A stretch of DNA of 64,000 nt from Patescibacteria group bacterium (GTDB taxonomy: Bacteria > Patescibacteriota > Minisyncoccia > Ryanbacterales > GWA2-47-10b): contig JBBTSE010000007.1 of the NCBI GenBank assembly GCA_038064855.1, forward strand, positions 18,079 to 82,078. Reading direction: 5' to 3'. How positions within the stretch are numbered: the first letter of the stretch is position 1; every line of letters starts with the position of its first letter. The notes beneath the pieces were generated by a model. That model had not been told where the DNA came from, did not search any database, and saw nothing but the letters and a program-made list of their open reading frames with translations. Shown here one piece after another: positions 1 to 64,000 of the stretch. Both the position numbers and the translations under genes were made by a program.

Positions 1-1
1 G

Positions 2-439
2 ATTTGGCGCTATATCTTTTACCGTGTGCGTTCGCGTGAAGAAACGGAAGATATTGTGCAAAATGTATTTATCAAAGCATTTGCGTCGGTAGGCCGTTTT
101 GAACAGCAAAAAGTAGATCCGCTCGCGTACTTTTACACAATCGCACGCAATACCTTGATCGATTATTGGCGCAAGAAAAAAGATATACCCATCGAGCATG
201 CGGCTCTCATCCGTGACAATGATGCCGATCCGCATGAGTTGGTATCGAAGATGGAAAATCATACGCTCGCGCACAAAGCGATCGCAAAGCTCGAGGGCGA
301 TCAACGCGAAGTAATCGTACTCCGGTTTATCAACGATATGTCGGTACGCGAGACAGCGCATATCATGGGCAAGTCAGAGGCCGCGGTGCGTCAAATGCAG
401 CTACGGGCTCTCAAAACATTGCGAGGACATTTTACTTAA
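2..439 (+). CDS. ECF-type sigma-70 family RNA polymerase sigma factor (5' partial, runs off left edge)
   Basis: Frame open from position 2. Region 2 motif IWRYIFYRVRSREETEDIVQNVFIKAF, region 4 HTH LRFINDMSVRETAHIMGKSEAAVRQMQLRALKTL. Confidence 0.8.
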   Translation: MWRYIFYRVRSREETEDIVQNVFIKAFASVGRFEQQKVDPLAYFYTIARNTLIDYWRKKKDIPIEHAALIRDNDADPHELVSKMENHTLAHKAIAKLEGDQREVIVLRFINDMSVRETAHIMGKSEAAVRQMQLRALKTLRGHFT

Positions 440-444
440 AAAAT

Positions 445-1134
445 ATGAACAAGCAGACAAATCACAACCCGATGACAGAGACAGAGCTCGATACCGCATT
501 GAGTCTCTTTGAGTCGGGCGCATCTCCCGAAGATATTATTAAAAAATTCTCTGGACACAAAGAAGAAATCGTGGGTGTTTTGCGTATGATGAGTGCTATC
601 GCGCGCGATGCTGATGCCACCGTGCCACCAAAAGAATTTCTTTCTTCGATCATAGAGAATGTCACAGAAAAGAATTCCACTCGTTATTCAAAGCGAGGGG
701 TATTCTCCTCTATTACTAGCTCACTGACATATGCATTTGATGTCGTTTCGGTACACGCACGCATCGCGGTACCAGTAGCGGCCATGGCTCTTCTGCTTGT
801 GATATTTACGGCGAACCGCCCGGGTGATCCGGCGCAAGCGCCAGAAATCTCACAAGACGGCAGGACGCTTTCGCAGGTTGCAGATGAAGGCATCTTGGTG
901 TCCGAGTATGGCGACGCCGCCGGTGTCGCTATGAAATCAGGGGTAGCACCCCAGATGATGGCGATGCAGGCAGCGCCACCTGCTACTGGCAACGCTGATG
1001 ATGCAGTATCAGCATTCGCCGAGAGTTTCTCGGAAGAAGAGGCGATGTTTGCTGCCGGTGACGCTGATATCGCGGCATTTATTGCAGATGATGGTGCATA
1101 TGCATACAAAAACTTTTATGAACAAGAACTATAA
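445..1134 (+). CDS. putative anti-sigma factor (single-TM membrane protein downstream of ECF sigma)
   Basis: Starts 6 nt after the sigma stop. Central TM segment IAVPVAAMALLLVIF. Position and architecture are typical of an ECF anti-sigma; no sequence family recognised. Confidence 0.45.
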   Translation: MNKQTNHNPMTETELDTALSLFESGASPEDIIKKFSGHKEEIVGVLRMMSAIARDADATVPPKEFLSSIIENVTEKNSTRYSKRGVFSSITSSLTYAFDVVSVHARIAVPVAAMALLLVIFTANRPGDPAQAPEISQDGRTLSQVADEGILVSEYGDAAGVAMKSGVAPQMMAMQAAPPATGNADDAVSAFAESFSEEEAMFAAGDADIAAFIADDGAYAYKNFYEQEL

Positions 1135-1870
1135 AACAACTCAATATATCGCAGCAACGCTTGTAGCATTGACGCTCGCAGGGCCTTTGAGCGTTGCAGC
1201 ACAAACCGCAACCTCAACATCTAACGGCAAAGATTTTTGCGATCGTGTTGGTACGATTTCAACCAATCTCGAAAAGCGCATTAGCAATAGAGAAGATCAG
1301 TTTCGCCGACTCAAAGATAATCGTTTAGAGACATTTTTGAAACACGCGTCATCGACCATGGAGCGTCTTGATACTACGCGCGATAAATGGGATGACAATC
1401 GTAAAGAGCATTATGCGAAGTTACTCGAGCGCGCGGATACCGATGCCAAAAAACAGGCGGTAGAAAAGTTTCGCGCAGCGATGGATGCGGCAACCGCAAA
1501 GCGCCGCGCAGCTATCGATGCTGCACTCAAAACTTTTCAGACTGATGTAAAGAGCATGATTGGTTCACGCAAGGGCGGTCTTGAGAAAGCGGCGGCTGAT
1601 TTCCGCGCTTCAGAACAAGCGGCCATCAAACAAGCAAAAGATGCCTGCTTGTCAGGTAAGCAGATCAAAGATGTGCGTCAGACGCTTAACAAAAAACTTC
1701 AGACTATGCAGCGTAGTTTTGAGGGCGATCGTCGTGATGCCAATCGATTGGGCGTCGGTCTCGACGGACTCGCGCGCAAACGCCAAGAGGCATTTCGTGA
1801 AGCTCGTGAGGCATACGAGAGTGCAGCACGCAAAGCACGCCAAGAATTGAAAGTAGTACTCGGCGCATAA
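1118..1870 (+). CDS. secreted coiled-coil protein (apolipoprotein-like K/R/E/A-rich heptads)
   Basis: ATG at 1118 precedes signal peptide MNKNYKTTQYIAATLVALTLAGPLSVAAQ. Remainder is charged helical repeats. Overlaps the upstream gene by 17 nt. Confidence 0.6.
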   Translation: MNKNYKTTQYIAATLVALTLAGPLSVAAQTATSTSNGKDFCDRVGTISTNLEKRISNREDQFRRLKDNRLETFLKHASSTMERLDTTRDKWDDNRKEHYAKLLERADTDAKKQAVEKFRAAMDAATAKRRAAIDAALKTFQTDVKSMIGSRKGGLEKAAADFRASEQAAIKQAKDACLSGKQIKDVRQTLNKKLQTMQRSFEGDRRDANRLGVGLDGLARKRQEAFREAREAYESAARKARQELKVVLGA

Positions 1871-1885
1871 ATCATATACAAATGA

Positions 1886-1920
1886 AAAGGTCCCGCACCA
1901 TGGTGGTGGGGGACTTTTAT
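1886..1920. terminator. bidirectional rho-independent terminator (hairpin GGTCCCGCACCA/TGGTGGTGGGGGAC then TTTTAT)
   Basis: Palindrome centred on CACCATGGTG between convergent genes. T-tract follows on the + strand. Confidence 0.5.
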
Positions 1921-1921
1921 G

Positions 1922-2020
1922 TCAGTGGCGATCGCGGCGATATCGAATCTCTGTACAGCAGAGAGCTGATGTGACGGCAAGCACCAATCCAATGGAGCCG
2001 AGTACGATGACAAAATTCAT
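1922..2020 (-). CDS. small hydrophobic membrane peptide, 32 aa (MNFVIVLGSIGLVLAVTSALCCTEIRYRRDRH)
   Basis: Not in ORF track (<60 aa). Strong SD GAAAGAAGGGGG 5 nt upstream of ATG (minus strand). Single TM helix. Confidence 0.4.
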   Translation of the reverse strand: MNFVIVLGSIGLVLAVTSALCCTEIRYRRDRH

Positions 2021-2144
2021 AAACGCCCCCTTCTTTCTTAACTGTGGCACGAGTAGGAAAGTTTTTCAAAAACCCTGTGCATATTGACTTATAAAGAAAT
2101 AGTGGTGTGGTAGCTATCGAACGGTAGCTCTTAGGGAGGATAGG

Positions 2145-2471
2145 ATGAAGCAAAAACCTGTCTATACATGGTATGTCGAGCCGCTCCGTGCGCATACCAA
2201 TGAAGTCATCGCGCGCGAGCTCGGAGACGACATCTTTCTCGAGCGCAATGTGCGCTGTGAGGACGGTATTCTGCGTACACTCTGGCGTTGCGACTACGCA
2301 TTCGTGGCGCGCCTCCAGCAAAGCAAGCAGAGCCTGCAGATCGAGTTTCGCGTCTTCAACAAGCGCGGAAAGCATGGGGCAGTGCGCCTTTGGCACTTTA
2401 CTAGGTCACGCAAGGCGGCGGCCACGACCCGACGCAAGCTCGATATCATCCGCAAGAGGCGGGCCTCCTAG
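2145..2471 (+). CDS. hypothetical small basic protein
   Basis: SD GGGAGGA 6 nt upstream of ATG. Preferred over the overlapping antisense ORF 1917..2396. Confidence 0.5.
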   Translation: MKQKPVYTWYVEPLRAHTNEVIARELGDDIFLERNVRCEDGILRTLWRCDYAFVARLQQSKQSLQIEFRVFNKRGKHGAVRLWHFTRSRKAAATTRRKLDIIRKRRAS

Positions 2472-2591
2472 ACATAAGAGGCCCTTTTTCATACTTTGTT
2501 GGCTTTTATAAATGCGAGTATACTGGAGATAGGTTACTTTCATTATTAAAGGTCGGTTTTTTATCAGAACCTTTCTCTATAACTTTATCTA

Positions 2592-2813
2592 ATGAAAGCG
2601 CTTCACATGGTTGCGTTTATCCTCTTGGTTGTGGGCGGTCTTAATTGGGGGCTTTACCTTTTCGGCTTCGAGGTTGGCGCAAAATTTTTAGGCGGTATGG
2701 ATTCAACTCCTGCCAAAGCGGTCTACGCGCTCGTCGCACTCTCAGCAGTCTTTGAGCTTGTCACGCACAAGTCATCCTGCAAGATGTGCAACAGCAGTTC
2801 GCAGACAATGTAA
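2592..2813 (+). CDS. DUF378 family small membrane protein
   Basis: Characteristic GGLNWGL motif and two TM helices. Confidence 0.7.
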   Translation: MKALHMVAFILLVVGGLNWGLYLFGFEVGAKFLGGMDSTPAKAVYALVALSAVFELVTHKSSCKMCNSSSQTM

Positions 2814-2822
2814 CCTTGTACG

Positions 2823-2858
2823 AAAACACTCGGCACTACCCCCGAGTGTTTTTGTTTT
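2823..2858 (+). terminator. rho-independent terminator
   Basis: Perfect 11-bp stem AAAACACTCGG/CCGAGTGTTTT followed by TTTTGTTTT. Confidence 0.8.
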
Positions 2859-2866
2859 GCTGTGAT

Positions 2867-3508
2867 ATGATAGCGGGTATGCAACGCATACAGCCACGCC
2901 CACCGGTAGTAACAGCATTTGCGTTATTGTTCAGTATCATATTCCTCGCGTTTATTTTTTCGCGTACCTCGTTTGCTATTGTACAAGCGCTTGAGCAGTT
3001 TGGTTTTATACCAGAAAAAATGCTTTCGGTCGGTGAATGGTACCGTATCGTTTCGTCGCTCGGTATACACGAAAATAGTATGTTTCTTGCAGTTGAGGTG
3101 CTTTTCTTGCTTGTACTTGGCGGGCCGTTTGAAAAGAGACAAGGCGCACAACATTTTTTAGTAGTATTTATGGGCGCGTCGCTTGTGTCGTTTATTGCCT
3201 TTAGTTTGTTTGCATGGGGGCAAGGACTTGTGCTGACGGGGTCATTTGCTGGCATTGGTGGAGTTGTAGGCGCATGGGTTGCTGAGACACATGGTCGTAA
3301 GCGAGTTTCTCATTATGGCAATGTAGTCGTAAGAGACTTTGAAGAGTTACCAGCACTTTTGGTTTTAGCATTGTGGCTCTTTGTGATCTTCGTGCTTTCC
3401 ATACTGTTTTCAGCCGATTTTTTCATCTATTTCTCGGCTGTATGCATAGCTACATTTGCGGGGGGCGTAATCCACTTTGCGTTCACGCCAAAGCGCGGTA
3501 AACTATAG
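2867..3508 (+). CDS. rhomboid-like intramembrane protein (catalytic Ser possibly absent)
   Basis: GEWYRIVSSLGIHENSMFLAVEVLFLLVLGGPFEKRQG matches the rhomboid TM2 pattern (WR..T..F.H...H...NM). GASL sits where GxSG is expected. AWVAETHG sits at the His position. Confidence 0.5.
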   Translation: MIAGMQRIQPRPPVVTAFALLFSIIFLAFIFSRTSFAIVQALEQFGFIPEKMLSVGEWYRIVSSLGIHENSMFLAVEVLFLLVLGGPFEKRQGAQHFLVVFMGASLVSFIAFSLFAWGQGLVLTGSFAGIGGVVGAWVAETHGRKRVSHYGNVVVRDFEELPALLVLALWLFVIFVLSILFSADFFIYFSAVCIATFAGGVIHFAFTPKRGKL

Positions 3509-3510
3509 AT

Positions 3511-4074
3511 ATGAATTCAAAAATTCTTTTAGGCATTGTCGCTCTCGGTATCGTCGTCGTAGGATTTTTCTTGTTCGCATGCGAAGATGATTGGTGCATG
3601 GTATTTGCGTGGCAAAAGGTGCAGGCGGTAAATACTTTTGATGATTGCGTTCGCCTCGGGTTTCCAGTCTCCGAATCATATCCACCACAATGTCATGCGG
3701 GTTCAAAGTCATTTGCCAAAGATGTCGGCAACGAGATCGATAAGATCGATTTAATTCGTATCAATTGGCCGCGTCCCGGTAGCGCTATCAAAAAGGGTGT
3801 GCCCTTGTTGGTCAAAGGAGAGGCGCGTGGCAATTGGTTTTTTGAAGCATCGTTTCCCATTGTACTCAAAGATGGCAACGGCGCTGTCCTTGCCGAAGGT
3901 GTCGCGCAAGCAGAGGGCGAGTGGATGACCACTCAGTTCGTGCCGTATGTGGCGACTCTCGCGTTTTCAGGTACACCCACGACAAACAATGGCACGCTCA
4001 CATTGCATAAAGACAATCCTTCAGGTATGCCTGAACATGATGACGCGCTCGTCATTCCACTTACCTTTGAGTAG
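3511..4074 (+). CDS. Gmad2 immunoglobulin-like domain protein, N-terminal membrane anchor
   Basis: TM anchor then the FEASFPIVLKDGNGAVLAEG...GEWMTTQFVPYVATLAF signature of GerMN/Gmad2 Ig-like domains. Confidence 0.6.
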   Translation: MNSKILLGIVALGIVVVGFFLFACEDDWCMVFAWQKVQAVNTFDDCVRLGFPVSESYPPQCHAGSKSFAKDVGNEIDKIDLIRINWPRPGSAIKKGVPLLVKGEARGNWFFEASFPIVLKDGNGAVLAEGVAQAEGEWMTTQFVPYVATLAFSGTPTTNNGTLTLHKDNPSGMPEHDDALVIPLTFE

Positions 4075-4780
4075 AAAACACCGGTTTATCGGTTCGTTTA
4101 ATCTTGCAGATTCTCATCTTCTTGTACGCGATGGGGCATTTTTCAATCAGTGCAAAAATGTATTGCGTCTGCGGGAAGGCCAAGAGATTGTTTTGGGTGA
4201 TGGCAAGGGTAGCGAGGCGCGCGCGAAGATACTCGCATATGGAACGCGTTCGGTGTCTGTTGAGCTTCTGGATCGTGCGACCGTCACGCGCGAAGTGCCC
4301 ATCGAGGCGACGCTCTACGCATCAATGCTCAAACATGAACACTTTGAATTTGTCGTCCAGAAGGCGACCGAGGCGGGGATCGCGCGCATCGTGCCTATTG
4401 AGTCCGCGCGTACGGTAAAAAAAGGTATGAAGCGAGCGCGTCTCGAGACGATTATGCGCGAGGCCTCCGAACAGTCTGGTAGAGCACATACGCCGGTACT
4501 TGAAGATATGATGACTTTTGGCGAAGCTCTCGACGCGGCAAAAGCGGCAGGGCGCGTAGTTTTTTTTGATAGCTCTGGTATTGCGCTTACCGATATACCT
4601 ACCGCAAAAAAAGGTACTTCGATAGCGTTGTTTGTAGGCCCCGAAGGAGGTTGGGACGCCCAAGAACTGGCAGGCGCGCATGATGCCGGGTGCGTCATCG
4701 CAAGCTTGGGAGGATTAGTATTGCGCGCAGAGACTGCCGCTACTATCGCCGTCTATCTGGGCGCGCACGGACTTTTATGA
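4037..4780 (+). CDS. rsmE: 16S rRNA (uracil1498-N3)-methyltransferase RsmE
   Basis: C-terminal SPOUT motifs FVGPEGGW...LGGLVLRAETAA. First in-frame ATG (MMTRSS) overlaps the Gmad2 gene by 38 nt. No alternative start exists after its stop. Confidence 0.75.
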   Translation: MMTRSSFHLPLSRKHRFIGSFNLADSHLLVRDGAFFNQCKNVLRLREGQEIVLGDGKGSEARAKILAYGTRSVSVELLDRATVTREVPIEATLYASMLKHEHFEFVVQKATEAGIARIVPIESARTVKKGMKRARLETIMREASEQSGRAHTPVLEDMMTFGEALDAAKAAGRVVFFDSSGIALTDIPTAKKGTSIALFVGPEGGWDAQELAGAHDAGCVIASLGGLVLRAETAATIAVYLGAHGLL

Positions 4781-5826
4781 ACAGTGCCGATTTGAGTCGG
4801 TATGAGTATCGTCTACCTGAATCATTGGTCGCGCGGCGACCCGCGAGCGTACGCGATCGCTCCAAGTTATTTATATATGACACGGTGACTGACACGATCG
4901 CGTTCGATACATTTCATAATATCGCACAGTATTTGCCTGCGAAAACATTGCTTGTGCTTAACGAGACCAAAGTAGTGCCAGCGCGCCTCTCGCTCACCAA
5001 AGAGACAGGCGGTAAGGTGATAGCGTTATTACTTATCAATGAATGGCAAGGGCACGGGTCTCTTAGGGCGCTTGTTGATCGTAAGGTGACGGTCGGTCAG
5101 ATACTGCGTGCCGATGCGCGGCATTTTTTCAAAGTAGTAGATCAAAAAGATAAAATCTTTTTTCTCAAGCCAAGTATTTCGCGTGACGCGCTCATCGGGT
5201 TTTTGCAGCGCGCGGGTGAGACGCCAATACCAAAGTATCTTGCAGGCGGCAATATGTCCGAGCGTGTACTGCGTGAGCGATATCAAAGTGTGTTTGCAAA
5301 GCAGGCCGCGTCAGTCGCCGCCCCTACCGCGTCACTGCATTTTACTCCGAATGTTTTTACTTCACTCAAAAAAAAGCATATTGAATCAGCTCGTATAGCG
5401 CTCCATGTAGGTATGGGCACCTTTGCGCCATTTGGCGAGCGCGAGCTACGCACCAAAAAACTATTTACTGAATATTATGAGATATCATCAGAGGCCGCGC
5501 GCCGCATCACTACTCAAAAGAAAAGCGGCTATCCCACCATCGCGGTAGGCACTACCGCTGTGCGAGCGCTCGAGAGTGCGGCGCGCGCAGGTGCTCTACG
5601 AGCTGGCAACGGCGCTACTGATATTTTTATCTACCCGCCATTTCGATTTCGTATTATTGACGGGCTGATTACAAATTTTCATTTACCCCAATCATCACTC
5701 ATGTTGCTTGTTGATGCATTGTTGCAGCACAAGCGTGCAAAACGTCGTATCGCGGATTTGTATAAAATCGCTATACGCAAAAAGTTTAGGTTCTATTCAT
5801 TTGGTGATGCGATGCTGATCCGATAG
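4777..5826 (+). CDS. queA: S-adenosylmethionine:tRNA ribosyltransferase-isomerase QueA
   Basis: YEYRLPESLVARRPASVRDRSKL...VLNETKVVPARL. ATGA overlap with the rsmE stop. Confidence 0.85.
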   Translation: MNSADLSRYEYRLPESLVARRPASVRDRSKLFIYDTVTDTIAFDTFHNIAQYLPAKTLLVLNETKVVPARLSLTKETGGKVIALLLINEWQGHGSLRALVDRKVTVGQILRADARHFFKVVDQKDKIFFLKPSISRDALIGFLQRAGETPIPKYLAGGNMSERVLRERYQSVFAKQAASVAAPTASLHFTPNVFTSLKKKHIESARIALHVGMGTFAPFGERELRTKKLFTEYYEISSEAARRITTQKKSGYPTIAVGTTAVRALESAARAGALRAGNGATDIFIYPPFRFRIIDGLITNFHLPQSSLMLLVDALLQHKRAKRRIADLYKIAIRKKFRFYSFGDAMLIR

Positions 5827-5894
5827 AGGGCTCGCCTTTACTGTTTATCCGTGGTATAATCGCAAAAGGTTTGTTCCTAACCAAGGAGGTATAG

Positions 5895-6815
5895 ATGCAG
5901 GCTTTAGGTCGTACGCAGGTATTGCCACGCCGAGGAGGGCGCGAGCACTGGCCTGACGGATCGCAGGAGCGACAAGTTGAGCGGTTCTATAGCACGGGTG
6001 GCGATAGCTACCACGATGTGCGCGGGGGATTTCTGTCGTTTGGCCTTCGCACGCGCGTCGGCATGACCTACGAGGAAGCCACCCTTGAAGAGGCTTACTA
6101 CATGGGTAAACTCGCCGAGTTTACGCGCCAGAGCATCGTGCTCGATGTGGGCTTCGGCAATGGAACCCAAGACATCGTCTGGCTCGAGCGCTGGGCGCCT
6201 GATCGGATCGTGGGGATCGATGTGACCTATGCCCACGTGCGCCGCGCGCAAGAACGCGCCGCACGGATGGGCGTACCCGAGACCAAGATGATGTTTCAGC
6301 ATGGGAGTGCTACGGCACTTTCGTTCTCTGAGGCGTCGTTCACTCACGTCATCGGGCTCGAGTCTCCGCCTCATTTTGATACGCGGGAACGCTTCTTTCA
6401 CGAAGCGTATCGTGTGCTCAAGCCGGGCGGACGAATCGTGCTCGCTGACTACTCGCTCGAGCGCGATCCCGCAACCTTCTTTGAGCGCATGCTGGTGCGG
6501 CAAGGTGCTCGCCTCTGGCATGTGCCGGAGAAAAACATCTACGGGCGCGATGGATACATTCGCCGTCTTCGTAACGCGGGTTTCTACAAGATTCATGTCG
6601 AGCGCCGTGGGGCTGATGTGATTCCCGGCTACGTCGCCGATCATCGCCAGTCAGAAGCTTTGTGGCAGACCATGAAGGTGAGGGGTTTTTGGCAGGGCGT
6701 CGTGGGTGGATCGATCATCGATACCGCAGTACTCAAACTCTACGAGCGAGGACTCCTCGAGTACATCTTTGTCACAGCAGAGAAGCCTCCAATCAAGGAT
6801 GGCGAGGCCGTCTGA
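5895..6815 (+). CDS. class I SAM-dependent methyltransferase (GC-rich, likely acquired)
   Basis: Motif I VLDVGFGNG, post-I VLKPGGRIVL. SD AAGGAGG 6 nt upstream. About 60% GC against about 50% background. Confidence 0.75.
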   Translation: MQALGRTQVLPRRGGREHWPDGSQERQVERFYSTGGDSYHDVRGGFLSFGLRTRVGMTYEEATLEEAYYMGKLAEFTRQSIVLDVGFGNGTQDIVWLERWAPDRIVGIDVTYAHVRRAQERAARMGVPETKMMFQHGSATALSFSEASFTHVIGLESPPHFDTRERFFHEAYRVLKPGGRIVLADYSLERDPATFFERMLVRQGARLWHVPEKNIYGRDGYIRRLRNAGFYKIHVERRGADVIPGYVADHRQSEALWQTMKVRGFWQGVVGGSIIDTAVLKLYERGLLEYIFVTAEKPPIKDGEAV

Positions 6816-6882
6816 CGACAATCATCACCAGTTTCCCGCAGGGGAGCTGGTGTTTTTCTTTTTAATCAAGAACAATACAAAT

Positions 6883-7485
6883 ATGTTTGCTGTACCATTT
6901 GAATCGATTTTGCAGGCGCTTGGGTATCTGGGCGTTTTCTTGCTGATGATCGCCAATGGTTTTATTAGCTTTCCGTCGAGTCAGATTTTATATATCGTCG
7001 CCGGGTATTTCGTATCACTCGGTCATCTCAATATTATCTTCGTCTCTCTTATTGGAGCGCTTGGTAATACGATCGGCAATATCATGCTCTACGAAGTGGT
7101 GCGAGCGTATGGTCTTTCGTACATTACCAAATGGGCGATGTTCCCCGAACGCGAGGTCAAAAAAGTAGTCATCGCATTTCGCAGGCGTGGCGCGTGGTTT
7201 TTATTTTTGGCAAAGATGCTCCCAGCCATCAAAGTGTTCGCACCTATTCCTGCAGGCTTATCTCATATGAACCGCGCGCTCTTTGTACCGATTATTTTTG
7301 TGTCATCGTGGTTGTGGTCACTTATCTTTTTGGCTATTGGGTATTTCTTTGGCAAAACGGAAGATATTTTCGGCGCGTACGCATTGGTGCTTTCGCTCGT
7401 AGCACTCGTTGTCGTAGGTATTTTCTATAAGTATATGAACAGCAAAGAGGTGATTGAAGCTCTGGAAAAAGAAAGCCGCCACTAG
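6883..7485 (+). CDS. DedA/SNARE-associated (VTT domain) membrane protein
   Basis: Multi-TM with DedA core. Start chosen at MFAVPFESILQALGYLGVFLLM. Confidence 0.65.
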   Translation: MFAVPFESILQALGYLGVFLLMIANGFISFPSSQILYIVAGYFVSLGHLNIIFVSLIGALGNTIGNIMLYEVVRAYGLSYITKWAMFPEREVKKVVIAFRRRGAWFLFLAKMLPAIKVFAPIPAGLSHMNRALFVPIIFVSSWLWSLIFLAIGYFFGKTEDIFGAYALVLSLVALVVVGIFYKYMNSKEVIEALEKESRH

Positions 7486-7709
7486 GTGGGTGGCGGGCTG
7501 TGATGCTGGCGAAAGTTTTCGCGCGTGGTGATGGTGCGCTCGAGTTTGCACGATAGGCAACGCTCGCGCGTGCGGACCTCGTCCCACTTCGCGTAGAGGC
7601 GGCCGAGCCCTGCGATCTCCGAATCTTCGGCGTGGCTGATGCGTTGCATGGAGACGACGCGCATATCGTGATAGCCGTTGGGCGAGCACGGTTTTTTGGT
7701 TCTCATCAT
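7482..7709 (-). CDS. small hypothetical protein with Cys pair and CxxC (possible zinc ribbon), GC-rich
   Basis: SD GAAGGGAG 4 nt upstream of ATGATG. 75 aa. Confidence 0.45.
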   Translation of the reverse strand: MMRTKKPCSPNGYHDMRVVSMQRISHAEDSEIAGLGRLYAKWDEVRTRERCLSCKLERTITTRENFRQHHSPPPT

Positions 7710-7812
7710 GTACTCCCTTCTTTTCTATTCGTAAGATTTTTTGACTAAAAAGTCAATCTCTTGCATAATTTCTTCTTTGCCCGTTTTTCTAGGTCATGCA
7801 ATACTATAAGTA

Positions 7813-8151
7813 ATGACCGAGTCACTCCTCGATAAAAAATGTGCGCCGTGCGAAGGCGGTACCCAGCCACTTACGCGCGAGCAGGCGATACGCCAAGTCT
7901 CCGATCTCCGTGCGACATGGGACCTTTCATCCGATGCTCTTAAAATAAGTTGTATATTTGAGTTCGGTACATTTCGTGACGCCATCGGATTTGTGAATAA
8001 AGTAGCGGATTTAGCTGAACATGAAGGACATCATCCTGATATTCATATATCATATAGTATAGTGACCATTGAGCTTTGGACGCATGCCATCAAAGGCCTT
8101 TCGGAAAATGATTTTATTCTCGCGGCTAAAATAGAACATTTGTTGGGATAG
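7813..8151 (+). CDS. phhB: pterin-4a-carbinolamine dehydratase
   Basis: AEHEGHHPDIHISYSIVTIELWTHAIKGLSENDFILAAKIE is the PCD signature. Confidence 0.85.
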   Translation: MTESLLDKKCAPCEGGTQPLTREQAIRQVSDLRATWDLSSDALKISCIFEFGTFRDAIGFVNKVADLAEHEGHHPDIHISYSIVTIELWTHAIKGLSENDFILAAKIEHLLG

Positions 8152-8167
8152 AGGTATACTAAAGTTA

Positions 8168-10069
8168 ATGTATCGAGTACTTGATAGTCGTATCATCGTA
8201 GTTGCGCTCGCATGTTCTGTTTTTCTTTTTGCTGCGTTTGTAGGTTGGCGGTATGATATCTATCTTTCGGCGGTTGATGCTGGTCTTGCAGAAGTATTGA
8301 GTAGTACTGTATCTGAGGATGTAGCAGAGATGAGTGCTCTCGCGGCCGATGATGTACCGGTGACATTCGCGCCACTAGCCGCATCAGTGTTGCCCAGCAA
8401 GTATCCGAGTTTCGCGGTTAAATTTTCTGATAGCGTACTTAAACAATACCCAGTGCCCGATAGCGGCACGGTGAGTGATATAGATATCGACGCTACAGTC
8501 ATTCGCGCAGGGCGTGACCAGTGGCAACTTACGCTAAAGACTAAAGTGCGCACAATCAACCAAGTGTATTTCCCATGGGAGATGACACGCAATCCACTTA
8601 GTTCTGATCCTCTGCGCGCCGATACCGTTATTTACCATACGCTTATGTTGGGTGCGGCCCAGCAAGACAAAGGCCTCATCGAGTGGGGTTGGCAGGGTTG
8701 GGAATATCCAGGGCCTACCTATGCGCCACTGTTAGTCGCAGCCAATGATATTGAGGCAAAGATTCTTGCTGCCGCAAATTGGCCTCCGCGCACTGTCACG
8801 CCACTCTATTCGCTCAACCGTATGGTGTTGCGCTATGAGCAAGACGTACCACTCAATACGCCGACCACATACTCTGCTTTGATAGCAAAAGTAAAAAAGA
8901 AGAAGACGGCGGGTGCTGCAGAACCTTGGCAGACAGCGCTCGATAAATATCGCACGTGGCTTGACCGTCAATTGAAAATCGCGAGAATCGAAAAACCAAC
9001 ATATCCTGATTGGATCAATAATTCACACGGCTGGATTAATGTACAGCTTGAAAATCGTACCGCGTTTAATAGCAACGATCTCCAGACTCTTTGGAATAAA
9101 ACTCACAAATATTTTCCTTGGATGCAGTTTTGGGGTCAGATGAGTACCTACGCAGGGCCGCCACAGTATGCGGTGCCGCCACCATTGCCGGGCGAATTGG
9201 TCGGTTGTTGTATTGATATGAGTCAGATGCACTCTCGTTATCTTCCTACGCTGCCGACATTTGCGGCATCGACCACGGCGGCTGGTGGACGCATAGGATA
9301 TTATTCACGGCCACATTTGATTACCGAGGGTGGTCCACTCTTTAATCCTGATGGTACGGAAAATACTGCCAACACCGCGCATCTTCTTGATTGGGTTGCG
9401 CGCAATCGCGACGAGTATAAGGCCAATGCACATTATCTCGATATTTACGCGCGTCAAGATTTTGGCGACATGCTCTCTGTCGCGCGCCTATTGCAAGATC
9501 GGTTGCCCGCAGAGTCTGTCATCGAGGGCGTGCACGATATCTATCCGCGCGCATTTTTGATCAGCGGTTTTGTAAACGACGCAAACGATACGATCGATCC
9601 TGCCGGAACGCGCACGCGCTTTCCGAGTTTTGGGCGTTACTTACTCAATAGTCAGCCGATGTTTTTGGGGGAGTCAAACGGTGGCCACGCGTATTGGGGG
9701 GTGGCGAATAGTTATGTTTTAGAACGCCAAGCATTTTTACTCGGCGCGAAACTCGACATCATGCGTCCATTTGAGACAGGTCAGGAAGTAGCTGGAGTAC
9801 TCAATGTGGCGGTACAAATGATCGTTGAAAAACGCAATGAAAAAAACTGGTGGGCGCGCAACCCTGTCTATATGTACCGTGTCGGTATTTCTAATATTCC
9901 CGCAGGCGTTGATGTTAGACACTTCAAAGGCAAGAGTAGAGAAGATTTATTCGTGATTGATAACTGGCAACAGCAAGTAGGTCTTTCGTTTACCTATAAA
10001 AATCGCCCGCTCGCAATTCCTACCGACAAGCTCTCAATCCTTGTCTGGCGTGGCGGCAAGCTTGAGTAA
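8168..10069 (+). CDS. hypothetical membrane-anchored Trp-rich extracellular protein
   Basis: N-terminal TM. 633 aa. No family recognised. Confidence 0.5.
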   Translation: MYRVLDSRIIVVALACSVFLFAAFVGWRYDIYLSAVDAGLAEVLSSTVSEDVAEMSALAADDVPVTFAPLAASVLPSKYPSFAVKFSDSVLKQYPVPDSGTVSDIDIDATVIRAGRDQWQLTLKTKVRTINQVYFPWEMTRNPLSSDPLRADTVIYHTLMLGAAQQDKGLIEWGWQGWEYPGPTYAPLLVAANDIEAKILAAANWPPRTVTPLYSLNRMVLRYEQDVPLNTPTTYSALIAKVKKKKTAGAAEPWQTALDKYRTWLDRQLKIARIEKPTYPDWINNSHGWINVQLENRTAFNSNDLQTLWNKTHKYFPWMQFWGQMSTYAGPPQYAVPPPLPGELVGCCIDMSQMHSRYLPTLPTFAASTTAAGGRIGYYSRPHLITEGGPLFNPDGTENTANTAHLLDWVARNRDEYKANAHYLDIYARQDFGDMLSVARLLQDRLPAESVIEGVHDIYPRAFLISGFVNDANDTIDPAGTRTRFPSFGRYLLNSQPMFLGESNGGHAYWGVANSYVLERQAFLLGAKLDIMRPFETGQEVAGVLNVAVQMIVEKRNEKNWWARNPVYMYRVGISNIPAGVDVRHFKGKSREDLFVIDNWQQQVGLSFTYKNRPLAIPTDKLSILVWRGGKLE

Positions 10070-10099
10070 GACGACACTTTGCCGTATGATTGCCCGATA

Positions 10100-11242
10100 A
10101 TGTTTTCTTTTCGTATCACAAAAAAATCAAAAAAATCCCGAGCTCGACTCGGGATTTTGCGCACCGCTCACGGCGAGATTGAGACGCCCGCGTTCGTACC
10201 GGTAGCTACGCGCGCGGTTGTCAAAACGCTGACATCAAAAGACGCACTCGCAGCTGGCGCGCAGCTTTTGATTGCCAATACTTTTCATCTTCATCTGCGC
10301 CCTGGTGAAAAAACAGTTGCGCGCGCGGGCGGGCTTCACAAGTTTATGCAGTGGCCACGGCCGCTCATGACTGACTCGGGCGGGTTTCAAGTATTTAGTC
10401 TCGGGTTCGGACAGGATTTTGGTACGGGCAAAATGCTCAAAGAAAAAAGCAATAAAGTGATCAAAACCGGCCAACAGCCGCAAAAATTGCGCATCACTGA
10501 CGCAGGTGTCGAGTTTCGCTCACCGATTGATGGCGCCAAGATTTTTATTGGTCCGCGTGAATCGATGCGCATCCAAGAACAGCTCGGCGCTGATATTATT
10601 TTTGCCTTTGACGAATGTACCTCGCCCATTGCCGACCATGCGTATACCGAGCGGTCGCTCGAGCGCAGTCACCTGTGGGCTACACTTTGTCTCAAATATA
10701 AAAAGAAGACATCAAAGCAGGCTCTCTACGGCATTGTGCAGGGTGGCAAGTTTGAGGATTTGCGCCGTGCGAGCGCGCGTTTTACGGGCGCGTTGCCGTT
10801 TGATGGTATTGGTATCGGTGGCGAGTTTGGCGATGACAAGAGTGCTATGACGCGTATGGTCGGTTGGGTAGTCGATGAGCTACCTGAAGATAAACCGCGC
10901 CATCTCCTCGGCATTGGCTACCCTGAAGACATTGTACCGATTATCAAAGCGGGCGCGGACACTTTTGATTGTATCGTGCCGACGCACTACGCACGCCGCG
11001 GGTTTGCGTATACCAGTACCGGCAAGCTTGATATGAAGAAAGTCGCATACCTCAAAGATCAAAAGCCTCTTGATAAAAAATGCGCGTGCGAAGTATGCAA
11101 GACCTATTCGCGTTCGTATATTACACACCTCTGGCGCGCGGGCGAGATGACCGCGATGTCACTGCTCTCGATGCACAATCTGTTTTATTTCAACGCTACG
11201 GTCGCGCGCGTGCGTGATGAGATTCGCGCGGGGTGTATCTAA
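10100..11242 (+). CDS. tgt: queuine tRNA-ribosyltransferase (tRNA-guanine transglycosylase)
   Basis: RTAHGEIETPAFVPVATRA...LMTDSGGFQVFSL. Zn site CACEVCKTYSRSYITHL. The ORF track starts at TTG 10079; first ATG is 10100. Confidence 0.9.
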   Translation: MFSFRITKKSKKSRARLGILRTAHGEIETPAFVPVATRAVVKTLTSKDALAAGAQLLIANTFHLHLRPGEKTVARAGGLHKFMQWPRPLMTDSGGFQVFSLGFGQDFGTGKMLKEKSNKVIKTGQQPQKLRITDAGVEFRSPIDGAKIFIGPRESMRIQEQLGADIIFAFDECTSPIADHAYTERSLERSHLWATLCLKYKKKTSKQALYGIVQGGKFEDLRRASARFTGALPFDGIGIGGEFGDDKSAMTRMVGWVVDELPEDKPRHLLGIGYPEDIVPIIKAGADTFDCIVPTHYARRGFAYTSTGKLDMKKVAYLKDQKPLDKKCACEVCKTYSRSYITHLWRAGEMTAMSLLSMHNLFYFNATVARVRDEIRAGCI

Positions 11243-11285
11243 GTGTTGCCAAAACACCACTCGGCATAGCATTATAGAAGACACA

Positions 11286-11624
11286 ATGATCTCATACGAA
11301 GATTTTATAAAGACAGAACTGCGCGTAGGTACTATCCGTGCCGCTGAGCGCGTTGAAGGTTCTGATAAGTTGATTCGTTTTTCAGTCGATGTAGGCGAGA
11401 CTGACGAGGCAGGTATCGAAAAACCTCGCCAGATTGTAGCGGGCATCGGCAAAGGGTATACACCCGAAGATTTGATTAGTCGTCAGATTGTGGTGGTTAT
11501 CAACCTTGAACCAAGAAAACTTATGGGGCTAGAGAGCCAGGGTATGTTGTTGGCCGCAGGTGCCGATGTGCCGGTGCTCTTAACTCCTGATAGAGAGGTA
11601 CCACCGGGCTCTACCATAAAATAA
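11286..11624 (+). CDS. tRNA-binding protein (CsaA/Trbp111 EMAP-like domain)
   Basis: DFIKTELRVGTIRAAERVEGSDKLIRFSVDVGE...ESQGMLLAA. Confidence 0.8.
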   Translation: MISYEDFIKTELRVGTIRAAERVEGSDKLIRFSVDVGETDEAGIEKPRQIVAGIGKGYTPEDLISRQIVVVINLEPRKLMGLESQGMLLAAGADVPVLLTPDREVPPGSTIK

Positions 11625-11629
11625 TTTTT

Positions 11630-12358
11630 ATGAAAGCACTCGACATACAAAATTTGCGTAAATCGTACGGATCTACCGATGCGGTCAAAGAAATCTCGTT
11701 CTCAATAGAGCCGGGGGAGTTTTTCGGTTTCCTAGGCCCTAATGGCGCGGGTAAGACGACAACGATCAAATGCACAACTGGCATTGCGTCATTTCAGGGC
11801 GGTACCATCAAAGTGTTTGGTATCGATGTAGTGGCAGATTATCGCGAGGCGCGCAAAAAGATTGGTCTGGCGCCTCAAGATTTCAATGTCGATATTTTTG
11901 CGACTGCGTATGATATTTTGTGGTATGTAGGTGGTTATTATGGCATCTCAAGCGCTTCGCGTAAAAAGAGTGTTGATGATGTACTCGAACGCTTTGAGCT
12001 CGGTGTGCATAGTAAAAAAAGTTTTATGGAGCTTTCAGGGGGGCTCAAGCGCCGCGTAATGCTCGCGCGCGCCATGGTACACAATCCCGATCTTTTGATC
12101 CTCGATGAGCCGACCGCTGGCGTGGATGTTGAGATGCGTCATGACTTGTGGCGATATCTACAAGATCTCAATAAAGCCGGCAAGACTATTTTACTTACTT
12201 CACATTATTTAGAAGAGGTAGAGTTTTTGTGCAACCGTATCGCGATTATCAATGGTGGTAAAATCGCAGCAATAGGGGACAAGAGCGAGTTTACCTCGGG
12301 TGGCAGAAAACTTGAACAGACATACTTGGAAATTACCAAAGACGGCAAATCATTATGA
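11630..12358 (+). CDS. ABC transporter ATP-binding protein
   Basis: Walker A GPNGAGKTT, signature LSGGLKRR, Walker B LLILDEPT. Confidence 0.9.
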   Translation: MKALDIQNLRKSYGSTDAVKEISFSIEPGEFFGFLGPNGAGKTTTIKCTTGIASFQGGTIKVFGIDVVADYREARKKIGLAPQDFNVDIFATAYDILWYVGGYYGISSASRKKSVDDVLERFELGVHSKKSFMELSGGLKRRVMLARAMVHNPDLLILDEPTAGVDVEMRHDLWRYLQDLNKAGKTILLTSHYLEEVEFLCNRIAIINGGKIAAIGDKSEFTSGGRKLEQTYLEITKDGKSL

Positions 12359-13125
12359 ACAAGCCAAACTGGATAGGATTACAAACATTTGTCGCACGCG
12401 AGACGGGGCGCATGTTTCGCGTATGGATTCAGACGCTTGGCGCACCGTGGATTTCCGCACTTCTCTATATTTTAATTTTTGGGCATATCGTAGGTCAGCG
12501 CATTGATACGATCGCGGGCGTGTCGTACATCGATTTTGTGCTACCAGGCATTGTGATGATGAATATTATGAACTCGGCATTTTCGCATACCTCGACATCG
12601 CTCTACATTATGAAATGGTTTCGTTCCATCGATGAGCTTTTGGTAGCACCACTCTCGTATCTTGAGATGATTATCGGATTTTTGGCAGGAGGCGTCGTGC
12701 GAGGCGTCATCGTAGGTGCCGGTGTATATGCTATCGGCGTATTCTTTACACAAGCAACTATTGCTCACTTTTTCTTGATGCTGATCTATGCTGCGGCCAT
12801 CTCGACCATTTTCTCACTCGCGGGTATGTTGGTCGCGTTGTGGGCGAAAAATTTTGAGCAACTTTCATTGCCCAGTATTTTCATTATTACTCCACTAACT
12901 TTTTTGGGCGGGGTATTTAACTCAATACACATGATGCCGCCATTTCTCCAGTGGATTGTGCGTCTCAATCCGTTCTTCTATTTTGTTGATGGGCTCCGCT
13001 ATACGATGCTTGGCATTTCCGAATCAAATATGCTTGTGGGTATGACACTCACCGTAGGACTCATCCTCGGCCTCGGCTACTGGGTGTGGTATCTCTTCAA
13101 GATTGGGTATAAGATCCGCGAATAA
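12355..13125 (+). CDS. ABC-2 type transporter permease
   Basis: Six TM helices. ATGA-coupled to the ATPase. Confidence 0.8.
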   Translation: MNKPNWIGLQTFVARETGRMFRVWIQTLGAPWISALLYILIFGHIVGQRIDTIAGVSYIDFVLPGIVMMNIMNSAFSHTSTSLYIMKWFRSIDELLVAPLSYLEMIIGFLAGGVVRGVIVGAGVYAIGVFFTQATIAHFFLMLIYAAAISTIFSLAGMLVALWAKNFEQLSLPSIFIITPLTFLGGVFNSIHMMPPFLQWIVRLNPFFYFVDGLRYTMLGISESNMLVGMTLTVGLILGLGYWVWYLFKIGYKIRE

Positions 13126-13234
13126 AAAATCTTGACAAATAGGCTGATTATCAGTCTATTTTTTAACGCTTGGACGCGAGACGGCCTTTTTTGCTAGTCT
13201 ATGGGTAATCGCTTACCAGCTTTCTTAACTTGCT

Positions 13235-15235
13235 ATGAATAAAAAAATCCTCATTGTCCTTGTCGTACTTTTTGTATCAATTGGCGGGTATTGGTATGTG
13301 GGCAGCAATAAAAACGCGCCCGAAGAAAAACTCATTATTGACCCTATAGCGACTGATACCAAGTTCACTGGCAATCAGGTTATCGCCACGGACCACAAGA
13401 TGGTGTTGCAAAAAGGCGCATCGGTTGCGGTTGAGGGTGATCTCAAGATTGATGGTGTACTCTCGTGCGATGATGGCCCCATAATGATATCGGTCACGGG
13501 TGCGCTCGAGGTCAATCAGCGCATCGAATGTATGCGGCCTGACAATAGTACTGACGGCTCAGGCGTGTTGCTCGTGGTCGCCGGTCCCGTGACATTTAGT
13601 AAGGATGCCGAGGTTATATCAAACGGTTCGGTGCAGATTGTCTCGAGCGTATCTGCGGCGAAAAAGACGCAAGGCGAGATTGATGCGCTCTTTATCGAGG
13701 CGGGTACCAACACGGGTGCGGGTACGCGCGTAGGTCCGTTTATCGAAGGTGCGACGCAAAAGATTAGTCTCAACGGCCAACCGATAGATTTTTCATCACT
13801 TGGTTTGATTCGCGAGGCGCATGCACAGGGTGCGCGCGATAAAGACGGTAATCTGTTGCCTCAAGTATTGTTGAGCGGTCGGTGGACTGTTGGCAATGGA
13901 GGCGCCTCACCAAGTGGCGTCTCGGTGCCTACGCCACCAAAAGATATTAAAAAGATTTTGCTCAATTTTGATTTCGGAGACAAGGGCAATGTCGCGATAA
14001 AAGATTTTCACCTACTCGGCCCCGATGGTAGAGACGGCGATGATGACATCGGCAAGTCATGTAGCGCGCGCGGTAGCAAAGGTGAAGACGCATTTCGCAT
14101 GCGTGTGAACGCGGCAAATATCACGATTGATAATTTTAGGTTAGAACTCGGTGACGGCGGCAAGGGAGGGGATGCGGAAACTACTGCTGATTGCGATCCG
14201 GGCCAGGCGACCGGTGGCGCAGGCGGTGCTGCTGGCAATTTCAAAATGACAGCCGGCGACAAGATTGTCATCAATAGTTTTCATATCGTACCAGGCGTGG
14301 GTGGTCAGGGCGGTTTTGCCACAGCCATCGGTAAGCCCGGTACTGACGCATGCCCCGGTAGCAAAGGTGGCGACGCGATTGCCACGGGCGGCGATGGTGG
14401 CAAAAATAAAAAAGAACTTGCGGCCTTGGGTGCAGTAGAGGGTCTCGCGAGTGTGGTGGTTGAAAAAGTCGAAGGCGGTGAAGGTGGTTTGGCTGTCGCC
14501 AAGCCTGGCAAGGGCGGCAACGGTAGCGGATGCAAATGCCATGGTGGCAAAGGTGGCAGTGCCAATGCGACCGGCGGCAAAGGAGGTGACGCTTCACTAA
14601 AAGTGACTGGTGCAGCGGGTGAAGCAGTAGGTGGCGATGGTGGCGATGCCAATGCACGCGCGGCTGAAGGTGGCGTTGGCGGCAGCTGCCCGCTCAAACC
14701 GAAAGGTGGTAGTGGCGGCAACGGTGGCAATGCGGTCGCCAAGATAGGCAAGGCAGGCAAAGGAACTACTGGTGACGGTGCCGATGGCATCGTGCAAGAC
14801 GAGACGGGTGGCAATGGCGGCAAAGGCGGTGACGGTTGCGGACCTGGCGGCGGCGGCAAAGGCGGCCTCGGCAAGCCCAATGGCGCTGACGGCAAACCAG
14901 GCGCACTCAAATGCCCTGAAGACAAGAAATCTCCCCCGCCTCCCATGACTGATCCACGCATATCTCCTCCTCCACCAGCAGGAGATACTACGGGTGGAAC
15001 TGGCACGGATATAATAGAAGTCCAAAAAAAGAAAATAAAAGTAATCCAATACAACGGCAAATATTTGCCCGTAGATCAATTAAAAATTGAAAGTGAAGTT
15101 GGCTGTGGCGCTGATCATTGGCATGCGCTAGAGGGTTTGGTAGTAGCCACCGACGGTACGCGCGTGCAAGACCCCGGCCCACAATGCGGCTACGGCAAAA
15201 CCAGCGAAAAGCCCACCATGAATATAGAAATATAA
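13235..15235 (+). CDS. secreted glycine-rich repeat protein (GG[DKN]GG repeats, PPPP linker, 2-Cys C-terminal domain)
   Basis: Signal anchor, then about 300 aa of GGxGG repeats, PPPPMTDPRISPPPP, then a globular C-terminus. Confidence 0.7.
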   Translation: MNKKILIVLVVLFVSIGGYWYVGSNKNAPEEKLIIDPIATDTKFTGNQVIATDHKMVLQKGASVAVEGDLKIDGVLSCDDGPIMISVTGALEVNQRIECMRPDNSTDGSGVLLVVAGPVTFSKDAEVISNGSVQIVSSVSAAKKTQGEIDALFIEAGTNTGAGTRVGPFIEGATQKISLNGQPIDFSSLGLIREAHAQGARDKDGNLLPQVLLSGRWTVGNGGASPSGVSVPTPPKDIKKILLNFDFGDKGNVAIKDFHLLGPDGRDGDDDIGKSCSARGSKGEDAFRMRVNAANITIDNFRLELGDGGKGGDAETTADCDPGQATGGAGGAAGNFKMTAGDKIVINSFHIVPGVGGQGGFATAIGKPGTDACPGSKGGDAIATGGDGGKNKKELAALGAVEGLASVVVEKVEGGEGGLAVAKPGKGGNGSGCKCHGGKGGSANATGGKGGDASLKVTGAAGEAVGGDGGDANARAAEGGVGGSCPLKPKGGSGGNGGNAVAKIGKAGKGTTGDGADGIVQDETGGNGGKGGDGCGPGGGGKGGLGKPNGADGKPGALKCPEDKKSPPPPMTDPRISPPPPAGDTTGGTGTDIIEVQKKKIKVIQYNGKYLPVDQLKIESEVGCGADHWHALEGLVVATDGTRVQDPGPQCGYGKTSEKPTMNIEI

Positions 15236-15238
15236 CGC

Positions 15239-15928
15239 ATGCGCAAAGTCGCGGTATTTGATGTCGACGGTACGATCTTTCGCTCAAGCTTACTCATTGA
15301 GCTTGTCGATACGCTGATCGCAGAACGCGTATTTCCCAAGAGTGCCGCGCGCGTATATGCCAAGGCAAAAGTTGATTGGCTTGATCGTAAGGGTGACTAC
15401 GAGGCATACATCATGGCGGTGGTGCGTGCGTTTACTCTTCATATCCGCGGATTATCATCAGACAAATTATTGCGCATCTCGCAACAGGTGATTGATATAC
15501 ATAAGCACCGTACCTACCGCTTTACGCGTGAACTATTGAGCGAGTTAGGGCGCAAAAATTATTTTTTACTTGCGATCTCAAATTCACCAAAAGATATTTT
15601 GGATTTGTTTTGTCGCGAGTATGGTTTTGATAAAGTGTACGGTCGTATGTACGAGCTTGACGGCAAGGGTAGGTTTACGGGCAAGGTACTCAATGCGGAT
15701 CTAGCGACTGATAAGGCAAAACTTCTTCTACGCGCGGTCGCCAAAGAAAATCTCACCCTCAAGGGTTCGGTGGGGGTAGGGGATACGGAGGCGGATATCC
15801 CAGTACTCAAAAAAGTAGATCGCGCTATTTGTTTTAATCCAAATAAAAAAATGTATCAGGCGGCTCGGCGCAATGGTTGGGAGATTGTTGTCGAGCGCAA
15901 AGATATGATATATAAGCTTTCTGCATAA
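15239..15928 (+). CDS. HAD-IB family hydrolase (phosphoserine phosphatase-like)
   Basis: Motif I FDVDGTI, motif IV GDTEADIPV. Confidence 0.8.
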   Translation: MRKVAVFDVDGTIFRSSLLIELVDTLIAERVFPKSAARVYAKAKVDWLDRKGDYEAYIMAVVRAFTLHIRGLSSDKLLRISQQVIDIHKHRTYRFTRELLSELGRKNYFLLAISNSPKDILDLFCREYGFDKVYGRMYELDGKGRFTGKVLNADLATDKAKLLLRAVAKENLTLKGSVGVGDTEADIPVLKKVDRAICFNPNKKMYQAARRNGWEIVVERKDMIYKLSA

Positions 15929-15942
15929 AAAGTGAAAGCCGC

Positions 15943-15973
15943 TTACGATCTGATGATCGTAAGCGGCTGGGGC
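15943..15973 (-). terminator. rho-independent terminator for minus-strand transcript
   Basis: Perfect 13-bp stem GCCGCTTACGATC/GATCGTAAGCGGC, 4-nt loop. On the minus strand it is followed by TTTCACTTTTTAT. Confidence 0.65.
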
Positions 15974-15996
15974 GGGCTTGCTCGCCTTGGGCGAGG

Positions 15997-16215
15997 TCAA
16001 AAGTTGGCGAGGCATCCGCGGCACAGCACCCGCTGGGGGAATCTGCGCAGAAGGCCGCGCTTGAGCGGCAGGGCGTGCTCTACGCAGTTACCAAGTCGTT
16101 CGGGTCCAAGGGGCTTAGCATGTGCGTCTGGTTGGATGCAGAGCGTACTGCATTCTTCGGTGGCCTTGCTATGGTTGGGGCACGGCGGTTCCTCGTACTC
16201 GCTTTGTTTTGCCAA
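15997..16215 (-). CDS. small Cys-rich protein (72 aa, 6 Cys), or alternatively a structured ncRNA, inside a GC-rich island
   Basis: Minus-strand promoter TTGACT-N18-TATAGT (about 16240-16275). SD AGAGGAGG 8 nt upstream of TTG start. Terminator immediately downstream. Confidence 0.4.
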   Translation of the reverse strand: MAKQSEYEEPPCPNHSKATEECSTLCIQPDAHAKPLGPERLGNCVEHALPLKRGLLRRFPQRVLCRGCLANF

Positions 16216-16293
16216 AGTACCATCCTCCTCTATAGAAGCACTATACTATATTTTTAACTAAAAGTCAATAGTCAAACATGCTTATTTTTTGGC

Positions 16294-17055
16294 ATGATAG
16301 TCATATTCATGACTGAAATCTCCATCAAAGCAGAGGAACTTTTTCATATCGGCACATTTTCTGTGACGAATTCTTTTTTGCTTTCGGTCATTACGCTTGT
16401 CGTTTTGTTATTTGTAGCAATGCTCGTATATAGAAAGATTTCGATTATACCTGGCAAGCTACAGAGTATGTTTGAGCTTTTGATGGAGTGGCTCTTGGGT
16501 GTCATGGATTCGGTTTTTGGCAACCGTCATGCCTCAGAAAAATATTTTCCACTTATCGCGACTATTTTTTTGTTTATCATGATTTCCAATTGGTTCGGCC
16601 TTTTGCCCATCGTGGGTTCGCTGGGCATTCATGCGGTACATGATGGCCATCATCTGTTTGTGCCACTCTTGCGTGCGCCGGCGGCTGATCTTAATTTCAC
16701 CATCGCGCTCGCTATCATATCAGTATTCTCGATACAATTCTTTGGCGTACTCGCCATAGGTTTTACGCGTCACTTTTCAAAATATTTTACACTCAAAAAC
16801 CCCATACTGACCTTTGTGGGTCTCCTTGAATTTATCGCTGAATTTGTTAAGATAATCTCATTCTCGTTTCGACTCTTCGGCAATGTATTTGCGGGCGAGG
16901 TGCTGCTCATCATTATCGGATTTTTGGTACCGTACGGTGTGCCGCTCCCGTTTCTTTTCCTTGAAGTTTTTGTAGGATTTATTCAGGCGTTTATTTTCGC
17001 CATGCTGACAATGGTTTTTGTCGCGATGGCGGTAAACAAAGAAGCATCCCACTAA
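16294..17055 (+). CDS. atpB: ATP synthase F0 subunit a
   Basis: FRLFGNVFAGEVLL. Confidence 0.9.
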   Translation: MIVIFMTEISIKAEELFHIGTFSVTNSFLLSVITLVVLLFVAMLVYRKISIIPGKLQSMFELLMEWLLGVMDSVFGNRHASEKYFPLIATIFLFIMISNWFGLLPIVGSLGIHAVHDGHHLFVPLLRAPAADLNFTIALAIISVFSIQFFGVLAIGFTRHFSKYFTLKNPILTFVGLLEFIAEFVKIISFSFRLFGNVFAGEVLLIIIGFLVPYGVPLPFLFLEVFVGFIQAFIFAMLTMVFVAMAVNKEASH

Positions 17056-17100
17056 GCGAGATAAAAGGTCATTACTTATCACTTTTGAAAAAATACTAAT

Positions 17101-17340
17101 ATGGAAGCAATGAGTCCCGAAGTAGTAAAAATGATGTCGATCGCATTTATCATGGGCGTAGGCACTATCGCACCCGCGATCGCAATTGGTTGGATGGGTT
17201 CTAAGGGTGTCGATGCCATGGGCCGCAACCCTGAGGCAGCACCAAAGATTCAGACTGCCATGATCTTGGCAATCGCGTTCGCAGAGGCAATCGCTATTTA
17301 TGCGCTTGTCGTATCGTTGGTCATCAAATTCGTCGAATAA
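17101..17340 (+). CDS. atpE: ATP synthase F0 subunit c
   Basis: Two-helix hairpin. GRNPEAAP loop. AFAEAIAIYALVV carries the carboxylate. Confidence 0.9.
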   Translation: MEAMSPEVVKMMSIAFIMGVGTIAPAIAIGWMGSKGVDAMGRNPEAAPKIQTAMILAIAFAEAIAIYALVVSLVIKFVE

Positions 17341-17360
17341 CAAAATAAAAAACGCTATCT

Positions 17361-17870
17361 ATGAGTGAGCTTGCGAGCCAGCTGGGCATCAACTGGAAAC
17401 TTCTGCTATCGCAAGGAGCGAACTTTTTTGTCTTGCTTACTGCACTCACATTCTTGGTGTGGCGTCCGCTCTTGCGTATCATGCGCGATCGTCGTGAGAA
17501 GATAGAAGAAGGCTTGCATGACGCCGATGAGGCAAAGCAAAAACTCGGTGAGATTGACGCGGTTTTACACGAACGCACGCTTGAGGCGGACAAACAGGCG
17601 TTTGCTATCATTCGTGGTGCAGAGCAAAAGGCAGAGGTGCGCGCCACCGATATCGTTCACAAAGCCGACACGCGCGCGGAAGAATTGCGCCGCGCGGCAC
17701 TTGAAGTGATAGCACAGCGAGAACGCGAAGAGTTTGAAAAATTTGCAGATTCCGCGCGCTCACTCGTACGCAATGCTCTTGCAAAAGCGATCGAGACTGA
17801 GCCCGCCAAGGTAGATGACAAGCTTATCAGTGAGGCGGTCACCTATATACGCAAACAAAAAGCGCTATGA
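17361..17870 (+). CDS. atpF: ATP synthase F0 subunit b
   Basis: N-terminal TM then long charged helix. Confidence 0.85.
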   Translation: MSELASQLGINWKLLLSQGANFFVLLTALTFLVWRPLLRIMRDRREKIEEGLHDADEAKQKLGEIDAVLHERTLEADKQAFAIIRGAEQKAEVRATDIVHKADTRAEELRRAALEVIAQREREEFEKFADSARSLVRNALAKAIETEPAKVDDKLISEAVTYIRKQKAL

Positions 17871-18244
17871 AGTACACTCCTCGTATCTATGCCAAGGCAC
17901 TTATTGAGTCACTCGCGGGCGCGTCTGCGGCGGCTCATGAAGGTATCATCAAGCGATTTTTTGCCGCGGTACGAAGACGGGGGGATGTTCGTCGCGTGCC
18001 GGAGATTATAGAGGCGGTGCGTGAGACCCTGCGCAGACGCGTGGGCGGTAGGCTTGTCGAGATAGCATTTGCACGCCGTCACAAAAAATCTATACTCGAT
18101 TCGTTTCGCACCCTTTTTACAAAACATGATGAAGTAGTCTTTCGTACCGAACCCGAGCTCGCGGCTGGCGTGCGTATTACTATTGATGGTGAACGCGAGT
18201 TTGATCAGACTGCTGCGCGACGCATCAAAAAACTTTTTCGTTAA
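17867..18244 (+). CDS. atpH: ATP synthase F1 delta subunit (short, 125 aa)
   Basis: YAKALIESLAG start. Operon position between b and alpha. ATGA overlap. Confidence 0.7.
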   Translation: MKYTPRIYAKALIESLAGASAAAHEGIIKRFFAAVRRRGDVRRVPEIIEAVRETLRRRVGGRLVEIAFARRHKKSILDSFRTLFTKHDEVVFRTEPELAAGVRITIDGEREFDQTAARRIKKLFR

Positions 18245-18253
18245 ATAATAATT

Positions 18254-19780
18254 ATGCAATACGACCTTGTTGAAAAACTAAAAAAAGAAATCGCCGGTTT
18301 TCGTGACGAACCTAGCTTGGAGGCGGTAGGTACGGTCGTAGAAGCTGGTGACGGCATCACTAAAATTTCAGGGCTTTCCAAAGCACAATCGCAAGAGCTT
18401 TTGGTCGTCGAGACGCCCGACGGTGATATTTTTGCTGTCGCGTTTAACCTCGAAGAACATTTTATCGGTGCGGTGTTGCTCGGTGAGCCGACTGCTGTGC
18501 GCGTTGGCGCAAAGGTACGCGGTACGGGTGCGATCCTTTCGATCCCTGTCGGCAAAGAGATGATCGGTCGCGCCGTCAGTCCGTTGGGAGTTGCCGTCGA
18601 CGGCAAAGGCGCACTTTTCAAAGATATTGATGATGCAGAAACCGCGCCACTCGAGCGCAAGGCACCATCAGTCGTCGCGCGTGAATCAGTCAATGTGCCA
18701 TTACATACCGGCATCAAAGCTATCGATGCGATGATCCCGATTGGTAGAGGGCAGCGCGAGCTTATTATTGGCGATCGTCAGACTGGTAAGACCGCGATTG
18801 CTATCGATACTATTTTAAATCAGAAAAATGAATCAAATCGCCCCATTTGTATCTATGTAGCGATCGGTCAGAAGAGCGCAAAGATCGCGCGCATCATACG
18901 CGTACTCGAAGAAGCTGACGCGCTTAAATATACTATTGTGGTTTCTGCACCGGCATCAGCTCCTGCGGCATTGCAGTATTTAGCACCATTCGCTGGGTGT
19001 GCTATCGGCGAATATTTTATGGATCAGGGTAAAGATGTGCTGGTTGTTTATGACGATCTTTCAAAACACGCTGACGCGTATCGCGAGCTCTCGCTCTTGT
19101 TGCGCCGTCCGCCAGGACGCGAGGCGTATCCAGGTGATATTTTCTTTTTGCATTCGCGTTTACTTGAACGAGCCGCGCGTCTCTCGCGCGAGTTTGGTGG
19201 CGGGTCGCTGACTGCGCTCCCCATCATCGAGACCAAGCTCGGTGACATCTCGGCGTATGTGCCTACCAATGTCATCTCCATCACTGACGGGCAGATTTAT
19301 CTTGAATCCGATTTGTTTACCAAGGGTTTGCGCCCCGCGGTCAATGTAGGTCTTTCGGTCTCGCGTGTGGGATCTGCAGCACAAACTAAGGCGATCAAAA
19401 AAGTAGCAGGCCGTTTGCGTCTTGAGCTCGCGCAATTTCGTGAGCTTGAGGCCTTTGTGCAGTTTGCATCTGACCTCGATGATGCTACCAAAGCAAAAAT
19501 TCACCGTGGGCAGATTTTGACCGAAGTGCTCAAGCAGTCTGATCTCCAACCGCTCGCGTTTGAGCGCGAAGCGGTTATCTTGTTTGCCGCACTCGGTGGG
19601 TATGTCGATGAGATTCCACGCCCTCGCATTAAAGAGTTTGAGGCGGGCTTGTTGCAGTATATCGAATCAATGCAAGGCGATATTTTCACAAAGATCGCGT
19701 CAACTCGTATGATTGATGACGAGACCGAAGCCGCGCTGGTGGGTGCTATCAAATCGTTTATAGAAGTGTTTACAAAATAA
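18254..19780 (+). CDS. atpA: ATP synthase F1 alpha subunit
   Basis: GDRQTGKT. Confidence 0.95.
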
Positions 19781-19781
19781 T

Positions 19782-22317
<2,536 letters not shown>

Positions 22318-22328
22318 ATCCTTCTTTT

Positions 22329-24020
22329 ATGGAAAGACATACGCCTTCAGGATTTTCCCATTTTTTTGCAGAAGCAAAGCACAATTGGAAAGCCGCGCTT
22401 ACAGTCTCGCTGGTCGCTATTCCTCTTTCTATATCACTCGCAGTTGCTGCAGGAGCTACACCAACCCAAGGCATCGTGACCGCTATCTGGGCGGGTGTCA
22501 TCGCAGGTATTTTTGGTGGCAGTAATTACAATATTACCGGTCCCACGGGCGCGCTCTCGGGCTTACTAGCAACATTTGTATTTATACACGGCGCCAATAG
22601 TTTGTGGCTTCTCTCAATGCTGGTTGGAGCGCTTATCTTGGTGGCGTGGTTTTTTCGCTTGGAACGTTATTTGATCTATATCCCCGCAAACACTATACAA
22701 GGGTTTACACTCGGTGTTGCCTTTATCATTGGGCTCAATCAGTTTAACTTTGCGTTCGGGCTGTCAGGACTTCCCAAGCATGAAGCTTTTATCGACAACC
22801 TTATTGAATCTTTCCGCCACATCGGCGATTCGTCTCTTGCTGCTATTCTCACTTTCGCCACTTTCTTTTTTTTAATGTTTACGATCGAGCGCGTTTGGAA
22901 GAAGATACCGAAAATGCCGCATTTGCCCGCGGCTGTTATTTTGACGCCTTTCGGTATTCTTCTCGGATATTTGTCTGCAACAGGTACAGTAGCTTTGGGG
23001 TTACAAACACTCGGCATGCGCTATGCTGATATTGCTCCACGGCTTTTCTTGCCGTATTCTTTTCAATTCCACATTGACCGATCTTTGTTTGTTGTCGCGA
23101 CGACGATCGCGCTTATCGCTATTTTAGAGACCATGCTTTCGGCAAAAATCGCTGATGGCATGACCAAGACCAAGCACAACAAACGCAATGAAATGTTGGG
23201 GTTGGGCCTCGCAAACCTTGCATCAGGATTCGCCGGTGGCATTCCCGCTACTGCCGCTCTCGCGCGTACCGCGCTCAATATCAAAAGCGGCGGCACACAC
23301 AAGTCATCCGCGGTGATGAGCTCGTTGTTCGTGGCCCTTATCTCGTTTGCGCTTTTATCGTCGTTTCAATATATACCGCTCGCGGTAATCGCGGCGATAT
23401 TGGTGACAGTCGCGGTGCGTATGGTTGAGCGCGAGCATTTCCGCCGCATGTGGGTGATTGATAAAAAGAGTTTTATCATCTCGCTTGTGGTCGCCAGCAT
23501 CACTATTTATGAAGATCCAATCGCTGGTATCTTGGTGGGTGCTGCGGTGTCGCTCGTACTCTTTCTTGATACGCTCTCGCGCGGTCAGTTTGATCTTGTA
23601 ATCAACGATACCAACAAAAAAATCGTAGGCCGGCTCTCTGGTCATGACATTGGCCAGATCACACAAAACTCTCACACGCTGGTATATTCTATCAAGGGGC
23701 ATTTGACCTATGTTGATAGTCAGGCGCACATCTCGCGATTTGAACTCAATCTCAATGGGTATGAAAATATCATTTTGCGTCTGCGAGAATTGTATTTCGT
23801 CGATCTTGATGGAGTTGACGCGTTTGATGAAATTATCTCAATCATCGAGCAACGCGGCAGAAAAGTATATATCACCGGAGCCAATGATTTAACGATTCAT
23901 ATCTTGCGTCAGAGTCATGCATTCAAGAGGCTCGAAAAAAATGATCAGGTATTTCCTCATACCGCCGATGCGCTCGAAAAGCTCGGGTTTGATCTCAACG
24001 TCGCGCACGAGTATCAATAA
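22329..24020 (+). CDS. SulP family inorganic anion transporter with C-terminal STAS domain
   Basis: NITGPTGALSGLLA SulP signature. STAS tail. Confidence 0.85.
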   Translation: MERHTPSGFSHFFAEAKHNWKAALTVSLVAIPLSISLAVAAGATPTQGIVTAIWAGVIAGIFGGSNYNITGPTGALSGLLATFVFIHGANSLWLLSMLVGALILVAWFFRLERYLIYIPANTIQGFTLGVAFIIGLNQFNFAFGLSGLPKHEAFIDNLIESFRHIGDSSLAAILTFATFFFLMFTIERVWKKIPKMPHLPAAVILTPFGILLGYLSATGTVALGLQTLGMRYADIAPRLFLPYSFQFHIDRSLFVVATTIALIAILETMLSAKIADGMTKTKHNKRNEMLGLGLANLASGFAGGIPATAALARTALNIKSGGTHKSSAVMSSLFVALISFALLSSFQYIPLAVIAAILVTVAVRMVEREHFRRMWVIDKKSFIISLVVASITIYEDPIAGILVGAAVSLVLFLDTLSRGQFDLVINDTNKKIVGRLSGHDIGQITQNSHTLVYSIKGHLTYVDSQAHISRFELNLNGYENIILRLRELYFVDLDGVDAFDEIISIIEQRGRKVYITGANDLTIHILRQSHAFKRLEKNDQVFPHTADALEKLGFDLNVAHEYQ

Positions 24021-24035
24021 TACTTAGCAGAAAAA

Positions 24036-24078
24036 GAAAAAAGGCCCATGCAATACTATTGCGTGGGCCTTGTGCGTT
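24036..24078. terminator. bidirectional terminator hairpin between convergent genes
   Basis: AAGGCCCATGCAATA/TATTGCGTGGGCCTT flanked by A- and T-rich runs. Confidence 0.55.
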
Positions 24079-24086
24079 GTGGTCGC

Positions 24087-24929
24087 CTAGGCGGCCATGA
24101 TGTATTCGGTGAGAACGTCGGCGATCTTGGGGTTGCGCCTCGGATCGACTTTCGTCGCATCGACTTCCGTGAGCTGCTTGGGATCGAGGTAGTAGGTGCG
24201 GAGTTTGCGCCGTCGCCACCAGCCGGACTTTTTGCCGTAGTCGACCTGACACATGCAGGTCACCTTGAGCCGCGGAAGAGATGTCGCCTTTTCCAGCTCA
24301 CCATTTTCGGCGAGTCTGACGGCTTCTGCCGTACGGACTCTTTCGTATTCGGCGACGATCCGGTCGCGAGCGACGATGAGGTCATGGAATTGCTCATCGA
24401 TAGTGAACTTGTGCTTGGCGAGCTTGAGACATGAGCAGTGGTCGAACAATACGATCTGGTAGATGCCCTTGAGCGCGATCGCGTCCATGATTTCGGCGAG
24501 CAGGTCCTTGTCGGTCGCGCGGCCTTGGATGTTGGTACGTGATCCGCGTACCAGTCGGTGCGCGCCCGCATGCCAGCTCATCACGTGCATGCGTGGGTAG
24601 ATGTACAGGAACGCCCAGATGAAGAGTAGCGAGGTACGCTTCATCCAGCTTGCGATGCGCGTGCTCCACCGGTGCTTGGTGGCGAACATGCCTGCGATAG
24701 ACAGGAGTCCACCCAAAAACCGGTCGCCGTCAGGGCACATGATGACGATCACGCCTTTTTCCAGCTCAAGCTGGTCATGCGCTACGTCATCGAGGACGCG
24801 GACGTTCGGGTGCCGGTAGAATCGTATGGCGCGGTAATCTGCGTCAGGCAGATGAGCACAGTACTGCGGTGGTATGAGCTTGGCAAGCCGTGCTCGGGCG
24901 CTGTTGGTTGCGAGGCCCTCTTTTTTCAC
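24087..24929 (-). CDS. hypothetical protein, GC-rich (>60%), no family recognised
   Basis: GTG start with SD GGAGGGG. Isolated minus-strand gene bracketed by terminators. Confidence 0.5.
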   Translation of the reverse strand: MKKEGLATNSARARLAKLIPPQYCAHLPDADYRAIRFYRHPNVRVLDDVAHDQLELEKGVIVIMCPDGDRFLGGLLSIAGMFATKHRWSTRIASWMKRTSLLFIWAFLYIYPRMHVMSWHAGAHRLVRGSRTNIQGRATDKDLLAEIMDAIALKGIYQIVLFDHCSCLKLAKHKFTIDEQFHDLIVARDRIVAEYERVRTAEAVRLAENGELEKATSLPRLKVTCMCQVDYGKKSGWWRRRKLRTYYLDPKQLTEVDATKVDPRRNPKIADVLTEYIMAA

Positions 24930-24960
24930 ATCCCCTCCATATTACTTGGCTTGAAAGGTT

Positions 24961-24990
24961 CTAAACACAAAAGGAACCTCGCGGTTCCTT
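24961..24990 (-). terminator. rho-independent terminator after cdaA
   Basis: AAGGAACC-tcgc-GGTTCCTT then TTTGTGTTT on the minus strand. Confidence 0.6.
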
Positions 24991-25036
24991 CTCCATGTCA
25001 AGTAAACCCCCGCGCGGGAGGGTTGTCAATGACGCG

Positions 25037-26266
25037 CTAGGGGCGCTCGGGTACTAGATTGACTTCTATTACTTCAGGAGATTTGCCGATGGTCAGCTGG
25101 ATGTTTGGCGGGGAGAGTGAGATGACTGAAAAGGTCAGAGGCCGTTTGACCATATTGTCATCGATGACTAGTTTTCGTTTGCCGGGAGCAAACCCGATTG
25201 CGTCAACCAATACTTCGAGTGATGCAGGGTCAAGTTGGTCAAACGCGCGTCCGCGCGATTCGAGTGTGATCGTGATCGTTTTGGGGTTTGAGTTTTCTAC
25301 CACCAGCGTTTCGCTCAGATTGCGATAGGTGATGGGTACAACAAAATCACGCCTAATCGTACCCGTTTGGTACACCAAGAAAAACCAAAGAACCAGAGAG
25401 ATCGCGAGTGCGCCCACTTTTTCTTTCGTATTTCTGCGTACGATATTGTGCCAAATGGGTGAGGCCTCGCGCGGAAATTTTACACGGAAAAAATCTCGCA
25501 TTCTATCTTCTACTTTGCCGATGTCATCAAAGGTTTCGAGCTTACCGTTTTGCGCGATTGATATCTGCCCGCGTTCTTCCGATACGATGAGTGCGAGCGC
25601 GTCAGAGCGTTCGGCGATACCCAGGCCCGCTGCATGTCGCGTGCCAAATTTGCCTATTTGATCGAAATCATGCGAGAGCGGCAGGTGCGTGCCCAGTATG
25701 GCGATACGATTGTGTCTGATGATGACGGCACCATCATGTCCGGGTGAGGTCGGATCAAAAATACTCTCGAGTAGTTCTTGTGAGACGATGCCGTCAACCA
25801 CACGCCCACCTTCAACATGCCGGTCGATATTTTCCGCGCCAGCGATGATGACGAGTGCGCCAATCTTGCGATACGCAAGGTTAGTCGCGGCCTGCAACAA
25901 GCTGTTGATGAGTGGCGAGACTTCCATAGCTTCGTCGCGCTGTTCGCGGCGCGTGCCAAGGAGTGCGAGAAATTCAAAAAACCTACGCAGTTCATCCTGA
26001 AAGATTACTACGAGCACTACGATGAATGCGCCAAAGAATGCGCGGAGTATGAGCGAGGTTAGATAGAGATTGAATACTTGCGAGAAGGCATAAATACCGA
26101 CTACGATCGCGATACCCGCAAATACCGAGTTTGATCGCGTGCGCCGAAAGAGCATGAGTCCCGCGTACATGATGACGGTGACCATGAGTACATCAAAAAC
26201 ATCGGTGAAATATAATTCACGCGCGAGCTTTGAGAAGGGTAAAATCACCGCAAGTACCTCTGGCAT
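25037..26266 (-). CDS. cdaA: diadenylate cyclase CdaA fused to a C-terminal YbbR(CdaR)-like domain
   Basis: N-terminal TMs. DAC motifs DGAVII and GTRHAAG. A further TM then about 150 aa YbbR-like beta-rich domain. Confidence 0.8.
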   Translation of the reverse strand: MPEVLAVILPFSKLARELYFTDVFDVLMVTVIMYAGLMLFRRTRSNSVFAGIAIVVGIYAFSQVFNLYLTSLILRAFFGAFIVVLVVIFQDELRRFFEFLALLGTRREQRDEAMEVSPLINSLLQAATNLAYRKIGALVIIAGAENIDRHVEGGRVVDGIVSQELLESIFDPTSPGHDGAVIIRHNRIAILGTHLPLSHDFDQIGKFGTRHAAGLGIAERSDALALIVSEERGQISIAQNGKLETFDDIGKVEDRMRDFFRVKFPREASPIWHNIVRRNTKEKVGALAISLVLWFFLVYQTGTIRRDFVVPITYRNLSETLVVENSNPKTITITLESRGRAFDQLDPASLEVLVDAIGFAPGKRKLVIDDNMVKRPLTFSVISLSPPNIQLTIGKSPEVIEVNLVPERP

Positions 26267-26313
26267 ACGACTACTCTACCATATTGAAAAAAGCCCTTCC
26301 ACCTGCTAGGGTT

Positions 26314-27711
26314 ATGGCGATGAAGTCAATCACTTTTAGCTTTGCCGACCAGCTTCCTAAGGGCAAGGATATTGCCCGTGTGGTGCCCGTTGAGTCAAAA
26401 GACACCGAGGTTACGCGTACCAAAACGGGTAGCCGCGAGATTCGTATTGGTGTAGATGCATTCAAAAAGATGACGCGCCGCAAGCTCCAGACACTCTTTC
26501 GCCGCGTGATCACAATCGCCAAGCAAAACCGCATCAAACAGTTAGCAATAGATATGAATGACTTTGCGTTTGCAAACTTGGCACTTCCCATACGCGATGT
26601 TGGTCAGATGGCGGCTATCAACATGCAGCTCGCAAACTTTGAGTTTATCCGCTACAAAACCAAACCCAAAGAAGGTTGGAATCTCGTAGAAAAAATAACT
26701 ATCAAAGGCGCCAAAAGCAAAGACATGCGCGAAGGTTTTCGTAGGGGTCAGATTATATCTGGCGAGATAAATAAAATGCGTGAGCTTGCCAATACGCCGG
26801 GAGGTGAGATGACGCCCGCAGTACTCGCCAAGGCGGCGATGGACGCGGCAGACGATACGGATATCAATGTGCAGGTACTCGGTGTGATCGAGATGGAGCT
26901 TTTGGGCATGGGCGGTATTCTTGGCGTTGGCAAAGGATCAGACTCTGAACCAAAGTTTATCGTGATGGAGTATATGGCAGGCGAGTTGGGGCAAAAACCT
27001 ATCGTGCTCGTCGGCAAAGGAATCACTTTTGATACAGGAGGGCTCAATCTCAAACCGGGTATGTCGATGGAAGAGATGCATATGGATATGTCAGGAGGGG
27101 CGGCTGTCATCCATGCGATTACTGCTGCAGCCAAGCTGGGTGTGAAGCGCAATATTGTGGCGCTCGTACCTGCCGCAGAAAATATGCCGTCAGGTAGAAG
27201 TTATCGTATGGGTGATGTATTGCGTACTATGAATGGCAAGACGATTGAGATCGGCCACACTGATGCCGAAGGCCGCGTGGTACTCGCAGACGCGCTTGAA
27301 TATTCAAAACGCTACAAACCCGAAGTTGTTATCGATGTAGCCACACTGACAGGTGCGGCCCAAGTAGCACTCGGGCAAAAAGCGTCAGCATTTTTTGCCA
27401 CTGACGAAATACTTGAGAAAAAAATACGCGAGCTCGGTGAAAAGTCTGGCGACTATGTCTGGCCGTTTCCACTGTGGGAAGAATACGAGAGCATGATCAA
27501 GGGCACCTTTGCTGATGTGACCAATTCGAGCAAAACGCGCGGAGCAGGCGCCATTGAGGGCGCAATGTTTTTGTGGCAATTTATCAAAGGTACGCCGTGG
27601 GTGCATATCGATATGGCGCCGCGTATGAGTTCTGCGGAAGGCGATTTTTTGGCCAAGGGTTCAACCGGTGAGCCCATGCGTTTACTCATCGCCTTTCTTG
27701 AGTCACAATAG
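26314..27711 (+). CDS. pepA: leucyl aminopeptidase (M17)
   Basis: NTPGGEMTP, VGKGITFDTGG, NTDAEGRVVLADAL. Confidence 0.9.
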   Translation: MAMKSITFSFADQLPKGKDIARVVPVESKDTEVTRTKTGSREIRIGVDAFKKMTRRKLQTLFRRVITIAKQNRIKQLAIDMNDFAFANLALPIRDVGQMAAINMQLANFEFIRYKTKPKEGWNLVEKITIKGAKSKDMREGFRRGQIISGEINKMRELANTPGGEMTPAVLAKAAMDAADDTDINVQVLGVIEMELLGMGGILGVGKGSDSEPKFIVMEYMAGELGQKPIVLVGKGITFDTGGLNLKPGMSMEEMHMDMSGGAAVIHAITAAAKLGVKRNIVALVPAAENMPSGRSYRMGDVLRTMNGKTIEIGHTDAEGRVVLADALEYSKRYKPEVVIDVATLTGAAQVALGQKASAFFATDEILEKKIRELGEKSGDYVWPFPLWEEYESMIKGTFADVTNSSKTRGAGAIEGAMFLWQFIKGTPWVHIDMAPRMSSAEGDFLAKGSTGEPMRLLIAFLESQ

Positions 27712-27715
27712 ATAG

Positions 27716-27973
27716 GTGACATTTCGCGATAAAGTTTTTGCAATAGTAAAAAAGATTCCTCGGGGTAAGGTGCTCACCTATAGCGAGGTAGCTCGTCGCG
27801 CGGGTAGCCCGCGTGCACAGCGTGCGGTGGGTAATATCATCGGCACCAATCGCAGCCCACGGATTCCGTGTCATCGGGTGATACGCACTGACGGCAAGAT
27901 AGGCGGATATAGTATGGGTGGCACGCGCGTCAAAGAAAAAAAGTTACGAGCTGAAGGATATATACTTCTCTAA
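27716..27973 (+). CDS. MGMT-family protein (O6-alkylguanine-DNA alkyltransferase catalytic/DNA-binding domain only)
   Basis: Active-site IPCHRVI. 85 aa. No N-terminal domain. Confidence 0.75.
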   Translation: MTFRDKVFAIVKKIPRGKVLTYSEVARRAGSPRAQRAVGNIIGTNRSPRIPCHRVIRTDGKIGGYSMGGTRVKEKKLRAEGYILL

Positions 27974-28690
27974 ATGATACTCAAGGCGATTATTATATTT
28001 TTGGTAGTTTATACACTCGCGTCTGGCGCGCGTTTTTGGTTTTATTTGCGACGCGCGAAGTTGCTCATGAGCTCAACCCCTCGGCAAGATTATGTGATTG
28101 CAGGTGGCGAGAAAAAACTATCAGTCACAATTTTGGGTGATAGTACGGCGGTAGGTACAGGAGCGAGTGGCTATACTAAAACCTATCACTATCAATTTTT
28201 AGAACGACACAAAAACAACTATTCTTTTGATGTACAAAATAAAGGTGTGGTAGGCGCGCGCACCGCTGACCTTGCGCGTCAGATTGAGAGTATGGGGCAC
28301 AGTGACCTTGCCATCATATCGATAGGTGGCAATGATGTGACGCATGGTACCGAGTGGGCGAGTGTTGAACGAGACTTGTCAGGTGCGCTTGGCGCGGTAT
28401 CACAAAAAGCAAAGCGTGTAGTGCTGCTGACCCCGGGTGATTTGGGCGATGTGCTGATAGTGCCGTATCCACTGCGTAAATATTGGGCGACTAAAAGTCC
28501 CAAACTAAGTGTGCTTGCCGCGCGCGTTGCGAGTGATAAAAAAATAACGCATATCGATATTTATGCGCTTGGTGGTACGCAGTTTCGCGATGAGCCGTAT
28601 GTATATTATGCGAGCGATCTTTTTCATCCGAGTGATGCTGGATACAAGCTGTGGGCAGATGCGCTCGATGCAAAAGTAAATTTTGAATAA
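27974..28690 (+). CDS. SGNH/GDSL hydrolase family protein, membrane anchored
   Basis: Block I TILGDSTAVG. Block V DLFHPSDAGY. Confidence 0.75.
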   Translation: MILKAIIIFLVVYTLASGARFWFYLRRAKLLMSSTPRQDYVIAGGEKKLSVTILGDSTAVGTGASGYTKTYHYQFLERHKNNYSFDVQNKGVVGARTADLARQIESMGHSDLAIISIGGNDVTHGTEWASVERDLSGALGAVSQKAKRVVLLTPGDLGDVLIVPYPLRKYWATKSPKLSVLAARVASDKKITHIDIYALGGTQFRDEPYVYYASDLFHPSDAGYKLWADALDAKVNFE

Positions 28691-28719
28691 AAAAATGCCA
28701 ACCGGTGTTGCCGGTTGGC
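28688..28719 (-). terminator. rho-independent terminator for the minus-strand TA operon (also abuts + strand SGNH stop)
   Basis: GCCAACCGG-tgttg-CCGGTTGGC with T-run on the minus strand. Second hairpin GTCGCGC-tgt-GCGCGAC adjacent. Confidence 0.6.
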
Positions 28720-28858
28720 GTGAGTCGCGCTGTGCGCGACGATCAGGGTGCGAGGCCGATGGTGAGCGGGTACGCGAGGGGTTCGGAGAACGGGAGAGCC
28801 ACTTCGGAGATCTGAAGCGTATCTTGGAAGGTGTTTGAGTAGCTTCTACACCCCGCGC

Positions 28859-28990
28859 TAGTAAGACTGGAAACGGCAGTCCGCGTTGTCGGCGAGGAAG
28901 CCGATGAGGAAGGCGAGTAGGATCGCCGTGTGGTTGAGCATCGCCCAGATGTCCATCTTGCCGGTCGGTCGCTTTGCGTTCGAGTTCATG
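28859..28990 (-). CDS. small membrane protein, 43 aa (MNSNAKRPTGKMDIWAMLNHTAILLAFLIGFLADNADCRFQSY)
   Basis: SD GGAAAGGA 9 nt upstream of ATG. Third gene of the TA operon. Below the ORF-track size cutoff. Confidence 0.4.
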
Positions 28991-29087
28991 ATCTCTATCC
29001 TTTCCTTTGTCAGGAGAGCTCTTCGCTCTCGTTGTTGAAGATCAAGTTCGATATATTAGTGCCATACAAACGCCTGTTTGTCTATAT

Positions 29088-29351
29088 TTATCGTTTTCGG
29101 TAGGTGGTAGAAGCACGTCGCTCGATTGCGGTAATATCGACAAGACAGTCTTTCGTATAGAGGTCAAAAAGAATACGCCAAGCGCCAACCCTGCGCCGAT
29201 AGCTTGTCTCTAATCCTTTGAGCTTTATCGTATCACCAGCGAGCGGATCCGCATACATGTCTCGGATCGCATGTTCCATATGCTCGCGCTCTTTTTGTGG
29301 AGCTTTAGCGATATTTTTTGCCGCTCTTTTGCGAAGCGAGATATTCCACAT
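29088..29351 (-). CDS. type II toxin, RelE/ParE family
   Basis: LKGLETSYRRRVGAWRILFDLYTKDCLVDITAIERR matches the RelE core (yRlRvGdYRiiY...v.il.ig.R). Confidence 0.7.
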   Translation of the reverse strand: MWNISLRKRAAKNIAKAPQKEREHMEHAIRDMYADPLAGDTIKLKGLETSYRRRVGAWRILFDLYTKDCLVDITAIERRASTTYRKR

Positions 29352-29619
29352 GAGCAAAGAAGTCATCAATAGTCATGGACTCTGATGCGCGGCCTTTTTT
29401 GATCGCCTGCAATTCGGTAGATGTTGGCGTGCGGGTAGAGATAGGGCGCAATGGAATAGTTGACGCTTTACCAGATTCCGCAAGTATAAGCTCTTCGAGA
29501 TATGAAGAGCGGCTTCGCTTCCATACTTTTGCGCGTTCTGTGACAAGGCGGCTCATCGCTGGTTTAAGCGCGAAGCTGGTAGGTCTCCGTTTTTCGGAAG
29601 TTTCTTTTATTTTAGGCAT
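29305..29619 (-). CDS. type II antitoxin (ribbon-helix-helix-like N-terminus)
   Basis: Immediately upstream of and overlapping the toxin. RRPTSFALKPAMSRLVTERAKVW. Confidence 0.55.
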   Translation of the reverse strand: MPKIKETSEKRRPTSFALKPAMSRLVTERAKVWKRSRSSYLEELILAESGKASTIPLRPISTRTPTSTELQAIKKGRASESMTIDDFFAHVEYLASQKSGKKYR

Positions 29620-29675
29620 ATATACTAATTCCTAGTGCAAAGTTAGTGTATCATATATCTTATTGTGCTGTCTAT

Positions 29676-29715
29676 ATAAAAAATCCCCCCGAGCACTTGC
29701 TAGTGCTGCGGGGGT
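29676..29715 (-). terminator. rho-independent terminator ending the lexA-divergent small-protein operon
   Basis: CCCCCCGAGCACT-tgct-AGTGCTGCGGGGG. TTTTTT on the minus strand. Confidence 0.65.
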
Positions 29716-29861
29716 TTGGTGCGCCCGAGGCGCTCTTCGCGTTCTTTGTACTCTTGGTCTGCCAAGACTTCGAGGTCTTTGGCGGCTTGTTTGATGCGTC
29801 GGCCAAGGCCAACGGCGAGGAGTGCCATTACGGTGCCGCCTAGGATGATCTTCACGATCAT
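29700..29861 (-). CDS. micro-protein C, 53 aa single-TM (MIVKIILGGTVMALLAVGLGRRIKQAAKDLEVLADQEYKEREERLGRTKPPQH)
   Basis: SD GGCGGAG. ATG overlaps the stop of micro-protein B (TGATG). GC-rich. Confidence 0.5.
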   Translation of the reverse strand: MIVKIILGGTVMALLAVGLGRRIKQAAKDLEVLADQEYKEREERLGRTKPPQH

Positions 29862-29974
29862 CAGTCTACTCCGCCAGAGCGCTTGCGATCTTGTCTATTT
29901 GAAAGAAGCGCGCCCACGAGCAGTAGCACCAGCGCCACCGCGACGACGACACCAGCCCACATTGCCACGGTCAT
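29861..29974 (-). CDS. micro-protein B, 37 aa single-TM (MTVAMWAGVVVAVALVLLLVGALLSNRQDRKRSGGVD)
   Basis: SD AAGGAGGAG. ATG overlaps the stop of A (TGATG). Confidence 0.5.
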   Translation of the reverse strand: MTVAMWAGVVVAVALVLLLVGALLSNRQDRKRSGGVD

Positions 29975-30099
29975 CACTCCTCCTTGTTGTACTCCCAGAT
30001 CTCTTCGTTTGATTGTTCGATGGCGTTGGCTACGAAGTAGCCGAGGCCAAACAGTGACGCACCACAGACCGCAACGAATCCAAGAACTTGCAACAACAC
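29974..30099 (-). CDS. micro-protein A, 41 aa single-TM ((V)LLQVLGFVAVCGASLFGLGYFVANAIEQSNEEIWEYNKEE)
   Basis: GTG start 7 nt after SD GGAGG. Follows the 112-aa gene after a 36-nt gap. Confidence 0.45.
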   Translation of the reverse strand: MLLQVLGFVAVCGASLFGLGYFVANAIEQSNEEIWEYNKEE

Positions 30100-30135
30100 G
30101 ATACTTCCTCCAAGGTTCTGAGTTCAGAAAATATC

Positions 30136-30474
30136 TTACCTGTTTTTTACTCTTTTGTCAATATAAAAAATGACCCCGCGGATGTGTCTCCGTAGGGTCT
30201 GGATGCTGGGCGTCTCGCGCGTAGGGCGCACGAGCGCGGGTGCGTTTGATACGCGGTAGAGCGTCATCGAGATCATCACCGCCAGCAAGATAAGTAGCGC
30301 TATCACCACCCACAGCATGCGGTTGTTGCTAGTCTGCGCTTTGGCGATCTTTGCCAGCGCGCTTTGTCGCCGCTCACTGATGGGTATGACGCGTCGCGTA
30401 TGTGTCTCGGGTACGCCGTAGGTGCGGTTGGGGTCGCGTCGCTCTGGATCAAGTCTAATTAGTTTCGCAGACAT
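30136..30474 (-). CDS. single-TM Arg-rich membrane protein divergent from lexA; candidate SOS cell-division inhibitor analog
   Basis: SD GGAGG 5 nt before ATG. Basic N-terminal 60 aa, one TM, short C-tail. Topology matches ChiZ/DivS-type proteins. Confidence 0.55.
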   Translation of the reverse strand: MSAKLIRLDPERRDPNRTYGVPETHTRRVIPISERRQSALAKIAKAQTSNNRMLWVVIALLILLAVMISMTLYRVSNAPALVRPTRETPSIQTLRRHIRGVIFYIDKRVKNR

Positions 30475-30565
30475 GGCCACCTCCGTTTTCACCAAATCAT
30501 TTTTTGCTTATTTTGTAAAGATATTTTCGTTGTCCACAGCTTTTTGGCGCCAAGCACTTGTGTGG

Positions 30566-30579
30566 TGAACGAGCGTTCA
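30566..30579. promoter_or_regulatory. LexA operator (Cheo-box type TGAAC-N4-GTTCA)
   Basis: tGAACgagcGTTCa sits 15 nt upstream of the lexA start, in the divergent intergenic region. Confidence 0.65.
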
Positions 30580-30593
30580 CCTATGATATATGC

Positions 30594-31163
30594 ATGAGCA
30601 TCGAGCAATACAAATCAAAAATCATGAGTTTTTATGAGGGCAATCGGCGCATGCCGAGCTACGGCGAGATCGCGACCCTCCTCGGGTTCAAATCAAAAAA
30701 CGCCGCATCAAAAGTGATTGATAAATTGATTGATATGGGTGTGCTCGACAAAGACTCGCAAGGCCGCTTGGTGCCAACTCGCATGCTTGGCGAAGTACGC
30801 ATGCTCGGTGTGGTAGAGGCCGGTATTCCATCGCTCGCCGAAGAAGCCGCCGAGATGATCAGCATCGATCAGCTTTTGATTAGAAATAGAGATCGCACCT
30901 ATGTACTGACCGTAAAAGGCGATTCGATGATTGATGCGGGTATACGCGATGGTGATCTGGTGGTAGCCGAGCATGGCAAGCAAGCAAAGGAAGGGGATAT
31001 CGTGATAGCGGAGATTGATGGCGGGTGGACTATGAAATATTTACGAAAGAAAAACGGCACTACCTATCTCGAACCTGCCAATAGAAATTTTAAACCAATA
31101 TTTGCAGAACAGTCACTCAACATAGGCGCGGTCGTCACCGGCATTATCAGAAAATATCGTTAA
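30594..31163 (+). CDS. lexA: LexA repressor
   Basis: N-terminal wHTH, Ala-Gly cleavage region VEAG, S24 Ser motif KGDSM and Lys in MKYLRKK. Confidence 0.9.
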   Translation: MSIEQYKSKIMSFYEGNRRMPSYGEIATLLGFKSKNAASKVIDKLIDMGVLDKDSQGRLVPTRMLGEVRMLGVVEAGIPSLAEEAAEMISIDQLLIRNRDRTYVLTVKGDSMIDAGIRDGDLVVAEHGKQAKEGDIVIAEIDGGWTMKYLRKKNGTTYLEPANRNFKPIFAEQSLNIGAVVTGIIRKYR

Positions 31164-31170
31164 CAATCAT

Positions 31171-31368
31171 ATGAGCAAAACACAACTTCACAAAAGCATC
31201 GTACACGAGATAGGCCGGGTCAATGACCGCATTGATATCAAGATTTTGCGTGGCAAGTCATACCAGAGAGAAGCACAGCGTCACCGTATGCTCGTCACGC
31301 AGCTTGGGCGTCTTGAGAGGGGCGGCATTCGCTCGGGTTGGTTTTCTTCGCTGATCTCGCTACACTAG
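31171..31368 (+). CDS. small hypothetical protein, 65 aa, between lexA and bcp
   Basis: Tight operon spacing. No family recognised. Confidence 0.35.
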   Translation: MSKTQLHKSIVHEIGRVNDRIDIKILRGKSYQREAQRHRMLVTQLGRLERGGIRSGWFSSLISLH

Positions 31369-31373
31369 AGATC

Positions 31374-31844
31374 ATGGCACATACGATTAGAGAAGGATCA
31401 AAAGCACCAGTATTTAATTTGCCCGACCAATCAGGCGTCAATCACTCACTCAAAGAATATGCAGGCAGGTGGTTGCTTATTTATTTTTATCCGAAAGACA
31501 ATACCCCGGGATGCACCGTTGAGGCCTGTGCTATTCGTGACAACGCTACTGATTTCAAAAAATCAAAGATAGCGATAGTGGGCGTTTCTACTGACTCGAT
31601 TACCTCACACGAAAAATTTGCCAAAAAGTTTCAATTGCCATTTCCACTGTTGGCTGATGAAGACAAAAAGATGGTAGAGGCCTACGGCGTGTGGGGTGAA
31701 AAAAAGTTTATGGGCCGTACCTATATGGGCACGCGCCGCATGTCGTTTCTCATAAATCCCGAAGGCAAAATCGCTAAGATATATAGCGAGGTCAAACCCA
31801 AAGAGCACGCCGAGCAGGTGCTTGCTGATCATAAATCAATCTGA
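31374..31844 (+). CDS. bcp: thiol peroxidase Bcp (peroxiredoxin)
   Basis: FYPKDNTPGCTVEAC. Confidence 0.85.
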   Translation: MAHTIREGSKAPVFNLPDQSGVNHSLKEYAGRWLLIYFYPKDNTPGCTVEACAIRDNATDFKKSKIAIVGVSTDSITSHEKFAKKFQLPFPLLADEDKKMVEAYGVWGEKKFMGRTYMGTRRMSFLINPEGKIAKIYSEVKPKEHAEQVLADHKSI

Positions 31845-32635
31845 TGGCCGTCAAACGCAGATCAAATATTTACGATCCCGCATCCGCAGCGCCTTTTCGA
31901 TTTTCGCGCTCAAAGATCGAAAATTATATGCGTTGCCAGCGCTGTTCGTATCTTGACCGTCGCTTGGGTGTCAGTGAGCCTGACGGGTATCCATTTAACC
32001 TCAACAGCGCGGTAGATCATTTACTCAAAAAAGAATTTGATGTGCATCGCGCCAAGGGAAGCGCGCACCCACTCATGGAGTCATACGGTGTTGATGCTAT
32101 ACCATTTGACCATCCAGAGATGGGCCGGTGGCGCGAAAACTTTGTGGGTGTGCAATACCACCACCCAGCGACCAATTTTATCATCACGGGTGCAGTTGAT
32201 GATATTTGGGTTAATCCCAAAGGTGAGCTCCATGTCGTTGATTACAAAGCTACGAGCAAAGAGGGTGAAGTGACGCTTGATGCTGACTGGCAAGATGGTT
32301 ACAAGCGGCAGATGGAAATCTACCAGTGGCTCCTGCGCCGCGTGGGTTTTAAAGTTTCTGATACGGGCTATTTTGTCTACGCCAACGGCAAGCGTGATCG
32401 TGCCGCGTTTGATGCCAAGCTTGAGTTTGATGTAAAGATTATCCCGTATACGGGTGATGATTCATGGCTCGAGCGCACCATCAAAGAGATTCATAAAACG
32501 CTCTCGAGTGATGTTTTGCCCGCGTCAGGTGTCGGCTGCCAATATTGTCTGTATCGTGCAGAGGCAGAGCGCGCCCTCAAACCGCTTGGCAAAAAACCCC
32601 GCGTCAAAAAACAAAACTCGCTTTTTGGCCCGTGA
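31844..32635 (+). CDS. PD-(D/E)xK nuclease, Cas4/RecB-like with Cys cluster (no CRISPR context)
   Basis: CQRCSY near the N-terminus. VDDIWVNPKGELHVVDYKAT (D..D/ExK). QMEIYQWLL (QxxxY). CQYCLY at the C-terminus. Confidence 0.7.
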   Translation: MAVKRRSNIYDPASAAPFRFSRSKIENYMRCQRCSYLDRRLGVSEPDGYPFNLNSAVDHLLKKEFDVHRAKGSAHPLMESYGVDAIPFDHPEMGRWRENFVGVQYHHPATNFIITGAVDDIWVNPKGELHVVDYKATSKEGEVTLDADWQDGYKRQMEIYQWLLRRVGFKVSDTGYFVYANGKRDRAAFDAKLEFDVKIIPYTGDDSWLERTIKEIHKTLSSDVLPASGVGCQYCLYRAEAERALKPLGKKPRVKKQNSLFGP

Positions 32636-32653
32636 TTTTCTATACTAGTCTCT

Positions 32654-33322
32654 ATGGAAAACGAACAAACACAACCTCAAAATCAAAACACACCGGAACA
32701 AGGTTCTACCAAAAAAGATCAGCGTGCCGCAGAGCGCGCCGCGCGTGATGCCGTAGCGCTACGCCGCGTACAGATGCGCAAGGTCAAAAAGATTGGCTTT
32801 GGGGTCATTGTTATTTTACTTGTCGTCGGTGGTGGATATTTTGTCTATCAATCAATGCCAGAGGAGCGTCAGCTTGGTACCGATTACTCACGCACTATCG
32901 AAGACGGTGGGCAAGACCACACCAAAGAGGGCGAGAAGACTACCACTTGGAAATCAAACCCACCCGTATCAGGTCCACATTGGCCTGACCCCCAGCGCGA
33001 TGGTATCTATGACAAAGAATTACCAGAGGAGGGCGTGGTGCACTCACTCGAGCATGGTCGTATTTGGATTTCATACAAGCCAAGTATTCCTGATGCCACA
33101 AAAGAAGCGCTCAAAGAGCTTGCTCGTAAAAACACCTATATGGTAGTCTCGGTGCGTGCCGCAAATGAAACCGATGTAGCTTTGGCGGCATGGAATCATC
33201 TTGATTCGTTTAATCTCAACGCCGATGGCAGTTTTGACACTGTACGCGTACAAGATTTTATTGATCGGTATCGTGATAAGGGCCCTGAAAAAGTGCCATT
33301 CATGACGGGCAAGGAATACTAA
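32654..33322 (+). CDS. DUF3105 family membrane protein
   Basis: TM then HSLEHGRIWISY signature. Confidence 0.65.
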   Translation: MENEQTQPQNQNTPEQGSTKKDQRAAERAARDAVALRRVQMRKVKKIGFGVIVILLVVGGGYFVYQSMPEERQLGTDYSRTIEDGGQDHTKEGEKTTTWKSNPPVSGPHWPDPQRDGIYDKELPEEGVVHSLEHGRIWISYKPSIPDATKEALKELARKNTYMVVSVRAANETDVALAAWNHLDSFNLNADGSFDTVRVQDFIDRYRDKGPEKVPFMTGKEY

Positions 33323-33840
33323 TGAAAAAAATATTACTCGCACTCATGCTCGCCCTTCCACTAGTAGCGGGCGCGCATGGTGGTGAGCAACGCGTAGTTG
33401 ATGGTACATACATTGTCAGTATGTCGCGCGCGCCGTTTACACCACGCATGGGCGTGCCTACCAAATTGTTGATCTCAATATCTGATATTGCGTCAGGCAA
33501 TGTATCCGATAAAGACGCGATCATCAATCTGCGTGTAGCACGGCTTGCAAGTCCGGGCGACGAGCCGCAGTTTATTTTTGAAGAAAAAAACATCAAAGCC
33601 GAGCGCTCGACGCTTGGGTACTCGTATACCTTTCGTGAGGTAGGATTCCATGAGATCTATATCGATTTTGCGTTTGTGGATAGTCCTACGAAAGTCATGA
33701 GCGCATCAGATTATTTGCTCGATGTGCAGCCAGCACAAGAGGCAGGTGGCGATAAGTCTTTTGCGCTATGGGGTTTTGGCGGGTTGTTTCTGGGCGCGAT
33801 ATTCACAAAGATAGTGCTTGCACGCAAGGGCGAAATATAG
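33322..33840 (+). CDS. hypothetical secreted protein with C-terminal TM anchor
   Basis: Signal peptide MKKILLALMLALPLVAGA. C-terminal LWGFGGLFLGAIF. Confidence 0.5.
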   Translation: MKKILLALMLALPLVAGAHGGEQRVVDGTYIVSMSRAPFTPRMGVPTKLLISISDIASGNVSDKDAIINLRVARLASPGDEPQFIFEEKNIKAERSTLGYSYTFREVGFHEIYIDFAFVDSPTKVMSASDYLLDVQPAQEAGGDKSFALWGFGGLFLGAIFTKIVLARKGEI

Positions 33841-33950
33841 CATAGTAGACGCACTCAACGATTAGGCAATGTTCAGAGTTTGAGAAACAAGAAGTCGTTT
33901 GCCTAGCTCGAAGGAGGATTATAAGGAAAACTAGGCAACGGCACATTCAC

Positions 33951-34160
33951 ATGGATATGCAACGACCAGCGCGTGAGATCCACGATGTTACATCATTGGG
34001 AATCACCTGCGCAAGCTGTGGCAATGCAGTGACCGAGCTTCCGTTTGCGCCCACAAAGCGTGACGATGGAACCTACGGCCGCATCTTCTGTCGCGACTGC
34101 AACCGCAATCGTCAACCTCGCGGAGGTGGCGGTGGTGGAGGCGGCGGCTTCCGCCGCTAA
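33951..34160 (+). CDS. zinc-ribbon protein (CxxCG-x17-CxxC, ELPFAP motif) with Gly/Arg tail
   Basis: ITCASCGNAVTELPFAPTKRDDGTYGRIFCRDC then GGGGGGGGGFRR. Resembles zf-trcl type ribbons. Confidence 0.5.
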   Translation: MDMQRPAREIHDVTSLGITCASCGNAVTELPFAPTKRDDGTYGRIFCRDCNRNRQPRGGGGGGGGGFRR

Positions 34161-34177
34161 GCGGAAATCAGCAACAA

Positions 34178-34213
34178 AAACCCTCCCGCAGTTGCGGGAG
34201 GGTTTTTGTTTTC
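34178..34213 (+). terminator. rho-independent terminator
   Basis: CCCTCCCGC-agtt-GCGGGAGGG then TTTTTGTTTT. Confidence 0.85.
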
Positions 34214-34251
34214 TCAAAAATCTTTTCCTGCTACACTAAGAAAGCTACTCT

Positions 34252-34863
34252 ATGGGTTTTCTCGAACCAGTCTTTTTGATTAAGACGGCCGGATACATTG
34301 GCCTTTTTGCTATTGTATTTGCCGAATCAGGACTCTTTGTCGGTTTCTTTTTGCCGGGGGATTCACTACTGTTTACCGCTGGATTTTTGGCATCGCAAGG
34401 TTTGCTCAATATTTGGTTTTTGGTACCGCTAGTATTTTCTGCGGCCATCTTGGGTGACAATGTGGGCTACGCATTTGGTAGGCGCGTGGGCCCGCGTATT
34501 TTTAAAAAAGATGATTCGATTTTTTTTCACAAAGACCATGTCCGCAGGGCCGAAGAATTTTACAAAGTACACGGCGCCAAAACCTTGGTGCTCGCGCGCT
34601 TCACTCCTGTGATCCGTACCTTCGCGCCTATCGTGGCGGGCGTAGGGCATATGCATTACCCAATTTTTTTGTTTTATAATATTATCGGCGCGGTGTTGTG
34701 GGCTATCGGTATGCCGCTCATCGGGTATTTCTTGGGTGCGTTTGTGCCGGGCGTTGATCAGTATCTGATACCGATTATTTTAGTGATCATCACGGTCTCG
34801 ATGTTGCCGGGCGTATTTCATGTAGGGCGTGAGTATTTGGCACACAAAAGGCGCTCACGCTAG
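34252..34863 (+). CDS. DedA family membrane protein (second copy)
   Basis: FVGFFLPGDSLLFTAG DedA motif. Confidence 0.75.
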   Translation: MGFLEPVFLIKTAGYIGLFAIVFAESGLFVGFFLPGDSLLFTAGFLASQGLLNIWFLVPLVFSAAILGDNVGYAFGRRVGPRIFKKDDSIFFHKDHVRRAEEFYKVHGAKTLVLARFTPVIRTFAPIVAGVGHMHYPIFLFYNIIGAVLWAIGMPLIGYFLGAFVPGVDQYLIPIILVIITVSMLPGVFHVGREYLAHKRRSR

Positions 34864-35648
34864 AGCGCGAGTGTGATGATGATGGCGCCCGCGAGTGCGA
34901 GGCGATAGTACACAAACGGCATCAGCGTTGAGCGCTCGGCTATTTTAGTGATCAGGTTGATAGCGGCGATGGCTGATACAAACGCGGCGATAAAGCCAAA
35001 GATATTGGGTCCCGTAATAACTATCTCGGGTCGCGCGACAATTGTCTTGAGACTGGCGGCAATGATGATAGGTGTAGAGAGTAAAAACGAATAATGAGTG
35101 GCTTCAACACGCGTTTTGCCGAGGAGTAAACCTCCAGAAATCGTTGCCCCTGAACGAGAAATGCCCGGAAAGAGTGCGAGCGCTTGAAATATACCGATGA
35201 TAAACCCCTCGTATGGCAAGATCATACCGCTATCGTGATTACGGCGGTGGCGCATATATTCGGCACCCGCTATCAGCGCGCTACCCGCGATAAGCCCTAT
35301 GGCGACCGCAAGAGAGGTACGAAAGGTATTGGTGATGGTATCTTCAAATAAAATACCCGCGATACCGGCCGGTATAGTACCCAAGATGATATTGAGCAGG
35401 AGCTGCCTGCCACGCGTATCGATGCGCGAAGTAAATGATTTTATGAGATGCAACCAATCAGCGCGAAAATACCAGATGACCGCAAGGACTGTCGCAAGGT
35501 GTACGGCGACATCAAACGGTACGGCATCAGCTGCGGCAATACCAAAAAAACTTTCAAAGATGATGAGATGTCCGGTGGATGATACGGGCAAAAATTCAGT
35601 AAACCCCTGCACGATGCCCAAAAGTGTCGCAATCACATAGCTTTGCAT
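34860..35648 (-). CDS. uppP: undecaprenyl-diphosphate phosphatase
   Basis: VQGFTEFLPVSSTGHL. Confidence 0.9.
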   Translation of the reverse strand: MQSYVIATLLGIVQGFTEFLPVSSTGHLIIFESFFGIAAADAVPFDVAVHLATVLAVIWYFRADWLHLIKSFTSRIDTRGRQLLLNIILGTIPAGIAGILFEDTITNTFRTSLAVAIGLIAGSALIAGAEYMRHRRNHDSGMILPYEGFIIGIFQALALFPGISRSGATISGGLLLGKTRVEATHYSFLLSTPIIIAASLKTIVARPEIVITGPNIFGFIAAFVSAIAAINLITKIAERSTLMPFVYYRLALAGAIIITLAL

Positions 35649-35881
35649 ATCACCTATGATGCCTTACTCGTCAAGGATTGACAATGAAGTCGCGCAGGAG
35701 TAGGAATGACCCTACACGAAGTAAATATTTTGCAAAAAGATATTTGCCAACTTCTGTCCTATGTGGTCTCAAAAAAACGCAATCCTGAAAAATAGTAAAT
35801 CAGTCAAGAGAAGTTTTTGCGCGTGTAGGCAACATATTTACCGATATCCACAAAAGTGGATAAGTTTTTTTGTATTTTTTC

Positions 35882-35912
35882 TTGACACTTACTTTATTGA
35901 TTTGTTAAGAAT
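35882..35912 (+). promoter_or_regulatory. candidate sigma70 promoter (TTGACA-N17/18-TAAGAAT) for the first SipW-cognate paralog, leaving an approx 258-nt leader
   Basis: Motif read by eye. Long structured leader contains the GGCGCCTGCGCC and GCATGCGAGTGCATG hairpins. Confidence 0.3.
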
Positions 35913-36170
35913 GGTTCGAGGCGAGCACTGTCGCTTTGTCCTTAACAAAAATATGGCGCAGGTTTTTCGGTCAATGTCAGATGCCCGCGCCTTTTTGATT
36001 TTTGCCGGAGGTGAGCTGGCGCCTGCGCCAGTCTCATGGAATACTATTCGACTTGTCGAGCGGTATCCGTGAGATTTGAGTGCCAGCTAACCCCCGGTTG
36101 AAATTTGAACGGCAGCGCATGCGAGTGCATGGCCGAGAAAATATTATCAGTTATAAGCTTTATTAACGGC

Positions 36171-37574
36171 ATGAAAAGAAAAATTCTTTCTGGAGCCGTA
36201 GCACTGGCAGTCGGAGTAGCGATACTTCCGCTTTTTGCCGCATTTGAAGCGCATGTGATCAATGTCACCGCAAAGATCGAAAATGCCCTCAATGTACCGC
36301 TCGGTTACCTCGATTTCGGAACGGTGTTTCCACAAGAACACCTCGATAAGTCGCTCGATATCAATCTCTCGCAGTCGTTCTTGGACGAAAATCGCGTAGA
36401 CGATGTCAGCTATATTATTCGCCAAAAGCCAAAGTGCGCTATCACGACTCTTGGGGGCACCTCATTTGATGCAACCCTCGATCAAGATGGCAAAAATCAC
36501 CTCTACACGGGCACTGGCCATGTGGTAGTTGGTGACAACCCAGCTACCGATGCAGTTGAAACTTCATGGGTTAACTGTGGTCCTGCACCTCGCGAGCTTG
36601 CACAAGGCGAGACTTGGGGCGCTCTTCCAATGCTTTGCCCATACATTTCAAAGCATCCTGATGGCAAAGACGACCAAGATGCGACCAACACCGTTGGCGC
36701 GCTCAACGATGGTCATATGGATTCGTTCCACAAGCCATGGTCAATCATTGAAAATGGCATTGTATGGAATGACACCAAGGGTCACCTCGCAAAGTCTCAA
36801 AAAGACACCAAAGACCTTTGGACCATTGACCTTGCCGTACCATGTTTTGGTGGTTACTGCGCACAAGATTGGGAAGAGTTTGTGCATGGCATAAACCCTG
36901 ACGCAAACCCAGCAGCCTATACCCAACCAATCGCAAACGAACACAAGATTTTCGGTTGTGATCTTTGGGTAGAAGTAACAGGCATCAGCCTTCCAGGCCT
37001 TGGTTGCAACAAGAAAATTGACTTGATGCTGGTTGTTGACCGATCAGGTAGCATCGGCAGTACCAACATGGCAGCAGTCAGAACTGCCCTCAAGGCGTTC
37101 GTTGATGCCTTGGTACTTGCTCTTGATGGACCGCACGCAGGCCAATCAAGCTTTGCTTCACTCGGAACCTTAGATCAGGTTTTGACTGATGATGAAGTAT
37201 TGGTGAAGGCGGCAATCGACACATTAGTCTCAAGCGGTTCGACAAATATGACCGCTGGTATCAATGAGGCAAAGCTCGAGCTCGAAAGTATTCGCGACCG
37301 AGCTGATGCGCCAGACTTTATGGTGATCGTAACCGACGGCATACCAAATGTCTGTGCTGACGGCTCTTGCAGTGCAGGAGAGGCCGATGCAGAAGCTTTG
37401 GCAGCAGCAACCGCAGCCAAGGCAGCAGGCATTGAAATCTATGTAGTCGGTGTTGGAAGTGGTGTAGACGCAGATTATCTGAAGACTATCGCAAGTGGTG
37501 AAGATCACTACTTTGCAGGTGACTTTGGTACTCTCAACACAACGCTTGCAGACATCGTAAACTGCGAAGACTAG
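36171..37574 (+). CDS. SipW-cognate-signal secreted protein, paralog 1: conserved 6-Cys N-domain + C-terminal vWA domain
   Basis: Signal LPLFAAFEAHVINVTAKIENAL. Shared domain (QKPKC, CPYISKH, VPCFGGYCAQDW, FGCDLWVEV). MIDAS DRSGS in LMLVVDRSGSIGS. Confidence 0.75.
   Translation: MKRKILSGAVALAVGVAILPLFAAFEAHVINVTAKIENALNVPLGYLDFGTVFPQEHLDKSLDINLSQSFLDENRVDDVSYIIRQKPKCAITTLGGTSFDATLDQDGKNHLYTGTGHVVVGDNPATDAVETSWVNCGPAPRELAQGETWGALPMLCPYISKHPDGKDDQDATNTVGALNDGHMDSFHKPWSIIENGIVWNDTKGHLAKSQKDTKDLWTIDLAVPCFGGYCAQDWEEFVHGINPDANPAAYTQPIANEHKIFGCDLWVEVTGISLPGLGCNKKIDLMLVVDRSGSIGSTNMAAVRTALKAFVDALVLALDGPHAGQSSFASLGTLDQVLTDDEVLVKAAIDTLVSSGSTNMTAGINEAKLELESIRDRADAPDFMVIVTDGIPNVCADGSCSAGEADAEALAAATAAKAAGIEIYVVGVGSGVDADYLKTIASGEDHYFAGDFGTLNTTLADIVNCED
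36235..36296 (+). repeat. about 60-nt conserved block encoding the SipW-cognate signal, repeated at 37831-37892 and 38674-38735
   Basis: TTTGCNGCNTTYGAAGCNCATGTNATCAATGTNACCGCAAAGATYGARAAYGC is near-identical at nucleotide level in three paralogs. Confidence 0.6.
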
Positions 37575-37768
37575 TTGTAGCCAAACTCCGCCCCCAGTCT
37601 CAAAAAGAGAGGGGCGGGGATTTGGCCGGAATTACTTTCGGTCAAAATTAAAAGCAAACAATTCCGAAGCCCGAGCGCATCTAAGGGGCACGGATGACAA
37701 AGGTCGATATACAAGATACAGATGCGCGAAAATATTATTTAGCTAAGTCATAAAATACTTATCATATT

Positions 37769-38575
37769 ATGAAGAAAAAAATCGTATTAGGACTTGGCGC
37801 TATCGCAATCACTGCCGCAACCCTTCCGTTGTTTGCAGCATTCGAAGCCCATGTCATCAATGTCACCGCAAAGATTGAGAACGCGCTCAAAGTTGATCCG
37901 CAGTTTCTCAATTTCGGTACTGTGTTCCCACAAGAAAAACTTGAGAAGCCCGTCATGATTGAGCTTTCTCAATCATTTAAGGACGAAGACCGTGTTGACG
38001 ATGTAGAGTACATGATTCGCCAAAAGCCGAAGTGCGCAATCACTTCACAGAATGGCACCGTGATTGATCTTTCAGATGCAGATCACAATGGCGTTCATGA
38101 TTTTACCGGCACTGGTCACATCAAGTTTGACGCAGACGGCAAGCCATGGGTTGATTGTGGTTCTGCACCTCGCGAGCTTGCACAGGCCGAGACTTGGGGT
38201 GTTCTTCCAAACCTTTGCCCATACCTCTCAAAGCATTCAGAGAAGCTTGCACAGGGCGGATATGAAGATGGCGCTCTTGCATCATTCCATGCACCATGGG
38301 TTATCGATGCCGCTTCATCAACTATCACTTGGACTGAAGTTCGTGGCCGTCTTTCAAAGATTGGCAACGATGTCAAAGACACTTGGTTGATTGACCTTGC
38401 AGTACCTTGCTTTGGCGGTTACTGCGCACAAGACTGGGCTGATTTTGTTCATGGTGTAAACCCTGACGCAGATCCAGCAGCCTACACTCAGCCAATCTCA
38501 AACGAACACAAAGTGTTTGGTTGCGATCTCTGGGTTGAGGTAACCGGCGTGAGCGAAACTCCAACAGACAACTAA
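37769..38575 (+). CDS. SipW-cognate-signal secreted protein, paralog 2 (N-domain only)
   Basis: LPLFAAFEAHVINVTAKIENALKV plus the same Cys-containing blocks. Confidence 0.75.
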   Translation: MKKKIVLGLGAIAITAATLPLFAAFEAHVINVTAKIENALKVDPQFLNFGTVFPQEKLEKPVMIELSQSFKDEDRVDDVEYMIRQKPKCAITSQNGTVIDLSDADHNGVHDFTGTGHIKFDADGKPWVDCGSAPRELAQAETWGVLPNLCPYLSKHSEKLAQGGYEDGALASFHAPWVIDAASSTITWTEVRGRLSKIGNDVKDTWLIDLAVPCFGGYCAQDWADFVHGVNPDADPAAYTQPISNEHKVFGCDLWVEVTGVSETPTDN

Positions 38576-38610
38576 ATCTATTAACAGTTTAAAGGGGTAC
38601 CTAAACTCTT

Positions 38611-39366
38611 ATGAAAAGCAAAATCTTTGTAGCGGTAGGAGCTTTGGGGGTGGCGATCGTCACCCTACCCCTTTTTGCTGCGTTTGAAGCGCATGTCATC
38701 AATGTGACCGCAAAGATTGAGAACGCGCTCTATGTGCATCCTCAATCGCTTCAATTCGGCACGGTTTTTCCGCAAGAATATCTCGAGTCGTCTTTCTTTA
38801 TCGCATTCAGCCAGTCTTTTTCTGAGACCACGCAGCAGCGAGTAGGAAAGGTTGACTATGTAATCAAGCAGAAGCCAAAGCCGAAAGAATCTTTTGTGGC
38901 CAGTGCAGGTGTTGAGGAGGCGCGTGATTGGTGCCACCACAACATTCCTGATCCGCTCTACCGCGGATATGCGACGAGCACGCCAGCGTGGGACGCATTT
39001 TATGTAAACTGCTATCCAACGCTGTGTCCGTATCTCTCAAAGCATCCTGACAACAATCCCAGCACGGGCAAAAACAAGTTCAATGACCACGGGCTTCCGT
39101 CATTTCACAATCCGGAGCTCGAGTCAGCGACAGGGACTATCGTAAAGTTCAACACGCCGGGTAACACGGTCGGCAACGACCCGTCAGATACCTGGACGAT
39201 TGATCTTTCGGTACCGTGCTTCAACGGATTCTGCGCGCAAGACTGGGCAGATTTTGTTCACTCAAAAAATCCAGAAGCTGATCCAGATGACTTTATGCTG
39301 CCGCCGAGCCTCGAACACGAGGTCTTGGGCTGTGATCTCTGGGTTGAAGTCACCAAAATTTACTAA
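38611..39366 (+). CDS. SipW-cognate-signal secreted protein, paralog 3 (divergent N-domain)
   Basis: LPLFAAFEAHVINVTAKIENALYV, LCPYLSKH, VPCFNGFCAQDWADFVH, LGCDLWVEV. Confidence 0.75.
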   Translation: MKSKIFVAVGALGVAIVTLPLFAAFEAHVINVTAKIENALYVHPQSLQFGTVFPQEYLESSFFIAFSQSFSETTQQRVGKVDYVIKQKPKPKESFVASAGVEEARDWCHHNIPDPLYRGYATSTPAWDAFYVNCYPTLCPYLSKHPDNNPSTGKNKFNDHGLPSFHNPELESATGTIVKFNTPGNTVGNDPSDTWTIDLSVPCFNGFCAQDWADFVHSKNPEADPDDFMLPPSLEHEVLGCDLWVEVTKIY

Positions 39367-39498
39367 TCCTAAATCTTTGGCCCGCGCTTTCTTTGGGTTT
39401 TCCAAGGGAGGCGGGGCGAGAGATATCTCTGTGGTTATCATAGAGGCACTGATCGGCGCGGCGGTGCATAGGTTAAGAAGTCTCTCAACATACAGATT

Positions 39499-39993
39499 AT
39501 GGCAGAAGAAATTTGGAACCTTGATAGCTCGGAACCAGAGAAAAAAAAGGGCTGGTGGGAACGCAAGACGGGCGAGAAGCTCAAGACTCATGAAAAAATC
39601 TTAGGCATTATATTTCTTGTCGTCTTCCTCTTCGTATTTTATGTCACACTTGATGCCAACAAGTATCAGGCAGAAGTGCGCGTGATAGAAGGACAAGGAA
39701 GAGTCGGCGTAAACCCCACTACCGAAAAACTTGATTTTGGCGATCTCTCACAAGGTACGCGGTCAGCGCGCACGGTGACGATAAATAATTCAACACCGGT
39801 GCCGATGTTTGTCAGCGTATTGCGACTCGGATCAATCAGCGGTCTTATGACGCTTGAGAAAAATAATTTTATTCTTCGAAAAGGCCAAGAGCAACAGGTC
39901 GAGTTTACGGTCTATATGCCTGCTTCAGCGCCAGTCGGTACGAAATACACTGGTCGGGTATTCGTCTTTAAGATTCCCGCACCATTCTTTTAA
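39499..39993 (+). CDS. hypothetical single-TM protein with beta-rich ectodomain (accessory gene in the cluster)
   Basis: TM GIIFLVVFLFVFYV. Position immediately upstream of sipW. Confidence 0.5.
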   Translation: MAEEIWNLDSSEPEKKKGWWERKTGEKLKTHEKILGIIFLVVFLFVFYVTLDANKYQAEVRVIEGQGRVGVNPTTEKLDFGDLSQGTRSARTVTINNSTPVPMFVSVLRLGSISGLMTLEKNNFILRKGQEQQVEFTVYMPASAPVGTKYTGRVFVFKIPAPFF

Positions 39994-40002
39994 GTCCTGA
40001 TT

Positions 40003-40425
40003 ATGAAGCGCGCGCTCTTTTTTCTCCTCAATCTTGCCGTGTATGTTGCCATTGTGGCTGGCGTGCTCTTTGGGTTGCCGCGATTTCTCTCGTGGTATCT
40101 GCATACGCCGTATCCTATGGCCGCGATTACCTCGGGCTCGATGTGGCCGGTACTCCACACGGGAGATTTGGTCTTTATCGAAGGCGTAGGCAAGGGTGAT
40201 CTACGCATCGGTGACATTGTGGTATGGAAAAACCCGAGTGGGTTTACCATCCACCGTGTGGTGAGATTGGGAGAGAACACGCTGGTGACGAAGGGCGACG
40301 CAAACTTTACGGAAGACGACCCCGTAAAGTATGAAGATGTAGTAGGTCGCACACATCAGGTATGGGGCAAGAATGCTCGAATCCCGTACCTCGGGCACAT
40401 TACTATGTATGCATCTCAACGCTAA
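40003..40425 (+). CDS. sipW: SipW-type (archaeal/ER-type) S26 signal peptidase
   Basis: AITSGSMWPVLHTGDLVFIE...GDIVVW...IHRVV. Ser and His catalytic residues present. Confidence 0.8.
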   Translation: MKRALFFLLNLAVYVAIVAGVLFGLPRFLSWYLHTPYPMAAITSGSMWPVLHTGDLVFIEGVGKGDLRIGDIVVWKNPSGFTIHRVVRLGENTLVTKGDANFTEDDPVKYEDVVGRTHQVWGKNARIPYLGHITMYASQR

Positions 40426-40428
40426 GCT

Positions 40429-42933
40429 ATGCCAAAGCGCATCGTGATTATGTCAGACATAAAAAAAATCAAACCTCGGGGCTCAAAGATTGAAATCTTT
40501 GAGCGTAATTCACGTGGCGCGTTTCGCGTTTTTCTTACTATTCAGAAACAACTTCTCGCGGGCTTCTTGGCGGTCACCTTAGTGTTGGCAAACGCGCACG
40601 CGTTCGTGGCATTTGAGGCGCATGTCGTTGATGTAAAGGCCGAGGTGGCACGCATCGATCCACCTGTCGTCACGCCTGCCGGTGGCGAGTACATCGAACC
40701 CGTTGATATCATCATTGACGATAGTGACACTGACGCGACGCATATTTTTTATACACTCACTTTCACTGCAGATCCGTTCGGTGCACCTGACCCCGTATGC
40801 GGAGATACCTTTGGTGGGCCAAAGCCGCAAGGCCCTTTGCAGGTCACACAAGACACCGTCATCAAAGCGATTGCGTGTGATGGCGCGGGCAGTGACGCGC
40901 ATGGTAGTTTTGTAACGACAGAAATATATACATTCCCACATACCGCGGGTATGGTGCAGGGCTTTAAGTATCACGATGTTGATCGATCGGGCACGCTCAC
41001 ACCCGGTGATTTTCCAATAGCTGGTTGGCAGATTCAAATCGCCACTTCAACTTTTGCGACCTCAACGGTGACTAACGCGCAGGGATATTATTCATTTGCT
41101 GGTCTCGCACCCGATATTTATACGCTCGAAGAAGAGTCGCGCGACGGATGGGATTATATTAGCCCCAAGACAGTCAATGTGGTGATTTCAGGTACCGAGA
41201 CTGAAGCGGTAGATTTTTTCAATGCTGAGAGCGCCTTTATGTGCAGCCCAAAGACAATCAACTGGACATCAGGACTCGCGGTACAAGCGGCAGGCGCGAT
41301 CTCCGAGAACAATGATGATATCGCTCTCGCGTCCAATGTCACTATCAACGGTGATGCGCGTTCAAACGATGATATCGAACGCACCACGGGCGCGTCTAAT
41401 GTGGCTATCAACGGTAGTGCTACCTCGACTGATCAGGTTGATGACGGCATCAATGTGTCAGAAGATATTTTGGAAAATGCCAGCACCGCAAACCTGCCTG
41501 ATGTCATGATCAGCGAATGGAAAGCACGCGCGGCTGATGGTGGCGCTATCGCAGGGAGCTTTAACTTCCCGAACAATACCGTGGGTATTCAGATGGGTCC
41601 TACCGAAATCATGGGCAATGTGACCTTTGGTAGTGGTAATACGCTACTCGTCAAAGGCCCGATCTATATTCATGGCAATTTGAATATTGGGTCAAATACT
41701 GTTATCACACAAGACAATGGCTTTGGTAAAAAGTTCGTAGCAATTGTCGTTGATGGTACGGTTGATATCGGCTCCAATGTATCATTCAACGGTTCAATAG
41801 ATGGTGGCGCGTTTCTCTTAATCTCGATCAAGGGCGCAGTAGCGGGTGACGATGCGGCCATTGAGACAGCTTCAAATAATTCTGATCTTGGCAAAGTAGT
41901 ACTCTACGCATCAAATGGTGATATCCATGTACATTCAGATCGTACCATTTGGGCGGCATTTGCAGCTCATGGCACCGGCACTGACGCCGATGCTAACGCA
42001 GCGGTGCGTCTTGATTCCAATGTGACCGTCGATTATTCAGAGCTGCCATCTGAAATTTCCTGCGGACCGCGCCAACCATTTGAATCGACTTCGCATATTC
42101 TCATCAATGAATTTGTACCAAATCCATCAGGATCTGATCAGGGGACTGCAGGTGGCGCGCTCGATGGTGAGTGGGTAGAGCTCTTTAACCCAACCAACAG
42201 CTCAGTTGATGTGGCAAGCTGGTGGCTTTATGACGCGAGCAATGCAAATGAGCTCGAGATTAATGGCGTGCGCACCAATACGGGCGATACGATTATTCCT
42301 TCACATGGACGCCTTGTCGTGTATCGCGATGGTGATGGTGACTTTGAGCTCAACAACTCAACAGGTGATACGGTACGACTCTTTAGTGGTCCGGTAGGTA
42401 GCGGCGGTGTACTCGTCGATAGTCATACCTATACTGCAGTCGCTGGCGACAACAAATCTTTTGCACGCATTCCTGACGGCTCCTCAAACTGGATTGACCC
42501 CGAAGGTACGCCCGGCGAGGAAAATAATTTTTTCTTTACTCCTGACGCCTCTGTTCTTTTTAGTGATATCGCGGTGATATTCTTGTCTCGCGAAACCCTT
42601 GATCTGACACCTCCTGAGTTTTCTCCAGTCTCTGAACCCACGCCTGCGAGCGAGGCGGCAACGATCGCGCCCGAAGAAGAAAAGGCAAAGGTTGAAGAGC
42701 CTGCAGTAGCGATTGTGGAAGAAGCGCCCGTAAACAATGGCGACGACGGTACACCTCCTACTGAAAATACCGAAGTAACAGAGACGGCAGAAACTCCAGA
42801 AGTGTCCACGCCCCCAGCAGAGATTACTCCAGAAGAAACTCCCGCACCGTTAGTAGAGGCACCAGCACCAGAAGCGCCTGCTCCTGTAGCCGAATCGCCA
42901 GCGCCAGAAGTAAGCACGGGGGAGACACAATAA
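40429..42933 (+). CDS. SipW-cognate-signal secreted protein, paralog 4: N-domain + Cna-B-like domain + beta-helix + lamin-tail domain + PAPE-rich tail
   Basis: AFVAFEAHVVDVKAEVARI. Cna-B GWQIQIAT...AQGYYSFAGLAPDIYTLEE. LTD ILINEFVPNPSGSD...EWVELFNPTN...WWLYD. Tail PAPLVEAPAPEAPAPVAESPAPE. Confidence 0.7.
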   Translation: MPKRIVIMSDIKKIKPRGSKIEIFERNSRGAFRVFLTIQKQLLAGFLAVTLVLANAHAFVAFEAHVVDVKAEVARIDPPVVTPAGGEYIEPVDIIIDDSDTDATHIFYTLTFTADPFGAPDPVCGDTFGGPKPQGPLQVTQDTVIKAIACDGAGSDAHGSFVTTEIYTFPHTAGMVQGFKYHDVDRSGTLTPGDFPIAGWQIQIATSTFATSTVTNAQGYYSFAGLAPDIYTLEEESRDGWDYISPKTVNVVISGTETEAVDFFNAESAFMCSPKTINWTSGLAVQAAGAISENNDDIALASNVTINGDARSNDDIERTTGASNVAINGSATSTDQVDDGINVSEDILENASTANLPDVMISEWKARAADGGAIAGSFNFPNNTVGIQMGPTEIMGNVTFGSGNTLLVKGPIYIHGNLNIGSNTVITQDNGFGKKFVAIVVDGTVDIGSNVSFNGSIDGGAFLLISIKGAVAGDDAAIETASNNSDLGKVVLYASNGDIHVHSDRTIWAAFAAHGTGTDADANAAVRLDSNVTVDYSELPSEISCGPRQPFESTSHILINEFVPNPSGSDQGTAGGALDGEWVELFNPTNSSVDVASWWLYDASNANELEINGVRTNTGDTIIPSHGRLVVYRDGDGDFELNNSTGDTVRLFSGPVGSGGVLVDSHTYTAVAGDNKSFARIPDGSSNWIDPEGTPGEENNFFFTPDASVLFSDIAVIFLSRETLDLTPPEFSPVSEPTPASEAATIAPEEEKAKVEEPAVAIVEEAPVNNGDDGTPPTENTEVTETAETPEVSTPPAEITPEETPAPLVEAPAPEAPAPVAESPAPEVSTGETQ

Positions 42934-42934
42934 T

Positions 42935-44887
42935 ATGAAAAAACTTTTACAGCCAAAAGTATTGGGCGCGCTCGGCGTGTTGATTATCGTCGGTGTACTG
43001 GTAAGCACTGTGCAGGTAGGCGCGCAGGTAGTCTCTATCGATGCGAATCTTTCGATCTCGCCAAATATTATTTCGTTTGAAACGGTATTTCCCGGCGAAG
43101 TACACTATAAGCCCTTGGTAGTAAATCTTTCAGACTCATTTTTGGGCGAGGATATTTTGGATGATGTAGAGTATCGCATTGTACAAAAACCAAAACCGCG
43201 CATCGATTCGCCCGAGGAGCGCGAGTATTGCAGCCATTTCCCCAATGACCTTACTCGTTGCTATCCGTCGCTTTGCCCGTATCTTTCAAAAACCGCTGAC
43301 AATACGCCAGCCAACGATACAAGCATTCCTGCGTATCATGACCCTGATGCGCCATCGAGCATTGCGTACGGGCGCCTTGCAAAATCTGACAACGATATCG
43401 AAGACAATTGGGTGATTGATCTGCATACGCCGTGTTTTCGTGGCCAGTGTGATCAGACCAACTCCGTGCCCGAACATTATCAGCTTGACCCATCAATGAA
43501 TGGTCAAGTATTTGGTTGCGATCTCGTGGTAGAAGTGTTGAGTATTAGTTACAACAAAAAGTGCCCGACCTGCGAGCTCGGTCCCGATGGTCAGCCTATT
43601 GTTATTGAGGTAGCAAATGACATCTCGATTGATTTCAATCAAAACCCACCTGCGTATATTGGTGACCCCGCGTTACAGCCATATTTTATGTATAGCAAAG
43701 CGAGTTCAACGCCCTCGGGGTGGAATGCCATCTTTGATACCGGCGGCAAATCAATACATTTTGGATCGGGCGTGACGCTGACCACTGTGCCGGTAGGCAC
43801 TGGCAATTCGAAATACGCGCCGGGTATTATGATCAAAACCAAGTGTGATCTTGTCGCTGACGCGAGTTCAGAGATTATCGTACATTCGACTAACCAAGAC
43901 GCAGGCGATATCGTCATCAACACGGGCCACAATGCCAAGATCAATGGTTTGATCCGCAATCAGCAAGGCGCGTCACTGAGGCGTCCTGGCAATATCACGG
44001 TTGCCGCGTGGTGCGGAGACATCACTCAAGGTAAAGACGGTTGGGTAGATGATTGGGGTAGGCATGCGGGTGCGCGCACTATCAATTTGCTCGCGTGTGA
44101 TGTAGGCAATATTGAAATCAACGGTTTAGTATTGGGTCGTGCATCTATCAATTCACCAAATCCAAAATCACAGCCAAAGATCAATGTCGCATCGTTTGCC
44201 GGATCCGTGGCAGTCAATGCCAATACTACGCAACCTCTCTATCCGCATTTCTCATACAGTGGTTCTACCAAGAGCATGTGGGGAGGACTCATCTCATGGA
44301 TCTCAGGACACTATAAACCCGGCGCAGTGCGCGTGCAGGCAGAAAAAGATATCACGGTGCGAGGTCATGGCAAAGGTACCTATGATAGCTTTGGTGCAAT
44401 ATCGGCAAAGGCGTTCTCGAGCGGTTCCAATGGCGGTCTTGTGGATGTACGATCTCTTTCGGGAAATATTTCAGGTAGCGATCGGGCGTTTGATGTAGAG
44501 GCGCGTAATGCCAACGATACTATTCCGTACGGCGCTATCAATCTCGCAAGCGGTAAAAATATTTTTCTCTCGCGCCTCGGTCTCAATGCTGACTTCGGCC
44601 CGACACTCGATGCGCGCTCAAGCGGTGGCGGCAGTCATGGCGGTTCCAACTTTATCCGTGCGTATCAGGGAGCCGTTACCAATGGCACCAACAGCGTTAT
44701 ATCTGCCGATGCAACCGGTACCAATAGTACTGATGGCACTAATAATCTGACTTCGTGTACAGGCGTTACCAACACCGGCACGATATTTCCAGCAGACGCC
44801 AATGGTGTTGATAATATAGGTGCGTGCGCGGACGCAGAACCCCAGCCAATGTGGCAAAGCTGTGCCGATTTCGGTCTTAACCCTTAA
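42935..44887 (+). CDS. secreted protein, paralog 5: related 6-Cys N-domain (no AFEAHV) + C-terminal parallel beta-helix
   Basis: RCYPSLCPYLSK, DNWVIDLHTPCFRGQCDQT, VFGCDLVVEV. Gly/Asn/Ser-rich repeats. Confidence 0.65.
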   Translation: MKKLLQPKVLGALGVLIIVGVLVSTVQVGAQVVSIDANLSISPNIISFETVFPGEVHYKPLVVNLSDSFLGEDILDDVEYRIVQKPKPRIDSPEEREYCSHFPNDLTRCYPSLCPYLSKTADNTPANDTSIPAYHDPDAPSSIAYGRLAKSDNDIEDNWVIDLHTPCFRGQCDQTNSVPEHYQLDPSMNGQVFGCDLVVEVLSISYNKKCPTCELGPDGQPIVIEVANDISIDFNQNPPAYIGDPALQPYFMYSKASSTPSGWNAIFDTGGKSIHFGSGVTLTTVPVGTGNSKYAPGIMIKTKCDLVADASSEIIVHSTNQDAGDIVINTGHNAKINGLIRNQQGASLRRPGNITVAAWCGDITQGKDGWVDDWGRHAGARTINLLACDVGNIEINGLVLGRASINSPNPKSQPKINVASFAGSVAVNANTTQPLYPHFSYSGSTKSMWGGLISWISGHYKPGAVRVQAEKDITVRGHGKGTYDSFGAISAKAFSSGSNGGLVDVRSLSGNISGSDRAFDVEARNANDTIPYGAINLASGKNIFLSRLGLNADFGPTLDARSSGGGSHGGSNFIRAYQGAVTNGTNSVISADATGTNSTDGTNNLTSCTGVTNTGTIFPADANGVDNIGACADAEPQPMWQSCADFGLNP

Positions 44888-44918
44888 TAATTCATAATTT
44901 TCAATACTCGGTAGGGTA

Positions 44919-44947
44919 TTGACAAACAAGTAAATATAGTGTACAAT
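44919..44947 (+). promoter_or_regulatory. sigma70 promoter TTGACA-N17-TACAAT for the SPFH gene
   Basis: Near-consensus elements about 95 nt upstream of the ATG. SD GAAGGAGGAG. Confidence 0.6.
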
Positions 44948-45042
44948 GCCTTTCAGTTGTAACTTGATTTTTCGTGTTCCAAAACCATAGATCCCAGTAA
45001 GTCCTAGCCAAAAGGCAGGCATGGGAAGAAGGAGGAGAAAAG

Positions 45043-46110
45043 ATGCAGACGAAGTTTGTGGTGTGGGCGTTCACGCTGTTCGCGACGCTCATCGGTGTGA
45101 ACTGGGCGTTCAGTCTCTTGAGCGCCAAGAGCGACATCCAAGTGTTGCTCGGGTTCGCGCTCATCGTGGTCATCGTGGCGCTCTGGCTGCCGCGCGGTCG
45201 CAAAGCGGCGGCCCGCGGGCTCGAGTATCTCAAGGAGTACTTGAGTGTCGCGCTCATCATCACGGCCGTCGGCATGATGGGCGGATGCACGCGCATCGAG
45301 CCCGGTCACGTGGGCATCGTGGTCAACCAGATGGGGTCGGAAAAGGGGGTGCAAGACTATACCGCCCAGACCGGCGTCATCTGGTACAATCCGGCCACGC
45401 AGGATGTCCTCGAGTACCCAACCTTCGTCCAGACCGCGGTCTGGACGCACAACACGCAGGAGGGTAGTCCGAACAACGAGGAGATCATCTTCTCGGACAA
45501 GGACGGCCTCGCCATCGCGATCGACCTTTCGATCTCGTGGTACCTCGACGCGGCCAAGGTCCCGTCGTTCTACGTGAAGTTCAGGTCGGACGATCTGGAG
45601 ACCTTCACGCACGGGTTCCTGCGGAATGTGGCGCGTGATCACTTCAATGATGTCGGCCCGCTCTATGGTGCCGAGCAGCACATGGGCGTCAAGCGCGAAG
45701 AGTTCATGCTCGCTGTCAGGAAGCGGGTCAATGACCAGCTCGCGCAGTACGGCGTGGTCATCGAGCAGTTCGGTGTGATCGGTGCGCCGCGTCCGCCCGA
45801 AGCCGTCACCACCGCGCTCAACGCGAAGGTGAAGGCGACGCAGGATGCGATCCGTGTCGAGAACGAGCTCCGGCAGGAAACGGCCGAGGCTCAAAAGGCG
45901 GTCGCCAAGGCAAACGGCACGGCGGCCGCGCGGCTCTTGAATGCCAAGGCGGAAGCCGAGGCAAACTTGCTCGTGGCGAAGTCGATTACGCCCGAGCTCA
46001 TCCAGTGGCGCGCCATCGAGAAGTGGAATGGCGCCCGCCCTATGGTGGAGGGGGTGGGGAGTGGGATGATCTTACAGATCCCACCACTGTCAGCTCCCGC
46101 CGCGAAGTAG
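45043..46110 (+). CDS. SPFH/band-7 (prohibitin/flotillin-like) domain membrane protein, GC-rich (>60%)
   Basis: Two N-terminal TMs then SPFH core. Strong SD. Confidence 0.75.
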   Translation: MQTKFVVWAFTLFATLIGVNWAFSLLSAKSDIQVLLGFALIVVIVALWLPRGRKAAARGLEYLKEYLSVALIITAVGMMGGCTRIEPGHVGIVVNQMGSEKGVQDYTAQTGVIWYNPATQDVLEYPTFVQTAVWTHNTQEGSPNNEEIIFSDKDGLAIAIDLSISWYLDAAKVPSFYVKFRSDDLETFTHGFLRNVARDHFNDVGPLYGAEQHMGVKREEFMLAVRKRVNDQLAQYGVVIEQFGVIGAPRPPEAVTTALNAKVKATQDAIRVENELRQETAEAQKAVAKANGTAAARLLNAKAEAEANLLVAKSITPELIQWRAIEKWNGARPMVEGVGSGMILQIPPLSAPAAK

Positions 46111-46144
46111 TCAGGCGGTACGGTAGGAACACACAAAGTAGTAA

Positions 46145-46198
46145 AGCCCTCGGTAAGAAATGCGCGCAGCGCAAATCTTGCCGAGGGCTGTTTTTTAT
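46145..46198. terminator. bidirectional terminator between convergent genes
   Basis: AGCCCTCGG...CCGAGGGCT followed by GTTTTTTATT. Confidence 0.7.
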
Positions 46199-47190
46199 TC
46201 AGCTTTTAGATATCGCTCAAAGGGTTTATCGAGCGCGTAGAGTTTATCGCGCGCTGCGCGGTCGCAAGCGGCACGGAGTGGCTCACCAAAATATTTACAT
46301 GCCTCTATCGCGCGTGCTTCGTGCGCGTCTGCTAGTTTTTCGATAACACCCTCAATACATACGATTTTGTCATCTAAATCTCCAGCGTTGCAGATGCTTG
46401 GCAAAAGATCGGGGTAGTTCTCGACGGTGCCCATATACATAAACCCAAGTCCGCGAAAACATCCGCGTCGCTGGAGGCCGGGGAGTGCGAGGCATTTTTC
46501 GGATGCTTCCCCAAAACTTTTCGTCTTGCCAATAAAGTGCCGCGCTTTGTAGGTCCAGCATACGGCTGTGTAGGGCGTGGTGTCGTCGCACACAAGGTCG
46601 TATTTATTCATATCAAACTCCATATAGGTGCCTCCCGCGCAGTAAAATTTGAGCGGCAGGGTAGGGAATGATTCGCAGAGCGGCAACGCGATGTCAGGGC
46701 GATAGTCAGCAAGATAGGTAAACGCATGTCCGATGCCATGGGCACAGTTGCCTGGCCGATGGTCTTGCGCGGTCGCACAAATATCGCTTACTTTGGCGGA
46801 GAGGTCCGCGAGCTTTATATGTTGGCCATCTTTGATGCCAGCGGCGTTGTCAGCGCCAAGTGCCGCCATGAGTACGCCATGAAAACATCCTTCGGTACAT
46901 GATTTACCACACTCGCGAAATGCTTCGCCTATATCTTTGGTATGCGCGTAGACCACTTTACCGAGTTCGTGTGTCTGCCCATGGCAAATACCTGAGGTAC
47001 TTTCGATAGCTGTTGCCATTTGATTTGCAGTGAGTTTGCCATAATACTTCTCAAAAAGGGCATGATGCTCACTCGGCGACGCATCACGAAACTCTTGGGT
47101 AAAAAACGCTAGTGTATTGGCGTACCAAAAAAAGGACGCAAGGGCGCCCAGAGTTGTGAGTATCATCGTACCAACAAGCAATCTCCGCAT
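46195..47190 (-). CDS. Cys/His-rich secreted protein with repeated C-x-H-G-x-G motifs
   Basis: N-terminal TM/signal. ICHGQTH, CFHGVLMA, CAHGIGHA, CFRGLGF repeats. About 19 Cys. Confidence 0.6.
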   Translation of the reverse strand: MRRLLVGTMILTTLGALASFFWYANTLAFFTQEFRDASPSEHHALFEKYYGKLTANQMATAIESTSGICHGQTHELGKVVYAHTKDIGEAFRECGKSCTEGCFHGVLMAALGADNAAGIKDGQHIKLADLSAKVSDICATAQDHRPGNCAHGIGHAFTYLADYRPDIALPLCESFPTLPLKFYCAGGTYMEFDMNKYDLVCDDTTPYTAVCWTYKARHFIGKTKSFGEASEKCLALPGLQRRGCFRGLGFMYMGTVENYPDLLPSICNAGDLDDKIVCIEGVIEKLADAHEARAIEACKYFGEPLRAACDRAARDKLYALDKPFERYLKAE

Positions 47191-47282
47191 GTCATTATCC
47201 GTAGCGTATTTTTGCCGGCACGGCAATCATGTGACTTTTTATCAACAAGGGGTTTTTGTTTGTACCTTGCTATACTAATGGC

Positions 47283-49208
47283 ATGGAAGAAAGCCAAAAG
47301 ACGCGCCTTCCGCTTCTTGTCCTTACCGTTATTTTGACAGCAGTGTTTGCCATCGGGCTCCGATGGGTGTTTTTCGCGTCTCCCTCGACCGATAGCGCCT
47401 TCTTCTATTTGTATGACTATGCGGTGGGTCTTACTATGATCTTTTTGCCGTGTACGCTGCCGCTCGCGTTTGTGGTGGTACCACTCGCGATGGGCAAAGG
47501 CTATATACGAGGTATTGGTATTGCGGCCGCTTTTGCCGCGGGCGTGACGCTCACACTCAGTTTTTACGGAGCGTTGTTAGGTGCCATCGGTCAGACATTT
47601 TTGGGCAGTGCTGAGACGGCAAAAAATTGGATGTATATGTTTGCGGGCGCCATGGGGCTTTTGTTTGCATTTCATGATATTGGTTTGCGTGGGTTCAAGA
47701 TGCCAACCTACAGTGGCGCGTTTCCTGACTTTATCCAAAAACAACAAGAATTTGTAAAAGCGTTTTTACTCGGACTCTTTTTGGGCAATGTGGGCGTGGG
47801 GTGCCCCAATCCGCTTTTCAATGGTGTCATAATCCCGCAGATTTTGGTGAGCGGCAGCGCGTTTCAGGGGTGGCTCATCATGGTAGTACAGGCGCTCGGG
47901 CGCGTGACGCCACTCTTTATACTGACTTTTTATGCAATTTTGGGCGTAAACGCCACCGGATTTTTGGTAAAACACCGCACCAAAGTCGAGAAATCAACTG
48001 GTTGGGCAATGATCTTTATCGCGGGTTTTCTCTTTACCCTCGGTACTTTTACTCATGATTGGTATGTCTATTCAGGCATTCATACATACCTAGAGAGCGT
48101 GACGCAAGAGGAGGCGATTACGACCATTTTAGGGTCAAATATAGGCAAACTCGGCCATGCGCATGAAGCTCCTCCCCCCGGTAATCTATGGATTGGGAGT
48201 TATATAATGGTGACTATTTGGCTTGTGCCGTTTGTCTGGCTTTGGTTACGCAAGCGCCGCGAGGCATATGCGGCACCTGAGGCGGAGCGAGATCATAAGA
48301 TACACGACTCGCGTACCTATCTCAGTTTTATCGTTTGGCTTGCAGTCGGTCTTTATACGCTTTTTGGATGGGTACTACCGCACAATTTCCAATTTCATAC
48401 GAAGCATATGGATATGGCGACAGTTTTCAATAGCAGTGTGAATACTGATCCTATCATGTCTAAGCCGGGCGAGATGACAAAGATATCAATTGCGCTCAAA
48501 GATGAAAAAGGTTTGCCCCTTCAAGATCTCAAAGAAGAGCACGAGCGTTTGATACATGTCATCATTGTCTCCGAAGATTTGAAGACCTTTATGCATGTTC
48601 ACCCTGATGATTTTGGACCAATCACCGACGAGATGCGCGCCAAGGGAGAGTTTCCGATATATGTTACATTCCCAAGGGCCGGTACCTATTCACTCGCGAC
48701 CGGATTTTCGCATAAAAATCACGAGGGCACCGTGCGCAATACTATAACTGTTGTAGGTGGCAAGCCAGAACCAGTAGCGATTGTAAAAAATATCATGCGC
48801 GAAGAAAAGTTCAAAGGATTCGCTGTCAGTCTCAAGACAAATCCAGATCAAATCCAGTCAGGCGTGCCCGCACACCTCGAATATACGATGACTGACGATA
48901 GCGGTAAGCCAGTGGGCGATATGGTCTCATATCTCGGCGCGCCCATGCATCTGGCTATTTGGAGCTATGACCTTGGCTATTTCCTCCATACACACGGTGA
49001 AGTACCGGGCTATGGTCACCAGGTGCCCGCAGATGCGTCATTTGGTCCTATGATCGATGCACATACCGCTTTCCCGTATCCGGGGCTTTATCGTGTATTT
49101 GCGCAGTTCTCGCGTGATGGCGATGTTTACACCACTACCTTTGATATCGCGGTTACCCAAGGACCCGAAGGTGCCACCATGATGGAGGCAGGTGCGCATA
49201 ACCACTAA
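47283..49208 (+). CDS. CcdA/DsbD-like thiol:disulfide transporter domain fused to tandem His-rich periplasmic domains
   Basis: FLPCTLPLAF and GVGCPNPLF mirror CcdA SPCCLPL / TPCVGPVL. C-terminal repeats LIHVIIVSED..FMHVHP and MHLAIWSYD..FLHTHG. Confidence 0.6.
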   Translation: MEESQKTRLPLLVLTVILTAVFAIGLRWVFFASPSTDSAFFYLYDYAVGLTMIFLPCTLPLAFVVVPLAMGKGYIRGIGIAAAFAAGVTLTLSFYGALLGAIGQTFLGSAETAKNWMYMFAGAMGLLFAFHDIGLRGFKMPTYSGAFPDFIQKQQEFVKAFLLGLFLGNVGVGCPNPLFNGVIIPQILVSGSAFQGWLIMVVQALGRVTPLFILTFYAILGVNATGFLVKHRTKVEKSTGWAMIFIAGFLFTLGTFTHDWYVYSGIHTYLESVTQEEAITTILGSNIGKLGHAHEAPPPGNLWIGSYIMVTIWLVPFVWLWLRKRREAYAAPEAERDHKIHDSRTYLSFIVWLAVGLYTLFGWVLPHNFQFHTKHMDMATVFNSSVNTDPIMSKPGEMTKISIALKDEKGLPLQDLKEEHERLIHVIIVSEDLKTFMHVHPDDFGPITDEMRAKGEFPIYVTFPRAGTYSLATGFSHKNHEGTVRNTITVVGGKPEPVAIVKNIMREEKFKGFAVSLKTNPDQIQSGVPAHLEYTMTDDSGKPVGDMVSYLGAPMHLAIWSYDLGYFLHTHGEVPGYGHQVPADASFGPMIDAHTAFPYPGLYRVFAQFSRDGDVYTTTFDIAVTQGPEGATMMEAGAHNH

Positions 49209-49213
49209 TTTTT

Positions 49214-49393
49214 ATGGATATTTTCGGAATACTTTGGGCGGCATCGCTTTTGTTTTTTATAGTAGGCCCGTCACTTGCTGGCATTGCATTTCGTAAAAAG
49301 AAAATAACACTCGTGCAGGCGTTGATCGCAGGTCTTTTAGCGCTCACTATATCTGCAGCATTAATCTGGTCACTTATCGTATTTAGTGTTTAG
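49214..49393 (+). CDS. small two-TM membrane protein, 59 aa
   Basis: MDIFGILWAASLLFFIVGPSLAGIAFRKKKITLVQALIAGLLALTISAALIWSLIVFSV. Below the ORF-track cutoff. Confidence 0.4.
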   Translation: MDIFGILWAASLLFFIVGPSLAGIAFRKKKITLVQALIAGLLALTISAALIWSLIVFSV

Positions 49394-49401
49394 AATGGCA
49401 T

Positions 49402-50160
49402 ATGCCTGGATTTGAAGGACGCCCCACCCTCGGTTTCCATCTTGAACAAAAGCCCGAGATACGACCTCAATACAAAGCAGAACTCAAGGCGCTTTTACGC
49501 TTGGAGCAAGCTTTGCGTCATCCAGAAATGCCTGATGCCGTGCGTGGTTTTGAGGGGATTAAGGTAGGCAACGCGATTTTGAAAGAAAAAGGAGTATCAG
49601 GCGTGCTGATAGGCGGCCTTGCCGAGGCCGTATGGCGCTCTGCGAGGCCGCAGGATCTCGCGCGTCGCAAAGATACCGATATTTTGGTACTGACTCCAGA
49701 TGCCGAGCTTGAAGATTTTGAAGGCGGTATTGACTGGTGGACGCGTAAAGAAGAGCATCTTGAAGTGAGTGGTGAGTTTGGTAAGAGCACAGGACCCATT
49801 AGATGGTGGGAAAATGCCAATGGAATCGTGCTCGGTTTTCGTCCCGAGGTGACCGGTGAGCTCGAGTCAGGTCTTTATGTATTGTCTCCCGAAGAGGTCA
49901 TCTCGATGCGTCTCAATGAAACGACAGCTCAACTTGGCAATGCCGATGTAGAGCAGGAGTCACTCGCGCTTTTTGAGACAGCAATACTAAAGCGTCTTGG
50001 TAGGCAGCTCATGGTGCCAGAGGTTGCTGATGCCGTTGGGGGTAGAATCTTATCGCAAGGACACGGGTATCGTAAAGCTCAAGATACCGAAATAAAAAGC
50101 TTCCGTATGCCTACTGCAGACTACGGAGCTATCAAAAAGTTTAAAGAAGGAAGCGAGTAG
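49402..50160 (+). CDS. hypothetical protein (possible nucleotidyltransferase-fold)
   Basis: GVLIGGLAEAVW...DTDILVL. No firm family. Confidence 0.45.
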   Translation: MPGFEGRPTLGFHLEQKPEIRPQYKAELKALLRLEQALRHPEMPDAVRGFEGIKVGNAILKEKGVSGVLIGGLAEAVWRSARPQDLARRKDTDILVLTPDAELEDFEGGIDWWTRKEEHLEVSGEFGKSTGPIRWWENANGIVLGFRPEVTGELESGLYVLSPEEVISMRLNETTAQLGNADVEQESLALFETAILKRLGRQLMVPEVADAVGGRILSQGHGYRKAQDTEIKSFRMPTADYGAIKKFKEGSE

Positions 50161-50163
50161 GGG

Positions 50164-50382
50164 CTACTTTGCTGTAGCTGAATAGCCGAGCTCGGAGACC
50201 GATTTTTGGATTTGCTCTACGGTCACTTTTGAATCATCAAACTCTACTTCACCTGATTTGGTGTCCCAGCTCACTGAGGCGTTTTGAATACCGTCTTGGG
50301 TTGAAAGGACCATTTGGATACCCGCCGCACATGAGCCACAATGCATACCACCTACATCAAATTGTTTTTTTACGATTGCCAT
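50164..50382 (-). CDS. copZ: copper chaperone CopZ (HMA domain)
   Basis: GMHCGSCAAGIQ. Confidence 0.85.
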   Translation of the reverse strand: MAIVKKQFDVGGMHCGSCAAGIQMVLSTQDGIQNASVSWDTKSGEVEFDDSKVTVEQIQKSVSELGYSATAK

Positions 50383-50396
50383 ATAGAGTTATGGTA

Positions 50397-52796
50397 CTAC
50401 GCCGTTTTTTCTCGTGCAATCTTGGGTTCACGAAAGTATTTCAGAAGTAAAGAGTTGCCTACTACCGATACCGAGCTAAACGCCATAGCAAAGCCGGCAT
50501 ATTCAGGTTTGAGAAAGGCATTAAACGCACTCTTGCCCCATGGGAGACTGGCGACAAAGGCAGGATAATTTTGCCCGATATAGAAGAGAAGACCTGCCGC
50601 CAGCGGAATACCCACGATGTTATAAATAAACGCCCAGAAAAGATTTTGCCAAATCTTGCGAATCGTTTTGCGTGAGAGATCGAGCGCTGTGACAATATCA
50701 CGCAAGTCATCTTTGATCAGCACAATACTACCAGTCTCGATTGCCACATCAGTACCGGAGCCGACAGCGATGCCCACCTCGGCTTGTGCGAGAGCGGGGG
50801 AGTCGTTCACTCCGTCACCAACCATAGCTACTTTCTTCCCTTGGCGCTGGAGTTCTTTGATCACTTCTTCTTTTTTCTCTGGTAATACTTTTGCCATGAC
50901 GCGATCAATACCCACCATCTTGGCGATGGCTTCTGCGGTTTTTTGGTTATCACCTGTGATCATGATGATTTCAAGACCGCGTTTTTTGAGCTCGGCAATA
51001 GTTTCCTTGGCGTGTTCTTTGAGCGTATCAGCCATAGCGAGAACTCCTATCAGCTTACCGTCGTAGGCGATAAAGACGGCGGTCTTCGCTTCGTCCTGCA
51101 GGCGATCCAAGTCTTTCTCGCCCGCGATATAATCAATGTTCATCGATTTCATCATTTCGTCATTGCCGACGAGAACTACCTTACCTTCATAAAGAGCTGA
51201 AACTCCTTTGCCTGAAACGTTTTTGAACTCTTTGGGTTCCGGGGGGTTCAAATCTTTGGCGGCTTTCACTACCGCTTGGGCGAGCGGATGTTCTGATCCG
51301 CGCTCAGCAGTTGCCGCAATCTTAAGCACCTCATCGCGTGACATCCCGCCCATGGGAACTACATCAGTAACTGATAGCTCACCTTTTGTGAGCGTACCTG
51401 TTTTATCAAATGCTATAGCATTGAGCGAGCGGGTTTTTTCGAGCGCCTCACCACCTTTGAGGAGTACGCCAAACTCGGCACCACGCCCCGTACCTACCAT
51501 GATGGCGGTTGGCGTCGCCAGACCCATCGCGCACGGACACGAGATCACAAGCACAGAGACAGCGGCCAAGAGTGCGACAGCAATAATCTTGCCCGCGATG
51601 TAATACCAATAGAAGAATGACAAGAGTGCAATGACTACTATAGTAGGTACAAAGTATTCAGATACCCTGTCAGTAAAGTCTTGGATAGGAGCACGAGCGC
51701 TTTGCGCCTCTTCTACCATCTTTACGATCTGATGAAGGAGTGTATCTTTACCTACTTTGGATGCGCGGCATTTGAGGAGCCCGTAGCTATTTACAGTTGC
51801 TCCGATGACCTGATCGCCAGCTTTTTTATTGACGGGGATTGACTCTCCGGTGATGATTTTCTCGTCGATAGCCGTCTCACCCTCAATAACTAAGCCATCA
51901 GTAGCTACTTTTTCACCCGGTTTTACCAAAAATACATCGCCAATCTGGATGTCCCCAATCTTTACCGTGACTTCTTTGCCATCTCGGATGACGATAGCGT
52001 CTTGAGGGGCGAGTTTTAAGAGTTTGCGGATAGCGCTCGATGCCTGACCTTTGGCTCGGGCTTCAAAGTAGCGGCCAAGAATAAGAAACGATATGAGTGC
52101 GGCAGAAGATTCCCAATACGGGTGGCTCAATCCTTGCCATAGTTGTTGGTAAAAGAATGAGTCAGGGCTAAGTTTGAATGTCATCGAGAAGAAAAATCCA
52201 AATGCCGACAGAAGATACGCGGTAGTGGTTCCCAATACCACGAGTACATCCATATTGGTCGATCCTACGCGTAGCGCGGTAAAGGCGTTGCGGTAGAATG
52301 GCCATGCCACAAAAAACTGGATGGGTGTGGTCATGATGAGGTATACCCAATTGAGATCTATGAAGGTGCCATTGGTGCACGCGCCATCGATAACTTTGAT
52401 GATCGCATCACCACCGGCGCAAAGTGCATGGCCGTGTTGGAGATTGAGCATATGCACCGCCATATAGTAGAGAATAATGGGGGTAGCGAGCAGAAACGAA
52501 ATAATCGTGCGATTACGCAGGTGCAGTATCTCTGCCAAGCGGTGTTTTTCTACTTCTTCCTCTTCGAGGGCGCCCTCTTTGGGTACGATAAGCCCATAGC
52601 CCAGTTTTTTGAGAAGGCCCCGTATTGCCTCGAGTGTGATGGTGGTGGGGTCATATTCGACGATGAGGCGCTCTGAGCTGTAGTTTGCGTTTGCCTTGGT
52701 GACGCCCTTTTGCGCTGAAAGAATTTTATTGATGAGTACTTGGCAGTTTGCGCAGTGCATGCCCTGTACTCGATAACTTTGACGAATGGTTGCCAT
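50397..52796 (-). CDS. copA: copper-translocating P1B-type ATPase
   Basis: N-terminal HMA GMHCANC. CPC. DKTGTLT. GDGVNDSPAL. Confidence 0.9.
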   Translation of the reverse strand: MATIRQSYRVQGMHCANCQVLINKILSAQKGVTKANANYSSERLIVEYDPTTITLEAIRGLLKKLGYGLIVPKEGALEEEEVEKHRLAEILHLRNRTIISFLLATPIILYYMAVHMLNLQHGHALCAGGDAIIKVIDGACTNGTFIDLNWVYLIMTTPIQFFVAWPFYRNAFTALRVGSTNMDVLVVLGTTTAYLLSAFGFFFSMTFKLSPDSFFYQQLWQGLSHPYWESSAALISFLILGRYFEARAKGQASSAIRKLLKLAPQDAIVIRDGKEVTVKIGDIQIGDVFLVKPGEKVATDGLVIEGETAIDEKIITGESIPVNKKAGDQVIGATVNSYGLLKCRASKVGKDTLLHQIVKMVEEAQSARAPIQDFTDRVSEYFVPTIVVIALLSFFYWYYIAGKIIAVALLAAVSVLVISCPCAMGLATPTAIMVGTGRGAEFGVLLKGGEALEKTRSLNAIAFDKTGTLTKGELSVTDVVPMGGMSRDEVLKIAATAERGSEHPLAQAVVKAAKDLNPPEPKEFKNVSGKGVSALYEGKVVLVGNDEMMKSMNIDYIAGEKDLDRLQDEAKTAVFIAYDGKLIGVLAMADTLKEHAKETIAELKKRGLEIIMITGDNQKTAEAIAKMVGIDRVMAKVLPEKKEEVIKELQRQGKKVAMVGDGVNDSPALAQAEVGIAVGSGTDVAIETGSIVLIKDDLRDIVTALDLSRKTIRKIWQNLFWAFIYNIVGIPLAAGLLFYIGQNYPAFVASLPWGKSAFNAFLKPEYAGFAMAFSSVSVVGNSLLLKYFREPKIAREKTA

Positions 52797-52838
52797 ATAG
52801 AGTGAGAAATATGCTATAGTAATACTATTAACTCTATC
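52797..52838. promoter_or_regulatory. nested palindrome ATAGAGT-N12-ATAGTAATACTAT-N2-ACTCTAT in the copA/cupredoxin divergent promoter (candidate metalloregulator operator)
   Basis: Both inverted repeats read directly. Centred at 52822. Confidence 0.45.
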
Positions 52839-52873
52839 TTATCACGGGAACGCAAAGCTCCCTGTGCATACAT

Positions 52874-53281
52874 ATGGGTAACAAATATATCATTTTTCTT
52901 TTATTTGGAGCGCTTTTGATTGGTAGCGGCATTGTCTACGAAAAGTATTACCGTCCGAAAGATGTTGGAGCTGTCGCGTGGGATGGTGTGACGGTACTTG
53001 AGCGCAATATGATATCACTCGCAGACAAATGGCGGTTTGAGCCCAACACGCTTGAGACTAAACGCGGAGCCAAGGTGATTTTGCATATCTATAATCAAGA
53101 TATCTATGATCATGGCATCGGCATTGATAACTTCGCCGTCAATGAACGCCTTTTCCCCAAGAGTACGACAACCGTGACATTTATTGCTTCAGAAAAAGGG
53201 GAGTTTCAATTTTATTGCTCGGTCGCTTGTGGCGATGGTCATTATGACCAAATAGGCAAGCTCATCGTCCACGAGGAGTAG
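52874..53281 (+). CDS. membrane-anchored cupredoxin-fold protein with CuA-like FYCSVACGDGHYDQ motif
   Basis: TM anchor. H...C...C..H..(M/Q) spacing like cytochrome oxidase subunit II CuA. Confidence 0.55.
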   Translation: MGNKYIIFLLFGALLIGSGIVYEKYYRPKDVGAVAWDGVTVLERNMISLADKWRFEPNTLETKRGAKVILHIYNQDIYDHGIGIDNFAVNERLFPKSTTTVTFIASEKGEFQFYCSVACGDGHYDQIGKLIVHEE

Positions 53282-53747
53282 GACGATCGTTACCCAACAG
53301 AAATACCGCAAAGCCAGCGGCGGCAAGCCCCACATCACGGTAGAGATCAGGAGTCAGTTTAAGTCCTTTAAAGTTTACATACGCTACAAAAATAGTGGTT
53401 ATCATACCGCCCGCAAGAAAGCCAGCAAGACGCACCTGAATACCGGTGATGAGCGCGAGCGCTATGAGTGCTTCTAAAATACCTGTATAAAAATTGAGAG
53501 GCCGTGAGAGCTCACGCCCTATGCCAAAGAGTTGTTCGATCTCGGCGGCTCCTTGCCCTGCGCTTGCTGGTGTAAGTTTATGAATCGCAAAAAGTATAAA
53601 AACAACGGCAAGCCCAAGCCGTAGAATGATGGGTGCAAGCCATGAGAGTTTTCTACCAATATTGTTAAACCGTTCCATAAGAGTAAGTATATATGGAAAA
53701 TCACTGTATATCGTGTGGATAAGATATGCATAGCTTGTGGAGTGCAC
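53262..53747 (-). CDS. DoxX family membrane protein
   Basis: LRLGLAVVFILFAIHKL and four TMs. Confidence 0.7.
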   Translation of the reverse strand: MHSTSYAYLIHTIYSDFPYILTLMERFNNIGRKLSWLAPIILRLGLAVVFILFAIHKLTPASAGQGAAEIEQLFGIGRELSRPLNFYTGILEALIALALITGIQVRLAGFLAGGMITTIFVAYVNFKGLKLTPDLYRDVGLAAAGFAVFLLGNDRPTPRGR

Positions 53748-53765
53748 TCACCCTAAAATAGACGC

Positions 53766-54281
53766 ATGTCATGGCGTTTTATCGCAATGAGTACTCTTGT
53801 TTTTGGTCTCGCACATGTTGCTTTTGTGTACGCAGGACCACGAGAAGTTTTTTTGGCGAGCGAGCTCAAGTTCATTGATTTTCAAAGTCCTGCGCCTGAA
53901 TACACGATTGGAGCTGATGTGCGCAGTAAGCTCAAAGACCACTTTAGTTCAACATATAATCGAATATTGGCAACCAATATTCGTTTTGAACATGAAGCGG
54001 GGCGCGTTGAACGGGCGATCGCCGCGCGTGAACTTATGGGTGATGCTCAGCAATTAAGAACGAAGCTCGCGCACGCGCGTACGCGTCTTGCCGAAAGTCG
54101 AGCGGCGCTTAGTAGCATCAAGGGTGATTTTGAAAATATTTTTATCTTTGATCTACAGGCAACACCGCGTACGCGGATGGGTAGGATGCGCGGTCGATTT
54201 GAAAAGGAAGTAGCAATCCCGATGCGGGGCGCGCATACAATGCTGATGGGTGTAGTACTCAAACTCAAGGAGATCCAATGA
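53766..54281 (+). CDS. hypothetical membrane-anchored protein
   Basis: N-terminal TM. No family. Confidence 0.45.
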   Translation: MSWRFIAMSTLVFGLAHVAFVYAGPREVFLASELKFIDFQSPAPEYTIGADVRSKLKDHFSSTYNRILATNIRFEHEAGRVERAIAARELMGDAQQLRTKLAHARTRLAESRAALSSIKGDFENIFIFDLQATPRTRMGRMRGRFEKEVAIPMRGAHTMLMGVVLKLKEIQ

Positions 54282-54568
54282 TTTCGCGTATCAAGCATCA
54301 CTTATCTATAGTAACTATCGTGCTTGTCTCGGCGCTTACGACCTTTAGTGTGCTTTGGATGCGCGATGTGGTACGGATAGTAGAGCCGACGACAAATGCC
54401 GCAGCATCTGAGATGCCACAAATGATATATGATCCAGTAATCGAACAGACGCTTTCATCGGGCGATTCTATCGATCCAGATGCTATCGAAAGAGATTTGC
54501 GTGCCATTGAGCTTCACACGGCCGGTGAAGGATTAGCGGATATTCAGGTATTACTAGGAAATCAATAA
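54278..54568 (+). CDS. hypothetical small membrane-anchored protein
   Basis: ATGA-coupled. N-terminal TM. Confidence 0.45.
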   Translation: MISRIKHHLSIVTIVLVSALTTFSVLWMRDVVRIVEPTTNAAASEMPQMIYDPVIEQTLSSGDSIDPDAIERDLRAIELHTAGEGLADIQVLLGNQ

Positions 54569-55464
54569 TGATCTGGCCAGCTATCGCGCTTGTAGGATAT
54601 TTTTGTTCAGCACTTTCTAAAATTATTGATAAGGGTCTTTTAGCACGCACTATTCCCGATCCTCGAGTCTATACCGTATGGACGGGGATTTTAAGCAGTT
54701 TTATTATTTTGTTCGCGCCGTTCGGATTTCATCTCTTGCCGCTCAAAATCATGGGGTGGGCGTTGTTGTCGGGAGTTGCGTTTGGTATATCATTATATTG
54801 TTTTTATAGTGCGTTGCGCCGCTTTGAAGTATCGCGTGTTGTGCCGCTCTTTGTCGGTATTGCGCCATTTATCACTATCGCACTTTCGGCAAAAGTGCTG
54901 GGTGAACGGGTAGATGGCTGGAATTTTGGAGTATTCGCGCTTTTGATTTTGGGCGGCGTATTACTCGCATGGGAGGGTAGGGGGCATATGCTTTTCAGCG
55001 CACTGTTGGGTGGATGGACTCTCGCCGCCGCTTTTGCTCTTTCAGTACACTTTGTATCTGCGCGTATTGTTTTTGACGCGACGCCGTCTTTTATCAATGG
55101 GCTTATCTGGACGCGATTTGGGCTTATTCTTTTTGCACTCTCATTGATATTGTTTCCAAGTGTGCGCCGCGCGCTTAGGGGTGCCAAGCGCCCCGCGCGG
55201 CGGGGTATCGCGATCTTCGGTCTCAACAAACTTATCGGTGCGGCAGGTCTTTTTTTGATCAACTTGGCGCTTGCAAAGATATCGGTTTCCCTTGTGCATG
55301 CGTTGGGTAGTTTTGAATATTTATTCGCGTTTTTACTAGCAGGTGTTCTCTCGCATCTATTGCCACAGTATAAGGCAGAAGACTTCTCGCGTGGCGCCGC
55401 GCTCATGAAGTTGTCGGGGGTGGCGGCGCTTGGTGTAGCTTCATATTTGCTCTTTATCGCATGA
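54568..55464 (+). CDS. EamA/DMT-like multi-TM membrane protein
   Basis: About 9 to 10 TM helices in two halves. Confidence 0.5.
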   Translation: MIWPAIALVGYFCSALSKIIDKGLLARTIPDPRVYTVWTGILSSFIILFAPFGFHLLPLKIMGWALLSGVAFGISLYCFYSALRRFEVSRVVPLFVGIAPFITIALSAKVLGERVDGWNFGVFALLILGGVLLAWEGRGHMLFSALLGGWTLAAAFALSVHFVSARIVFDATPSFINGLIWTRFGLILFALSLILFPSVRRALRGAKRPARRGIAIFGLNKLIGAAGLFLINLALAKISVSLVHALGSFEYLFAFLLAGVLSHLLPQYKAEDFSRGAALMKLSGVAALGVASYLLFIA

Positions 55465-56477
55465 GGTATCAGAAAAAAAAGCATCGCCGAATACTGCGCA
55501 TGTTAGTTGGGGTGGTGCTGTTTGTTTGTTTGGTAGTGGGCGTTTTGGTTTTACGCATACCTGTACAAGAGCCGCGCATATGGGGGGTGACATTCTCACA
55601 TATTTACGCCCGTTCTATGGGGCTTTCATGGATTGAGACTTATGAGGCGGTGTTGCAAGATTTGGGTGTGCGGCATCTGCGTATACCGGTGTATTGGCCC
55701 GAAGTCGAGCATCAGCGGGATCAATGGTCTTTTGATGATTATGATTATATGTTGGCGCGTGCGGGCGATATGGACGCAAAGGTTATCATGGCGATTGGTC
55801 GCAAGGTACCGCGTTGGCCGGAGTGTCATGAGGCGCCGTGGACCTACGGCATGCCCGATATAGAAAAAGACGAGTTTCTGTTGCGCTATATGCGTATGGC
55901 GGTCGAGCGTTATCGAAGCTTCCCGCAGGTAGTGGCGTGGCAAGTTGAGAATGAGCCTTTTTTGCCATTTGGCGTTTGTCCGCCGTTTCGCAAAGAATTT
56001 CTTGATCGCGAGATAGCACTCGTGCGCGAGCTCGATCCATCACGACCTATCATGATTACCGATTCGGGAGAGCTTTCCATGTGGGTGCCGGCCATGTCGC
56101 GCGCGGATATTTTTGGTACGACTATGTACCGTACTATCTATAATGGGCGCATTGGCTATATCACTTATCCTTTGCCGCCGTCATTTTTCCGTCTGAAGCG
56201 CGCGGCAGCGGAGCTTTTTGCAGGCAAGAGGCAGGGGGTTGTTATCGAACTACAAGCAGAGCCGTGGGGGCCTGGAGATGCTCAACATTTTACGCGTGAG
56301 GAGCGCGAGAAATCTTTTGGCGACGATGACTTACCGGCCATGACTGCCTATGCCACTAAAACAGGATTCGATACTTTTTATTTCTGGGGGGTTGAATTTT
56401 GGTACTCACTCAAAACAAAGGGTGAACCAGAGCTTTGGGAAGATGCGCGCACACTTTTCCATGAAAGTCACAAATAA
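55461..56477 (+). CDS. TIM-barrel glycoside hydrolase (GH5/GH113-like), membrane anchored
   Basis: Catalytic acid motif WQVENEPF. N-terminal TM. Confidence 0.55.
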   Translation: MRYQKKKHRRILRMLVGVVLFVCLVVGVLVLRIPVQEPRIWGVTFSHIYARSMGLSWIETYEAVLQDLGVRHLRIPVYWPEVEHQRDQWSFDDYDYMLARAGDMDAKVIMAIGRKVPRWPECHEAPWTYGMPDIEKDEFLLRYMRMAVERYRSFPQVVAWQVENEPFLPFGVCPPFRKEFLDREIALVRELDPSRPIMITDSGELSMWVPAMSRADIFGTTMYRTIYNGRIGYITYPLPPSFFRLKRAAAELFAGKRQGVVIELQAEPWGPGDAQHFTREEREKSFGDDDLPAMTAYATKTGFDTFYFWGVEFWYSLKTKGEPELWEDARTLFHESHK

Positions 56478-56534
56478 GGTTTTGGGTCGTTATACCTTAT
56501 GAATCAATCATTATTAGGTTTAGTAAACTAGAGT

Positions 56535-57983
56535 ATGAAAAAAATATTTATTATCGTAGCGATGGGGGTACTCGTTGTACCCTTAATATCATTTGTCTCG
56601 GCAAGAACCGCAGATGAAATTCGTGCTGAGATTAAGGAGATCGAGACAAAGCTAATGACATTGCGCAAAGAGCTCGCGAGCGTCGAGGGGCAGGGCAATG
56701 TATGGTGCTATAGCTTTGAACAAAACTTACGCATCGGAGATAAGAATAATGCTACGATGGAGCTCAAAGAAGTATTGCGCCGCGAAGGCATCTATACACG
56801 AAGAGACGCGAGCGCCGATTTTGATGAGACGCTTGCCGCAAGTGTAACGGCGTTTCAAGAAAAATATCGTGATGACATCTTGCGCCCCGTAGGGCTCTCA
56901 AACGGTACTGGATATGTAGGCAAAGGTACCCGCGCAAAACTCAACGCGCTCTATGGGTGTACGCGCCCACCAGTGACCGGGCAAAATATCGATGTCAAAA
57001 CGCCTGCAGTCTTTACGATTACACCCAATACCACTGCGCGCGTAGTTAACTATCAAAATATGACGATTACTCTTAAACATATCTCGCTTACCAAAATCGT
57101 GTGTATCACGACACCGTGTATTTCACCGATATTTGCTCAGATTGAGGTTGCAACGCCGGGTGGATGTGGGATAGATGCTGATCCGCGTTGCTTGGGCGCG
57201 CCAAGTTTTCGTCAGGAGTATACAATGGCGCGTGGCCAGACTATTGATGTGATGGGTTTGCCAATCACACTCTCTGAGATCAGTGAGAGTAAGGCAACAT
57301 TTAAAATAGGAAAAGAAGACTCAACTACCAATCAGCCGCCCGTTATCAAAAGCGTCAAAGGTCCTACACAGCTTAGTGTCGGCGAAGTGGGCGGATGGAT
57401 AATCGAGGCATACGATCCTGAGCGCGCGAGCTTGCGTTACTCAGTGATGTGGGGTGATGAGAATAATTATGCGAGTCCTTCAGATATTTCTGGCCGAGAA
57501 GGGGGTGCTACTAACGCGCAGACGACAACCTTTACTCATTCATATGCTCGAGCGGGGGCCTATACGATACGCTTTGTCGTGAGTGACAACGCAGGGCAAG
57601 AGGCAAAATCAAGCATGACTATTCAGGTGGGCGAGAAAATCGCCAACGGGTCTTTGTATTTTCGACCGGACTCGATGAATCTTAGAGTGGGTCAGACACA
57701 GGGGGTTGCGGCATATTTTCAGCCCGCGATGCCGTCCTGTCCTACTGGTATGGCGTGTGCACAAGTAATGCCCGCCTCTTATCGCGTAGACGCAAGATTT
57801 AGTGTCGAGAACTCTAGTATCATAGGGTTTCAATATGCGATGCCAGGGTGCATGGCTCCCGAATCGGTTTATAGTTACTGTGGCACCTATGTCATCGCAG
57901 AAGGTAAGCAAGTCGGATCAACAAAAATACTGGCAAGTTGGAATGGCTTTACTGCAACCATGCCCGTGAGCGTCTCACAATAG
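56535..57983 (+). CDS. secreted protein with peptidoglycan-binding domain, PKD-like and Big_2-like domains
   Basis: PG_binding_1-like GDKNNATMELKEVLRREG...VTAFQEKY. PKD VVSDNAGQEA. Confidence 0.55.
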   Translation: MKKIFIIVAMGVLVVPLISFVSARTADEIRAEIKEIETKLMTLRKELASVEGQGNVWCYSFEQNLRIGDKNNATMELKEVLRREGIYTRRDASADFDETLAASVTAFQEKYRDDILRPVGLSNGTGYVGKGTRAKLNALYGCTRPPVTGQNIDVKTPAVFTITPNTTARVVNYQNMTITLKHISLTKIVCITTPCISPIFAQIEVATPGGCGIDADPRCLGAPSFRQEYTMARGQTIDVMGLPITLSEISESKATFKIGKEDSTTNQPPVIKSVKGPTQLSVGEVGGWIIEAYDPERASLRYSVMWGDENNYASPSDISGREGGATNAQTTTFTHSYARAGAYTIRFVVSDNAGQEAKSSMTIQVGEKIANGSLYFRPDSMNLRVGQTQGVAAYFQPAMPSCPTGMACAQVMPASYRVDARFSVENSSIIGFQYAMPGCMAPESVYSYCGTYVIAEGKQVGSTKILASWNGFTATMPVSVSQ

Positions 57984-57984
57984 A

Positions 57985-58911
57985 TTATAGAAGTTTTAGA
58001 TTCGCGGTGTCCTCGCGCAGTCCCGCGAGAAACGCACTACCAGCCATCGGCTTACTGCCCGATGGCTGTATTGTTTTGAGGTGTATCAAAAAATCTTGTG
58101 CTACGGCGTAGACCTGTTTGTCACGAGTGACCAGATCGCCCGGCGTTTCATTTTCAGTCCGCGGTATGTCAGTAATTAAGGCTTCTAGTATTTTAAAATT
58201 TTTTCCGCCAAGTATGTTCCAGCATGTTGGCCATGCCTTGTACGCGCGGACGGCGTTGATAATGTTTTGTGCGGGCTGGTTCCAATCGATATGTCCCGAT
58301 TCTTTAGTGAGCATTTTGGTGAAAGTCGCAGCTGTATGATTTTGCTCACGCGCTTGTATCGTGCCTTTAATCCAAAGGGGGATAGCACACACCAAAAGAT
58401 CGGCGCTTCTCTGCGCGAGTTTTTCTTCGAGCGTGAGCGCATCATCAGTGTCATCTATAGCTACTTGTTCTTGGGCTATGAGAGGGCCATGATCAACCTC
58501 TTTATCGGTGAGCATGATGGTAATGCCTGTAGTATCGTCACCGTTAGCAAGTGCCGTTTGTATGGGTGTCGGGCCGCGGTAGTGCGGTAAGAGTGAAGGA
58601 TGCACATTGAGCGTTCCATGCGTGGGAATATCCAAAATATCATTTGGTATGATATGTCCGTATGAAGCGATAATACCAAGATCGCACGCAGGGACATCAT
58701 TGTTTGCTACGCGTTTTGCTTGCACAAGAGGGATTGCGCGATCTTTCGCGTAGAGTGCTACTGGGGGAGCGGTGAGTGCGTGTCCTCGTCCGCTCGGTTC
58801 ATCAGGACTTGCGATAACTGCGACGATATCAAAATCTGCGCGCACGAGCGCGTCGAGTATCGTCACCGAAAAAGCACTATTGCCAAAAAATACTACGCGA
58901 GTTTTTTTCAT
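57985..58911 (-). CDS. fmt: methionyl-tRNA formyltransferase
   Basis: SYGHIIP, HPSLLPHYRG. Confidence 0.9.
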   Translation of the reverse strand: MKKTRVVFFGNSAFSVTILDALVRADFDIVAVIASPDEPSGRGHALTAPPVALYAKDRAIPLVQAKRVANNDVPACDLGIIASYGHIIPNDILDIPTHGTLNVHPSLLPHYRGPTPIQTALANGDDTTGITIMLTDKEVDHGPLIAQEQVAIDDTDDALTLEEKLAQRSADLLVCAIPLWIKGTIQAREQNHTAATFTKMLTKESGHIDWNQPAQNIINAVRAYKAWPTCWNILGGKNFKILEALITDIPRTENETPGDLVTRDKQVYAVAQDFLIHLKTIQPSGSKPMAGSAFLAGLREDTANLKLL

Positions 58912-59450
58912 TTAGTGTCTTTAATCTTGGTGATCTTGGTAGCGTGATCGATAAAGAGCGTACCACCAAGGTGGTCAATCTCATGTTGCAAGAGGCGAGC
59001 AAAGAGCTTGGTAGCACCTCGCTCAAATGCTTTGCCGGTTTCGTCATATGCCCGTACGCGTATTTTTTCCGCGCGGGGCACAATGCCGTAAGTCTTCGGG
59101 ATACTCAAGCATCCCTCGGTGCCTGCTACTTTTTTTGAAGCGATTTTAAGAATCGTAGGATTGATAAATATGACATATTTCCAACTTTTTTTCTTTGCCT
59201 TTTCTTCAGTCGCGTCTTTTGGCTCCCAACCTTCATCGATGGCAAGAGCCTCTTCGGACGCAAGAAATATTTGCTTTGAGATGCCTATTTGAGGGGCCGC
59301 AATACCAATGCCGTCAGGCGTTTTGCGCAGCGTTCCTGACATATCACGAAGAATGCTCGCAAGTTCGGGCGAACCAAATTCTTCTTTGGCTACAGGTTTC
59401 GCCGTCCTGCGCAGTATCGTATTGGGTAGAGTGACGATGAGTGAGGTCAT
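58908..59450 (-). CDS. def: peptide deformylase
   Basis: GIGIAAPQIG, EGCLSIP, HEIDHLGG. Start chosen 8 nt after the priA stop. Confidence 0.85.
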   Translation of the reverse strand: MTSLIVTLPNTILRRTAKPVAKEEFGSPELASILRDMSGTLRKTPDGIGIAAPQIGISKQIFLASEEALAIDEGWEPKDATEEKAKKKSWKYVIFINPTILKIASKKVAGTEGCLSIPKTYGIVPRAEKIRVRAYDETGKAFERGATKLFARLLQHEIDHLGGTLFIDHATKITKIKDTK

Positions 59451-59457
59451 GGCATTA

Positions 59458-61335
59458 CTATAAGATATTTTCTGGATCGACGACAATGTCCCACTGGTCC
59501 GCATGGGTAGCAAGAATACCTTTGAGGTCTTCGGCGTTTTCTGTCCATTGGTGCTCATTGATACTAATAAGAAGGTGATGGCGAGAGGTATCGTTGAATG
59601 CCGCGTAGCTTGAGACATATTCGGCGTGCCCGGAGATAAGACTTTCGAGTTCTTTTACTTTTGCATCACGACGATCTCGTTGTGCATCGTGCAAGGTTGC
59701 TTTGATAAAAAGTACCGCGGGTGGCAATTGGGCTTGTACGCGCTCCATGCATTCTGTTTGCAGAAAACCCTTGGTATCTTGGCGTATAAAGTGCCCAAAG
59801 AGTTGATGGAGAGGGAATCGTGTTTGTACCCAGATAAATGATTCCGATACTTTGCCCGAGAGTTTAAGCAGTATGGAGAGCACGCGTTCGTTGATTCTGA
59901 AATCAGGTATTGAGAATAGGTTGTCAAGGTTCACCACGGCGCCGTGAGATGCCATGAGGCGCGGTTCTTCAAGTAATGCGTCAGTACCTATCAAAATACC
60001 ATTAGACGACGCAAGAAATTGAGTTATAATTTTTTCCCGTGTAGTTTTGTTTGGTGCCACAGTATCATCATAGATCCAGAATGGTCGAACAACTCCAAGC
60101 GCCTTAAGCTCTTCGGCTACGCGTTGCGTGCCTATACCATATCCACGGAGATTCCACCCCTTACAGTTGGGGCAGGGAATTTCAGGCGGCAGTTCACGCT
60201 CACATCGGTGACAGTGATACAGGCGTTTCCCACTATCGTGCATGACCAGAGGAACTTGGCATCCAGGGCAGACAAGGAGTGTACTGCAATCGCTACATAT
60301 AATGAAAGTATAAAATCCTTTTCGTGTGGTAAATAAAAGCGTTCGCTCAGTTTGGGTGGTCAGGAGCGCCAAAAGCTCGCCAGAGATGATCGGATTTTTT
60401 TGTTGACGCATGTCAATGAGAGCACCTGGTGCGTGTGGTTTGATGCGTGACGAAAGGTATTGGAGCTGTCGTTCATCTTTTAAATCTCGCATACTTGGCA
60501 GCATCTTTCCTTCGATACATTTTGCACGGATATGTTGCGCAAAGAGAGTCAATGCTTTAGCAGTATGAATGCGCGGGCGTTCCTTACGCGAGTAGTGAGG
60601 GGAGTCGGAATCTTCAATGATGATGATATCTTCAAATCCAGAAAGAAGACCAAGTGCGAGAGGGGAGGCGATGACGAGTGATGGAGATGTTTTTGCAACA
60701 ATGCGTTCACACGCGAGACGCGTTTGTTTCGGTGTAAGTGATCCATGAAGAACGACAAGATTGAGTGGTAAGTGAGAGAGCGATGAGGCGATGTATTCTA
60801 GTACCGCGAGCGTTGGGGCGAAAATAATGATTGATTGTTTTTTCGCGTATGCTTCCCGAACAGCAGTTGAGTAATACGCGATGCGTTCAGCGAACGATCC
60901 CAAGACGATCGTAGGGTGTTGATGCTGGAGTACTTGAGGAGGGATTTCAAGCGCGCGCGTTACGGGCGGCGTGTTCAGAAAAAAAGTAGGGAAAAAAAGT
61001 TTTACGATTTGCCCGACCGGCTCTTGGTAGTAGTTTGCAAGATCGCGTGCGATGGAGACCAGAGAAGGATGTATAATGTTATTTGATGCAAAAATTTTAT
61101 GAATACGCTTGAGCGCAAATGCTCCTTTTTTGATCGCAATCTTTTTTTCCGAGAGCGGTTCGCTCGCGAGTACCATTGCGGGTATGATGCGCTTCTGAAA
61201 TGGCACCAACACGAGAGTGCCAGAGGCAATAGTCTCTTTTGCAAAATAACTTAAAGCACCCGCATACTTTCGCGGTAATGGTACGAGGGGGCTCACAGAA
61301 ACAATGTGCATTTGTTCATTGTAGGGGTCTTGCAA
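59458..61335 (-). CDS. priA: primosomal protein N' (PriA) homolog with degenerate Walker A
   Basis: 3'BD N-terminus, 4-Cys zinc region CSDCSTLLVCPGCQ...CHRCE...CPNC, lobe 2 LIGTDAL. GSFAER sits where GSGKT is expected. Confidence 0.75.
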   Translation of the reverse strand: MQDPYNEQMHIVSVSPLVPLPRKYAGALSYFAKETIASGTLVLVPFQKRIIPAMVLASEPLSEKKIAIKKGAFALKRIHKIFASNNIIHPSLVSIARDLANYYQEPVGQIVKLFFPTFFLNTPPVTRALEIPPQVLQHQHPTIVLGSFAERIAYYSTAVREAYAKKQSIIIFAPTLAVLEYIASSLSHLPLNLVVLHGSLTPKQTRLACERIVAKTSPSLVIASPLALGLLSGFEDIIIIEDSDSPHYSRKERPRIHTAKALTLFAQHIRAKCIEGKMLPSMRDLKDERQLQYLSSRIKPHAPGALIDMRQQKNPIISGELLALLTTQTERTLLFTTRKGFYTFIICSDCSTLLVCPGCQVPLVMHDSGKRLYHCHRCERELPPEIPCPNCKGWNLRGYGIGTQRVAEELKALGVVRPFWIYDDTVAPNKTTREKIITQFLASSNGILIGTDALLEEPRLMASHGAVVNLDNLFSIPDFRINERVLSILLKLSGKVSESFIWVQTRFPLHQLFGHFIRQDTKGFLQTECMERVQAQLPPAVLFIKATLHDAQRDRRDAKVKELESLISGHAEYVSSYAAFNDTSRHHLLISINEHQWTENAEDLKGILATHADQWDIVVDPENIL

Positions 61336-61363
61336 GGATTCTCACAAGTCCTACCATAGGGGT

Positions 61364-61858
61364 ATGAAGTACGCGATACTTTTTGCCAAAATATTTATTT
61401 TTGCGCTTTTTATTAGTATTATGACGCGGTATATAGCCGTACAGCCATTTGTGGTTGCTGATAATGCTATGGCGCCTGAGTTTTATAAAGGAGATGTATT
61501 GCTGATCAATCGTTTTGCCGCTTTTCATCGCAATACAGTCATTGTGTTTAGGGATAGCTTAAAGAGCGAGCGCTCTTTAAGGCGCATTATTGCCCTACCG
61601 GAAGAGCGTATTACCATCAGTGATGGCATAGTTTCTATAACAGATAAGGACGGAGATACAGCTATCAAGGAATTGCCGCTCTTTGGTACGGTTACATTGA
61701 CTCTGCCAGGCGTTGGAAAAATCGATGCGCATGAGGTATTTGTGATGCCAGATCATGCTACACAAGACTTTTATGGTCTTATCGATACGCGCCATATTAT
61801 TGGTGCACCAATAGCGAGAATCTATCCATTTTCTCGGATAGCTTTTTTTAATAATTAG
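61364..61858 (+). CDS. S26 signal peptidase I-like protein lacking the Ser/Lys dyad (predicted inactive)
   Basis: PFVVADNAMAPEF aligns to PFLVEGESMEPTL (Ser to Ala). LRRIIALPEE aligns to YVKRLIGKPGE (Lys to Arg). Confidence 0.6.
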   Translation: MKYAILFAKIFIFALFISIMTRYIAVQPFVVADNAMAPEFYKGDVLLINRFAAFHRNTVIVFRDSLKSERSLRRIIALPEERITISDGIVSITDKDGDTAIKELPLFGTVTLTLPGVGKIDAHEVFVMPDHATQDFYGLIDTRHIIGAPIARIYPFSRIAFFNN

Positions 61859-62066
61859 TAATGTTTGTATAGTAAGGTTAGTAATGTTTATATAATCTCT
61901 ATCAATGTTTTAAGAAAAAATATGAATACAATAAGAAGTCACCAGAGGGCATAAAAGGACTCCAGAGCGATCAAAACATTTTTCTAAAGTATTATTCTTT
62001 CCACAAGGATTTGCTAAAAAGGGAGATTTATCGCTATCTCCTTTTTTTCTTTCATTTACAATATAA

Positions 62067-64000
<1,934 letters not shown>

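Follow-up and report, generated by a model that had tools for sequence, protein, structure and literature searches.

The short interval that separates a HAD hydrolase gene from atpB in the 64,000-nucleotide stretch of Patescibacteria DNA analysed here (referred to below as the window) raises the question of what kind of gene it holds. The first-pass annotation described this interval as a self-contained minus-strand transcription unit whose product is a Cys-rich micro-protein or else a structured RNA. All of the features listed for the unit are present on the minus strand, and the whole unit is kept in five lineages. The stretch is very probably a small monocistronic protein-coding gene that has been missed by annotation pipelines. 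The features of the locus are as follows.

15239–15928, plus strand: HAD hydrolase gene, the convergent neighbour of the microprotein unit.
15927–15968, minus strand: intrinsic terminator, with a perfect 14-bp stem (15968–15937), a 4-nt loop and the T-tract TTCACTTTTT (15936–15927).
15981–15995, minus strand: short 3′-UTR hairpin just past the stop codon, CTCGCC-CAA-GGCGAG, read from the sequences and their alignment (columns about 341–360).
15997–16215, minus strand: microprotein coding sequence, 72 amino acids, TTG start and TGA stop, MAKQSEYEEPPCPNHSKATEECSTLCIQPDAHAKPLGPERLGNCVEHALPLKRGLLRRFPQRVLCRGCLANF.
16224–16231, minus strand: Shine-Dalgarno (SD) site AGAGGAGG, 8 nt 5′ of the TTG start (16215–16213).
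16240–16268, minus strand: sigma-70-type promoter, with the −35 element TTGACT (16268–16263), a 17-nt spacer and the −10 element TATAGT (16245–16240).
16269–16311, plus strand: back-to-back control region held in common with atpB, containing the conserved block TTATTTTTTGGCATGATAGTCATATTC-ATG (five-lineage intergenic alignment).
16294 or 16309 to 17055, plus strand: atpB, the first gene of the atpBEFHAGDC operon.

All of the expression signals described at first reading are confirmed, with small corrections. Both promoter boxes are present and match the consensus at 10 of 12 positions, but they are separated by 17 nt rather than 18, and transcription of the unit is predicted to start near 16233. 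The SD site lies exactly 8 nt before the TTG codon, as described, and the ORF has the reported 72 codons and six Cys residues (positions 12, 22, 26, 44, 65, and 68). The terminator stem is perfect and is followed by a T-tract, but consists of 14 bp, not 13; the terminator directly adjoins the stop codon (15926–15928) with which the convergent HAD gene ends. The genome to which the window belongs was obtained from 0.1-µm-filtered Hainich groundwater, and an identical copy of the HAD protein encoded beside the microprotein gene is found on the ENA contigs Hain_H51_01um. On the other side of the unit, atpB has no SD sequence and carries GATAGT 7 nt upstream of the ATG at 16309; the atp operon is apparently leaderless.

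The reported GC-rich island of about 62% is a local excess over immediate flanks of 35–46% (the whole window has 49.1%), but the interval 15943–16275 contains 55.3% GC and the ORF 60.3%, and only the highest value in 200-nt sliding windows reaches 62%. The GC content of the window's long ORFs varies between 42% and 63%, so that the microprotein ORF is an outlier without being extreme. Promoter-like sites (three found, 4.1 expected) and terminator-like sites (six found, 3.2 expected) are about as frequent in shuffled sequences, and the signals alone therefore prove nothing. They become credible because they are kept as a set in five lineages.

Relatives were gathered through AtpB homologues and the contigs that encode them; in several of these, nhmmer then located the sequence that precedes atpB. 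The unit is present in the lineage of the window (identical in L001–3) and in four others, L007/14/15, L005/6/12/13, L017–19, and L020/21. In every case it is monocistronic and divergent from atpB, and comprises a promoter, an SD site, a TTG codon, an ORF of 71–83 codons, and a terminator. The promoter of the relatives (L007, L005, L017–19, and L021) reads TTGAC[T/A]-17-TATAAT. The SD sequence is AGGAGG at a spacing of 8 nt across the lineages, with L017–19 having AAGGAG at 9 nt. A first three-way DNA alignment already showed conservation of the SD sequence, the TTG codon, and the opening codons, and the translated ORFs have in common the elements PPCPxH, EEC..C, NC..H, RG, and P.R.LCRGC. In the five-lineage alignment, the approximately 45 bp from the −35 element of the microprotein promoter to the atpB start codon are strongly conserved. 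L007 and L005 have the short 3′-UTR hairpin, with compensatory changes, whereas L018 and L021 lack it. Lack of ORF conservation, which the first-pass annotation had named as grounds for abandoning its proposal, was thus not observed. The competing plus-strand ORF (109 amino acids, 15932–16261), which had been dismissed as Arg-rich junk, is present in the window and is not conserved; stops occur in the corresponding frames of the relatives.

The substitutions that separate these lineages are of a codon-like type. Pairwise identity is 24–59% for amino acids and 38–58% for nucleotides. Third positions are the most variable, and synonymous differences are saturated (pS 0.60–0.86) as compared with nonsynonymous differences (pN 0.30–0.57). 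In tblastx comparisons, the ORF frame ranks first among the frame pairs for each of the 10 pairs of lineages, and for the most diverged of them it is essentially the sole significant one. The protein is also better preserved than the DNA, as E-values for L017–19 are far lower with tblastn than with nhmmer: tblastn gives 9e-27 for L007 versus L018, whereas nhmmer aligns only the 3′ half of the L017–19 sequence with that of the window, at about 1e-5. The ORF remains open over 71–83 codons even in two lineages at 46–52% GC, in which stops are frequent. Within lineages, five of six SNPs are synonymous (binomial P of about 0.005 if 25% synonymous changes are expected); four of the five variable ORF positions among L017, L018, and L019 are of this kind, as is the single site that differs between L020 and L021. 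These patterns demonstrate, at the level of sequence comparison, that the microprotein evolves under purifying selection as a protein, and the gene is very probably protein-coding and expressed.

The same data bear on whether the ORF could be non-functional, having been kept by recent common ancestry and yielding a transcript that is mere noise. The carriers are indeed closely related (AtpB at least 86% identical), and gene callers skip the ORF. However, despite saturation at synonymous sites there is no variation in the frame, the start, the stop region, or 11 of the residues, and neither reading frames of 71–83 codons held open at 46–52% GC nor the excess of synonymous SNPs within lineages fits such an explanation, which we regard as very improbable.

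The alternative proposed at the outset, that the unit produces a structured noncoding RNA of about 300 nt (a new class or a divergent RNase P, SRP, 6S, or tmRNA, with the ORF being incidental), draws on the locally raised GC content, the dedicated promoter and terminator, and folding energies. The whole transcript folds better than its shuffles (z = −3.7), and for the coding sequence alone z is −3.15 in L007 and close to −2 in both L005 and L021. In the window, however, the coding sequence has z = −0.14 relative to dinucleotide shuffles, and the values for the other lineages are inconsistent (−1.3 to −3.2). The low z of the whole transcript is thus due to the 3′-UTR hairpins, because the coding sequence of the window folds like its shuffles. 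A covariation analysis across relatives, suggested in the first-pass annotation, revealed nothing outside the terminator hairpin, which speaks against the RNA: the RNAalifold covariation term for the five lineages is −0.12, and the terminator (columns 371–403) is the sole helix with clean covariation, the others being broken in one or two of the five sequences. The GC content of the ORF exceeds that of the atp operon by 11 to 18 points in three lineages, whereas the remaining two show a difference of only 4 and 2 points; since the excess is small in these two, the GC island is not a conserved property.

Searches for known RNA families gave a similar picture. The first-pass annotation had been unable to match the stretch to consensus blocks of tmRNA, RNase P, or SRP RNA. 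The Rfam search, which it had put forward as a check, yielded no matches at the gathering threshold in the 64-kb window, and ARAGORN detected no tRNA or tmRNA genes there. At E ≤ 10, the region 15850–16350 has only three matches, all attributable to chance and scoring far short of the threshold: the terminator stem matches two miRNA-family models (24.1 bits versus a gathering score of 93, and 14.8 versus 94), and the sRNA model Atu_C4 falls at 16298–16348, inside atpB (13.6 versus 80). The absence of an Rfam match, taken alone, does not separate a micro-protein from an RNA. A divergent RNase P RNA without an S-domain was also considered on the basis of the elements AGCAAGGCCA, CCAUAG, and GAGGAAC, picked out by eye; it was rejected, as Rfam gives no match at E ≤ 10, a partner for P4-type pairing is missing, and the region turned out to encode protein. 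The locus thus resembles GC-rich intergenic islands of noncoding RNA in its local GC excess and its own promoter and terminator, and differs from them in lacking an Rfam match and covariation and in its codon-type evolution (pS/pN and tblastx frames). Of the two possibilities first proposed, the micro-protein accordingly stands, through conservation at the amino-acid level, whereas the structured RNA is largely refuted and is rejected here as extremely improbable.

The protein-coding gene identified in this way has escaped annotation in most of its carriers. The ORF was left uncalled in L001–3, L007, and L017–19, and in L005 the gene callers placed an 82-amino-acid ORF on the wrong strand. The sole database homologue, P0121, comes from the L020/21 lineage and was called independently in another assembly; its annotated start, an ATG, lies seven codons 5′ of the TTG preceded by the SD site. 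P0121 was recovered by HMMER among 1.84 billion representatives with E = 3.5e-12; the other three HMMER matches in this set are repeat proteins or low-complexity noise. A word-indexed search of 5.8 billion proteins returned nothing with the single 72-amino-acid sequence, and with a profile of six sequences it returned P0121 only (E = 2.2e-28). With back-translated patterns, GTDB species genomes and JGI metagenomes yielded just the known carrier lineages, and a pattern scan of IMG/VR and tblastn against phage genomes revealed no further relatives. A match to a 9-residue pattern in L016 lies inside an unrelated 272-amino-acid protein and was set aside as chance. No Pfam family was matched by hmmscan at E ≤ 10, nor was any PDB sequence in a profile search at E ≤ 10; NCBIfam gave one meaningless match (E = 0.21), and PADLOC and PHROGs gave none. 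The family is therefore narrow, having been found so far in a small clade of groundwater Patescibacteria, and under-annotated. It is a previously undescribed orphan family of Cys/His microproteins.

The five-lineage protein alignment identifies Met1, Cys12, His15, Cys22, Cys26, Gly42, Cys44, His47, Gly54, Pro60, Arg62, and Cys65 as invariant. Four of the five lineages also have Cys68; L005 lacks this last Cys as a result of a frame change at the C-terminus (…LCVGAFPS). The product of about 8 kDa appears to consist of two tandem modules, each with a CP[ND/T]H knuckle and then a pair of Cys residues. In the window protein, module 1 is C12-P-N-H15…C22-x3-C26, with the spacing between Cys22 and Cys26 varying from x1 to x3 among lineages, and module 2 is C44-x2-H47-x17-C65-x2-C68, with the overall pattern H-x2-P-L-x-R-G-[LM]-x2-R-[FYH]-P-x-R-x-L-C-R-x-C. 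The N-terminal half is acidic, and the C-terminal module (PLKRGLLRRFPQRVLCRGC) is basic. In the L007 protein the knuckles are CPNHPG and CPDHPG, so that the motif occurs twice in one protein, which suggests that the two modules may be related and may have arisen by internal duplication.

Metal binding through Cys12/His15/Cys22/Cys26 and Cys44/His47/Cys65/Cys68 is probable, judging from the arrangement of these residues. Each module would most likely hold one metal ion, with zinc as the default guess, giving two zinc ions in all. Because L005 lacks the last Cys, the second site is not strictly conserved. The AF2 model of the window protein is of low confidence (mean pLDDT 49.5), as is that of P0121 (mean pLDDT 56.4, with about 60–75 in the C-terminal module); each was built from a two-sequence alignment. 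The weak P0121 model contains short strands in a β-hairpin, then a helix (residues 72–77) that starts at C71-x2-C74, and hints at a possible treble-clef-like arrangement of the C-terminal module. Foldseek returned nothing from the PDB below E = 6. With models of such low confidence and no structural match, the putative fold and metal sites are read solely from the residue pattern.

A different use of the same residues would be an Fe–S cluster or a thiol-redox center, making the microprotein a protein for electron transfer or redox sensing and not a zinc-stabilized binding module. Five invariant Cys and two invariant His residues would suffice for a [2Fe-2S] or [4Fe-4S] cluster with Cys/His ligation, and the hosts are groundwater Patescibacteria, which are largely anaerobic. 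However, Pfam gives no match at E ≤ 10, and a pair of structural metal sites would be a more natural reading of the two four-ligand sets. We also know of no ferredoxin, Rieske, or CDGSH signature that fits the spacings C-x2-H…C-x1-3-C and C-x2-H-x17-C-x2-C, which counts against a cluster. Such a role is considered unlikely.

The protein is also small, Cys-rich, fast-evolving, and narrowly distributed, as would be expected of a precursor of a modified Cys-rich peptide (RiPP) or of a small toxin. Yet a modifying enzyme, a transporter, an immunity gene, and an antitoxin are all absent beside the gene in every lineage. The sequence has no leader/core architecture and no signal peptide, its conservation extends along the entire chain and includes His, Pro, Arg, and Gly positions, and the lack of a PADLOC match argues in the same direction for toxins and defence proteins. 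There is accordingly very little chance that the product belongs to either class, and a Cys/His metal-binding microprotein remains the preferred description.

Two established families resemble parts of this microprotein by eye. The HNH core has the consensus …H-[ILV]-x-P-x3-G-G-x5-N-L-x2-L-C-x2-C-H. The C-terminal module, which reads E-H-x2-P-L-x-R-G-L-x5-6-R-x-L-C-R-G-C, is reminiscent of it (PF01844), and the hairpin and subsequent helix beginning at CxxC in the weak AF2 model would also suit an HNH or treble-clef arrangement. In contrast, the position of the structural Asn varies here (Gln, Asn, Lys, Arg, or Ser), and the final metal-binding His/Asn past the CxxC is Leu, Ile, or Ala. As Pfam gives no match at E ≤ 10 and the active-site residues are not conserved, the microprotein is neither a nuclease nor a member of the HNH family, and His47 is more probably a structural metal ligand. 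The zf-CHCC pattern is defined by a Cys-His-Cys-Cys set of ligands. The zf-CHCC domain of NDUFS6-like proteins (PF10276) shares with the microprotein the CHCC ligands, an H-P that in some lineages follows the first knuckle, and a C-x2-C near the C-terminus, but differs in spacing and in having one module where there are two here; membership was rejected, as hmmscan gave no match.

Closer in general character are the small zinc-finger protein Brz of Halobacterium salinarum, which regulates transcription of the neighbouring gene bop (PMC2253796), and the CPxCG-type small proteins of Haloferax volcanii (PMC10117724). Like the microprotein, these are about 60–70 amino acids long, have been nearly or wholly missed by annotation, and are recognizable only by their Cys knuckles. 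The Brz-type gene is likewise a free-standing intergenic gene, and it adjoins the gene on which its product acts. There is no sequence similarity, however: the microprotein has no CPxCG motif, as its knuckle is CP[ND/T]H and the second halves of its modules are C-x1-3-C and C-x2-C, and its ligands would be Cys3His instead of Cys4. The hosts also differ, being archaea in those cases and Patescibacteria here.

Whether the microprotein acts on its own neighbour is a separate question. The gene always lies head-to-head with atpB, and only the far flank varies: it is occupied by the HAD gene in the window, L007, and L021, by a gene for a 667-amino-acid protein in L005, and by a gene for a 560-amino-acid protein in L017. 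Neighbours of the microprotein across the lineages include the HAD protein, a Gly-rich protein, and the atp operon. Synteny with atpB is nonetheless weak evidence of a functional link, because the five lineages are closely related. AtpB is 86–89% identical among the carriers as compared with 24–59% for the microprotein, which is thus a fast-evolving protein. No microprotein copy is detectable within 9 kb of atpB in relatives with 73–75% identical AtpB. A candidate copy downstream of atpC in L023 was a chance match, as tblastn gave E = 0.24 and there is no ORF behind the match. L008 and L023 have a 53-amino-acid ORF that contains CKDH…EECGC and may be a relative of half the size.

The product has neither the size nor enough catalytic-type residues for an enzyme and should act by binding, not catalysis. 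Speculatively, one of its modules may bind a partner, which could be either nucleic acid or protein. The candidates for this partner would be the atp promoter region or the F-type ATPase itself, since the persistent head-to-head linkage with atp is the only contextual hint. In the first case, the microprotein would bind the shared back-to-back promoter region and control the apparently leaderless atp operon. In the second, it would stand in for the C-terminal inhibitory domain that is missing from the ε subunit of this operon, which at 79 amino acids consists of the β-sandwich domain only.

Small regulators of ATP synthase do have precedents. The C-terminal domain of ε is itself one; it is absent from ε here, and the microprotein gene adjoins the atp operon. 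AtpTheta of cyanobacteria is another, encoded by a free-standing gene for which synteny is not mentioned (bioRxiv 10.1101/2021.07.30.454416; PMC9241938), and it sets a precedent for control of ATP synthase by a product of about 50–70 amino acids from such a gene. AtpTheta differs from the microprotein in being helical and Cys-free, and there is no similarity between the two. By analogy, AtpTheta and Brz may be regarded as precedents for the microprotein but not as its relatives.

A tie between the truncation of ε and the presence of the microprotein was considered and is refuted. The ε subunit is 79–84 amino acids long in L022 and L023, both of which lack the microprotein gene, so that the two features show no correlation of presence and absence. 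As ε is equally short without the microprotein, any functional link to the atp operon or to ATP synthase is rated as unlikely, and the more specific proposal of a lineage-specific, metal-dependent regulator of energy conversion, acting at the shared promoter region or on the F1Fo complex, is less probable still.

The locus carries a lesson for annotation. In most assemblies the callers skipped this gene and in one they chose the wrong strand, and it was recovered by reading the sequence by eye and by comparison with relatives. It also illustrates that an intergenic island need not be an RNA gene even when it is GC-rich, folds well, and has a promoter and terminator of its own. As matters stand, the product is another small orphan protein, and its kind is familiar: a probable Cys/His metal binder. 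Its hosts have tiny genomes, in which the genes that are retained tend to matter, and if the link to atp were true, the microprotein would represent a new form of control for an ATP synthase that lacks the usual ε-based brake.

The start of atpB, which lies head-to-head with the microprotein gene, is marked by a conserved block:

Window 16281–16311, + strand: atpB upstream block, TTATTTTTTGGCATGATAGTCATATTC-ATG, kept in the five microprotein lineages in the alignment.

In the window, atpB lacks a Shine–Dalgarno (SD) site. Across the five lineages, GATAGT or TATAGT stands 7–9 nt ahead of the atpB ATG, with GATAAG in L005, a member of a second microprotein lineage. The lack of an SD site, together with the conserved block and its hexamer, suggests that the atp operon mRNA is leaderless and that its promoter is back-to-back with that of the microprotein. 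The start at 16294 of the 253-aa atpB ORF is probably wrong, because relatives begin at the position of MTE... (16309).

The microprotein transcript carries short hairpins at either end of the coding region, depending on the lineage:

Window 15981–15995, − strand: second short hairpin directly 3′ of the microprotein stop codon, with equivalents in L007 (a third lineage) and L005.
L005 about 2867–2925 and L021 about 2870–2925, − strand: long 5′ UTR with a hairpin.

The post-stop hairpin shows compensatory changes among lineages (CTCGCC/GGCGAG in the window, CCCCGC/GCGGGG and CTACGC/GCGTAG in the equivalents), and is absent in L018 and L021, which represent the other two lineages. The 5′ UTR is about 65 nt long in L005 and L021, compared with about 18 nt in the window. 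In both, it contains a GCGAC-loop-GTCGC hairpin lying directly against the AGGAGG site, a position from which it could affect translation initiation.

GC enrichment of the microprotein ORF (window 15997–16215 and homologues) is lineage-specific: GC3 is 0.61–0.71, versus about 0.46–0.50 in atpA, in three lineages, and there is almost no enrichment in the remaining two of the five. The family is also affected by annotation errors. In L005, an 82-aa gene (2654–2902, + strand) is called over the microprotein locus on the wrong strand, and the only database member, P0121 (L020 53–289), is called from an ATG that lies seven codons upstream of the TTG with the SD site; all other microprotein lineages start at this TTG.

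A possible relative is found in a lineage without the microprotein:

L008 1291–1733 (the same locus as L023 7291–7733), − strand: promoter-led pair of overlapping small ORFs, placed divergently upstream of DHO_dh–atpB.

The first ORF, called as 94 aa, is probably really 77 aa. The second (53 aa) starts MIICKDHDMPREECGCADPD, which resembles microprotein module 1 (CPNHPGLPIEECGC), with a tblastn E value of only about 0.2; it may be a half-size relative of the microprotein or a chance match. On a different metagenome contig (L016 3001–3078), a 272-aa protein that is otherwise unrelated contains an exact nine-residue match, EYEEPPCPN. This was judged to be chance, since the scan picked it up only through a pattern built from that motif.

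Scans of the whole 64 kb (window 1–64000) detected neither tRNA nor tmRNA genes, and no Rfam family reached its gathering score. The ORF list includes a further neighbor:

Window 13235–15235, + strand: Gly-rich protein, 666 aa.

This protein contains long runs of the GGxGG type, starts with a hydrophobic segment near its N-terminus and matches no Pfam family; its gene is locally GC-rich (peak 64.5%), and versions of 560–678 aa occupy the same place in relatives.

Two ATP synthase subunits are short:

Window 17867–18244, + strand: delta subunit, 125 aa, OSCP profile match.
Window 22078–22317, + strand: epsilon subunit; also L022 14769–15023 and L023 14707–14946.

The delta subunit covers only positions 54–168 of the 172 in the OSCP profile, with a score barely at threshold, and appears N-terminally shortened. 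The C-terminal helical domain of epsilon is the normal inhibitor of ATP hydrolysis. In the window, L022 and L023, epsilon is 79–84 aa long, with the beta-sandwich domain (PF02823) present and the C-terminal helical domain missing; the short form occurs both in lineages with the microprotein and in those without it.

Follow-up and report, generated by a model that had tools for sequence, protein, structure and literature searches.

Whether the small membrane protein gene that lies divergent from lexA in this Patescibacteria group bacterium encodes an SOS-induced division inhibitor is the question raised by the locus described here, which is part of a window of 64,000 nucleotides (the whole stretch of DNA analysed, to which all coordinates refer). 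To our knowledge, the Patescibacteria (CPR) have not been cultured, and no cell-cycle checkpoints are known in them; an SOS-induced division inhibitor in this group, if true, would offer a first handle on division stalling after DNA damage in tiny epibionts. SOS inhibitors encoded divergently from lexA include YneA of B. subtilis, ChiZ/Rv2719c of M. tuberculosis, DivS of C. glutamicum and SosA of S. aureus, and what unites this lexA-adjacent class is synteny and topology, not sequence (PMC6851548). The first-pass annotation of the window had proposed a new analogue of these proteins, encoded by the first gene of an operon next to a LexA box. From the comparison with related genomes we consider it somewhat probable that the palindrome serves lexA as an operator for autoregulation, and that the minus-strand genes form a separate, lineage-specific accessory island of two transcription units.

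The lexA gene (30594..31163, plus strand) encodes a 189-aa protein with an HTH and an S24 peptidase domain, which matched TIGR00498 at 113.5 bits (cutoff 110.95) and PF00717 at 3.7e-25. As in known LexA proteins, the S24 peptidase domain is combined with an Ala-Gly cleavage site (Ala76-Gly77) and a Ser/Lys dyad (Ser111 and Lys148), and the gene evolves with a dN of 0.011 and a dS of 0.78. Its core promoter (30558..30587, plus strand), recognised from the sequence and from the layout in relatives, consists of a -35 TTGTGT (30558-30563) and a -10 TATGAT (30582-30587), and the entire 18-nt spacer between them is taken up by the predicted LexA operator GGTGAACGAGCGTTCACC (30564-30581, without strand). 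The latter is an 18-bp palindrome of 7+4+7, with arms GGTGAAC and GTTCACC around GAGC, and its GAAC-N4-GTTC core lies at 30567-30578; the palindrome previously placed at 30566-30579 does exist, with a core one base inside those coordinates. A single GAAC-N4-GTTC 12-mer was found in the 64 kb where 0.9 were expected, a number within chance, and the box is taken as real because the same box stands at the same place in orthologous promoters: a box of the type TGAAC-N4-GTTCA (or its AGAAC or GTAC variant) occupies the orthologous position in 42 of the 46 Paceibacteria lexA-operon promoters. The proposal of a LexA box beside lexA is borne out in this predicted form. The lexA ATG lies 6 nt past the -10 and is not preceded by an SD sequence, from which we infer that the lexA mRNA is leaderless, and the layout TTGNNN-box-TATNNT-6-9 nt-ATG recurs in relatives. 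Since this layout recurs at 42 of the 46 promoters, the primary assignment of the box is as the operator of lexA itself. In all the close relatives, moreover, the box is unchanged whether the island is present or not, and a box that is kept with or without divergent genes is uninformative specifically on the 112-aa gene discussed below.

Transcription from this promoter would start at or beside the lexA ATG, and LexA bound to the spacer operator would be expected to exclude RNA polymerase, because the operator occupies the whole space between -35 and -10; RecA-stimulated self-cleavage of LexA at Ala76-Gly77 would then lift the repression. Sanchez-Osuna, Barbe and Erill (2017, Environ Microbiol 19:3465, cited in PMC8565304) are said to have reported a LexA motif of the GAAC-N4-GTTC type in Patescibacteria. 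The palindromic GAAC-N4-GTTC in the lexA promoter resembles the autoregulation of lexA by SOS boxes of the Gram-positive type; in the present promoter the operator fills the whole spacer, the transcript is predicted to be leaderless and a phased DnaA-box-like 9-mer stands upstream. This 9-mer, TTGTCCACA (30530..30538, plus strand), lies 19 nt upstream of the lexA -35 and matches the DnaA-box TTATCCACA at 8 of its 9 positions. With at most one mismatch, TTATCCACA is present in 35 of 42 related lexA promoters (19 perfect), as against 1.5% of control windows, and the motif is helically phased upstream of Paceibacteria lexA-operon promoters. Similarity to island-free relatives ends at 30528-30529, at TTGTCCACA, which marks the boundary of the shared DNA, and the 65-bp promoter cassette (DnaA-box-like 9-mer, -35, operator and -10) would be ancestral and kept in all relatives. 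The sequence GTGGACA, considered as a -35 of the 112-aa gene, was rejected: it is the DnaA-box-like element of the lexA cassette and is present in island-free relatives. In E. coli, uvrB and recN are SOS promoters co-regulated by DnaA and LexA (Wurihan et al. 2018, as summarised in PMC8203912). As far as that summary describes them, they share with the present locus a DnaA-box consensus 9-mer beside a LexA operator at one promoter, and differ from it in that the 9-mer is found here at lexA itself, is phased and conserved across a class of Patescibacteria, and is a predicted site of DnaA binding.

The divergent gene (30136..30474, minus strand; NCBI hypothetical AAB417_02385) was characterised through its ORF, homologues, dN/dS and an AF2 model, and encodes a 112-aa single-pass membrane protein. 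The initial description of it was accurate: an SD sequence GGAGG is located 6 nt upstream of the ATG, the cytoplasmic N-terminal half is basic (12 K/R vs 5 D/E), a single TM helix spans residues 54-72 (mean KD 2.84) and the tail is short. The basic N-terminus is probably disordered and contains a conserved motif, RRDPNRTYGxP. In the AF2 model (pLDDT 66 overall), a helix extends over residues 32-76 with a pLDDT of about 90 across the TM segment, and the TM helix is the only confident part. The substitution pattern, with a dN of 0.30 and a dS of 1.09 over codons 2-86 (dN/dS about 0.27), shows purifying selection and marks the ORF as a real gene. At codons 87-111 the dS is just 0.28, which indicates constraint at the DNA level by a terminator and a promoter; the C-terminal tail is about 40 aa long, with terminator/promoter DNA constraining the final ~21-25 codons. 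The protein contains no LysM (PF01476) or other Pfam domain, and across Pfam, NCBIfam, PHROGs and PDB the only matches, to SecE (19 bits, cutoff 154) and MacP (15, cutoff 45), were sub-threshold and compositional; searches in Pfam, PHROGs and PDB sequences gave no match, and known division inhibitors share no similarity with it. A prophage lysis/holin cassette was also considered and found unsupported, with nothing from PHROGs or the viral contig scan.

The three micro-proteins noted beyond this gene, all on the minus strand, were recovered as predicted, each containing a hydrophobic segment; homologues of p41 and p53 occur in relatives. The first, p41 (29974..30099), is a single-TM protein with a conserved tail SNEEIWEY, for which the orthologues point to TTG at 30093 as the start; p38 (29861..29977), a single-TM protein recognised as an ORF, is absent in the relatives L001/L002 and longer in L003; p53 (29700..29861; NCBI AAB417_02380) combines a single TM with a charged helical tail ending KPPQH. 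The single four-gene operon proposed for them and the 112-aa gene does not hold, since a predicted internal terminator and a predicted sigma-70 promoter lie between the 112-aa gene and those of the micro-proteins. The terminator, located by folding in codons ~92-104 of the 112-aa gene, consists of a hairpin at 30172-30199 (minus strand; -17.5 kcal/mol, z -5.4) and then U6 (U-tract 30165-30170), and is retained in L001, L003 and L085. The promoter, TTGACA-17-TAAGAT (30161..30133, minus strand), matches sigma-70 at 10/12 positions and is conserved in L001, L003, L085 and L088; the 112-aa gene has its stop codon in the TAA of this -10. The strong terminator expected at the end of the genes was found in its place: the hairpin at 29686-29714 (minus strand; -22.6 kcal/mol, z -5.1), followed by U6 (U-tract 29678-29683), overlaps the last p53 codons and is conserved in relatives. 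Both hairpins are GC-rich, carry a U-tract and are kept in orthologues, in line with rho-independent termination. Covariation in the internal hairpin amounts to one compensatory pair, a score reached by 131 of 500 shuffles, and this support is weak because only four lineages carry the island. Rfam gave no match at E <= 1 over 29000-31500, and the conserved terminator-promoter block is therefore unexplained by any known RNA element. The sequence TTCTGAACTCAGAACC in the micro-protein 5' UTR was rejected as a second LexA site, being a single half-site that is not kept in L085/L088. We propose that a first unit (TU1) would comprise the 112-aa gene and end at the terminator in its own last codons, and that a second (TU2) would comprise two to four micro-protein genes with their own near-consensus promoter and terminator. 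To judge from these elements, expression of TU2 probably does not depend on LexA; read-through of the internal terminator, with ribosomes close behind the polymerase, may couple it to TU1.

The distribution of the island is narrow. A profile search of 1.84 billion proteins together with a word-index search returned only P0002, P0003 and P0004 as relatives of the 112-aa family, metagenome and viral scans added no further homologues, and across all searches the family is confined to four lineages, with p53 limited to the same loci. At 46 other Paceibacteria lexA loci there is no 112-aa homologue, and the upstream neighbours listed at 46 Paceibacteria lexA loci (ORFs of at least 45 aa) include no divergent single-TM mini-protein. 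Of the sister lineages with the same synteny, two lack the 112-aa gene and a third retains only 5 codons of it. The island is missing from L087 and L091-L093 within the same cdaA-pepA-...-lexA-p65-bcp synteny; in L088-L090, what is left of the hairpin directly adjoins the 5 codons, terminator and promoter are separated by the precise insertion of a DUF397 plus 152-aa cassette, and the micro-protein genes and their promoter remain intact while the 112-aa gene is dead. The first-pass annotation had taken a small membrane protein divergent from lexA for a conserved arrangement and had named conservation in related genomes as a check; in this group the arrangement is not seen among the neighbours listed at the 46 loci and is lost in sisters, and the gene, found in four lineages only, is deleted in syntenic sisters. 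The pepA-lexA slot itself varies among close relatives, holding nothing, an MGMT-like gene or the DUF397 cassette, and in the window it holds a GDSL lipase, a secreted protein and the mini-proteins. In relatives a TM ORF of 37-38 aa, lost in the window, precedes the 112-aa gene in TU1. Base composition gave no clear anomaly pointing to a foreign origin of the island. As these comparisons depict it, the 112-aa gene is a rare, dispensable and fast-evolving accessory gene. The position and orientation of TU1 at lexA are nevertheless kept in every island contig that reaches lexA (the window, L001/L002 and L085), a pattern that an SOS-linked gene would also show.

The promoter of TU1 decides whether LexA could act on it, and two candidates are found. 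In bidirectional promoters, a symmetric -10 drives starts that lie 18 bp apart (Warman et al. 2021; PMC10268837). Similarly, the strand opposite the lexA -10 TATGATA carries TATCAT, shifted by 1 nt, giving a candidate reverse -10 at 30583..30588 (minus strand); -7T and -11A are reciprocally paired, and the T at -18 (30576) would provide an A start on the reverse strand, in agreement with the rule of PMC10268837. In contrast to those promoters, the case here is a sequence prediction, and the reverse -35 is poor (TTGTAT, at 19-nt spacing, within lexA codons). The predicted reverse start near 30576 falls inside the operator, where LexA could repress TU1. The alternative is an island-borne -10 in the conserved block AATGATTTGGT (30491..30501, minus strand), which reads TATGATTTGGT in L001 and L085 and carries mutations turning it into ATGCCTTGG in L088, which has a dead 112-aa gene. 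This TATGAT-like element has no recognisable -35, so that both candidates are poor in this respect, and it lies about 80 bp from the LexA box; a start from it would not allow direct repression by LexA. Direct LexA control of the 112-aa gene appears possible from these elements, at somewhat short of an even chance. Within the 64-kb window there is no second convincing LexA site, the best others having 2-3 mismatches; a candidate with 2 mismatches at 26205 was discarded, as it sits within cdaA. A tblastn search of the window with an approximate E. coli RecA sequence did not find recA, and Pfam annotation revealed no classical SOS genes among 20 further large ORFs of the window.

The resemblance of the 112-aa gene to YneA, ChiZ, DivS and SosA is one of layout: it is small, divergent from lexA, single-pass and of low sequence conservation, and its basic, probably disordered cytoplasmic N-terminus recalls ChiZ. 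It can be hypothesised on these grounds that it is a new analogue that halts septation after DNA damage, in a LexA-repressed four-gene operon with the micro-proteins as helpers; a class set by synteny and topology instead of sequence (PMC6851548) would accommodate it, the symmetric -10 would put the reverse start within the operator, and its fast evolution is that of such inhibitors. However, the operon is split by the internal terminator and the independent promoter, lineages with a deleted 112-aa gene still carry the micro-protein genes, and the 112-aa gene is dispensable, restricted to four lineages and, unlike the known inhibitors, not kept at its position across the wider group, where the listed neighbours of 46 Paceibacteria lexA loci include no divergent single-TM mini-protein. 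The known class has an extracellular functional C-terminal part which as a rule, though not in DivS and SosA, includes LysM, whereas the extracytoplasmic tail of the 112-aa protein is short, lacks LysM and ends in ~21 residues that are read-through of regulatory DNA; its conserved motif is cytoplasmic, unlike in YneA and SosA. The claimed analogy holds for the divergent position, the single pass and the layout, and fails on LysM, on similarity to inhibitors and on distribution. We regard this reading, and a role of the protein as a division inhibitor, as quite improbable.

TisB and DinQ are LexA-regulated small membrane toxins, and the 112-aa gene, with the upstream 38-aa ORF of the relatives, might likewise be LexA-controlled without being an inhibitor, producing a damage-induced protein that perturbs the membrane or induces dormancy, or an envelope-remodelling factor. 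The symmetric -10 with its predicted reverse start in the operator, the composition of the whole island from short single-TM proteins with charged tails, and the fast turnover of its gene content would all suit such a role. Against this, no antisense RNA, toxin-antitoxin signature or Rfam match was found, the 112-aa length and the conserved soluble motif at the N-terminus set the protein apart from the type I toxins of 20-30 aa, and LexA control is itself a prediction; we judge this reading very improbable. The neighbourhood may also be pure coincidence, the island having been inserted by the lexA promoter with its own promoters only and no response to damage, and serving the envelope or host-contact roles typical of Patescibacteria variable regions. 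This proposition is consistent with the pepA-lexA slot as a hot spot whose content differs from one close relative to the next, with the island-specific TATGAT-like block upstream of TU1 that is mutated where TU1 is dead, and with a LexA box about 76-91 nt upstream of the island-borne start. It is weakened by the island-borne promoter without recognisable -35, by the constant orientation of TU1 toward the lexA promoter and by the frequency of reverse transcription from symmetric -10 elements (PMC10268837), and we hold it tentatively, as a sizeable minority chance. A more integrated proposal is that the 119-bp intergenic region works as a dual switch, in which a candidate DnaA box and the LexA operator would couple the status of the replication initiator and DNA damage to lexA and, via the symmetric -10, also to a CPR-specific 112-aa membrane effector (RRDPNRTYGxP) that possibly acts on division; we consider this unlikely.

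Our preferred reading, an autoregulatory lexA operator beside a separate accessory island, leaves a link of the mini-protein genes to DNA damage or cell division possible. If the 112-aa gene is induced, its product would likeliest be a membrane-anchored effector acting through the conserved cytoplasmic N-terminal motif. As an SOS-inhibitor candidate it appears weak, its sole link to SOS being its position. Better supported and more general is the class-wide compact and presumably leaderless lexA promoter with its spacer operator, its phased DnaA-box-like element and p65, and p65 is the first place to look for SOS effectors that are conserved in this group. This uncharacterised 65-aa protein (31171..31368, plus strand), conserved beside lexA, is its operon partner in the window. 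Proteins of the p65 type, 60-70 aa in length, are a constant lexA operon partner across the class.

In this window from a Patescibacteria MAG, the lexA gene (30594-31163, + strand) encodes a 189-aa protein that scores 113.5 bits on the curated model TIGR00498 (cutoff 110.95), with an S24 peptidase domain, a cleavage site at Ala76-Gly77 and the residues Ser111 and Lys148. The GAAC-N4-GTTC palindrome that the first-pass annotation had placed upstream of it is present at 30567-30578 and forms the centre of an operator 18 bp long, which takes up the entire -35/-10 spacer of the lexA promoter, the sequence directly 5' of the gene reading TTGTGT-GGTGAACGAGCGTTCACC-TATGAT-ATATGC-ATG. We infer that the lexA mRNA is leaderless, because the ATG lies 6 nt past the -10 and is not preceded by a Shine-Dalgarno sequence. 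As a bare 12-mer the palindrome is within chance (1 found vs 0.9 expected in 64 kb), and the 64-kb window contains no second credible LexA box, no recA and no other classical SOS gene; the reality of the predicted operator rests on cross-genome comparison. A scan of the genome collection with LexA yielded 46 loci of Paceibacteria-type Patescibacteria (Taylor-, Zambryski-, Kaiser-, Adlerbacteria and others), and in 42 of these a TGAAC-N4-GTTCA box, or its AGAAC or GTAC variant, is flanked by -35 and -10 elements reading TTGACx and TATACT/TATAAT, with the first ATG 6-9 nt past the -10. The synteny of the window, cdaA-pepA-[variable]-lexA-p65-bcp-PD-(D/E)XK-DUF3105, is common to seven contigs from three close-relative lineages, all of which have the same lexA promoter cassette regardless of upstream content. 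Since the cassette is the same whatever adjoins it, the comparison identifies the box as lexA's own predicted operator. Such an auto-operator is a verified element of a known kind, and its binding by LexA would follow from the known mechanism of the LexA family. In several Paceibacteria LexA promoters (L026, L037, L038, L049, L056), AGAAC-N4-GTTCT or GTAC-N4-GTAC boxes replace GTGAAC-N4-GTTCAC, which suggests operator diversification within this group. In locus L030 (6435-8409, - strand), TTGACA-TTAGAACAAACGTTCTAC-TATACT precedes a second lexA paralogue, after which comes a Y-family polymerase.

The minus-strand neighbour of lexA (30136-30474; NCBI hypothetical protein AAB417_02385) has GGAGG 6 nt before its ATG, and its orthologues share an identical start codon position. 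Its 112-aa product is, as had been described, a single-TM protein (residues 54-72) with a basic N-terminal half (12 K/R vs 5 D/E). AF2 modelling gives a confident TM helix, disordered residues 1-30 and an overall pLDDT of 66, and conservation is strongest in the N-terminal motif AK-I--D--RRDP-RTYG-P--H. No relative was found in Pfam, NCBIfam, PHROG or PDB, and a LysM domain is absent. Between the window and L001, a relative's contig bearing the same gene, codons 2-86 give a dN of 0.30 and a dS of 1.09, vs 0.011 and 0.78 for lexA, values which show a real gene under purifying selection, yet one that evolves ~27 times faster than lexA in its protein sequence.

The distribution of this gene is narrow. 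A word-index search recovered two relatives of 65-68% identity and an exhaustive profile search, run over 1.84 billion representatives, a third (P0004, 42% identity); metagenome and viral scans returned no additional ones. All lie on short contigs of identical layout, where lexA and an identical operator adjoin the gene wherever the contig extends far enough (L001/L002, L085); between operator and gene, these relatives have a conserved 37-38-aa TM ORF that has been lost in the window. No homologue is encoded at any of the 46 lexA loci from Paceibacteria. The genes listed upstream of lexA there (from ORFs of at least 45 aa) are unrelated and point in either direction, and no divergent single-TM mini-protein is among them. 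Of the nearest relatives, L087 and L091-L093 are devoid of the island formed by the 112-aa gene and the micro-protein genes beyond it, and in L088-L090 the 112-aa gene is cut to five codons fused to a hairpin remnant, a pattern that marks it as accessory and dispensable. The claim of a conserved arrangement with lexA therefore fails for Paceibacteria.

Two candidate promoters can be proposed for the 112-aa gene. The DNA common to the island-free relatives stops at 30528-30529, just past the conserved TTGTCCACA, and the island contributes only 54 bp ahead of the ATG. One candidate is the reverse face of the lexA -10, in which TATGATA reads TATCAT on the minus strand with a 1-nt offset and a T at -18, exactly the geometry described for bidirectional promoters, whose starts lie 18 bp apart (PMC10268837). 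The reverse promoter has a poor -35, and its predicted start falls near 30576, inside the operator, where LexA would block it. The other candidate is an island-borne block, [T/A]ATGATTTGGT (30491-30501), with no good -35; nothing else in the island leader is conserved, and the block is mutated where the 112-aa gene is dead. With this promoter the distance to the operator upstream would be ~80 nt, at which LexA could not repress it directly. LexA control of the 112-aa gene is possible, if somewhat doubtful. The first-pass annotation had seen in it a candidate SOS division inhibitor; such a role, drawn by analogy with the lexA-adjacent, single-TM inhibitors described in PMC6851548, appears improbable. 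That reading is plausible in form and weakly supported, the underlying observation being largely real, and at best the 112-aa protein would extend the class of lexA-adjacent membrane proteins by one new, lineage-restricted member.

The proposed single four-gene operon is split in two. An internal terminator hairpin (30172-30199, - strand; -17.5 kcal/mol, z -5.4) and the U6 behind it are directly succeeded by a promoter, TTGACA-17-TAAGAT (30161..30133, - strand; 10/12 match), and in L088-L090 the micro-protein genes and their promoter are intact although the 112-aa gene is dead, so that the micro-protein genes appear to be a separate unit. The hairpin is retained in all four lineages, with a different inner stem in L085; it shows one compensatory pair, the sequences being too few for statistical support. 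Over its last ~25 codons the 112-aa gene is near-invariant as DNA (third-position identity 0.80-0.88 vs 0.50-0.69 upstream; dS 0.28 vs 1.09), and its stop codon is the TAA of the micro-protein -10, or in L085 the TGA of the -35. These codons (30133-30206, - strand) double as hairpin, U-tract, -35, spacer and -10. As the terminator lies inside the translated region, read-through could depend on translation. In L088 (4480-5178, + strand) and at the equivalent positions of L089 and L090, a DUF397 gene and a 152-aa ORF with no Pfam match have been inserted at the exact junction of the U-tract and the -35, and the 112-aa gene is deleted there together with the 38-aa ORF upstream of it. The micro-protein unit comprises two to four genes by lineage (p41, p38 and p53 in the window) and ends, as had been noted, in a strong terminator (29686-29714, - strand; -22.6 kcal/mol). 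Relatives of p53 are confined to these same loci. Within p41, the perfect palindrome GGCTAC-GAA-GTAGCC (30028-30042) belongs to a 27-nt stretch invariant at all codon positions in the window, L001 and L003, and not kept in L085. The pepA-to-lexA region is filled differently in every close relative; in the window (28858-29619, - strand), a weak ParE-like ORF and an upstream partner ORF (29088-29369 and 29305-29619), possibly a toxin-antitoxin pair, are bounded by the micro-protein terminator on one side and, on the other, by a 43-aa remnant (28858-28989) of a secreted-protein gene that encodes 182 aa in L001.

On the other side of the promoter, lexA is followed by p65 (31171-31368, + strand), a 65-aa protein with the family motif LNxxIDxKIIxGxxYxxEAxRHKxL, a short aromatic/hydrophobic tail and no Pfam or PDB match. 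Of the 46 Paceibacteria loci, 29 yielded a homologue beside lexA, in 28 cases just upstream of it, and a p65 homologue, not lexA, is the first cistron behind most of the box-bearing promoters. In loci such as L005, L008, L014, L025, L029 and L032, the p65 ATG lies 6-7 nt past the -10 of the LexA-box promoter, as would be expected of a first cistron that lacks a leader. In the window, lexA, p65, a Bcp/AhpC-type peroxiredoxin, a PD-(D/E)XK (Cas4-like) nuclease, DUF3105 and a further ORF (30594-33840, + strand) are separated by gaps of 0-18 nt, a spacing suggestive of a single long operon downstream of the LexA-controlled promoter; close relatives keep the order lexA-p65-Bcp-PD-(D/E)XK-DUF3105. 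This uncharacterised family is tied to lexA across the class, and as a candidate for a conserved SOS effector p65 ranks above the 112-aa gene on account of its place inside the LexA-box operon.

A further element accompanies the operator. When the promoters of 42 Paceibacteria loci (from L005-L050) were scored, 35 had a DnaA-box-like 9-mer (TTATCCACA, at most 1 mismatch) no more than 60 nt upstream of the operator, vs 1.5% of control windows. Its orientation is uniform in 34 of the 35, and its distances from the operator fall into groups of 6-7, 11-16 and 23-25 nt, spaced by about one helical turn. In E. coli, uvrB and recN are documented targets of joint regulation by DnaA and LexA (PMC8203912); for lexA, the literature searched yielded no report of a DnaA box. 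The window copy, TTGTCCACA, lies upstream of the lexA promoter (30530-30538, + strand). The sole other TTRTCCACA in the window (53714-53722, - strand) stands 22 nt upstream of a TATACT -10, which is followed after a 7-nt gap by an in-frame ATG within a DoxX-family ORF (53262-53747), and would thus be in another leaderless-type promoter.

Follow-up and report, generated by a model that had tools for sequence, protein, structure and literature searches.

Three very small open reading frames (ORFs) follow one another on the minus strand close to lexA in a Patescibacteria genome, and the question they raise is whether they encode proteins at all and, if they do, what such proteins might be doing there. 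The original prediction, made from the window (the whole 64-kb stretch of DNA analysed here), described ORFs of 41, 37 and 53 aa, each with one transmembrane helix and its own Shine-Dalgarno (SD) sequence, joined by TGATG stop/start overlaps and finishing inside a terminator hairpin. This description holds in its coordinates, hydropathy, SDs, junctions and end point. We call the ORFs A, B and C and the three together the train; the features of the locus are collected in Table 1.

Table 1. Positions of the train and of the features around it, in window coordinates.
Feature	Coordinates	Strand	Description
T2, intrinsic terminator	29678..29714	minus	hairpin 29714-29686 and U6 29683-29678
ORF C	29861..29700	minus	53 aa, ATG start
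ORF B	29974..29861	minus	37 aa, ATG start; 38 aa from GTG at 29977
ORF A	30099..29974	minus	41 aa, GTG start (39-41 aa by choice of start)
Leader	30100..30132	minus	short; element CTGAACTCAGAAC at 30127-30115, SD GGAGG at 30111-30107
P2, sigma-70-type promoter	30133..30161	minus	TTGACA-17 nt-TAAGAT, 10/12 consensus matches
T1, intrinsic-terminator-like hairpin and U6	30165..30199	minus	wholly within the 3' end of the 112-aa ORF
Gene of the 112-aa bitopic membrane protein (MEK7630849.1)	30136..30474	minus	upstream of the train, divergent from lexA
Palindrome GGTGAACGAGCGTTCACC	30564..30581		GAAC-N4-GTTC, Gram-positive-type LexA-box form; spacer between lexA and the 112-aa gene
lexA	30594..31163	plus	189 aa; TIGR00498 113.2 bits (cut-off 110.95); Peptidase_S24 4e-25

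The three ORFs lie in three different frames, each shifted 2 nt from the preceding one, and at both the A/B and the B/C junction stop and start overlap by 1 nt. The SD of A lies 7 nt ahead of its start, that of B (AAGGAGGAG) lies 4 nt ahead of the ATG, a short spacing, and that of C (GGAG) again 7 nt ahead; the KEE tail of A doubles as the SD of B. Such motifs are uncommon in the window: 11 of its 47 long ORFs have one, and 5% of 12-nt windows taken at random contain one. In A, B and C alike the best 18-residue stretch reaches a mean Kyte-Doolittle hydropathy of 2.1-3.0. ORF A combines an N-terminal membrane helix with an acidic tail (net -5, pI 4.1) and has the conserved core GLGYFVANAIE; the peptide IEQSNEEIWEYNK also belongs to it. 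In ORF B the membrane helix is followed by a basic tail (net +2). ORF C (net +3), to which the peptide DLEVLADQEYK belongs, carries its membrane helix at the N-terminus, has a tail that is helical and charged, and contains a GRRIK motif; its last codons (PPQH) form the left arm of T2. The sense strand holds three hydrophobic ORFs and the antisense strand none, a count that can be set beside 2000 dinucleotide-preserving shuffles, among which 1986 contained no hydrophobic ORF, 14 contained one and none contained more.

Two further elements of the original prediction stood in part. The region is indeed GC-rich compared with its immediate flanks (0.56-0.59 across A-C versus 0.42-0.47), but the adjacent 112-aa gene is equally GC-rich (0.57-0.61). 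As for the ORFs being hidden, none of the three was in the ORF track supplied at the first stage, and A and B are unannotated at NCBI, which lists C alone as hypothetical protein MEK7630848.1, a number adjoining that of the 112-aa protein; the gene calls of ENA and Logan, however, include A, B and C.

For evolutionary comparisons we used five DNA lineages, namely the window, L007, L009, L014 and L017, all of them close relatives (LexA at least 90% identical). Six further contigs (L001-L006) carry the exact peptides and are 100% identical to the window here, hence useless for such tests; an odd gene spacing in L005 is merely a gene-calling difference. A and C are kept in relatives at about 75-78% DNA identity with their frames open. 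Homologs of A have 40 aa in L007 and 31 aa in L009, and those of C have 53 aa in L007 (68% identity) and 48 aa in L009 (47%), with a further one in P0008 (44-46%); the sole length change inside C is an in-frame gap of six codons in L009. A synonymous-site comparison bore out the predicted frames: for A and C together, window against L007, omega was 0.35 in the annotated frame (Fisher P=3e-4), versus 0.57-1.98 in the other five frames (best P ~0.05). Taken singly, A gave 0.32 (in the annotated frame only) and C 0.36. Pooling five module comparisons gave pS 0.42 versus pN 0.20 (P=6e-6), and the first 20 codons of B gave omega 0.14-0.17 (P ~0.002-0.003) with dS saturated. Purifying selection in the annotated frames, together with this conservation, strengthens the structural reading, and A, B and C are supported as real protein-coding genes, predicted to encode three translationally coupled single-helix micro-proteins.

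The same comparisons show a fast-changing locus. Omega was 0.7-0.8 for A and C between the window and L009, and dN was ~0.19 for the micro-ORFs versus 0.011 for lexA. The omega of the train is just moderately below 1 (0.3-0.4). Part of the conservation acts at the nucleotide level, as in the KEE tail of A, which is also the SD of B, and in the PPQ end of C, which is also the terminator stem. A stretch of 24 nt in ORF A (30039-30016) is invariant in three lineages, synonymous sites included; it is suggestive, but its uncorrected P of ~0.02 loses significance once the selection of this particular stretch is taken into account.

Is the train then transcribed with its upstream neighbour or on its own? 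The 112-aa ORF has its stop codon within the -10 box of P2. All five lineages retain the -35 box, the TAnnAT pattern and the spacing of 17 nt, while the sequence of the spacer drifts. The leader is unstructured (-3.4 kcal/mol, z = +1.1), 179 of 200 shuffles folding equally well or better. At the other end, T2 folds with -22.6 kcal/mol (z = -5.3) and holds the stop codon of C in its hairpin loop, as had been predicted; it is present in all five lineages, equivalent hairpins folding in L007 and L009. Upstream, T1 (-17.5 kcal/mol, z = -5.2) has an identical fold in L007, is nearly invariant DNA in three lineages, and is intact in the three that have the 112-aa gene, with a remnant in L017. T1 and P2 separate the 112-aa gene from the micro-ORF unit. 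The train as its own promoter-to-terminator unit, with a predicted mRNA of ~450 nt from P2 to T2, is strongly supported. Its expression is expected to be high and unrepressed, given the near-consensus promoter and the unstructured leader.

A consensus scan found no promoter-like site on the plus strand within 29678-30161, although a promoter of non-consensus form may lie there, and Rfam had no match in the window. The leader element CTGAACTCAGAAC is kept in L007 and L009, turned into CTGAACTTGAAC in L014, where one nucleotide is deleted, and missing from L017, so an operator role for it is doubtful. Its palindrome TTCTGA-AC-TCAGAA was likewise rejected as a repressor operator or direct-repeat LexA site, being changed in L014 and absent in L017, and the motif is not enriched in the window.

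Relatives of these proteins are scarce. A word-indexed search of 5.8 billion proteins with C and A as queries returned only the queries themselves or near-identical proteins, and when C was run exhaustively with HMMER against 1.84 billion representatives, three matches came back, of which one (P0007) was discarded as a spurious repeat protein. Scanning 185,579 GTDB species genomes with alignments of the 112-aa protein and of ORF A yielded no relatives, a JGI metagenome scan gave the L009 contig again and nothing else, and IMG/VR (2.9 million contigs) held no relatives. Nor did 90%-identity clusters for three other neighbours widen the lineage sample: they contained the genome of the window and no other. 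Nothing exceeded the family threshold in Pfam (best 12-14 bits against cut-offs of 24-25), NCBIfam or PHROGs, and PADLOC gave no match; the sub-threshold PHROG matches (E 0.002-0.08) concerned unnamed or 'membrane protein' families, with none for ORF C. Judged by these searches, homologs are confined to a very narrow clade, and no known family matches.

Within this clade, the five lineages show five architectures, in which no fewer than five types of module take part (m1, A, m2, B and C), each lineage having two to five micro-ORFs of 24-71 aa. In every lineage members with a pI of ~4 occur alongside basic-tailed members, m1-type and A-type modules being strongly anionic (pI ~4). ORF B is missing in L007 through a clean deletion of ~105 nt, which leaves A and C directly coupled; it is 71 aa long in L009, and in L014 its N-terminus is fused to a C-type tail. 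In the window, L007, L009 and L014 the junctions repeatedly show SDs and stop/start overlaps of 1-4 nt. The train of L017 is non-homologous, yet it too encodes three one-helix ORFs. In all five lineages the locus is chromosomal and syntenic. As an accessory module, the cassette is lineage-specific and fast-evolving, and it belongs to a narrow clade of groundwater Patescibacteria. Between a fixed promoter and a fixed terminator, its micro-ORFs come and go, recombine and change in length.

The neighbours of the train are lexA, a toxin-antitoxin pair, an SGNH hydrolase and a peroxiredoxin, with the train standing in the window as the second unit away from lexA. The 112-aa gene and the train are adjacent on one strand in the window, L007 and L009. 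AlphaFold gives the 112-aa protein a disordered N-terminus and two helices (32-76 and 91-110) with no globular fold (pLDDT 68, pTM 0.30). L014 has no 112-aa gene and L017 retains a remnant of ~5 codons, yet both keep promoter, train and terminator; in L014 the train itself lies next to lexA and divergent from it, and in L017 an insertion parts the cassette from lexA and the cassette is not lost. On the lexA side (lexA omega 0.015 versus L007), the GAAC-N4-GTTC form occurs once in the 64 kb, against an expectation of 0.9 for the window as a whole, and the palindrome is conserved in L007, L014 and L017. Neither the consensus scan nor inspection by eye found a convincing promoter for the 112-aa gene between this box and its start. 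The box overlaps lexA's own putative promoter and lies at least 45 nt upstream of the -35 box of P2 even in L014; with no LexA box found at P2, SOS control of the train is hypothetical. Moreover, as all five lineages are so close, the adjacency to lexA may be inherited gene order with no functional link.

Taking these results together, the explanation that we favour, with a probability of roughly 0.55 for the whole of it, is that A, B and C are real coupled genes on their own mRNA, that their products are bitopic micro-proteins, some with acidic and some with basic tails, made together and assembling in the membrane, and that they form a plastic accessory cassette, perhaps with a modulator role. 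The stop/start overlaps and internal SDs would couple translation of A, B and C on one mRNA, giving a roughly equimolar output of three single-pass membrane micro-proteins, A with an acidic tail and B and C with basic juxtamembrane tails. All three would insert into the cytoplasmic membrane, the basic residues that follow the helix in B and C suggesting a cytoplasmic C-terminus. They probably associate as a small hetero-oligomeric helix assembly, a step suggested only by the translational coupling and the charge pattern. By analogy, the peptides might tentatively be non-toxic modulators of an envelope or cell-division process tied to the DNA-damage response, an idea that comes from the lexA neighbourhood, from a bitopic neighbour at the position of Gram-positive SOS division inhibitors, and from L014, where the cassette itself is divergent from lexA.

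The plasticity of the locus can also be made the centre of the explanation. The locus would then be a 'micro-protein cassette', a fixed promoter-leader-terminator frame, retained beside lexA throughout a clade of Patescibacteria, within which one-helix modules are quickly born, duplicated, recombined (as in the B/C hybrid of L014), resized and lost, selection keeping a co-translated mix of acidic-tailed and basic-tailed members. We consider this account unlikely.

Unlikely too, in our judgement, is that the train encodes SOS-linked membrane toxins of the TisB/DinQ type, following type I logic and depolarising the membrane upon DNA damage. The peptides are indeed shorter than 60 aa, single-helix and hydrophobic, B and C are cationic after the helix, lexA with its LexA-type box is close by, and TisB and DinQ of E. 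coli are LexA-controlled single-helix membrane peptides (PMC3567139, PMC8145889); an RNA-pairing site could, besides, cause the 24-nt invariance in ORF A. That invariance, however, loses its significance on correction. Type I toxins, moreover, are silenced by antisense RNA and SD sequestration (PMC8309996), whereas the train has a near-consensus promoter, an open leader and strong, exposed SDs, with no promoter-like site on the opposite strand of the unit in the consensus scan. P2 has no LexA box, A and the m1-type and A-type modules are anionic, and type I systems do not come as trains of two to five coupled ORFs. The membrane toxins offered by the original prediction are for these reasons disfavoured.

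The original prediction had also suggested stoichiometric subunits of the 112-aa protein. In its strict form, A, B and C would be obligate small subunits or regulators of that bitopic protein, the two units being jointly SOS-induced as a division-inhibitor complex, and this we regard as improbable. Adjacency on one strand in three lineages, similar evolutionary rates (omega 0.28-0.36, also the range of the 112-aa gene) and the divergence of that gene from lexA, as in yneA, sosA, chiZ and divS, are what one would expect of such a complex, and since T1 lies within a translated ORF, ribosomes could perhaps suppress it and allow read-through into the train. Against this, a strong terminator and a separate promoter stand between the units, and the train persists with its promoter and terminator in L014 and L017. 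Judging from gene content, these two lineages already largely refute an obligate partnership, and the 112-aa protein is best read as context, not as an obligate partner.

A secreted or membrane-active multi-peptide antimicrobial of the leaderless-bacteriocin kind, or other peptides of inter-cellular conflict, would explain the fast turnover of modules. The two to five tandem ORFs of 24-71 aa resemble the three to four peptides of leaderless bacteriocins (PMC6131525), and the fast sequence evolution, the frequent gain and loss of modules and the constitutive expression expected here would all suit such a role. Leaderless bacteriocins, however, have net charges of +4 to +7 and a pI above 10 (PMC6131525), as opposed to -5, +2 and +3 for A, B and C. 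The hydrophobic segments match true membrane anchors in length and hydropathy, there is no ABC transporter, export or immunity-like gene adjacent, and neither Pfam nor NCBIfam gave a bacteriocin match, which leaves this explanation very unlikely.

The locus could also be non-functional, either a frameshift-decayed gene for a three-helix membrane protein or chance ORFs in a GC-rich non-coding RNA. Consecutive ORFs in three frames are what frameshift decay produces, the region is GC-rich with long open antisense frames, and homologs are absent outside a very narrow clade. Purifying selection is nevertheless specific to the annotated frames, SDs and 1-4-nt overlaps recur in four lineages, and the clean removal of B in L007 leaves A and C coupled; no lineage or database protein offers a fused multi-helix version, the non-homologous train of L017 again has three one-helix ORFs, and none of the 2000 shuffles had more than one hydrophobic ORF. 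We hold this explanation to be highly improbable. The suggestion of holin-like or antiholin-like lysis peptides from a prophage remnant, to which small one-helix proteins with charged C-termini and the weak sub-threshold PHROG matches lend some colour, is essentially refuted and extremely improbable, since no endolysin, other phage or lysis gene or integrase lies nearby, the locus keeps its chromosomal place and synteny throughout the five lineages, IMG/VR holds no relatives, and no PHROG match was significant, ORF C having none at all.

The favoured reading, co-translated membrane micro-proteins in a plastic accessory cassette, bears on several broader matters. Small membrane proteins are systematically missed by annotation, and functions are known for a handful only; the locus adds a statistically supported case of three (elsewhere two to five) coupled one-helix proteins. 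As Patescibacteria genomes are minimal, the genes they retain are likely to matter. A constant promoter and terminator frame around fast-changing micro-ORFs is unusual and makes gene birth, loss and recombination traceable. If the cassette reading is true, the locus would offer a natural setting in which to follow how membrane micro-proteins arise. The position beside lexA, and beside a protein that holds the place of Gram-positive SOS division inhibitors, hints at a way in which Patescibacteria might tie DNA damage to envelope or division. In our literature search no SOS division inhibitor described for them came up; if the cassette were a DNA-damage-responsive brake on either, these ultra-small bacteria would have solved that task in a new and unusually plastic way. 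If the lexA link is inherited gene order alone, a new family of small proteins would still remain, and its general interest would be modest.

How does the locus compare with systems already known? KdpF, CydX, AcrZ and MgtS are single-helix proteins of less than 60 aa that act as non-toxic accessory subunits or regulators of larger membrane complexes; proteins of this type are often missed by annotation and often translationally coupled to their neighbours, and their genes are usually single and placed within the operon of the partner complex. A, B and C share the single helix, the size below 60 aa and the translational coupling. The cassette differs in standing alone, with multiple micro-proteins, a composition that shifts among close relatives and no identifiable partner complex.

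Among SOS-induced peptides of Proteobacteria, TisB and DinQ of E. coli (PMC3567139, PMC8145889) and SidA of Caulobacter (Modell et al. 2011, as cited in PMC6851548) are inner-membrane peptides tied to the LexA regulon, with 27-29 aa and a single helix. A, B and C resemble them in size and hydrophobicity. TisB and DinQ, however, are single ORFs controlled by antisense RNA and 5'-UTR structure, whereas the ORFs here are coupled, with an open leader, strong SDs and anionic members. Type I toxins as a group are tightly repressed, shorter than 60 aa and have one helix followed by a cationic C-terminal region (PMC8309996), a charge profile that fits B (+2) and C (+3) but not A or the m1-type and A-type modules. 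The hallmarks of such systems that we looked for in the unit (an antisense promoter by consensus scan, an Rfam match and SD sequestration) were not found.

Aureocin A70 and garvicin KS likewise have tandem small-peptide genes, three to four of them, encoding leaderless peptides of 30-34 aa with net charges of +4 to +5 and a pI of ~11 (PMC6131525). These are amphipathic and come with dedicated transport and immunity genes; the locus described here, in contrast, encodes membrane anchors, its ORF A has a net charge of -5, and no such genes lie nearby.

Finally, YneA, SosA, ChiZ and DivS are small single-pass membrane proteins of Gram-positive bacteria that inhibit division in the SOS response; they are unrelated in sequence between genera, are encoded divergently from lexA and are identified by this position; most lexA-divergent division inhibitors have a LysM domain and an extracellular C-terminus, SosA and DivS being without LysM (PMC6851548). 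The micro-proteins are much smaller (24-71 aa) and come in coupled trains of two to five, the train has its own promoter and the LexA box is not there, and they have neither LysM nor any other Pfam domain, the C-terminus of B and C being predicted to be cytoplasmic, not extracellular. The likeness lies in the small proteins with a single membrane-spanning segment, in the Gram-positive-type GAAC-N4-GTTC box of the lexA spacer, and in the lexA-divergent position itself, which in L014 belongs to the train and in the window, L007 and L009 to the 112-aa gene.

The three minus-strand micro-ORFs A, B and C (the train) were confirmed as predicted: each encodes a peptide with one transmembrane helix (mean hydropathy 2.1-3.0 over an 18-residue window in each), each has its own Shine-Dalgarno (SD) motif (GGAGG, 7 nt upstream of the start of A; AAGGAGGAG, 4 nt upstream of B; GGAG, 7 nt upstream of C), and both the A/B and B/C junctions are TGATG, a stop/start overlap of 1 nt. 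Three hydrophobic ORFs lie on the sense strand of the region and none on the antisense strand, and more than one arose in 0 of 2000 dinucleotide-preserving shuffles. SD motifs are infrequent in this genome: they precede 11 of the 47 long ORFs of the window, against a rate of 5% in random 12-nt windows. The region had also been described as GC-rich, which holds against its immediate flanks (0.56-0.59 versus 0.42-0.47) but not against the upstream gene for a 112-aa bitopic membrane protein, which is equally GC-rich.

Contigs identical to the window locus come from Hainich groundwater assemblies (Hain_H51_01um records; ENA ERZ1292627, ERZ1292643), and the locus is also in the NCBI MAG 'Patescibacteria group bacterium'. 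All three ORFs are present in the ENA and Logan gene calls. NCBI lists the 112-aa protein as MEK7630849.1 and C, with a 51-aa call, as MEK7630848.1; since these numbers are consecutive, A and B are unannotated in that record.

Features of the cassette and composition of the trains in related contigs
Feature	Position	Strand	Description
ORF A	30099-29974	minus	GTG start, 41 aa, MLLQVLGFVAVCGASLFGLGYFVANAIEQSNEEIWEYNKEE
ORF B	29974-29861	minus	ATG start, 37 aa, MTVAMWAGVVVAVALVLLLVGALLSNRQDRKRSGGVD
ORF C	29861-29700	minus	ATG start, 53 aa, MIVKIILGGTVMALLAVGLGRRIKQAAKDLEVLADQEYKEREERLGRTKPPQH
Promoter P2	30161-30133	minus	TTGACA-17-TAAGAT, upstream of A; 10/12 sigma-70 consensus matches
Leader	30132-30100	minus	unstructured, z = +1.1
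Terminator T2, hairpin	29714-29686	minus	-22.6 kcal/mol, z = -5.3; U6 next; C stop codon in loop
T1, hairpin + U6	30199-30165	minus	-17.5 kcal/mol, z = -5.2; directly before P2; L007 1604-1640, L009 ~385-420
L007/L008 train			A' 40 aa, GTGA overlap straight to C' 53 aa; B missing
L009/L010 train			five coupled ORFs: m1 27 aa, A'' 31 aa, m2 24 aa, B'' 71 aa, C'' 48 aa
L012-L014 train			m1 32 aa, m2-like ORF 39 aa, 54-aa protein

These signals indicate that the train, whose last ORF finishes, as the original prediction had it, within a terminator hairpin, forms its own mRNA of ~450 nt. All lineages share the -35 box, 17-nt spacing and TAnnAT -10 box of P2 as well as the T2 hairpin, whereas the spacer sequence of the promoter and most of the cassette interior vary, a pattern that marks out a functional promoter and terminator. 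Lineages with the 112-aa gene have an intact T1, and L017, one of the related contigs, has a remnant.

The strong, conserved T1 hairpin, which with its U6 resembles an intrinsic terminator, lies wholly inside the 112-aa ORF, ~9 codons upstream of its stop codon, which itself falls inside the -10 box of P2. If T1 terminates, the 112-aa mRNA would lack a stop codon; translation through T1 might suppress termination, so that transcription reads into the train.

Searching protein databases directly with A and C returned only the queries themselves, and an exhaustive HMMER search with C added one more distant homolog (46% identity) within an over-extended gene call, P0008. The 112-aa protein has two relatives (65-68% identity), and both contigs bear homologous trains; three further contig sets were reached via LexA variants of the same 90%-identity cluster. 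The window included, the analysis covered five closely related DNA lineages plus one protein-only lineage. A 392-aa protein with five tandem repeats with EMLAVGIGRRLREIANIF (P0007) matches the helix and GRR region of C (E = 8e-6), probably a spurious low-complexity/repeat match.

Conservation and synonymous-site analysis, by which the original prediction was to be checked, favoured coding (Nei-Gojobori; codon counts are small). For A and C compared with L007 the annotated frame gave omega 0.35 (Fisher P = 3e-4) and was the sole frame with a clear synonymous excess, the five others giving 0.57-1.98 (best P ~0.05). The first 20 codons of B gave 0.14-0.17 (P ~0.002-0.003), with dS saturated, and the five module comparisons pooled gave pS 0.42 versus pN 0.20 (P = 6e-6). 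Control omegas were 0.015 for lexA and 0.28-0.36 for the 112-aa gene, and dN was ~0.19 in the micro-ORFs versus 0.011 in lexA, an amino-acid change ~17x faster. Together, these values indicate that the micro-ORFs are under purifying selection yet fast-evolving. Some conserved positions have dual use: the SD of B is the KEE tail of A, and the left arm of the terminator is the PPQ end of C, the same stem lying 3' of the stop codon in L014. A three-helix gene decayed by frameshifts would likewise yield three ORFs in three frames, but this origin is excluded by the frame-specific selection, by SD and overlap junctions recurring in the window, L007, L009 and L014, by the clean deletion of B (~105 nt) in L007/L008, and by the absence of a fused version from all lineages and database proteins.

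Inside ORF A, 24 nt (TACTTCGTAGCCAACGCCATCGAA, YFVANAIE; 30016-30039, minus) are identical in three lineages, all synonymous sites included, although dS is ~0.5 (P ~0.02 uncorrected), which may reflect extra nucleotide-level constraint or codon bias.

Each of the five lineages has its own architecture, the units measuring 373-703 nt and holding 2-5 ORFs. In L012-L014 the 112-aa gene is absent, and the 54-aa protein joins the N-terminus of B (MTLAMWVG...) to a C-like tail (...RRASDDLERV...RTEP). In L015-L021 the 112-aa gene is reduced to ~5 codons plus T1, and on the opposite strand a DUF397 gene is inserted together with one encoding a 152-aa multi-helix membrane protein; the cassette retains its promoter and terminator around three one-helix ORFs (33, 31 and 27 aa) with only faint resemblance to m1, A and m2. 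This insert (L017 3057-3755, likewise L015, L016 and L018-L021), in which the 152-aa protein gene is low-GC, lies between lexA and the cassette and replaces most of the 112-aa gene. Elsewhere an extra one-helix micro-ORF of 38-41 aa (L007 1204-1320, L009 1-95, L010 3-128), lacking in the window, lies between the LexA box and the 112-aa gene, separated from the latter by a 5-nt gap with an SD.

Compared with L007, L009 and L014, the window has a 581-bp insertion directly after the cassette terminator (29088-29668), flanked by a 9-bp direct repeat, ATATAGACA (29677-29669 and 29087-29079). Two overlapping ORFs in it, one of 104 aa and one of 93 aa that is weakly similar to ParE toxins (Pfam E = 0.048), are probably a toxin-antitoxin pair. 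Further on, a 43-aa ORF (28858-28989, minus; 85% identity over 26 aa) is the N-terminal remnant of a ~180-aa signal-anchored protein, whose gene has decayed in the window genome and is intact in L007 and L014. Rfam gave zero matches at the gathering threshold across 1-64000, including tRNA, rRNA and riboswitches.

Every train combines peptides with acidic tails (types m1 and A; pI ~4) and peptides in which basic residues directly follow the helix (types m2, B and C). The reading that remains for A, B and C is a set of bitopic small membrane proteins, probably expressed constitutively and in near-equal amounts, whose complementary tails suggest that they assemble with each other.

Other functions were weighed, three of them (membrane toxins, holin-like peptides and subunits of the 112-aa protein) from the original prediction. 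Type I toxins are defined by antisense RNA and SD sequestration (PMC8309996), neither of which is seen in the train; its near-consensus promoter, its open leader, the absence of promoter-like sites from a consensus scan of the opposite strand within the unit and the anionic ORF A also disfavour membrane toxins. Holin-like peptides are disfavoured since there is no phage context, significant PHROG match or IMG/VR relative. The train fits neither the charge/pI criteria (PMC6131525) nor the transporter/immunity context of leaderless multi-peptide bacteriocins. Obligate subunits of the 112-aa protein are refuted, since L014 and L017 keep the train although their 112-aa gene is absent or a remnant, and T1 and P2 separate the two units.

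For a bitopic membrane-protein set, the most specific hypothesis comes from the neighbourhood of lexA, which scores above its equivalog threshold. The Gram-positive SOS division inhibitors YneA, SosA, ChiZ and DivS are single-pass membrane proteins, unrelated in sequence, that are recognised by being encoded divergently from lexA (PMC6851548). The 112-aa protein, in whose AlphaFold model a long helix and a short C-terminal one follow a disordered N-terminus, fits this class in position and architecture, and in L014 the train itself takes the lexA-divergent position. These placements point to a putative SOS or division link, which we consider doubtful, at roughly 20-25%. The 64 kb contain a single GAAC-N4-GTTC (30567-30578); it lies in the interval that separates lexA from the 112-aa gene, within an extended palindrome, GGTGAACGAGCGTTCACC (30564-30581). 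This LexA-type box is conserved in relatives, and in L012-L014 the P2 -35 box follows 45 nt downstream of it. Against the link, the box is located within the spacer of the putative lexA promoter, away from P2, where we looked for a LexA-like site and found none; moreover, adjacency to lexA may be inherited gene order, because all lineages are close relatives. The palindrome fills the spacer of this promoter (TTGTGT-18-TATGAT, read by eye; 30564-30600), whose -10 box ends ~6 nt before the ATG (30594), which may leave the lexA mRNA without a leader.

A, B, C, B'', m1 and m2 had no curated-family match in the libraries scanned per peptide, and neither the 185,579 species-representative genomes nor IMG/VR yielded the cassette family. 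Small single-helix proteins of bacteria that lack annotation, some with a link to SOS, are well known as a general kind. A limited literature search found no description of a rapidly reshuffled train of coupled one-helix ORFs in a fixed promoter/terminator cassette.

Follow-up and report, generated by a model that had tools for sequence, protein, structure and literature searches.

A copper-linked DsbD/CcdA-type membrane protein with fused YtkA-like domains, and its Cys-rich neighbour, in Patescibacteria

Introduction

Two divergently oriented genes in a Patescibacteria genome raise the question of whether their products work together and, if they do not, what the membrane protein of the pair does. 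They lie in a stretch of 64,000 nucleotides of contig JBBTSE010000007.1, referred to here as the window. The minus gene encodes a Cys/His-rich protein and the plus gene a polytopic membrane protein with C-terminal β-domains. The initial annotation, made from the sequence alone, saw in them a periplasmic redox or metal-handling module in which a CcdA/DsbD-like protein supplies electrons to a Cys/His-rich client. Both open reading frames of the pair are present where that annotation had placed them. We examined each protein, its relatives and its gene neighborhood.

Results and discussion

The membrane core belongs with DsbD

The plus gene (47283..49208, plus strand) encodes, according to open-reading-frame calls and an AF2 model, a CcdA/DsbD-type membrane protein with two fused YtkA-like domains. 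The product has 641 amino acids from the ATG at 47283 (public gene call). The frame is open back to a TTG at 47256, and residues are numbered here from this TTG codon as residue 1. The AF2 model (pLDDT 88.8) presents nine transmembrane (TM) helices followed by two β-sandwiches. The TM core (residues 10-380; 47283..48395, plus strand), delimited by hhalign, Pfam, the AF2 model and Cys conservation, is built of an extra N-terminal TM helix, a six-TM DsbD-like core and two more TM helices.

Two Cys motifs had been noted in this core, LPCTLPL and GCPNPLF, and both are confirmed without variation in 102 homologues. C66 (LPCTLP; 47451..47453, plus strand) is located at the TM1 break and C183 (GCPNP; 47802..47804, plus strand) at the TM4 break; each is invariant in the 102 sequences. 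The only further Cys of the protein, C5, precedes the public ATG start, and the fused C-terminal domains have none. Alignment with E. coli DsbD by hhalign (probability 74.6%, E 2.7e-5) matches both catalytic Cys, with C66 paired to the Cys of TPCVLP and C183 to that of SPC. In the six-TM core of the AF2 model the helices break at residues 64-67 and 177-185, which are the Cys sites. Pfam DsbD_TM is matched by 29 of 38 full-length homologues (best E 3e-12, several above the 27.1-bit cutoff), and the window protein itself scores 22 bits on DsbD_2 (cutoff 24.9) and does not match DsbD_TM. The alignment to DsbD and the Pfam matches of the homologues bear out a DsbD/CcdA-like core with paired Cys. 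PDB sequence and profile searches with the plus protein gave no relative (a Claudin-3 match was noise from TM composition), and Foldseek of its model against the PDB returned generic Ig-like matches only, with no superposition on CcdA.

The plus protein shares with the CcdA/DsbD TM domain (PF02683 DsbD_TM, PF13386 DsbD_2) two invariant, Pro-flanked Cys at the TM1 and TM4 breaks, a predicted topology with the TM1 N-terminus outside and, in most plus-gene lineages, a gene for a cytoplasmic CxxC partner close by. The Cys motifs suggest that electrons would be transferred through the pair. The protein differs from CcdA/DsbD in its three additional TM helices, in lacking a thioredoxin-fold acceptor, whether fused or neighboring, and in the fusion of the core to copper-chaperone-type or multicopper-oxidase domains. 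A further difference, this time from canonical CcdA, is an invariant His/Glu cluster in the segment after TM6 (residues 267-303; 48054..48164, plus strand), which is delineated by invariant alignment columns. H267, S273, G274, H276, E280, E285, H301 and H303 are invariant in the 102 sequences, and D268 is at least 90% conserved. The positive-inside rule and the topology of DsbD place this segment, by prediction, on the outer face.

Two YtkA-like domains follow the core

The two C-terminal β-domains with H-x-H motifs that had been described are indeed there, with HVHP at 447-450 and HTHG at 578-581. Domain 1 (residues 388-502; 48417..48761, plus strand) is a YtkA/CtaK-like β-sandwich, as judged from Pfam YtkA in a homologue, the model and conservation. 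Its strands span residues 392-499 in the AF2 model, and its conserved residues are H429, H434, D441, H447 and H449. Domain 2 (residues 512-638; 48789..49169, plus strand; strands 516-634 in the AF2 model; conserved H565, D572, H578 and H580) is a duplicate of domain 1 by hhalign (probability 99.6%, E 1e-23). The His residues invariant in the 102 sequences are H434, H447 and H449 in the first domain and H565, H578 and H580 in the second. Pfam YtkA (PF13115) scores 31.2 bits (cutoff 25.9) on domain 1 of homologue P0037, which is 45% identical. It is matched by 5 of 38 homologues at E up to 0.01, the window protein itself being unmatched. YtkA was among the profile candidates that the initial annotation had named for these domains, and the homologue match and the duplication bear this choice out.

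The Lys/Arg distribution (positive-inside) predicts that the YtkA-like domains are extracytoplasmic and tethered to the membrane after the last TM helix. These domains and the outer cluster may bind copper. YtkA is CtaK, a lipoprotein for CuA assembly, and the copper importer YcnJ carries this domain as a fusion (PMC13344008, PMC9145763). The present domains resemble YtkA/CtaK as membrane-attached, presumptively extracytoplasmic β-sandwiches with conserved His. They also resemble CtaK in their apparent link to a CuA-type client, and YcnJ (CopC-CopD-YtkA) in being fused to a putative copper-handling membrane protein (PMC13344008, PMC9145763). Unlike in YcnJ, the domain is duplicated in tandem and sits on a DsbD-type core instead of CopD. 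The motif of the plus protein reads H-x4-H ... F-x-H-x-H; a conserved Met was not noted in it, and the ligands of CtaK include H118. No paper in the searched literature names YtkA together with DsbD.

The plus gene is part of a conserved copper cluster

At least 335 species-level genomes, almost all of Patescibacteria, contain relatives of the plus protein, and synteny was assessed in a sample of 80 species-level loci. Immediately 3' of the plus gene in the window is an open reading frame of 59 codons (49214..49393, plus strand; called in public contig L001), whose small product has two hydrophobic segments. Its counterparts, 56-84% identical, occupy the same position in loci L011-L013. Then come a CopZ-like heavy-metal-associated copper chaperone of 72 amino acids with an MHCGSC motif (50164..50382, minus strand; Pfam HMA, E 5.8e-17) and a P1B ATPase of CopA type that has a CPC motif and an HMA domain at its N-terminus (50397..52796, minus strand; Pfam E1-E2_ATPase, Hydrolase and HMA). 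These are followed by a membrane-anchored CuA-type cupredoxin (52874..53281, plus strand) and a DoxX/MauE-family small membrane protein (53262..53678, minus strand; Pfam DoxX and MauE). The last is fused to the cupredoxin in the Levybacteria locus L009 and has tblastn matches in 13 of the 80 loci.

Of the 80 loci, 66 have a CopA homologue no farther than 3 kb from the CcdA-YtkA gene. A cupredoxin homologue accompanies that gene in 67, usually as its immediate downstream neighbor in the same orientation, and a cytoplasmic CxxC thioredoxin-like protein (about 88 amino acids, with no signal peptide) is encoded next to it in 62. CopA, CopZ, the CuA-type cupredoxin and the cytoplasmic CxxC protein are the conserved partners of the plus gene. 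The metal-handling setting that had been proposed is borne out by these neighbors, and the metal is specifically copper. Clustering of the open reading frames of the 80 loci revealed no conserved neighbor of the extracytoplasmic thioredoxin-fold acceptor type (ResA, CcmG, DsbC or DsbD gamma).

The cupredoxin, a protein of 135 amino acids with the motif YDHG ... CSVACGDGH..Q, is assigned by Pfam Cupredoxin_1 and also matches the CuA domains of NosZ and CoxB. Closest to it is the soluble CuA domain in subunit II of the Thermus thermophilus ba3 oxidase (PDB 2cua, 1ehk_B; E 2e-13 to 1e-10); the ligands His, Cys, Cys and His correspond in the alignment. The axial Met of the H ... C-x3-C-x3-H-x2-M ligand set is Gln in the window protein which, unlike the Thermus domain, has no subunit I partner. 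The exact C-x3-C-x3-H spacing is kept in 19 of the 67 cupredoxin homologues and missing in 48; those of the latter that were inspected carry an 8-residue insert ahead of the second His, followed by H-x2-M, so that a binuclear site is not certain.

The plus gene departs from CcdA/DsbD also in its setting, a copper cluster in hosts that almost never carry heme-copper oxidases (PMC7507113); the 64-kb window has none. That organisms almost without these oxidases keep the CcdA-YtkA copper cluster makes the database name "cytochrome c biogenesis protein CcdA" a poor fit for the plus gene. A role in cytochrome c biogenesis was considered and rejected: no scanned open reading frame of the window encodes a cytochrome c or a System I/II component, and it is copper genes that share the conserved synteny. 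The plus protein is best read as a copper-specialised member of the DsbD/CcdA family of Patescibacteria.

A proposed maturation device for the cupredoxin and competing explanations

We propose, at a probability of about one half, that the plus protein is a thiol-reducing, copper-delivering maturation device for the cupredoxin of its cluster. The membrane Cys pair would take up reducing equivalents from the thioredoxin-like CxxC donor in the cytoplasm and hand them on at the outer face, where the His/Glu cluster and the two CtaK/YtkA-type domains would bind copper. The likeliest client would be the CuA-type cupredoxin, whose two ligand Cys would have to stay reduced until copper is loaded. This copper would be supplied outward by the adjacent CopA, itself fed by CopZ. 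A single polypeptide would in this way merge two roles, that of reductant, which in other bacteria falls to CcdA/DsbD together with TlpA or Sco, and that of copper chaperone, which falls to CtaK or PCuAC. TlpA maintains the Cys of CuA in the reduced state, with CcdA carrying the reductant across the membrane (PMC9145763). The proposed logic is that of the Bradyrhizobium TlpA/ScoI/PcuC pathway, in which the CuA Cys are reduced and copper then arrives from a dedicated chaperone (PMC6669012, PMC9145763). In contrast to that pathway, no TlpA, Sco or PCuAC homologue is seen in the plus-gene cluster, the roles would be merged in one membrane polypeptide, and the client would be a stand-alone cupredoxin and not an oxidase subunit.

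Hundreds of species of tiny-genome Patescibacteria keep CopA, CopZ, the CuA-type cupredoxin, the CxxC protein and the CcdA-YtkA fusion. The cluster hints at an unrecognised surface copper protein for whose maturation these cells pay. A thiol-reducing conduit and copper-chaperone domains in one chain would be a compact model for the coupling of reduction to metallation in CuA assembly.

Some observations sit less easily with cupredoxin maturation. No extracytoplasmic thioredoxin-fold acceptor turned up in the cluster, the fused domains have no Cys, and direct reduction of a cupredoxin by the TM Cys would be unusual for the family. The gene for the CxxC donor was not found in the 64-kb window, nor in L011-L013. 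The spacing deviations in 48 of 67 cupredoxins, the sub-threshold Pfam score of the window plus protein and the generic Foldseek matches belong here as well.

The competitor that fares best, although we hold it only tentatively, is that the TM core itself handles copper. It would act either as a thioredoxin-driven cupric reductase, in which the Cys pair reduces Cu(II) bound by the outer His/Glu cluster, or as a conduit for Cu(I) via the two membrane Cys. In either version Cu(I) would be loaded onto a fused or adjacent cuproprotein domain (YtkA, multicopper oxidase or cupredoxin). The invariance of H267, H276, E280, E285, H301 and H303 in the 102 sequences speaks for this, and so do the variant architectures. 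Both Cys and the outer His/Glu cluster are kept in variants with a multicopper oxidase in place of the YtkA domains, and also in short stand-alone forms, which have no fused C-terminal module; the modules that do occur are of cuproprotein type, either YtkA-like or multicopper oxidase. A multicopper oxidase has no reducible Cys pair, yet its variants keep the core; this favors a role of the core itself that is directed at copper and goes against the maturation reading. The LysE/DsbD superfamily at large includes metal-ion transporters. Moreover, the need for a localised cupric reductase during oxidase biogenesis has been discussed (PMC13344008). On the other side, the Cys motifs and their alignment fit a thiol-disulfide relay, and Cu(I) export is already covered by the CopA of the cluster. 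To our knowledge, no member of the DsbD family reduces or transports copper.

An extended version of this idea, which we consider improbable, takes in both genes of the pair. The nine-TM core would be a novel functional type of the DsbD fold, namely a Cu(I) loader and extracytoplasmic cupric reductase driven by thioredoxin, and the Cys-rich neighbor would represent a new, widespread family of five-His metalloproteins. If this were true, copper bound at the invariant outer His/Glu cluster would be the substrate of the Cys pair, and the core, CopA, CopZ and the stand-alone CuA cupredoxin would constitute a minimal surface copper/electron pathway in bacteria devoid of respiratory chains. The disulfide-stapled Cys-rich family would have been recruited to the copper pathway in some Patescibacteria.

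It is also unlikely that the cluster serves defence against copper stress and not biogenesis. The core would then keep surface thiols reduced in the face of copper-catalysed oxidation, in the manner of enterobacterial DsbD and the Scs system. Copper outside the cell would be buffered or oxidised by the YtkA domains and the cupredoxin, and CopA and CopZ would serve to expel the metal. CopA and CopZ are classically detoxification genes, which does not favor a role in maturation, and the plus gene is tightly linked to both. In E. coli, dsbD adjoins cutA, annotated as a copper-binding protein, and dsbD mutants are copper sensitive. The near absence from Patescibacteria of a heme-copper oxidase that requires CuA (PMC7507113), and its absence from the window, point the same way. 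However, the documented role of YtkA/CtaK is in assembly and not in buffering (PMC13344008, PMC9145763). The complete CuA-type ligand set of the cupredoxin suggests a functional redox centre and not a sponge, and nothing in the cluster encodes a thioredoxin-fold isomerase or reductase that could repair thiols in general.

The Cys-rich gene is a variable neighbor

The divergent intergenic region (47191..47282) was compared with that of relatives. The 55 nt adjoining the ATG of the plus gene (GTGACTTTTTATCAACAAG...CTTGCTATACTAAT) are kept in relatives regardless of the upstream gene, and a palindrome (TTGCCGGCACGGCAA, at 47212) is found only in the window and in L001-L003, which are public contigs with an identical plus protein. 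The closest relatives L011 and L013 are devoid of the Cys-rich gene, of which L012 retains no more than the final 21 codons. The divergent arrangement is seen again in L004, with a Cys-rich protein 65% identical. A gene of the Cys-rich family lies near the plus gene in 1 of the 80 species-level loci, L032, from an independent Patescibacteria lineage. There, a distant Cys-rich member that keeps the five conserved His of its family (see below) is encoded upstream on the same strand, 37 nt ahead of the CxxC gene, after which come the CcdA-YtkA and cupredoxin genes. In the reverse direction, 80 metagenome loci of the Cys-rich family were scanned, and neither CcdA-YtkA nor CopA nor a cupredoxin is encoded nearby in any of them; the family has no conserved neighbor in these loci. 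Three further look-ups of Cys-rich neighborhoods gave unrelated contexts or the same pairing in a close relative. The gene stands beside the copper cluster only in the lineage of the window and in one other Patescibacteria lineage. The pair does not hold up as a redox or metal module: the minus gene is not an obligate partner and occupies a variable slot beside the cluster.

The minus protein is a possible client of the plus protein. Nevertheless, the model of the initial annotation, in which the CcdA-like protein gives electrons to fold, isomerise or keep reduced this client, is the least probable of all, since against the recurrence in L004 and L032, the 16 Cys outside the cell that plausibly require disulfide isomerisation, and the fusion of some Cys-rich family members to cupredoxin-like or cytochrome c domains stand the missing gene at 79 of 80 plus-gene loci, the lack of the plus gene or any copper gene at all 80 Cys-rich loci, the promoter-proximal block conserved whatever gene lies upstream, and the absence of a thioredoxin-fold intermediary.

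The minus gene (46195..47190, minus strand) encodes, by open-reading-frame call and AF2 model, a membrane-anchored Cys/His-rich all-α repeat protein of 331 amino acids from M13, where the public gene call begins; the frame runs back to a TTG at 47226. The N-terminal anchor that had been claimed is supported by a hydrophobic segment. The model (pLDDT 89.9) is entirely helical, a multi-repeat array. The count of Cys is 17 in the long frame and 16 from M13, not the approximately 19 reported. The repeat itself (residues 81-321; 46264..46986, minus strand; seen as sequence repeats) is real, but its motif is looser than the four or five copies of C-x-H-G-x-G first described. The strict form occurs once (CAHGIG) and C-x-H-G twice, and the truly repeating motif is C-x-x-G-x-[GLIYV], with six copies, far above chance.

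The repeats are conserved among 120 family representatives at no more than 50% identity. In this set conservation reaches 93% or more for the 16 Cys and 98% or more for H82, H86, H116, H163 and H167. Seven representatives have lost C106 and C114 jointly, which argues for a disulfide rather than free thiolates. The family probably has eight disulfides, and the five conserved His form a putative metal site. We infer an extracytoplasmic, disulfide-stapled helical repeat protein that may bind metal at this five-His site.

The family comprises more than 6,000 sequence clusters. The broad Cys-rich profile of a third homologue search returned 13 proteins, and the GC content of the family loci is 0.31-0.74. 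Pfam, NCBIfam and PDB sequence searches with the minus protein gave no relative; Pfam at E up to 1 on 21 family members gave no recurring family, Sel1 included; and the best Foldseek match of the model has E 0.04 and a TM score of about 0.2. With a confident predicted fold, five invariant His, no Pfam model and no solved relative, the family deserves to be flagged.

Three identities were considered for the minus protein and rejected. CAHGIGH resembles a GxxHGxxG-type motif of LanC-like proteins, and no profile or fold match to these was found. Csp copper storage proteins are four-helix bundles with free Cys thiolates, as opposed to the helical repeat array and the joint loss of C106 and C114 seen here. 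Sel1/Hcp was set aside for want of a Sel1 profile, PDB sequence or fold match. Helicobacter cysteine-rich proteins and Sel1-like repeats are secreted α/α repeats in which a Cys pair bridges successive repeats. They offer the nearest analogy, with a Cys spacing of roughly 7-11 residues and a Gly motif at helix starts; unlike them, the minus protein carries five invariant His.

A CcdA/DsbD-type core fused to two YtkA-like domains

Both genes of the divergent pair reported in the initial annotation are present, a Cys-rich gene at 46195..47190 on the minus strand and a gene at 47283..49208 on the plus strand, but the object of interest exceeds this pair: it is a copper cluster conserved among Patescibacteria, with the plus-strand gene, a CcdA-YtkA fusion, at its centre. 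In the literature searched, we found no description of this architecture together with a copper cluster, and no paper on YtkA together with DsbD. The contigs that match the window derive from Hainich groundwater metagenomes, and the best database match of the fusion protein, at 100% identity, is assigned to a Patescibacteria group bacterium.

As called on public contigs, the fusion protein comprises 641 amino acids from the ATG at 47283 (residues are numbered here from 47256). Its transmembrane (TM) core carries the two motifs first noted by eye, LPCTLPL (C66) and GCPNPLF (C183), whose cysteines are the only ones in the protein except for C5, upstream of the public start. A word-indexed search returned 232 homologues, mostly from Patescibacteria and many of them named "cytochrome c biogenesis protein CcdA". 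The window protein scores below the Pfam threshold for DsbD_2 (22 bits, threshold 24.9), and 29 of 38 full-length homologues match DsbD_TM in Pfam (best E 3e-12). The proposed kinship with CcdA and DsbD is supported by a profile of 102 homologues, whose alignment to E. coli DsbD (E 2.7e-5) sets C66 on the cysteine of TPCVLP and C183 on that of SPC, the two catalytic residues. The AlphaFold model (pLDDT 88.8) presents nine TM helices with breaks at both cysteines; TM6 is followed by two short helices, then two TM helices and then two beta-sandwiches. The distribution of Lys and Arg places the segment after TM6 and the C-terminal domains at a predicted extracellular position. Eight residues of this outer segment are invariant (H267, S273, G274, H276, E280, E285, H301 and H303), and form what we call the outer His/Glu cluster. 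The protein shares the Cys pair and the predicted fold of the DsbD family; it differs from that family in having no usual acceptor and in possessing three extra TM helices and the His/Glu cluster.

The two C-terminal domains with His motifs were also found (HVHP and HTHG), modelled as one pair of beta-sandwiches. By hhalign they are homologues of one another (99.6%, E 1e-23), and they have in common the motif H-x6-D-x5-H-x-H, the histidines of which are invariant. YtkA, one of the candidate families, is matched in Pfam by 5 of the 38 full-length homologues; domain 1 of the homologue P0037 reaches 31.2 bits against a threshold of 25.9. The YtkA pair is swapped for a multicopper oxidase in some family variants (P0078, P0079, P0084, P0090 and P0093), and short forms of 360-400 amino acids have no appended domain. 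All variants without the YtkA pair retain the Cys pair and the outer His/Glu cluster.

Conserved copper genes around the fusion

Taking one genome per species, we located 335 loci with a relative of the fusion gene, nearly all labelled Patescibacteria, and examined 80 of them. A CopA homologue lies within 3 kb in 66 of the 80 (downstream in 63 of 70 matches). A homologue of the window's cupredoxin occurs in 67, typically directly downstream on the same strand, and 62 have, typically just upstream of the fusion gene, a gene for a CxxC protein of about 88 amino acids with no signal peptide. This protein is Thioredoxin_3-like, by the name it bears in the Levybacteria locus L009; its gene was not found in the 64-kb window or in the closest relatives, L011-L013.

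The cupredoxin of the window (52874..53281, plus strand) is a stand-alone, membrane-anchored protein of CuA type. Its match to the soluble CuA domain from subunit II of Thermus ba3 oxidase (E 2e-13 to 1e-10) brings the ligands His, Cys, Cys and His into register, while Gln takes the place of the axial Met. In most inspected homologues, an insert of 8 residues precedes the second His and H-x2-M is retained. The ORFs scanned in the window include no heme-copper oxidase subunit I, a protein almost never seen in Patescibacteria (PMC7507113).

Several smaller genes accompany the cluster. The gene for a small membrane protein of the DoxX/MauE family (53262..53678, minus strand) runs opposite to the cupredoxin gene and overlaps its 3' end, and in Levybacteria DoxX and cupredoxin domains are joined in one 297-aa fusion (L009, 2579..3472). 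Directly 3' of the fusion gene, a 59-aa ORF with two hydrophobic segments (49214..49393, plus strand) gave no significant family match; counterparts 56-84% identical occupy the same position in L011-L013. Between the fusion gene and copZ, a 252-aa protein (49402..50160, plus strand) matches no family in Pfam or NCBIfam, and tblastn gave no counterpart in the 80 related loci.

A possible pathway for CuA maturation

YtkA is CtaK, a lipoprotein on which B. subtilis depends for CuA assembly under copper scarcity, and a YtkA domain fused to the copper importer YcnJ overlaps in function with CtaK (PMC13344008, PMC9145763). The Cys pair of CuA must stay reduced, in Bradyrhizobium by TlpA, and CcdA carries the reducing equivalents across the membrane (PMC9145763, PMC6669012). 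Given these roles of CtaK, TlpA and CcdA, the cluster is a compact set of every CuA maturation role, in which the fusion gene would work like CcdA/DsbD and CtaK combined. The cytoplasmic CxxC protein would donate electrons, the cysteines of the fusion protein would relay them through the membrane, its copper-chaperone-type domains would serve CuA maturation, and the CuA-type cupredoxin would be the client; the Cu(I) pump and its chaperone would complete the pathway. We consider this the best explanation of the cluster, with a probability of roughly 0.5. The data show homology, conserved residues and synteny and include a topology model; the electron flow, the binding of copper and the identity of the client we infer from them.

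The main weaknesses of the maturation pathway are the missing outside acceptor of thioredoxin fold, the variants fused to a multicopper oxidase and the invariance of the outer His/Glu cluster. Together they favour another reading, that copper is handled by the core itself, as a cupric reductase or a Cu(I) conduit; we regard it as a tentative alternative, with perhaps one chance in a few of being correct. Defence against copper stress also has to be considered, since the cluster includes the classic efflux genes CopA and CopZ, though we judge it rather improbable as the purpose of the cluster.

The Cys-rich protein represents an uncharacterised family

The minus-strand gene encodes a membrane-anchored protein of 331 amino acids, called from M13 on public contigs. 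We counted 17 cysteines (16 from M13) rather than the approximately 19 first estimated. The four or five C-x-H-G-x-G copies of that estimate reduce to one under the strict motif, but a looser C-x-x-G-x-[GLIYV] occurs six times. The repeat is nonetheless genuine: across 120 representatives at ≤50% identity, 16 cysteines are ≥93% conserved and five histidines (H82, H86, H116, H163 and H167) ≥98% conserved.

The protein is modelled as all helical (pLDDT 89.9, pTM 0.85). The fold has no significant match in the PDB (best E 0.04, TM about 0.2), and its sequence, including as a 103-sequence profile, matches no PDB sequence. The protein itself matches nothing in Pfam or NCBIfam, and in 21 members no Pfam family came up repeatedly. 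A word-indexed search yielded only 21 relatives, whereas an exhaustive profile search at E ≤1e-3 raised the number to 6,102 cluster representatives, with 574 remaining at E ≤1e-30; the family is uncharacterised and without a curated model. Sel1/Hcp-type Cys-bridged repeats are the closest analogy, which failed a profile test.

Seven independent representatives have C106 and C114 replaced jointly, the pattern that marks a disulfide. The remaining cysteines are mostly 10-11 residues apart, across repeat junctions, for a predicted total of about eight disulfides. The five invariant histidines, located in the first three repeats and including two H-x3-H pairs on helices, mark a putative metal or active site.

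Giant members of 1,700-3,580 amino acids contain 7-13 tandem core units (P0142, P0208, P0225, P0228 and P0241), and the C-terminal part of P0142 is a GH3 glycoside hydrolase that has LRV/HEAT repeats. Other fusions are to TPR, to cytochrome c (C-terminal in P0148, with CSSCH) and to Cys-less, His-rich cupredoxin-like domains, which alternate with the Cys-rich module in P0257 (DHWPAS..HPTH..FHDH).

The Cys-rich gene is a facultative neighbour of the copper cluster

The initial annotation had read the divergent genes as a likely module with the Cys-rich protein as client. Its observations are partly confirmed and its interpretation partly supported. The divergent pairing is retained in L004, which has a 65% identical Cys-rich protein. 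A distant member with all five histidines is found in L032, where it lies 37 nt upstream of the CxxC gene on the same strand, followed by the CcdA-YtkA and cupredoxin genes. These two independent juxtapositions exceed the chance expectation for a rare family under a crude assumption of uniform frequency, and they speak for the client model. Against it, L032 is the only one of the 80 fusion-gene loci with a Cys-rich member nearby. The gene is missing from L011 and L013, and L012, whose fusion protein is 84% identical, preserves only its last 21 codons (9209..9271) and the last 20 codons of an upstream secreted-protein gene (7658..7717), each about 90% identical; these remnants, next to the copper cluster, are the scar of a deletion or replacement. 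Conversely, 80 metagenome loci (GC 0.31-0.74) were selected by their Cys-rich family member; CopA, cupredoxin and CcdA-YtkA genes are near it in none of them, and each other neighbour occurs in at most six.

The intergenic region also argues against the client model. A promoter-like block at 47228..47282 (GTGACTTTTTATCAACAAG ... CTTGCTATACTAAT) stops 3 nt short of the ATG at 47283. The window, L004, L011 and L012 share the 55 nt directly 5' of this ATG as a conserved stretch, irrespective of the sequence farther out. The fusion gene thus seems to have a promoter of its own, and the position of the block suggests a leaderless or very short-leader transcript. Just upstream of the block is a perfect palindrome, TTGCCGGCACGGCAA (47212..47226), found only in the window and in L001-L003, carriers of the identical fusion protein. 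That the Cys-rich protein is a client of the fusion protein is thus quite unlikely, and its gene is a facultative neighbour of the cluster.

Farther upstream, two large secreted proteins are encoded at 40429..44887 on the plus strand, an 834-aa protein bearing SdrD_B and lamin-tail domains and a 650-aa protein with no family match, the gene of which left its 3' end in L012; both accompany the Cys-rich gene in L004. An SPFH/Band-7 gene (45043..46110, plus strand) has a 296-aa ORF antisense to it (45004..45894, minus strand). Of these two readings only SPFH matches Pfam, and the public calls differ, with the antisense ORF annotated in L001 and the SPFH gene in L002.
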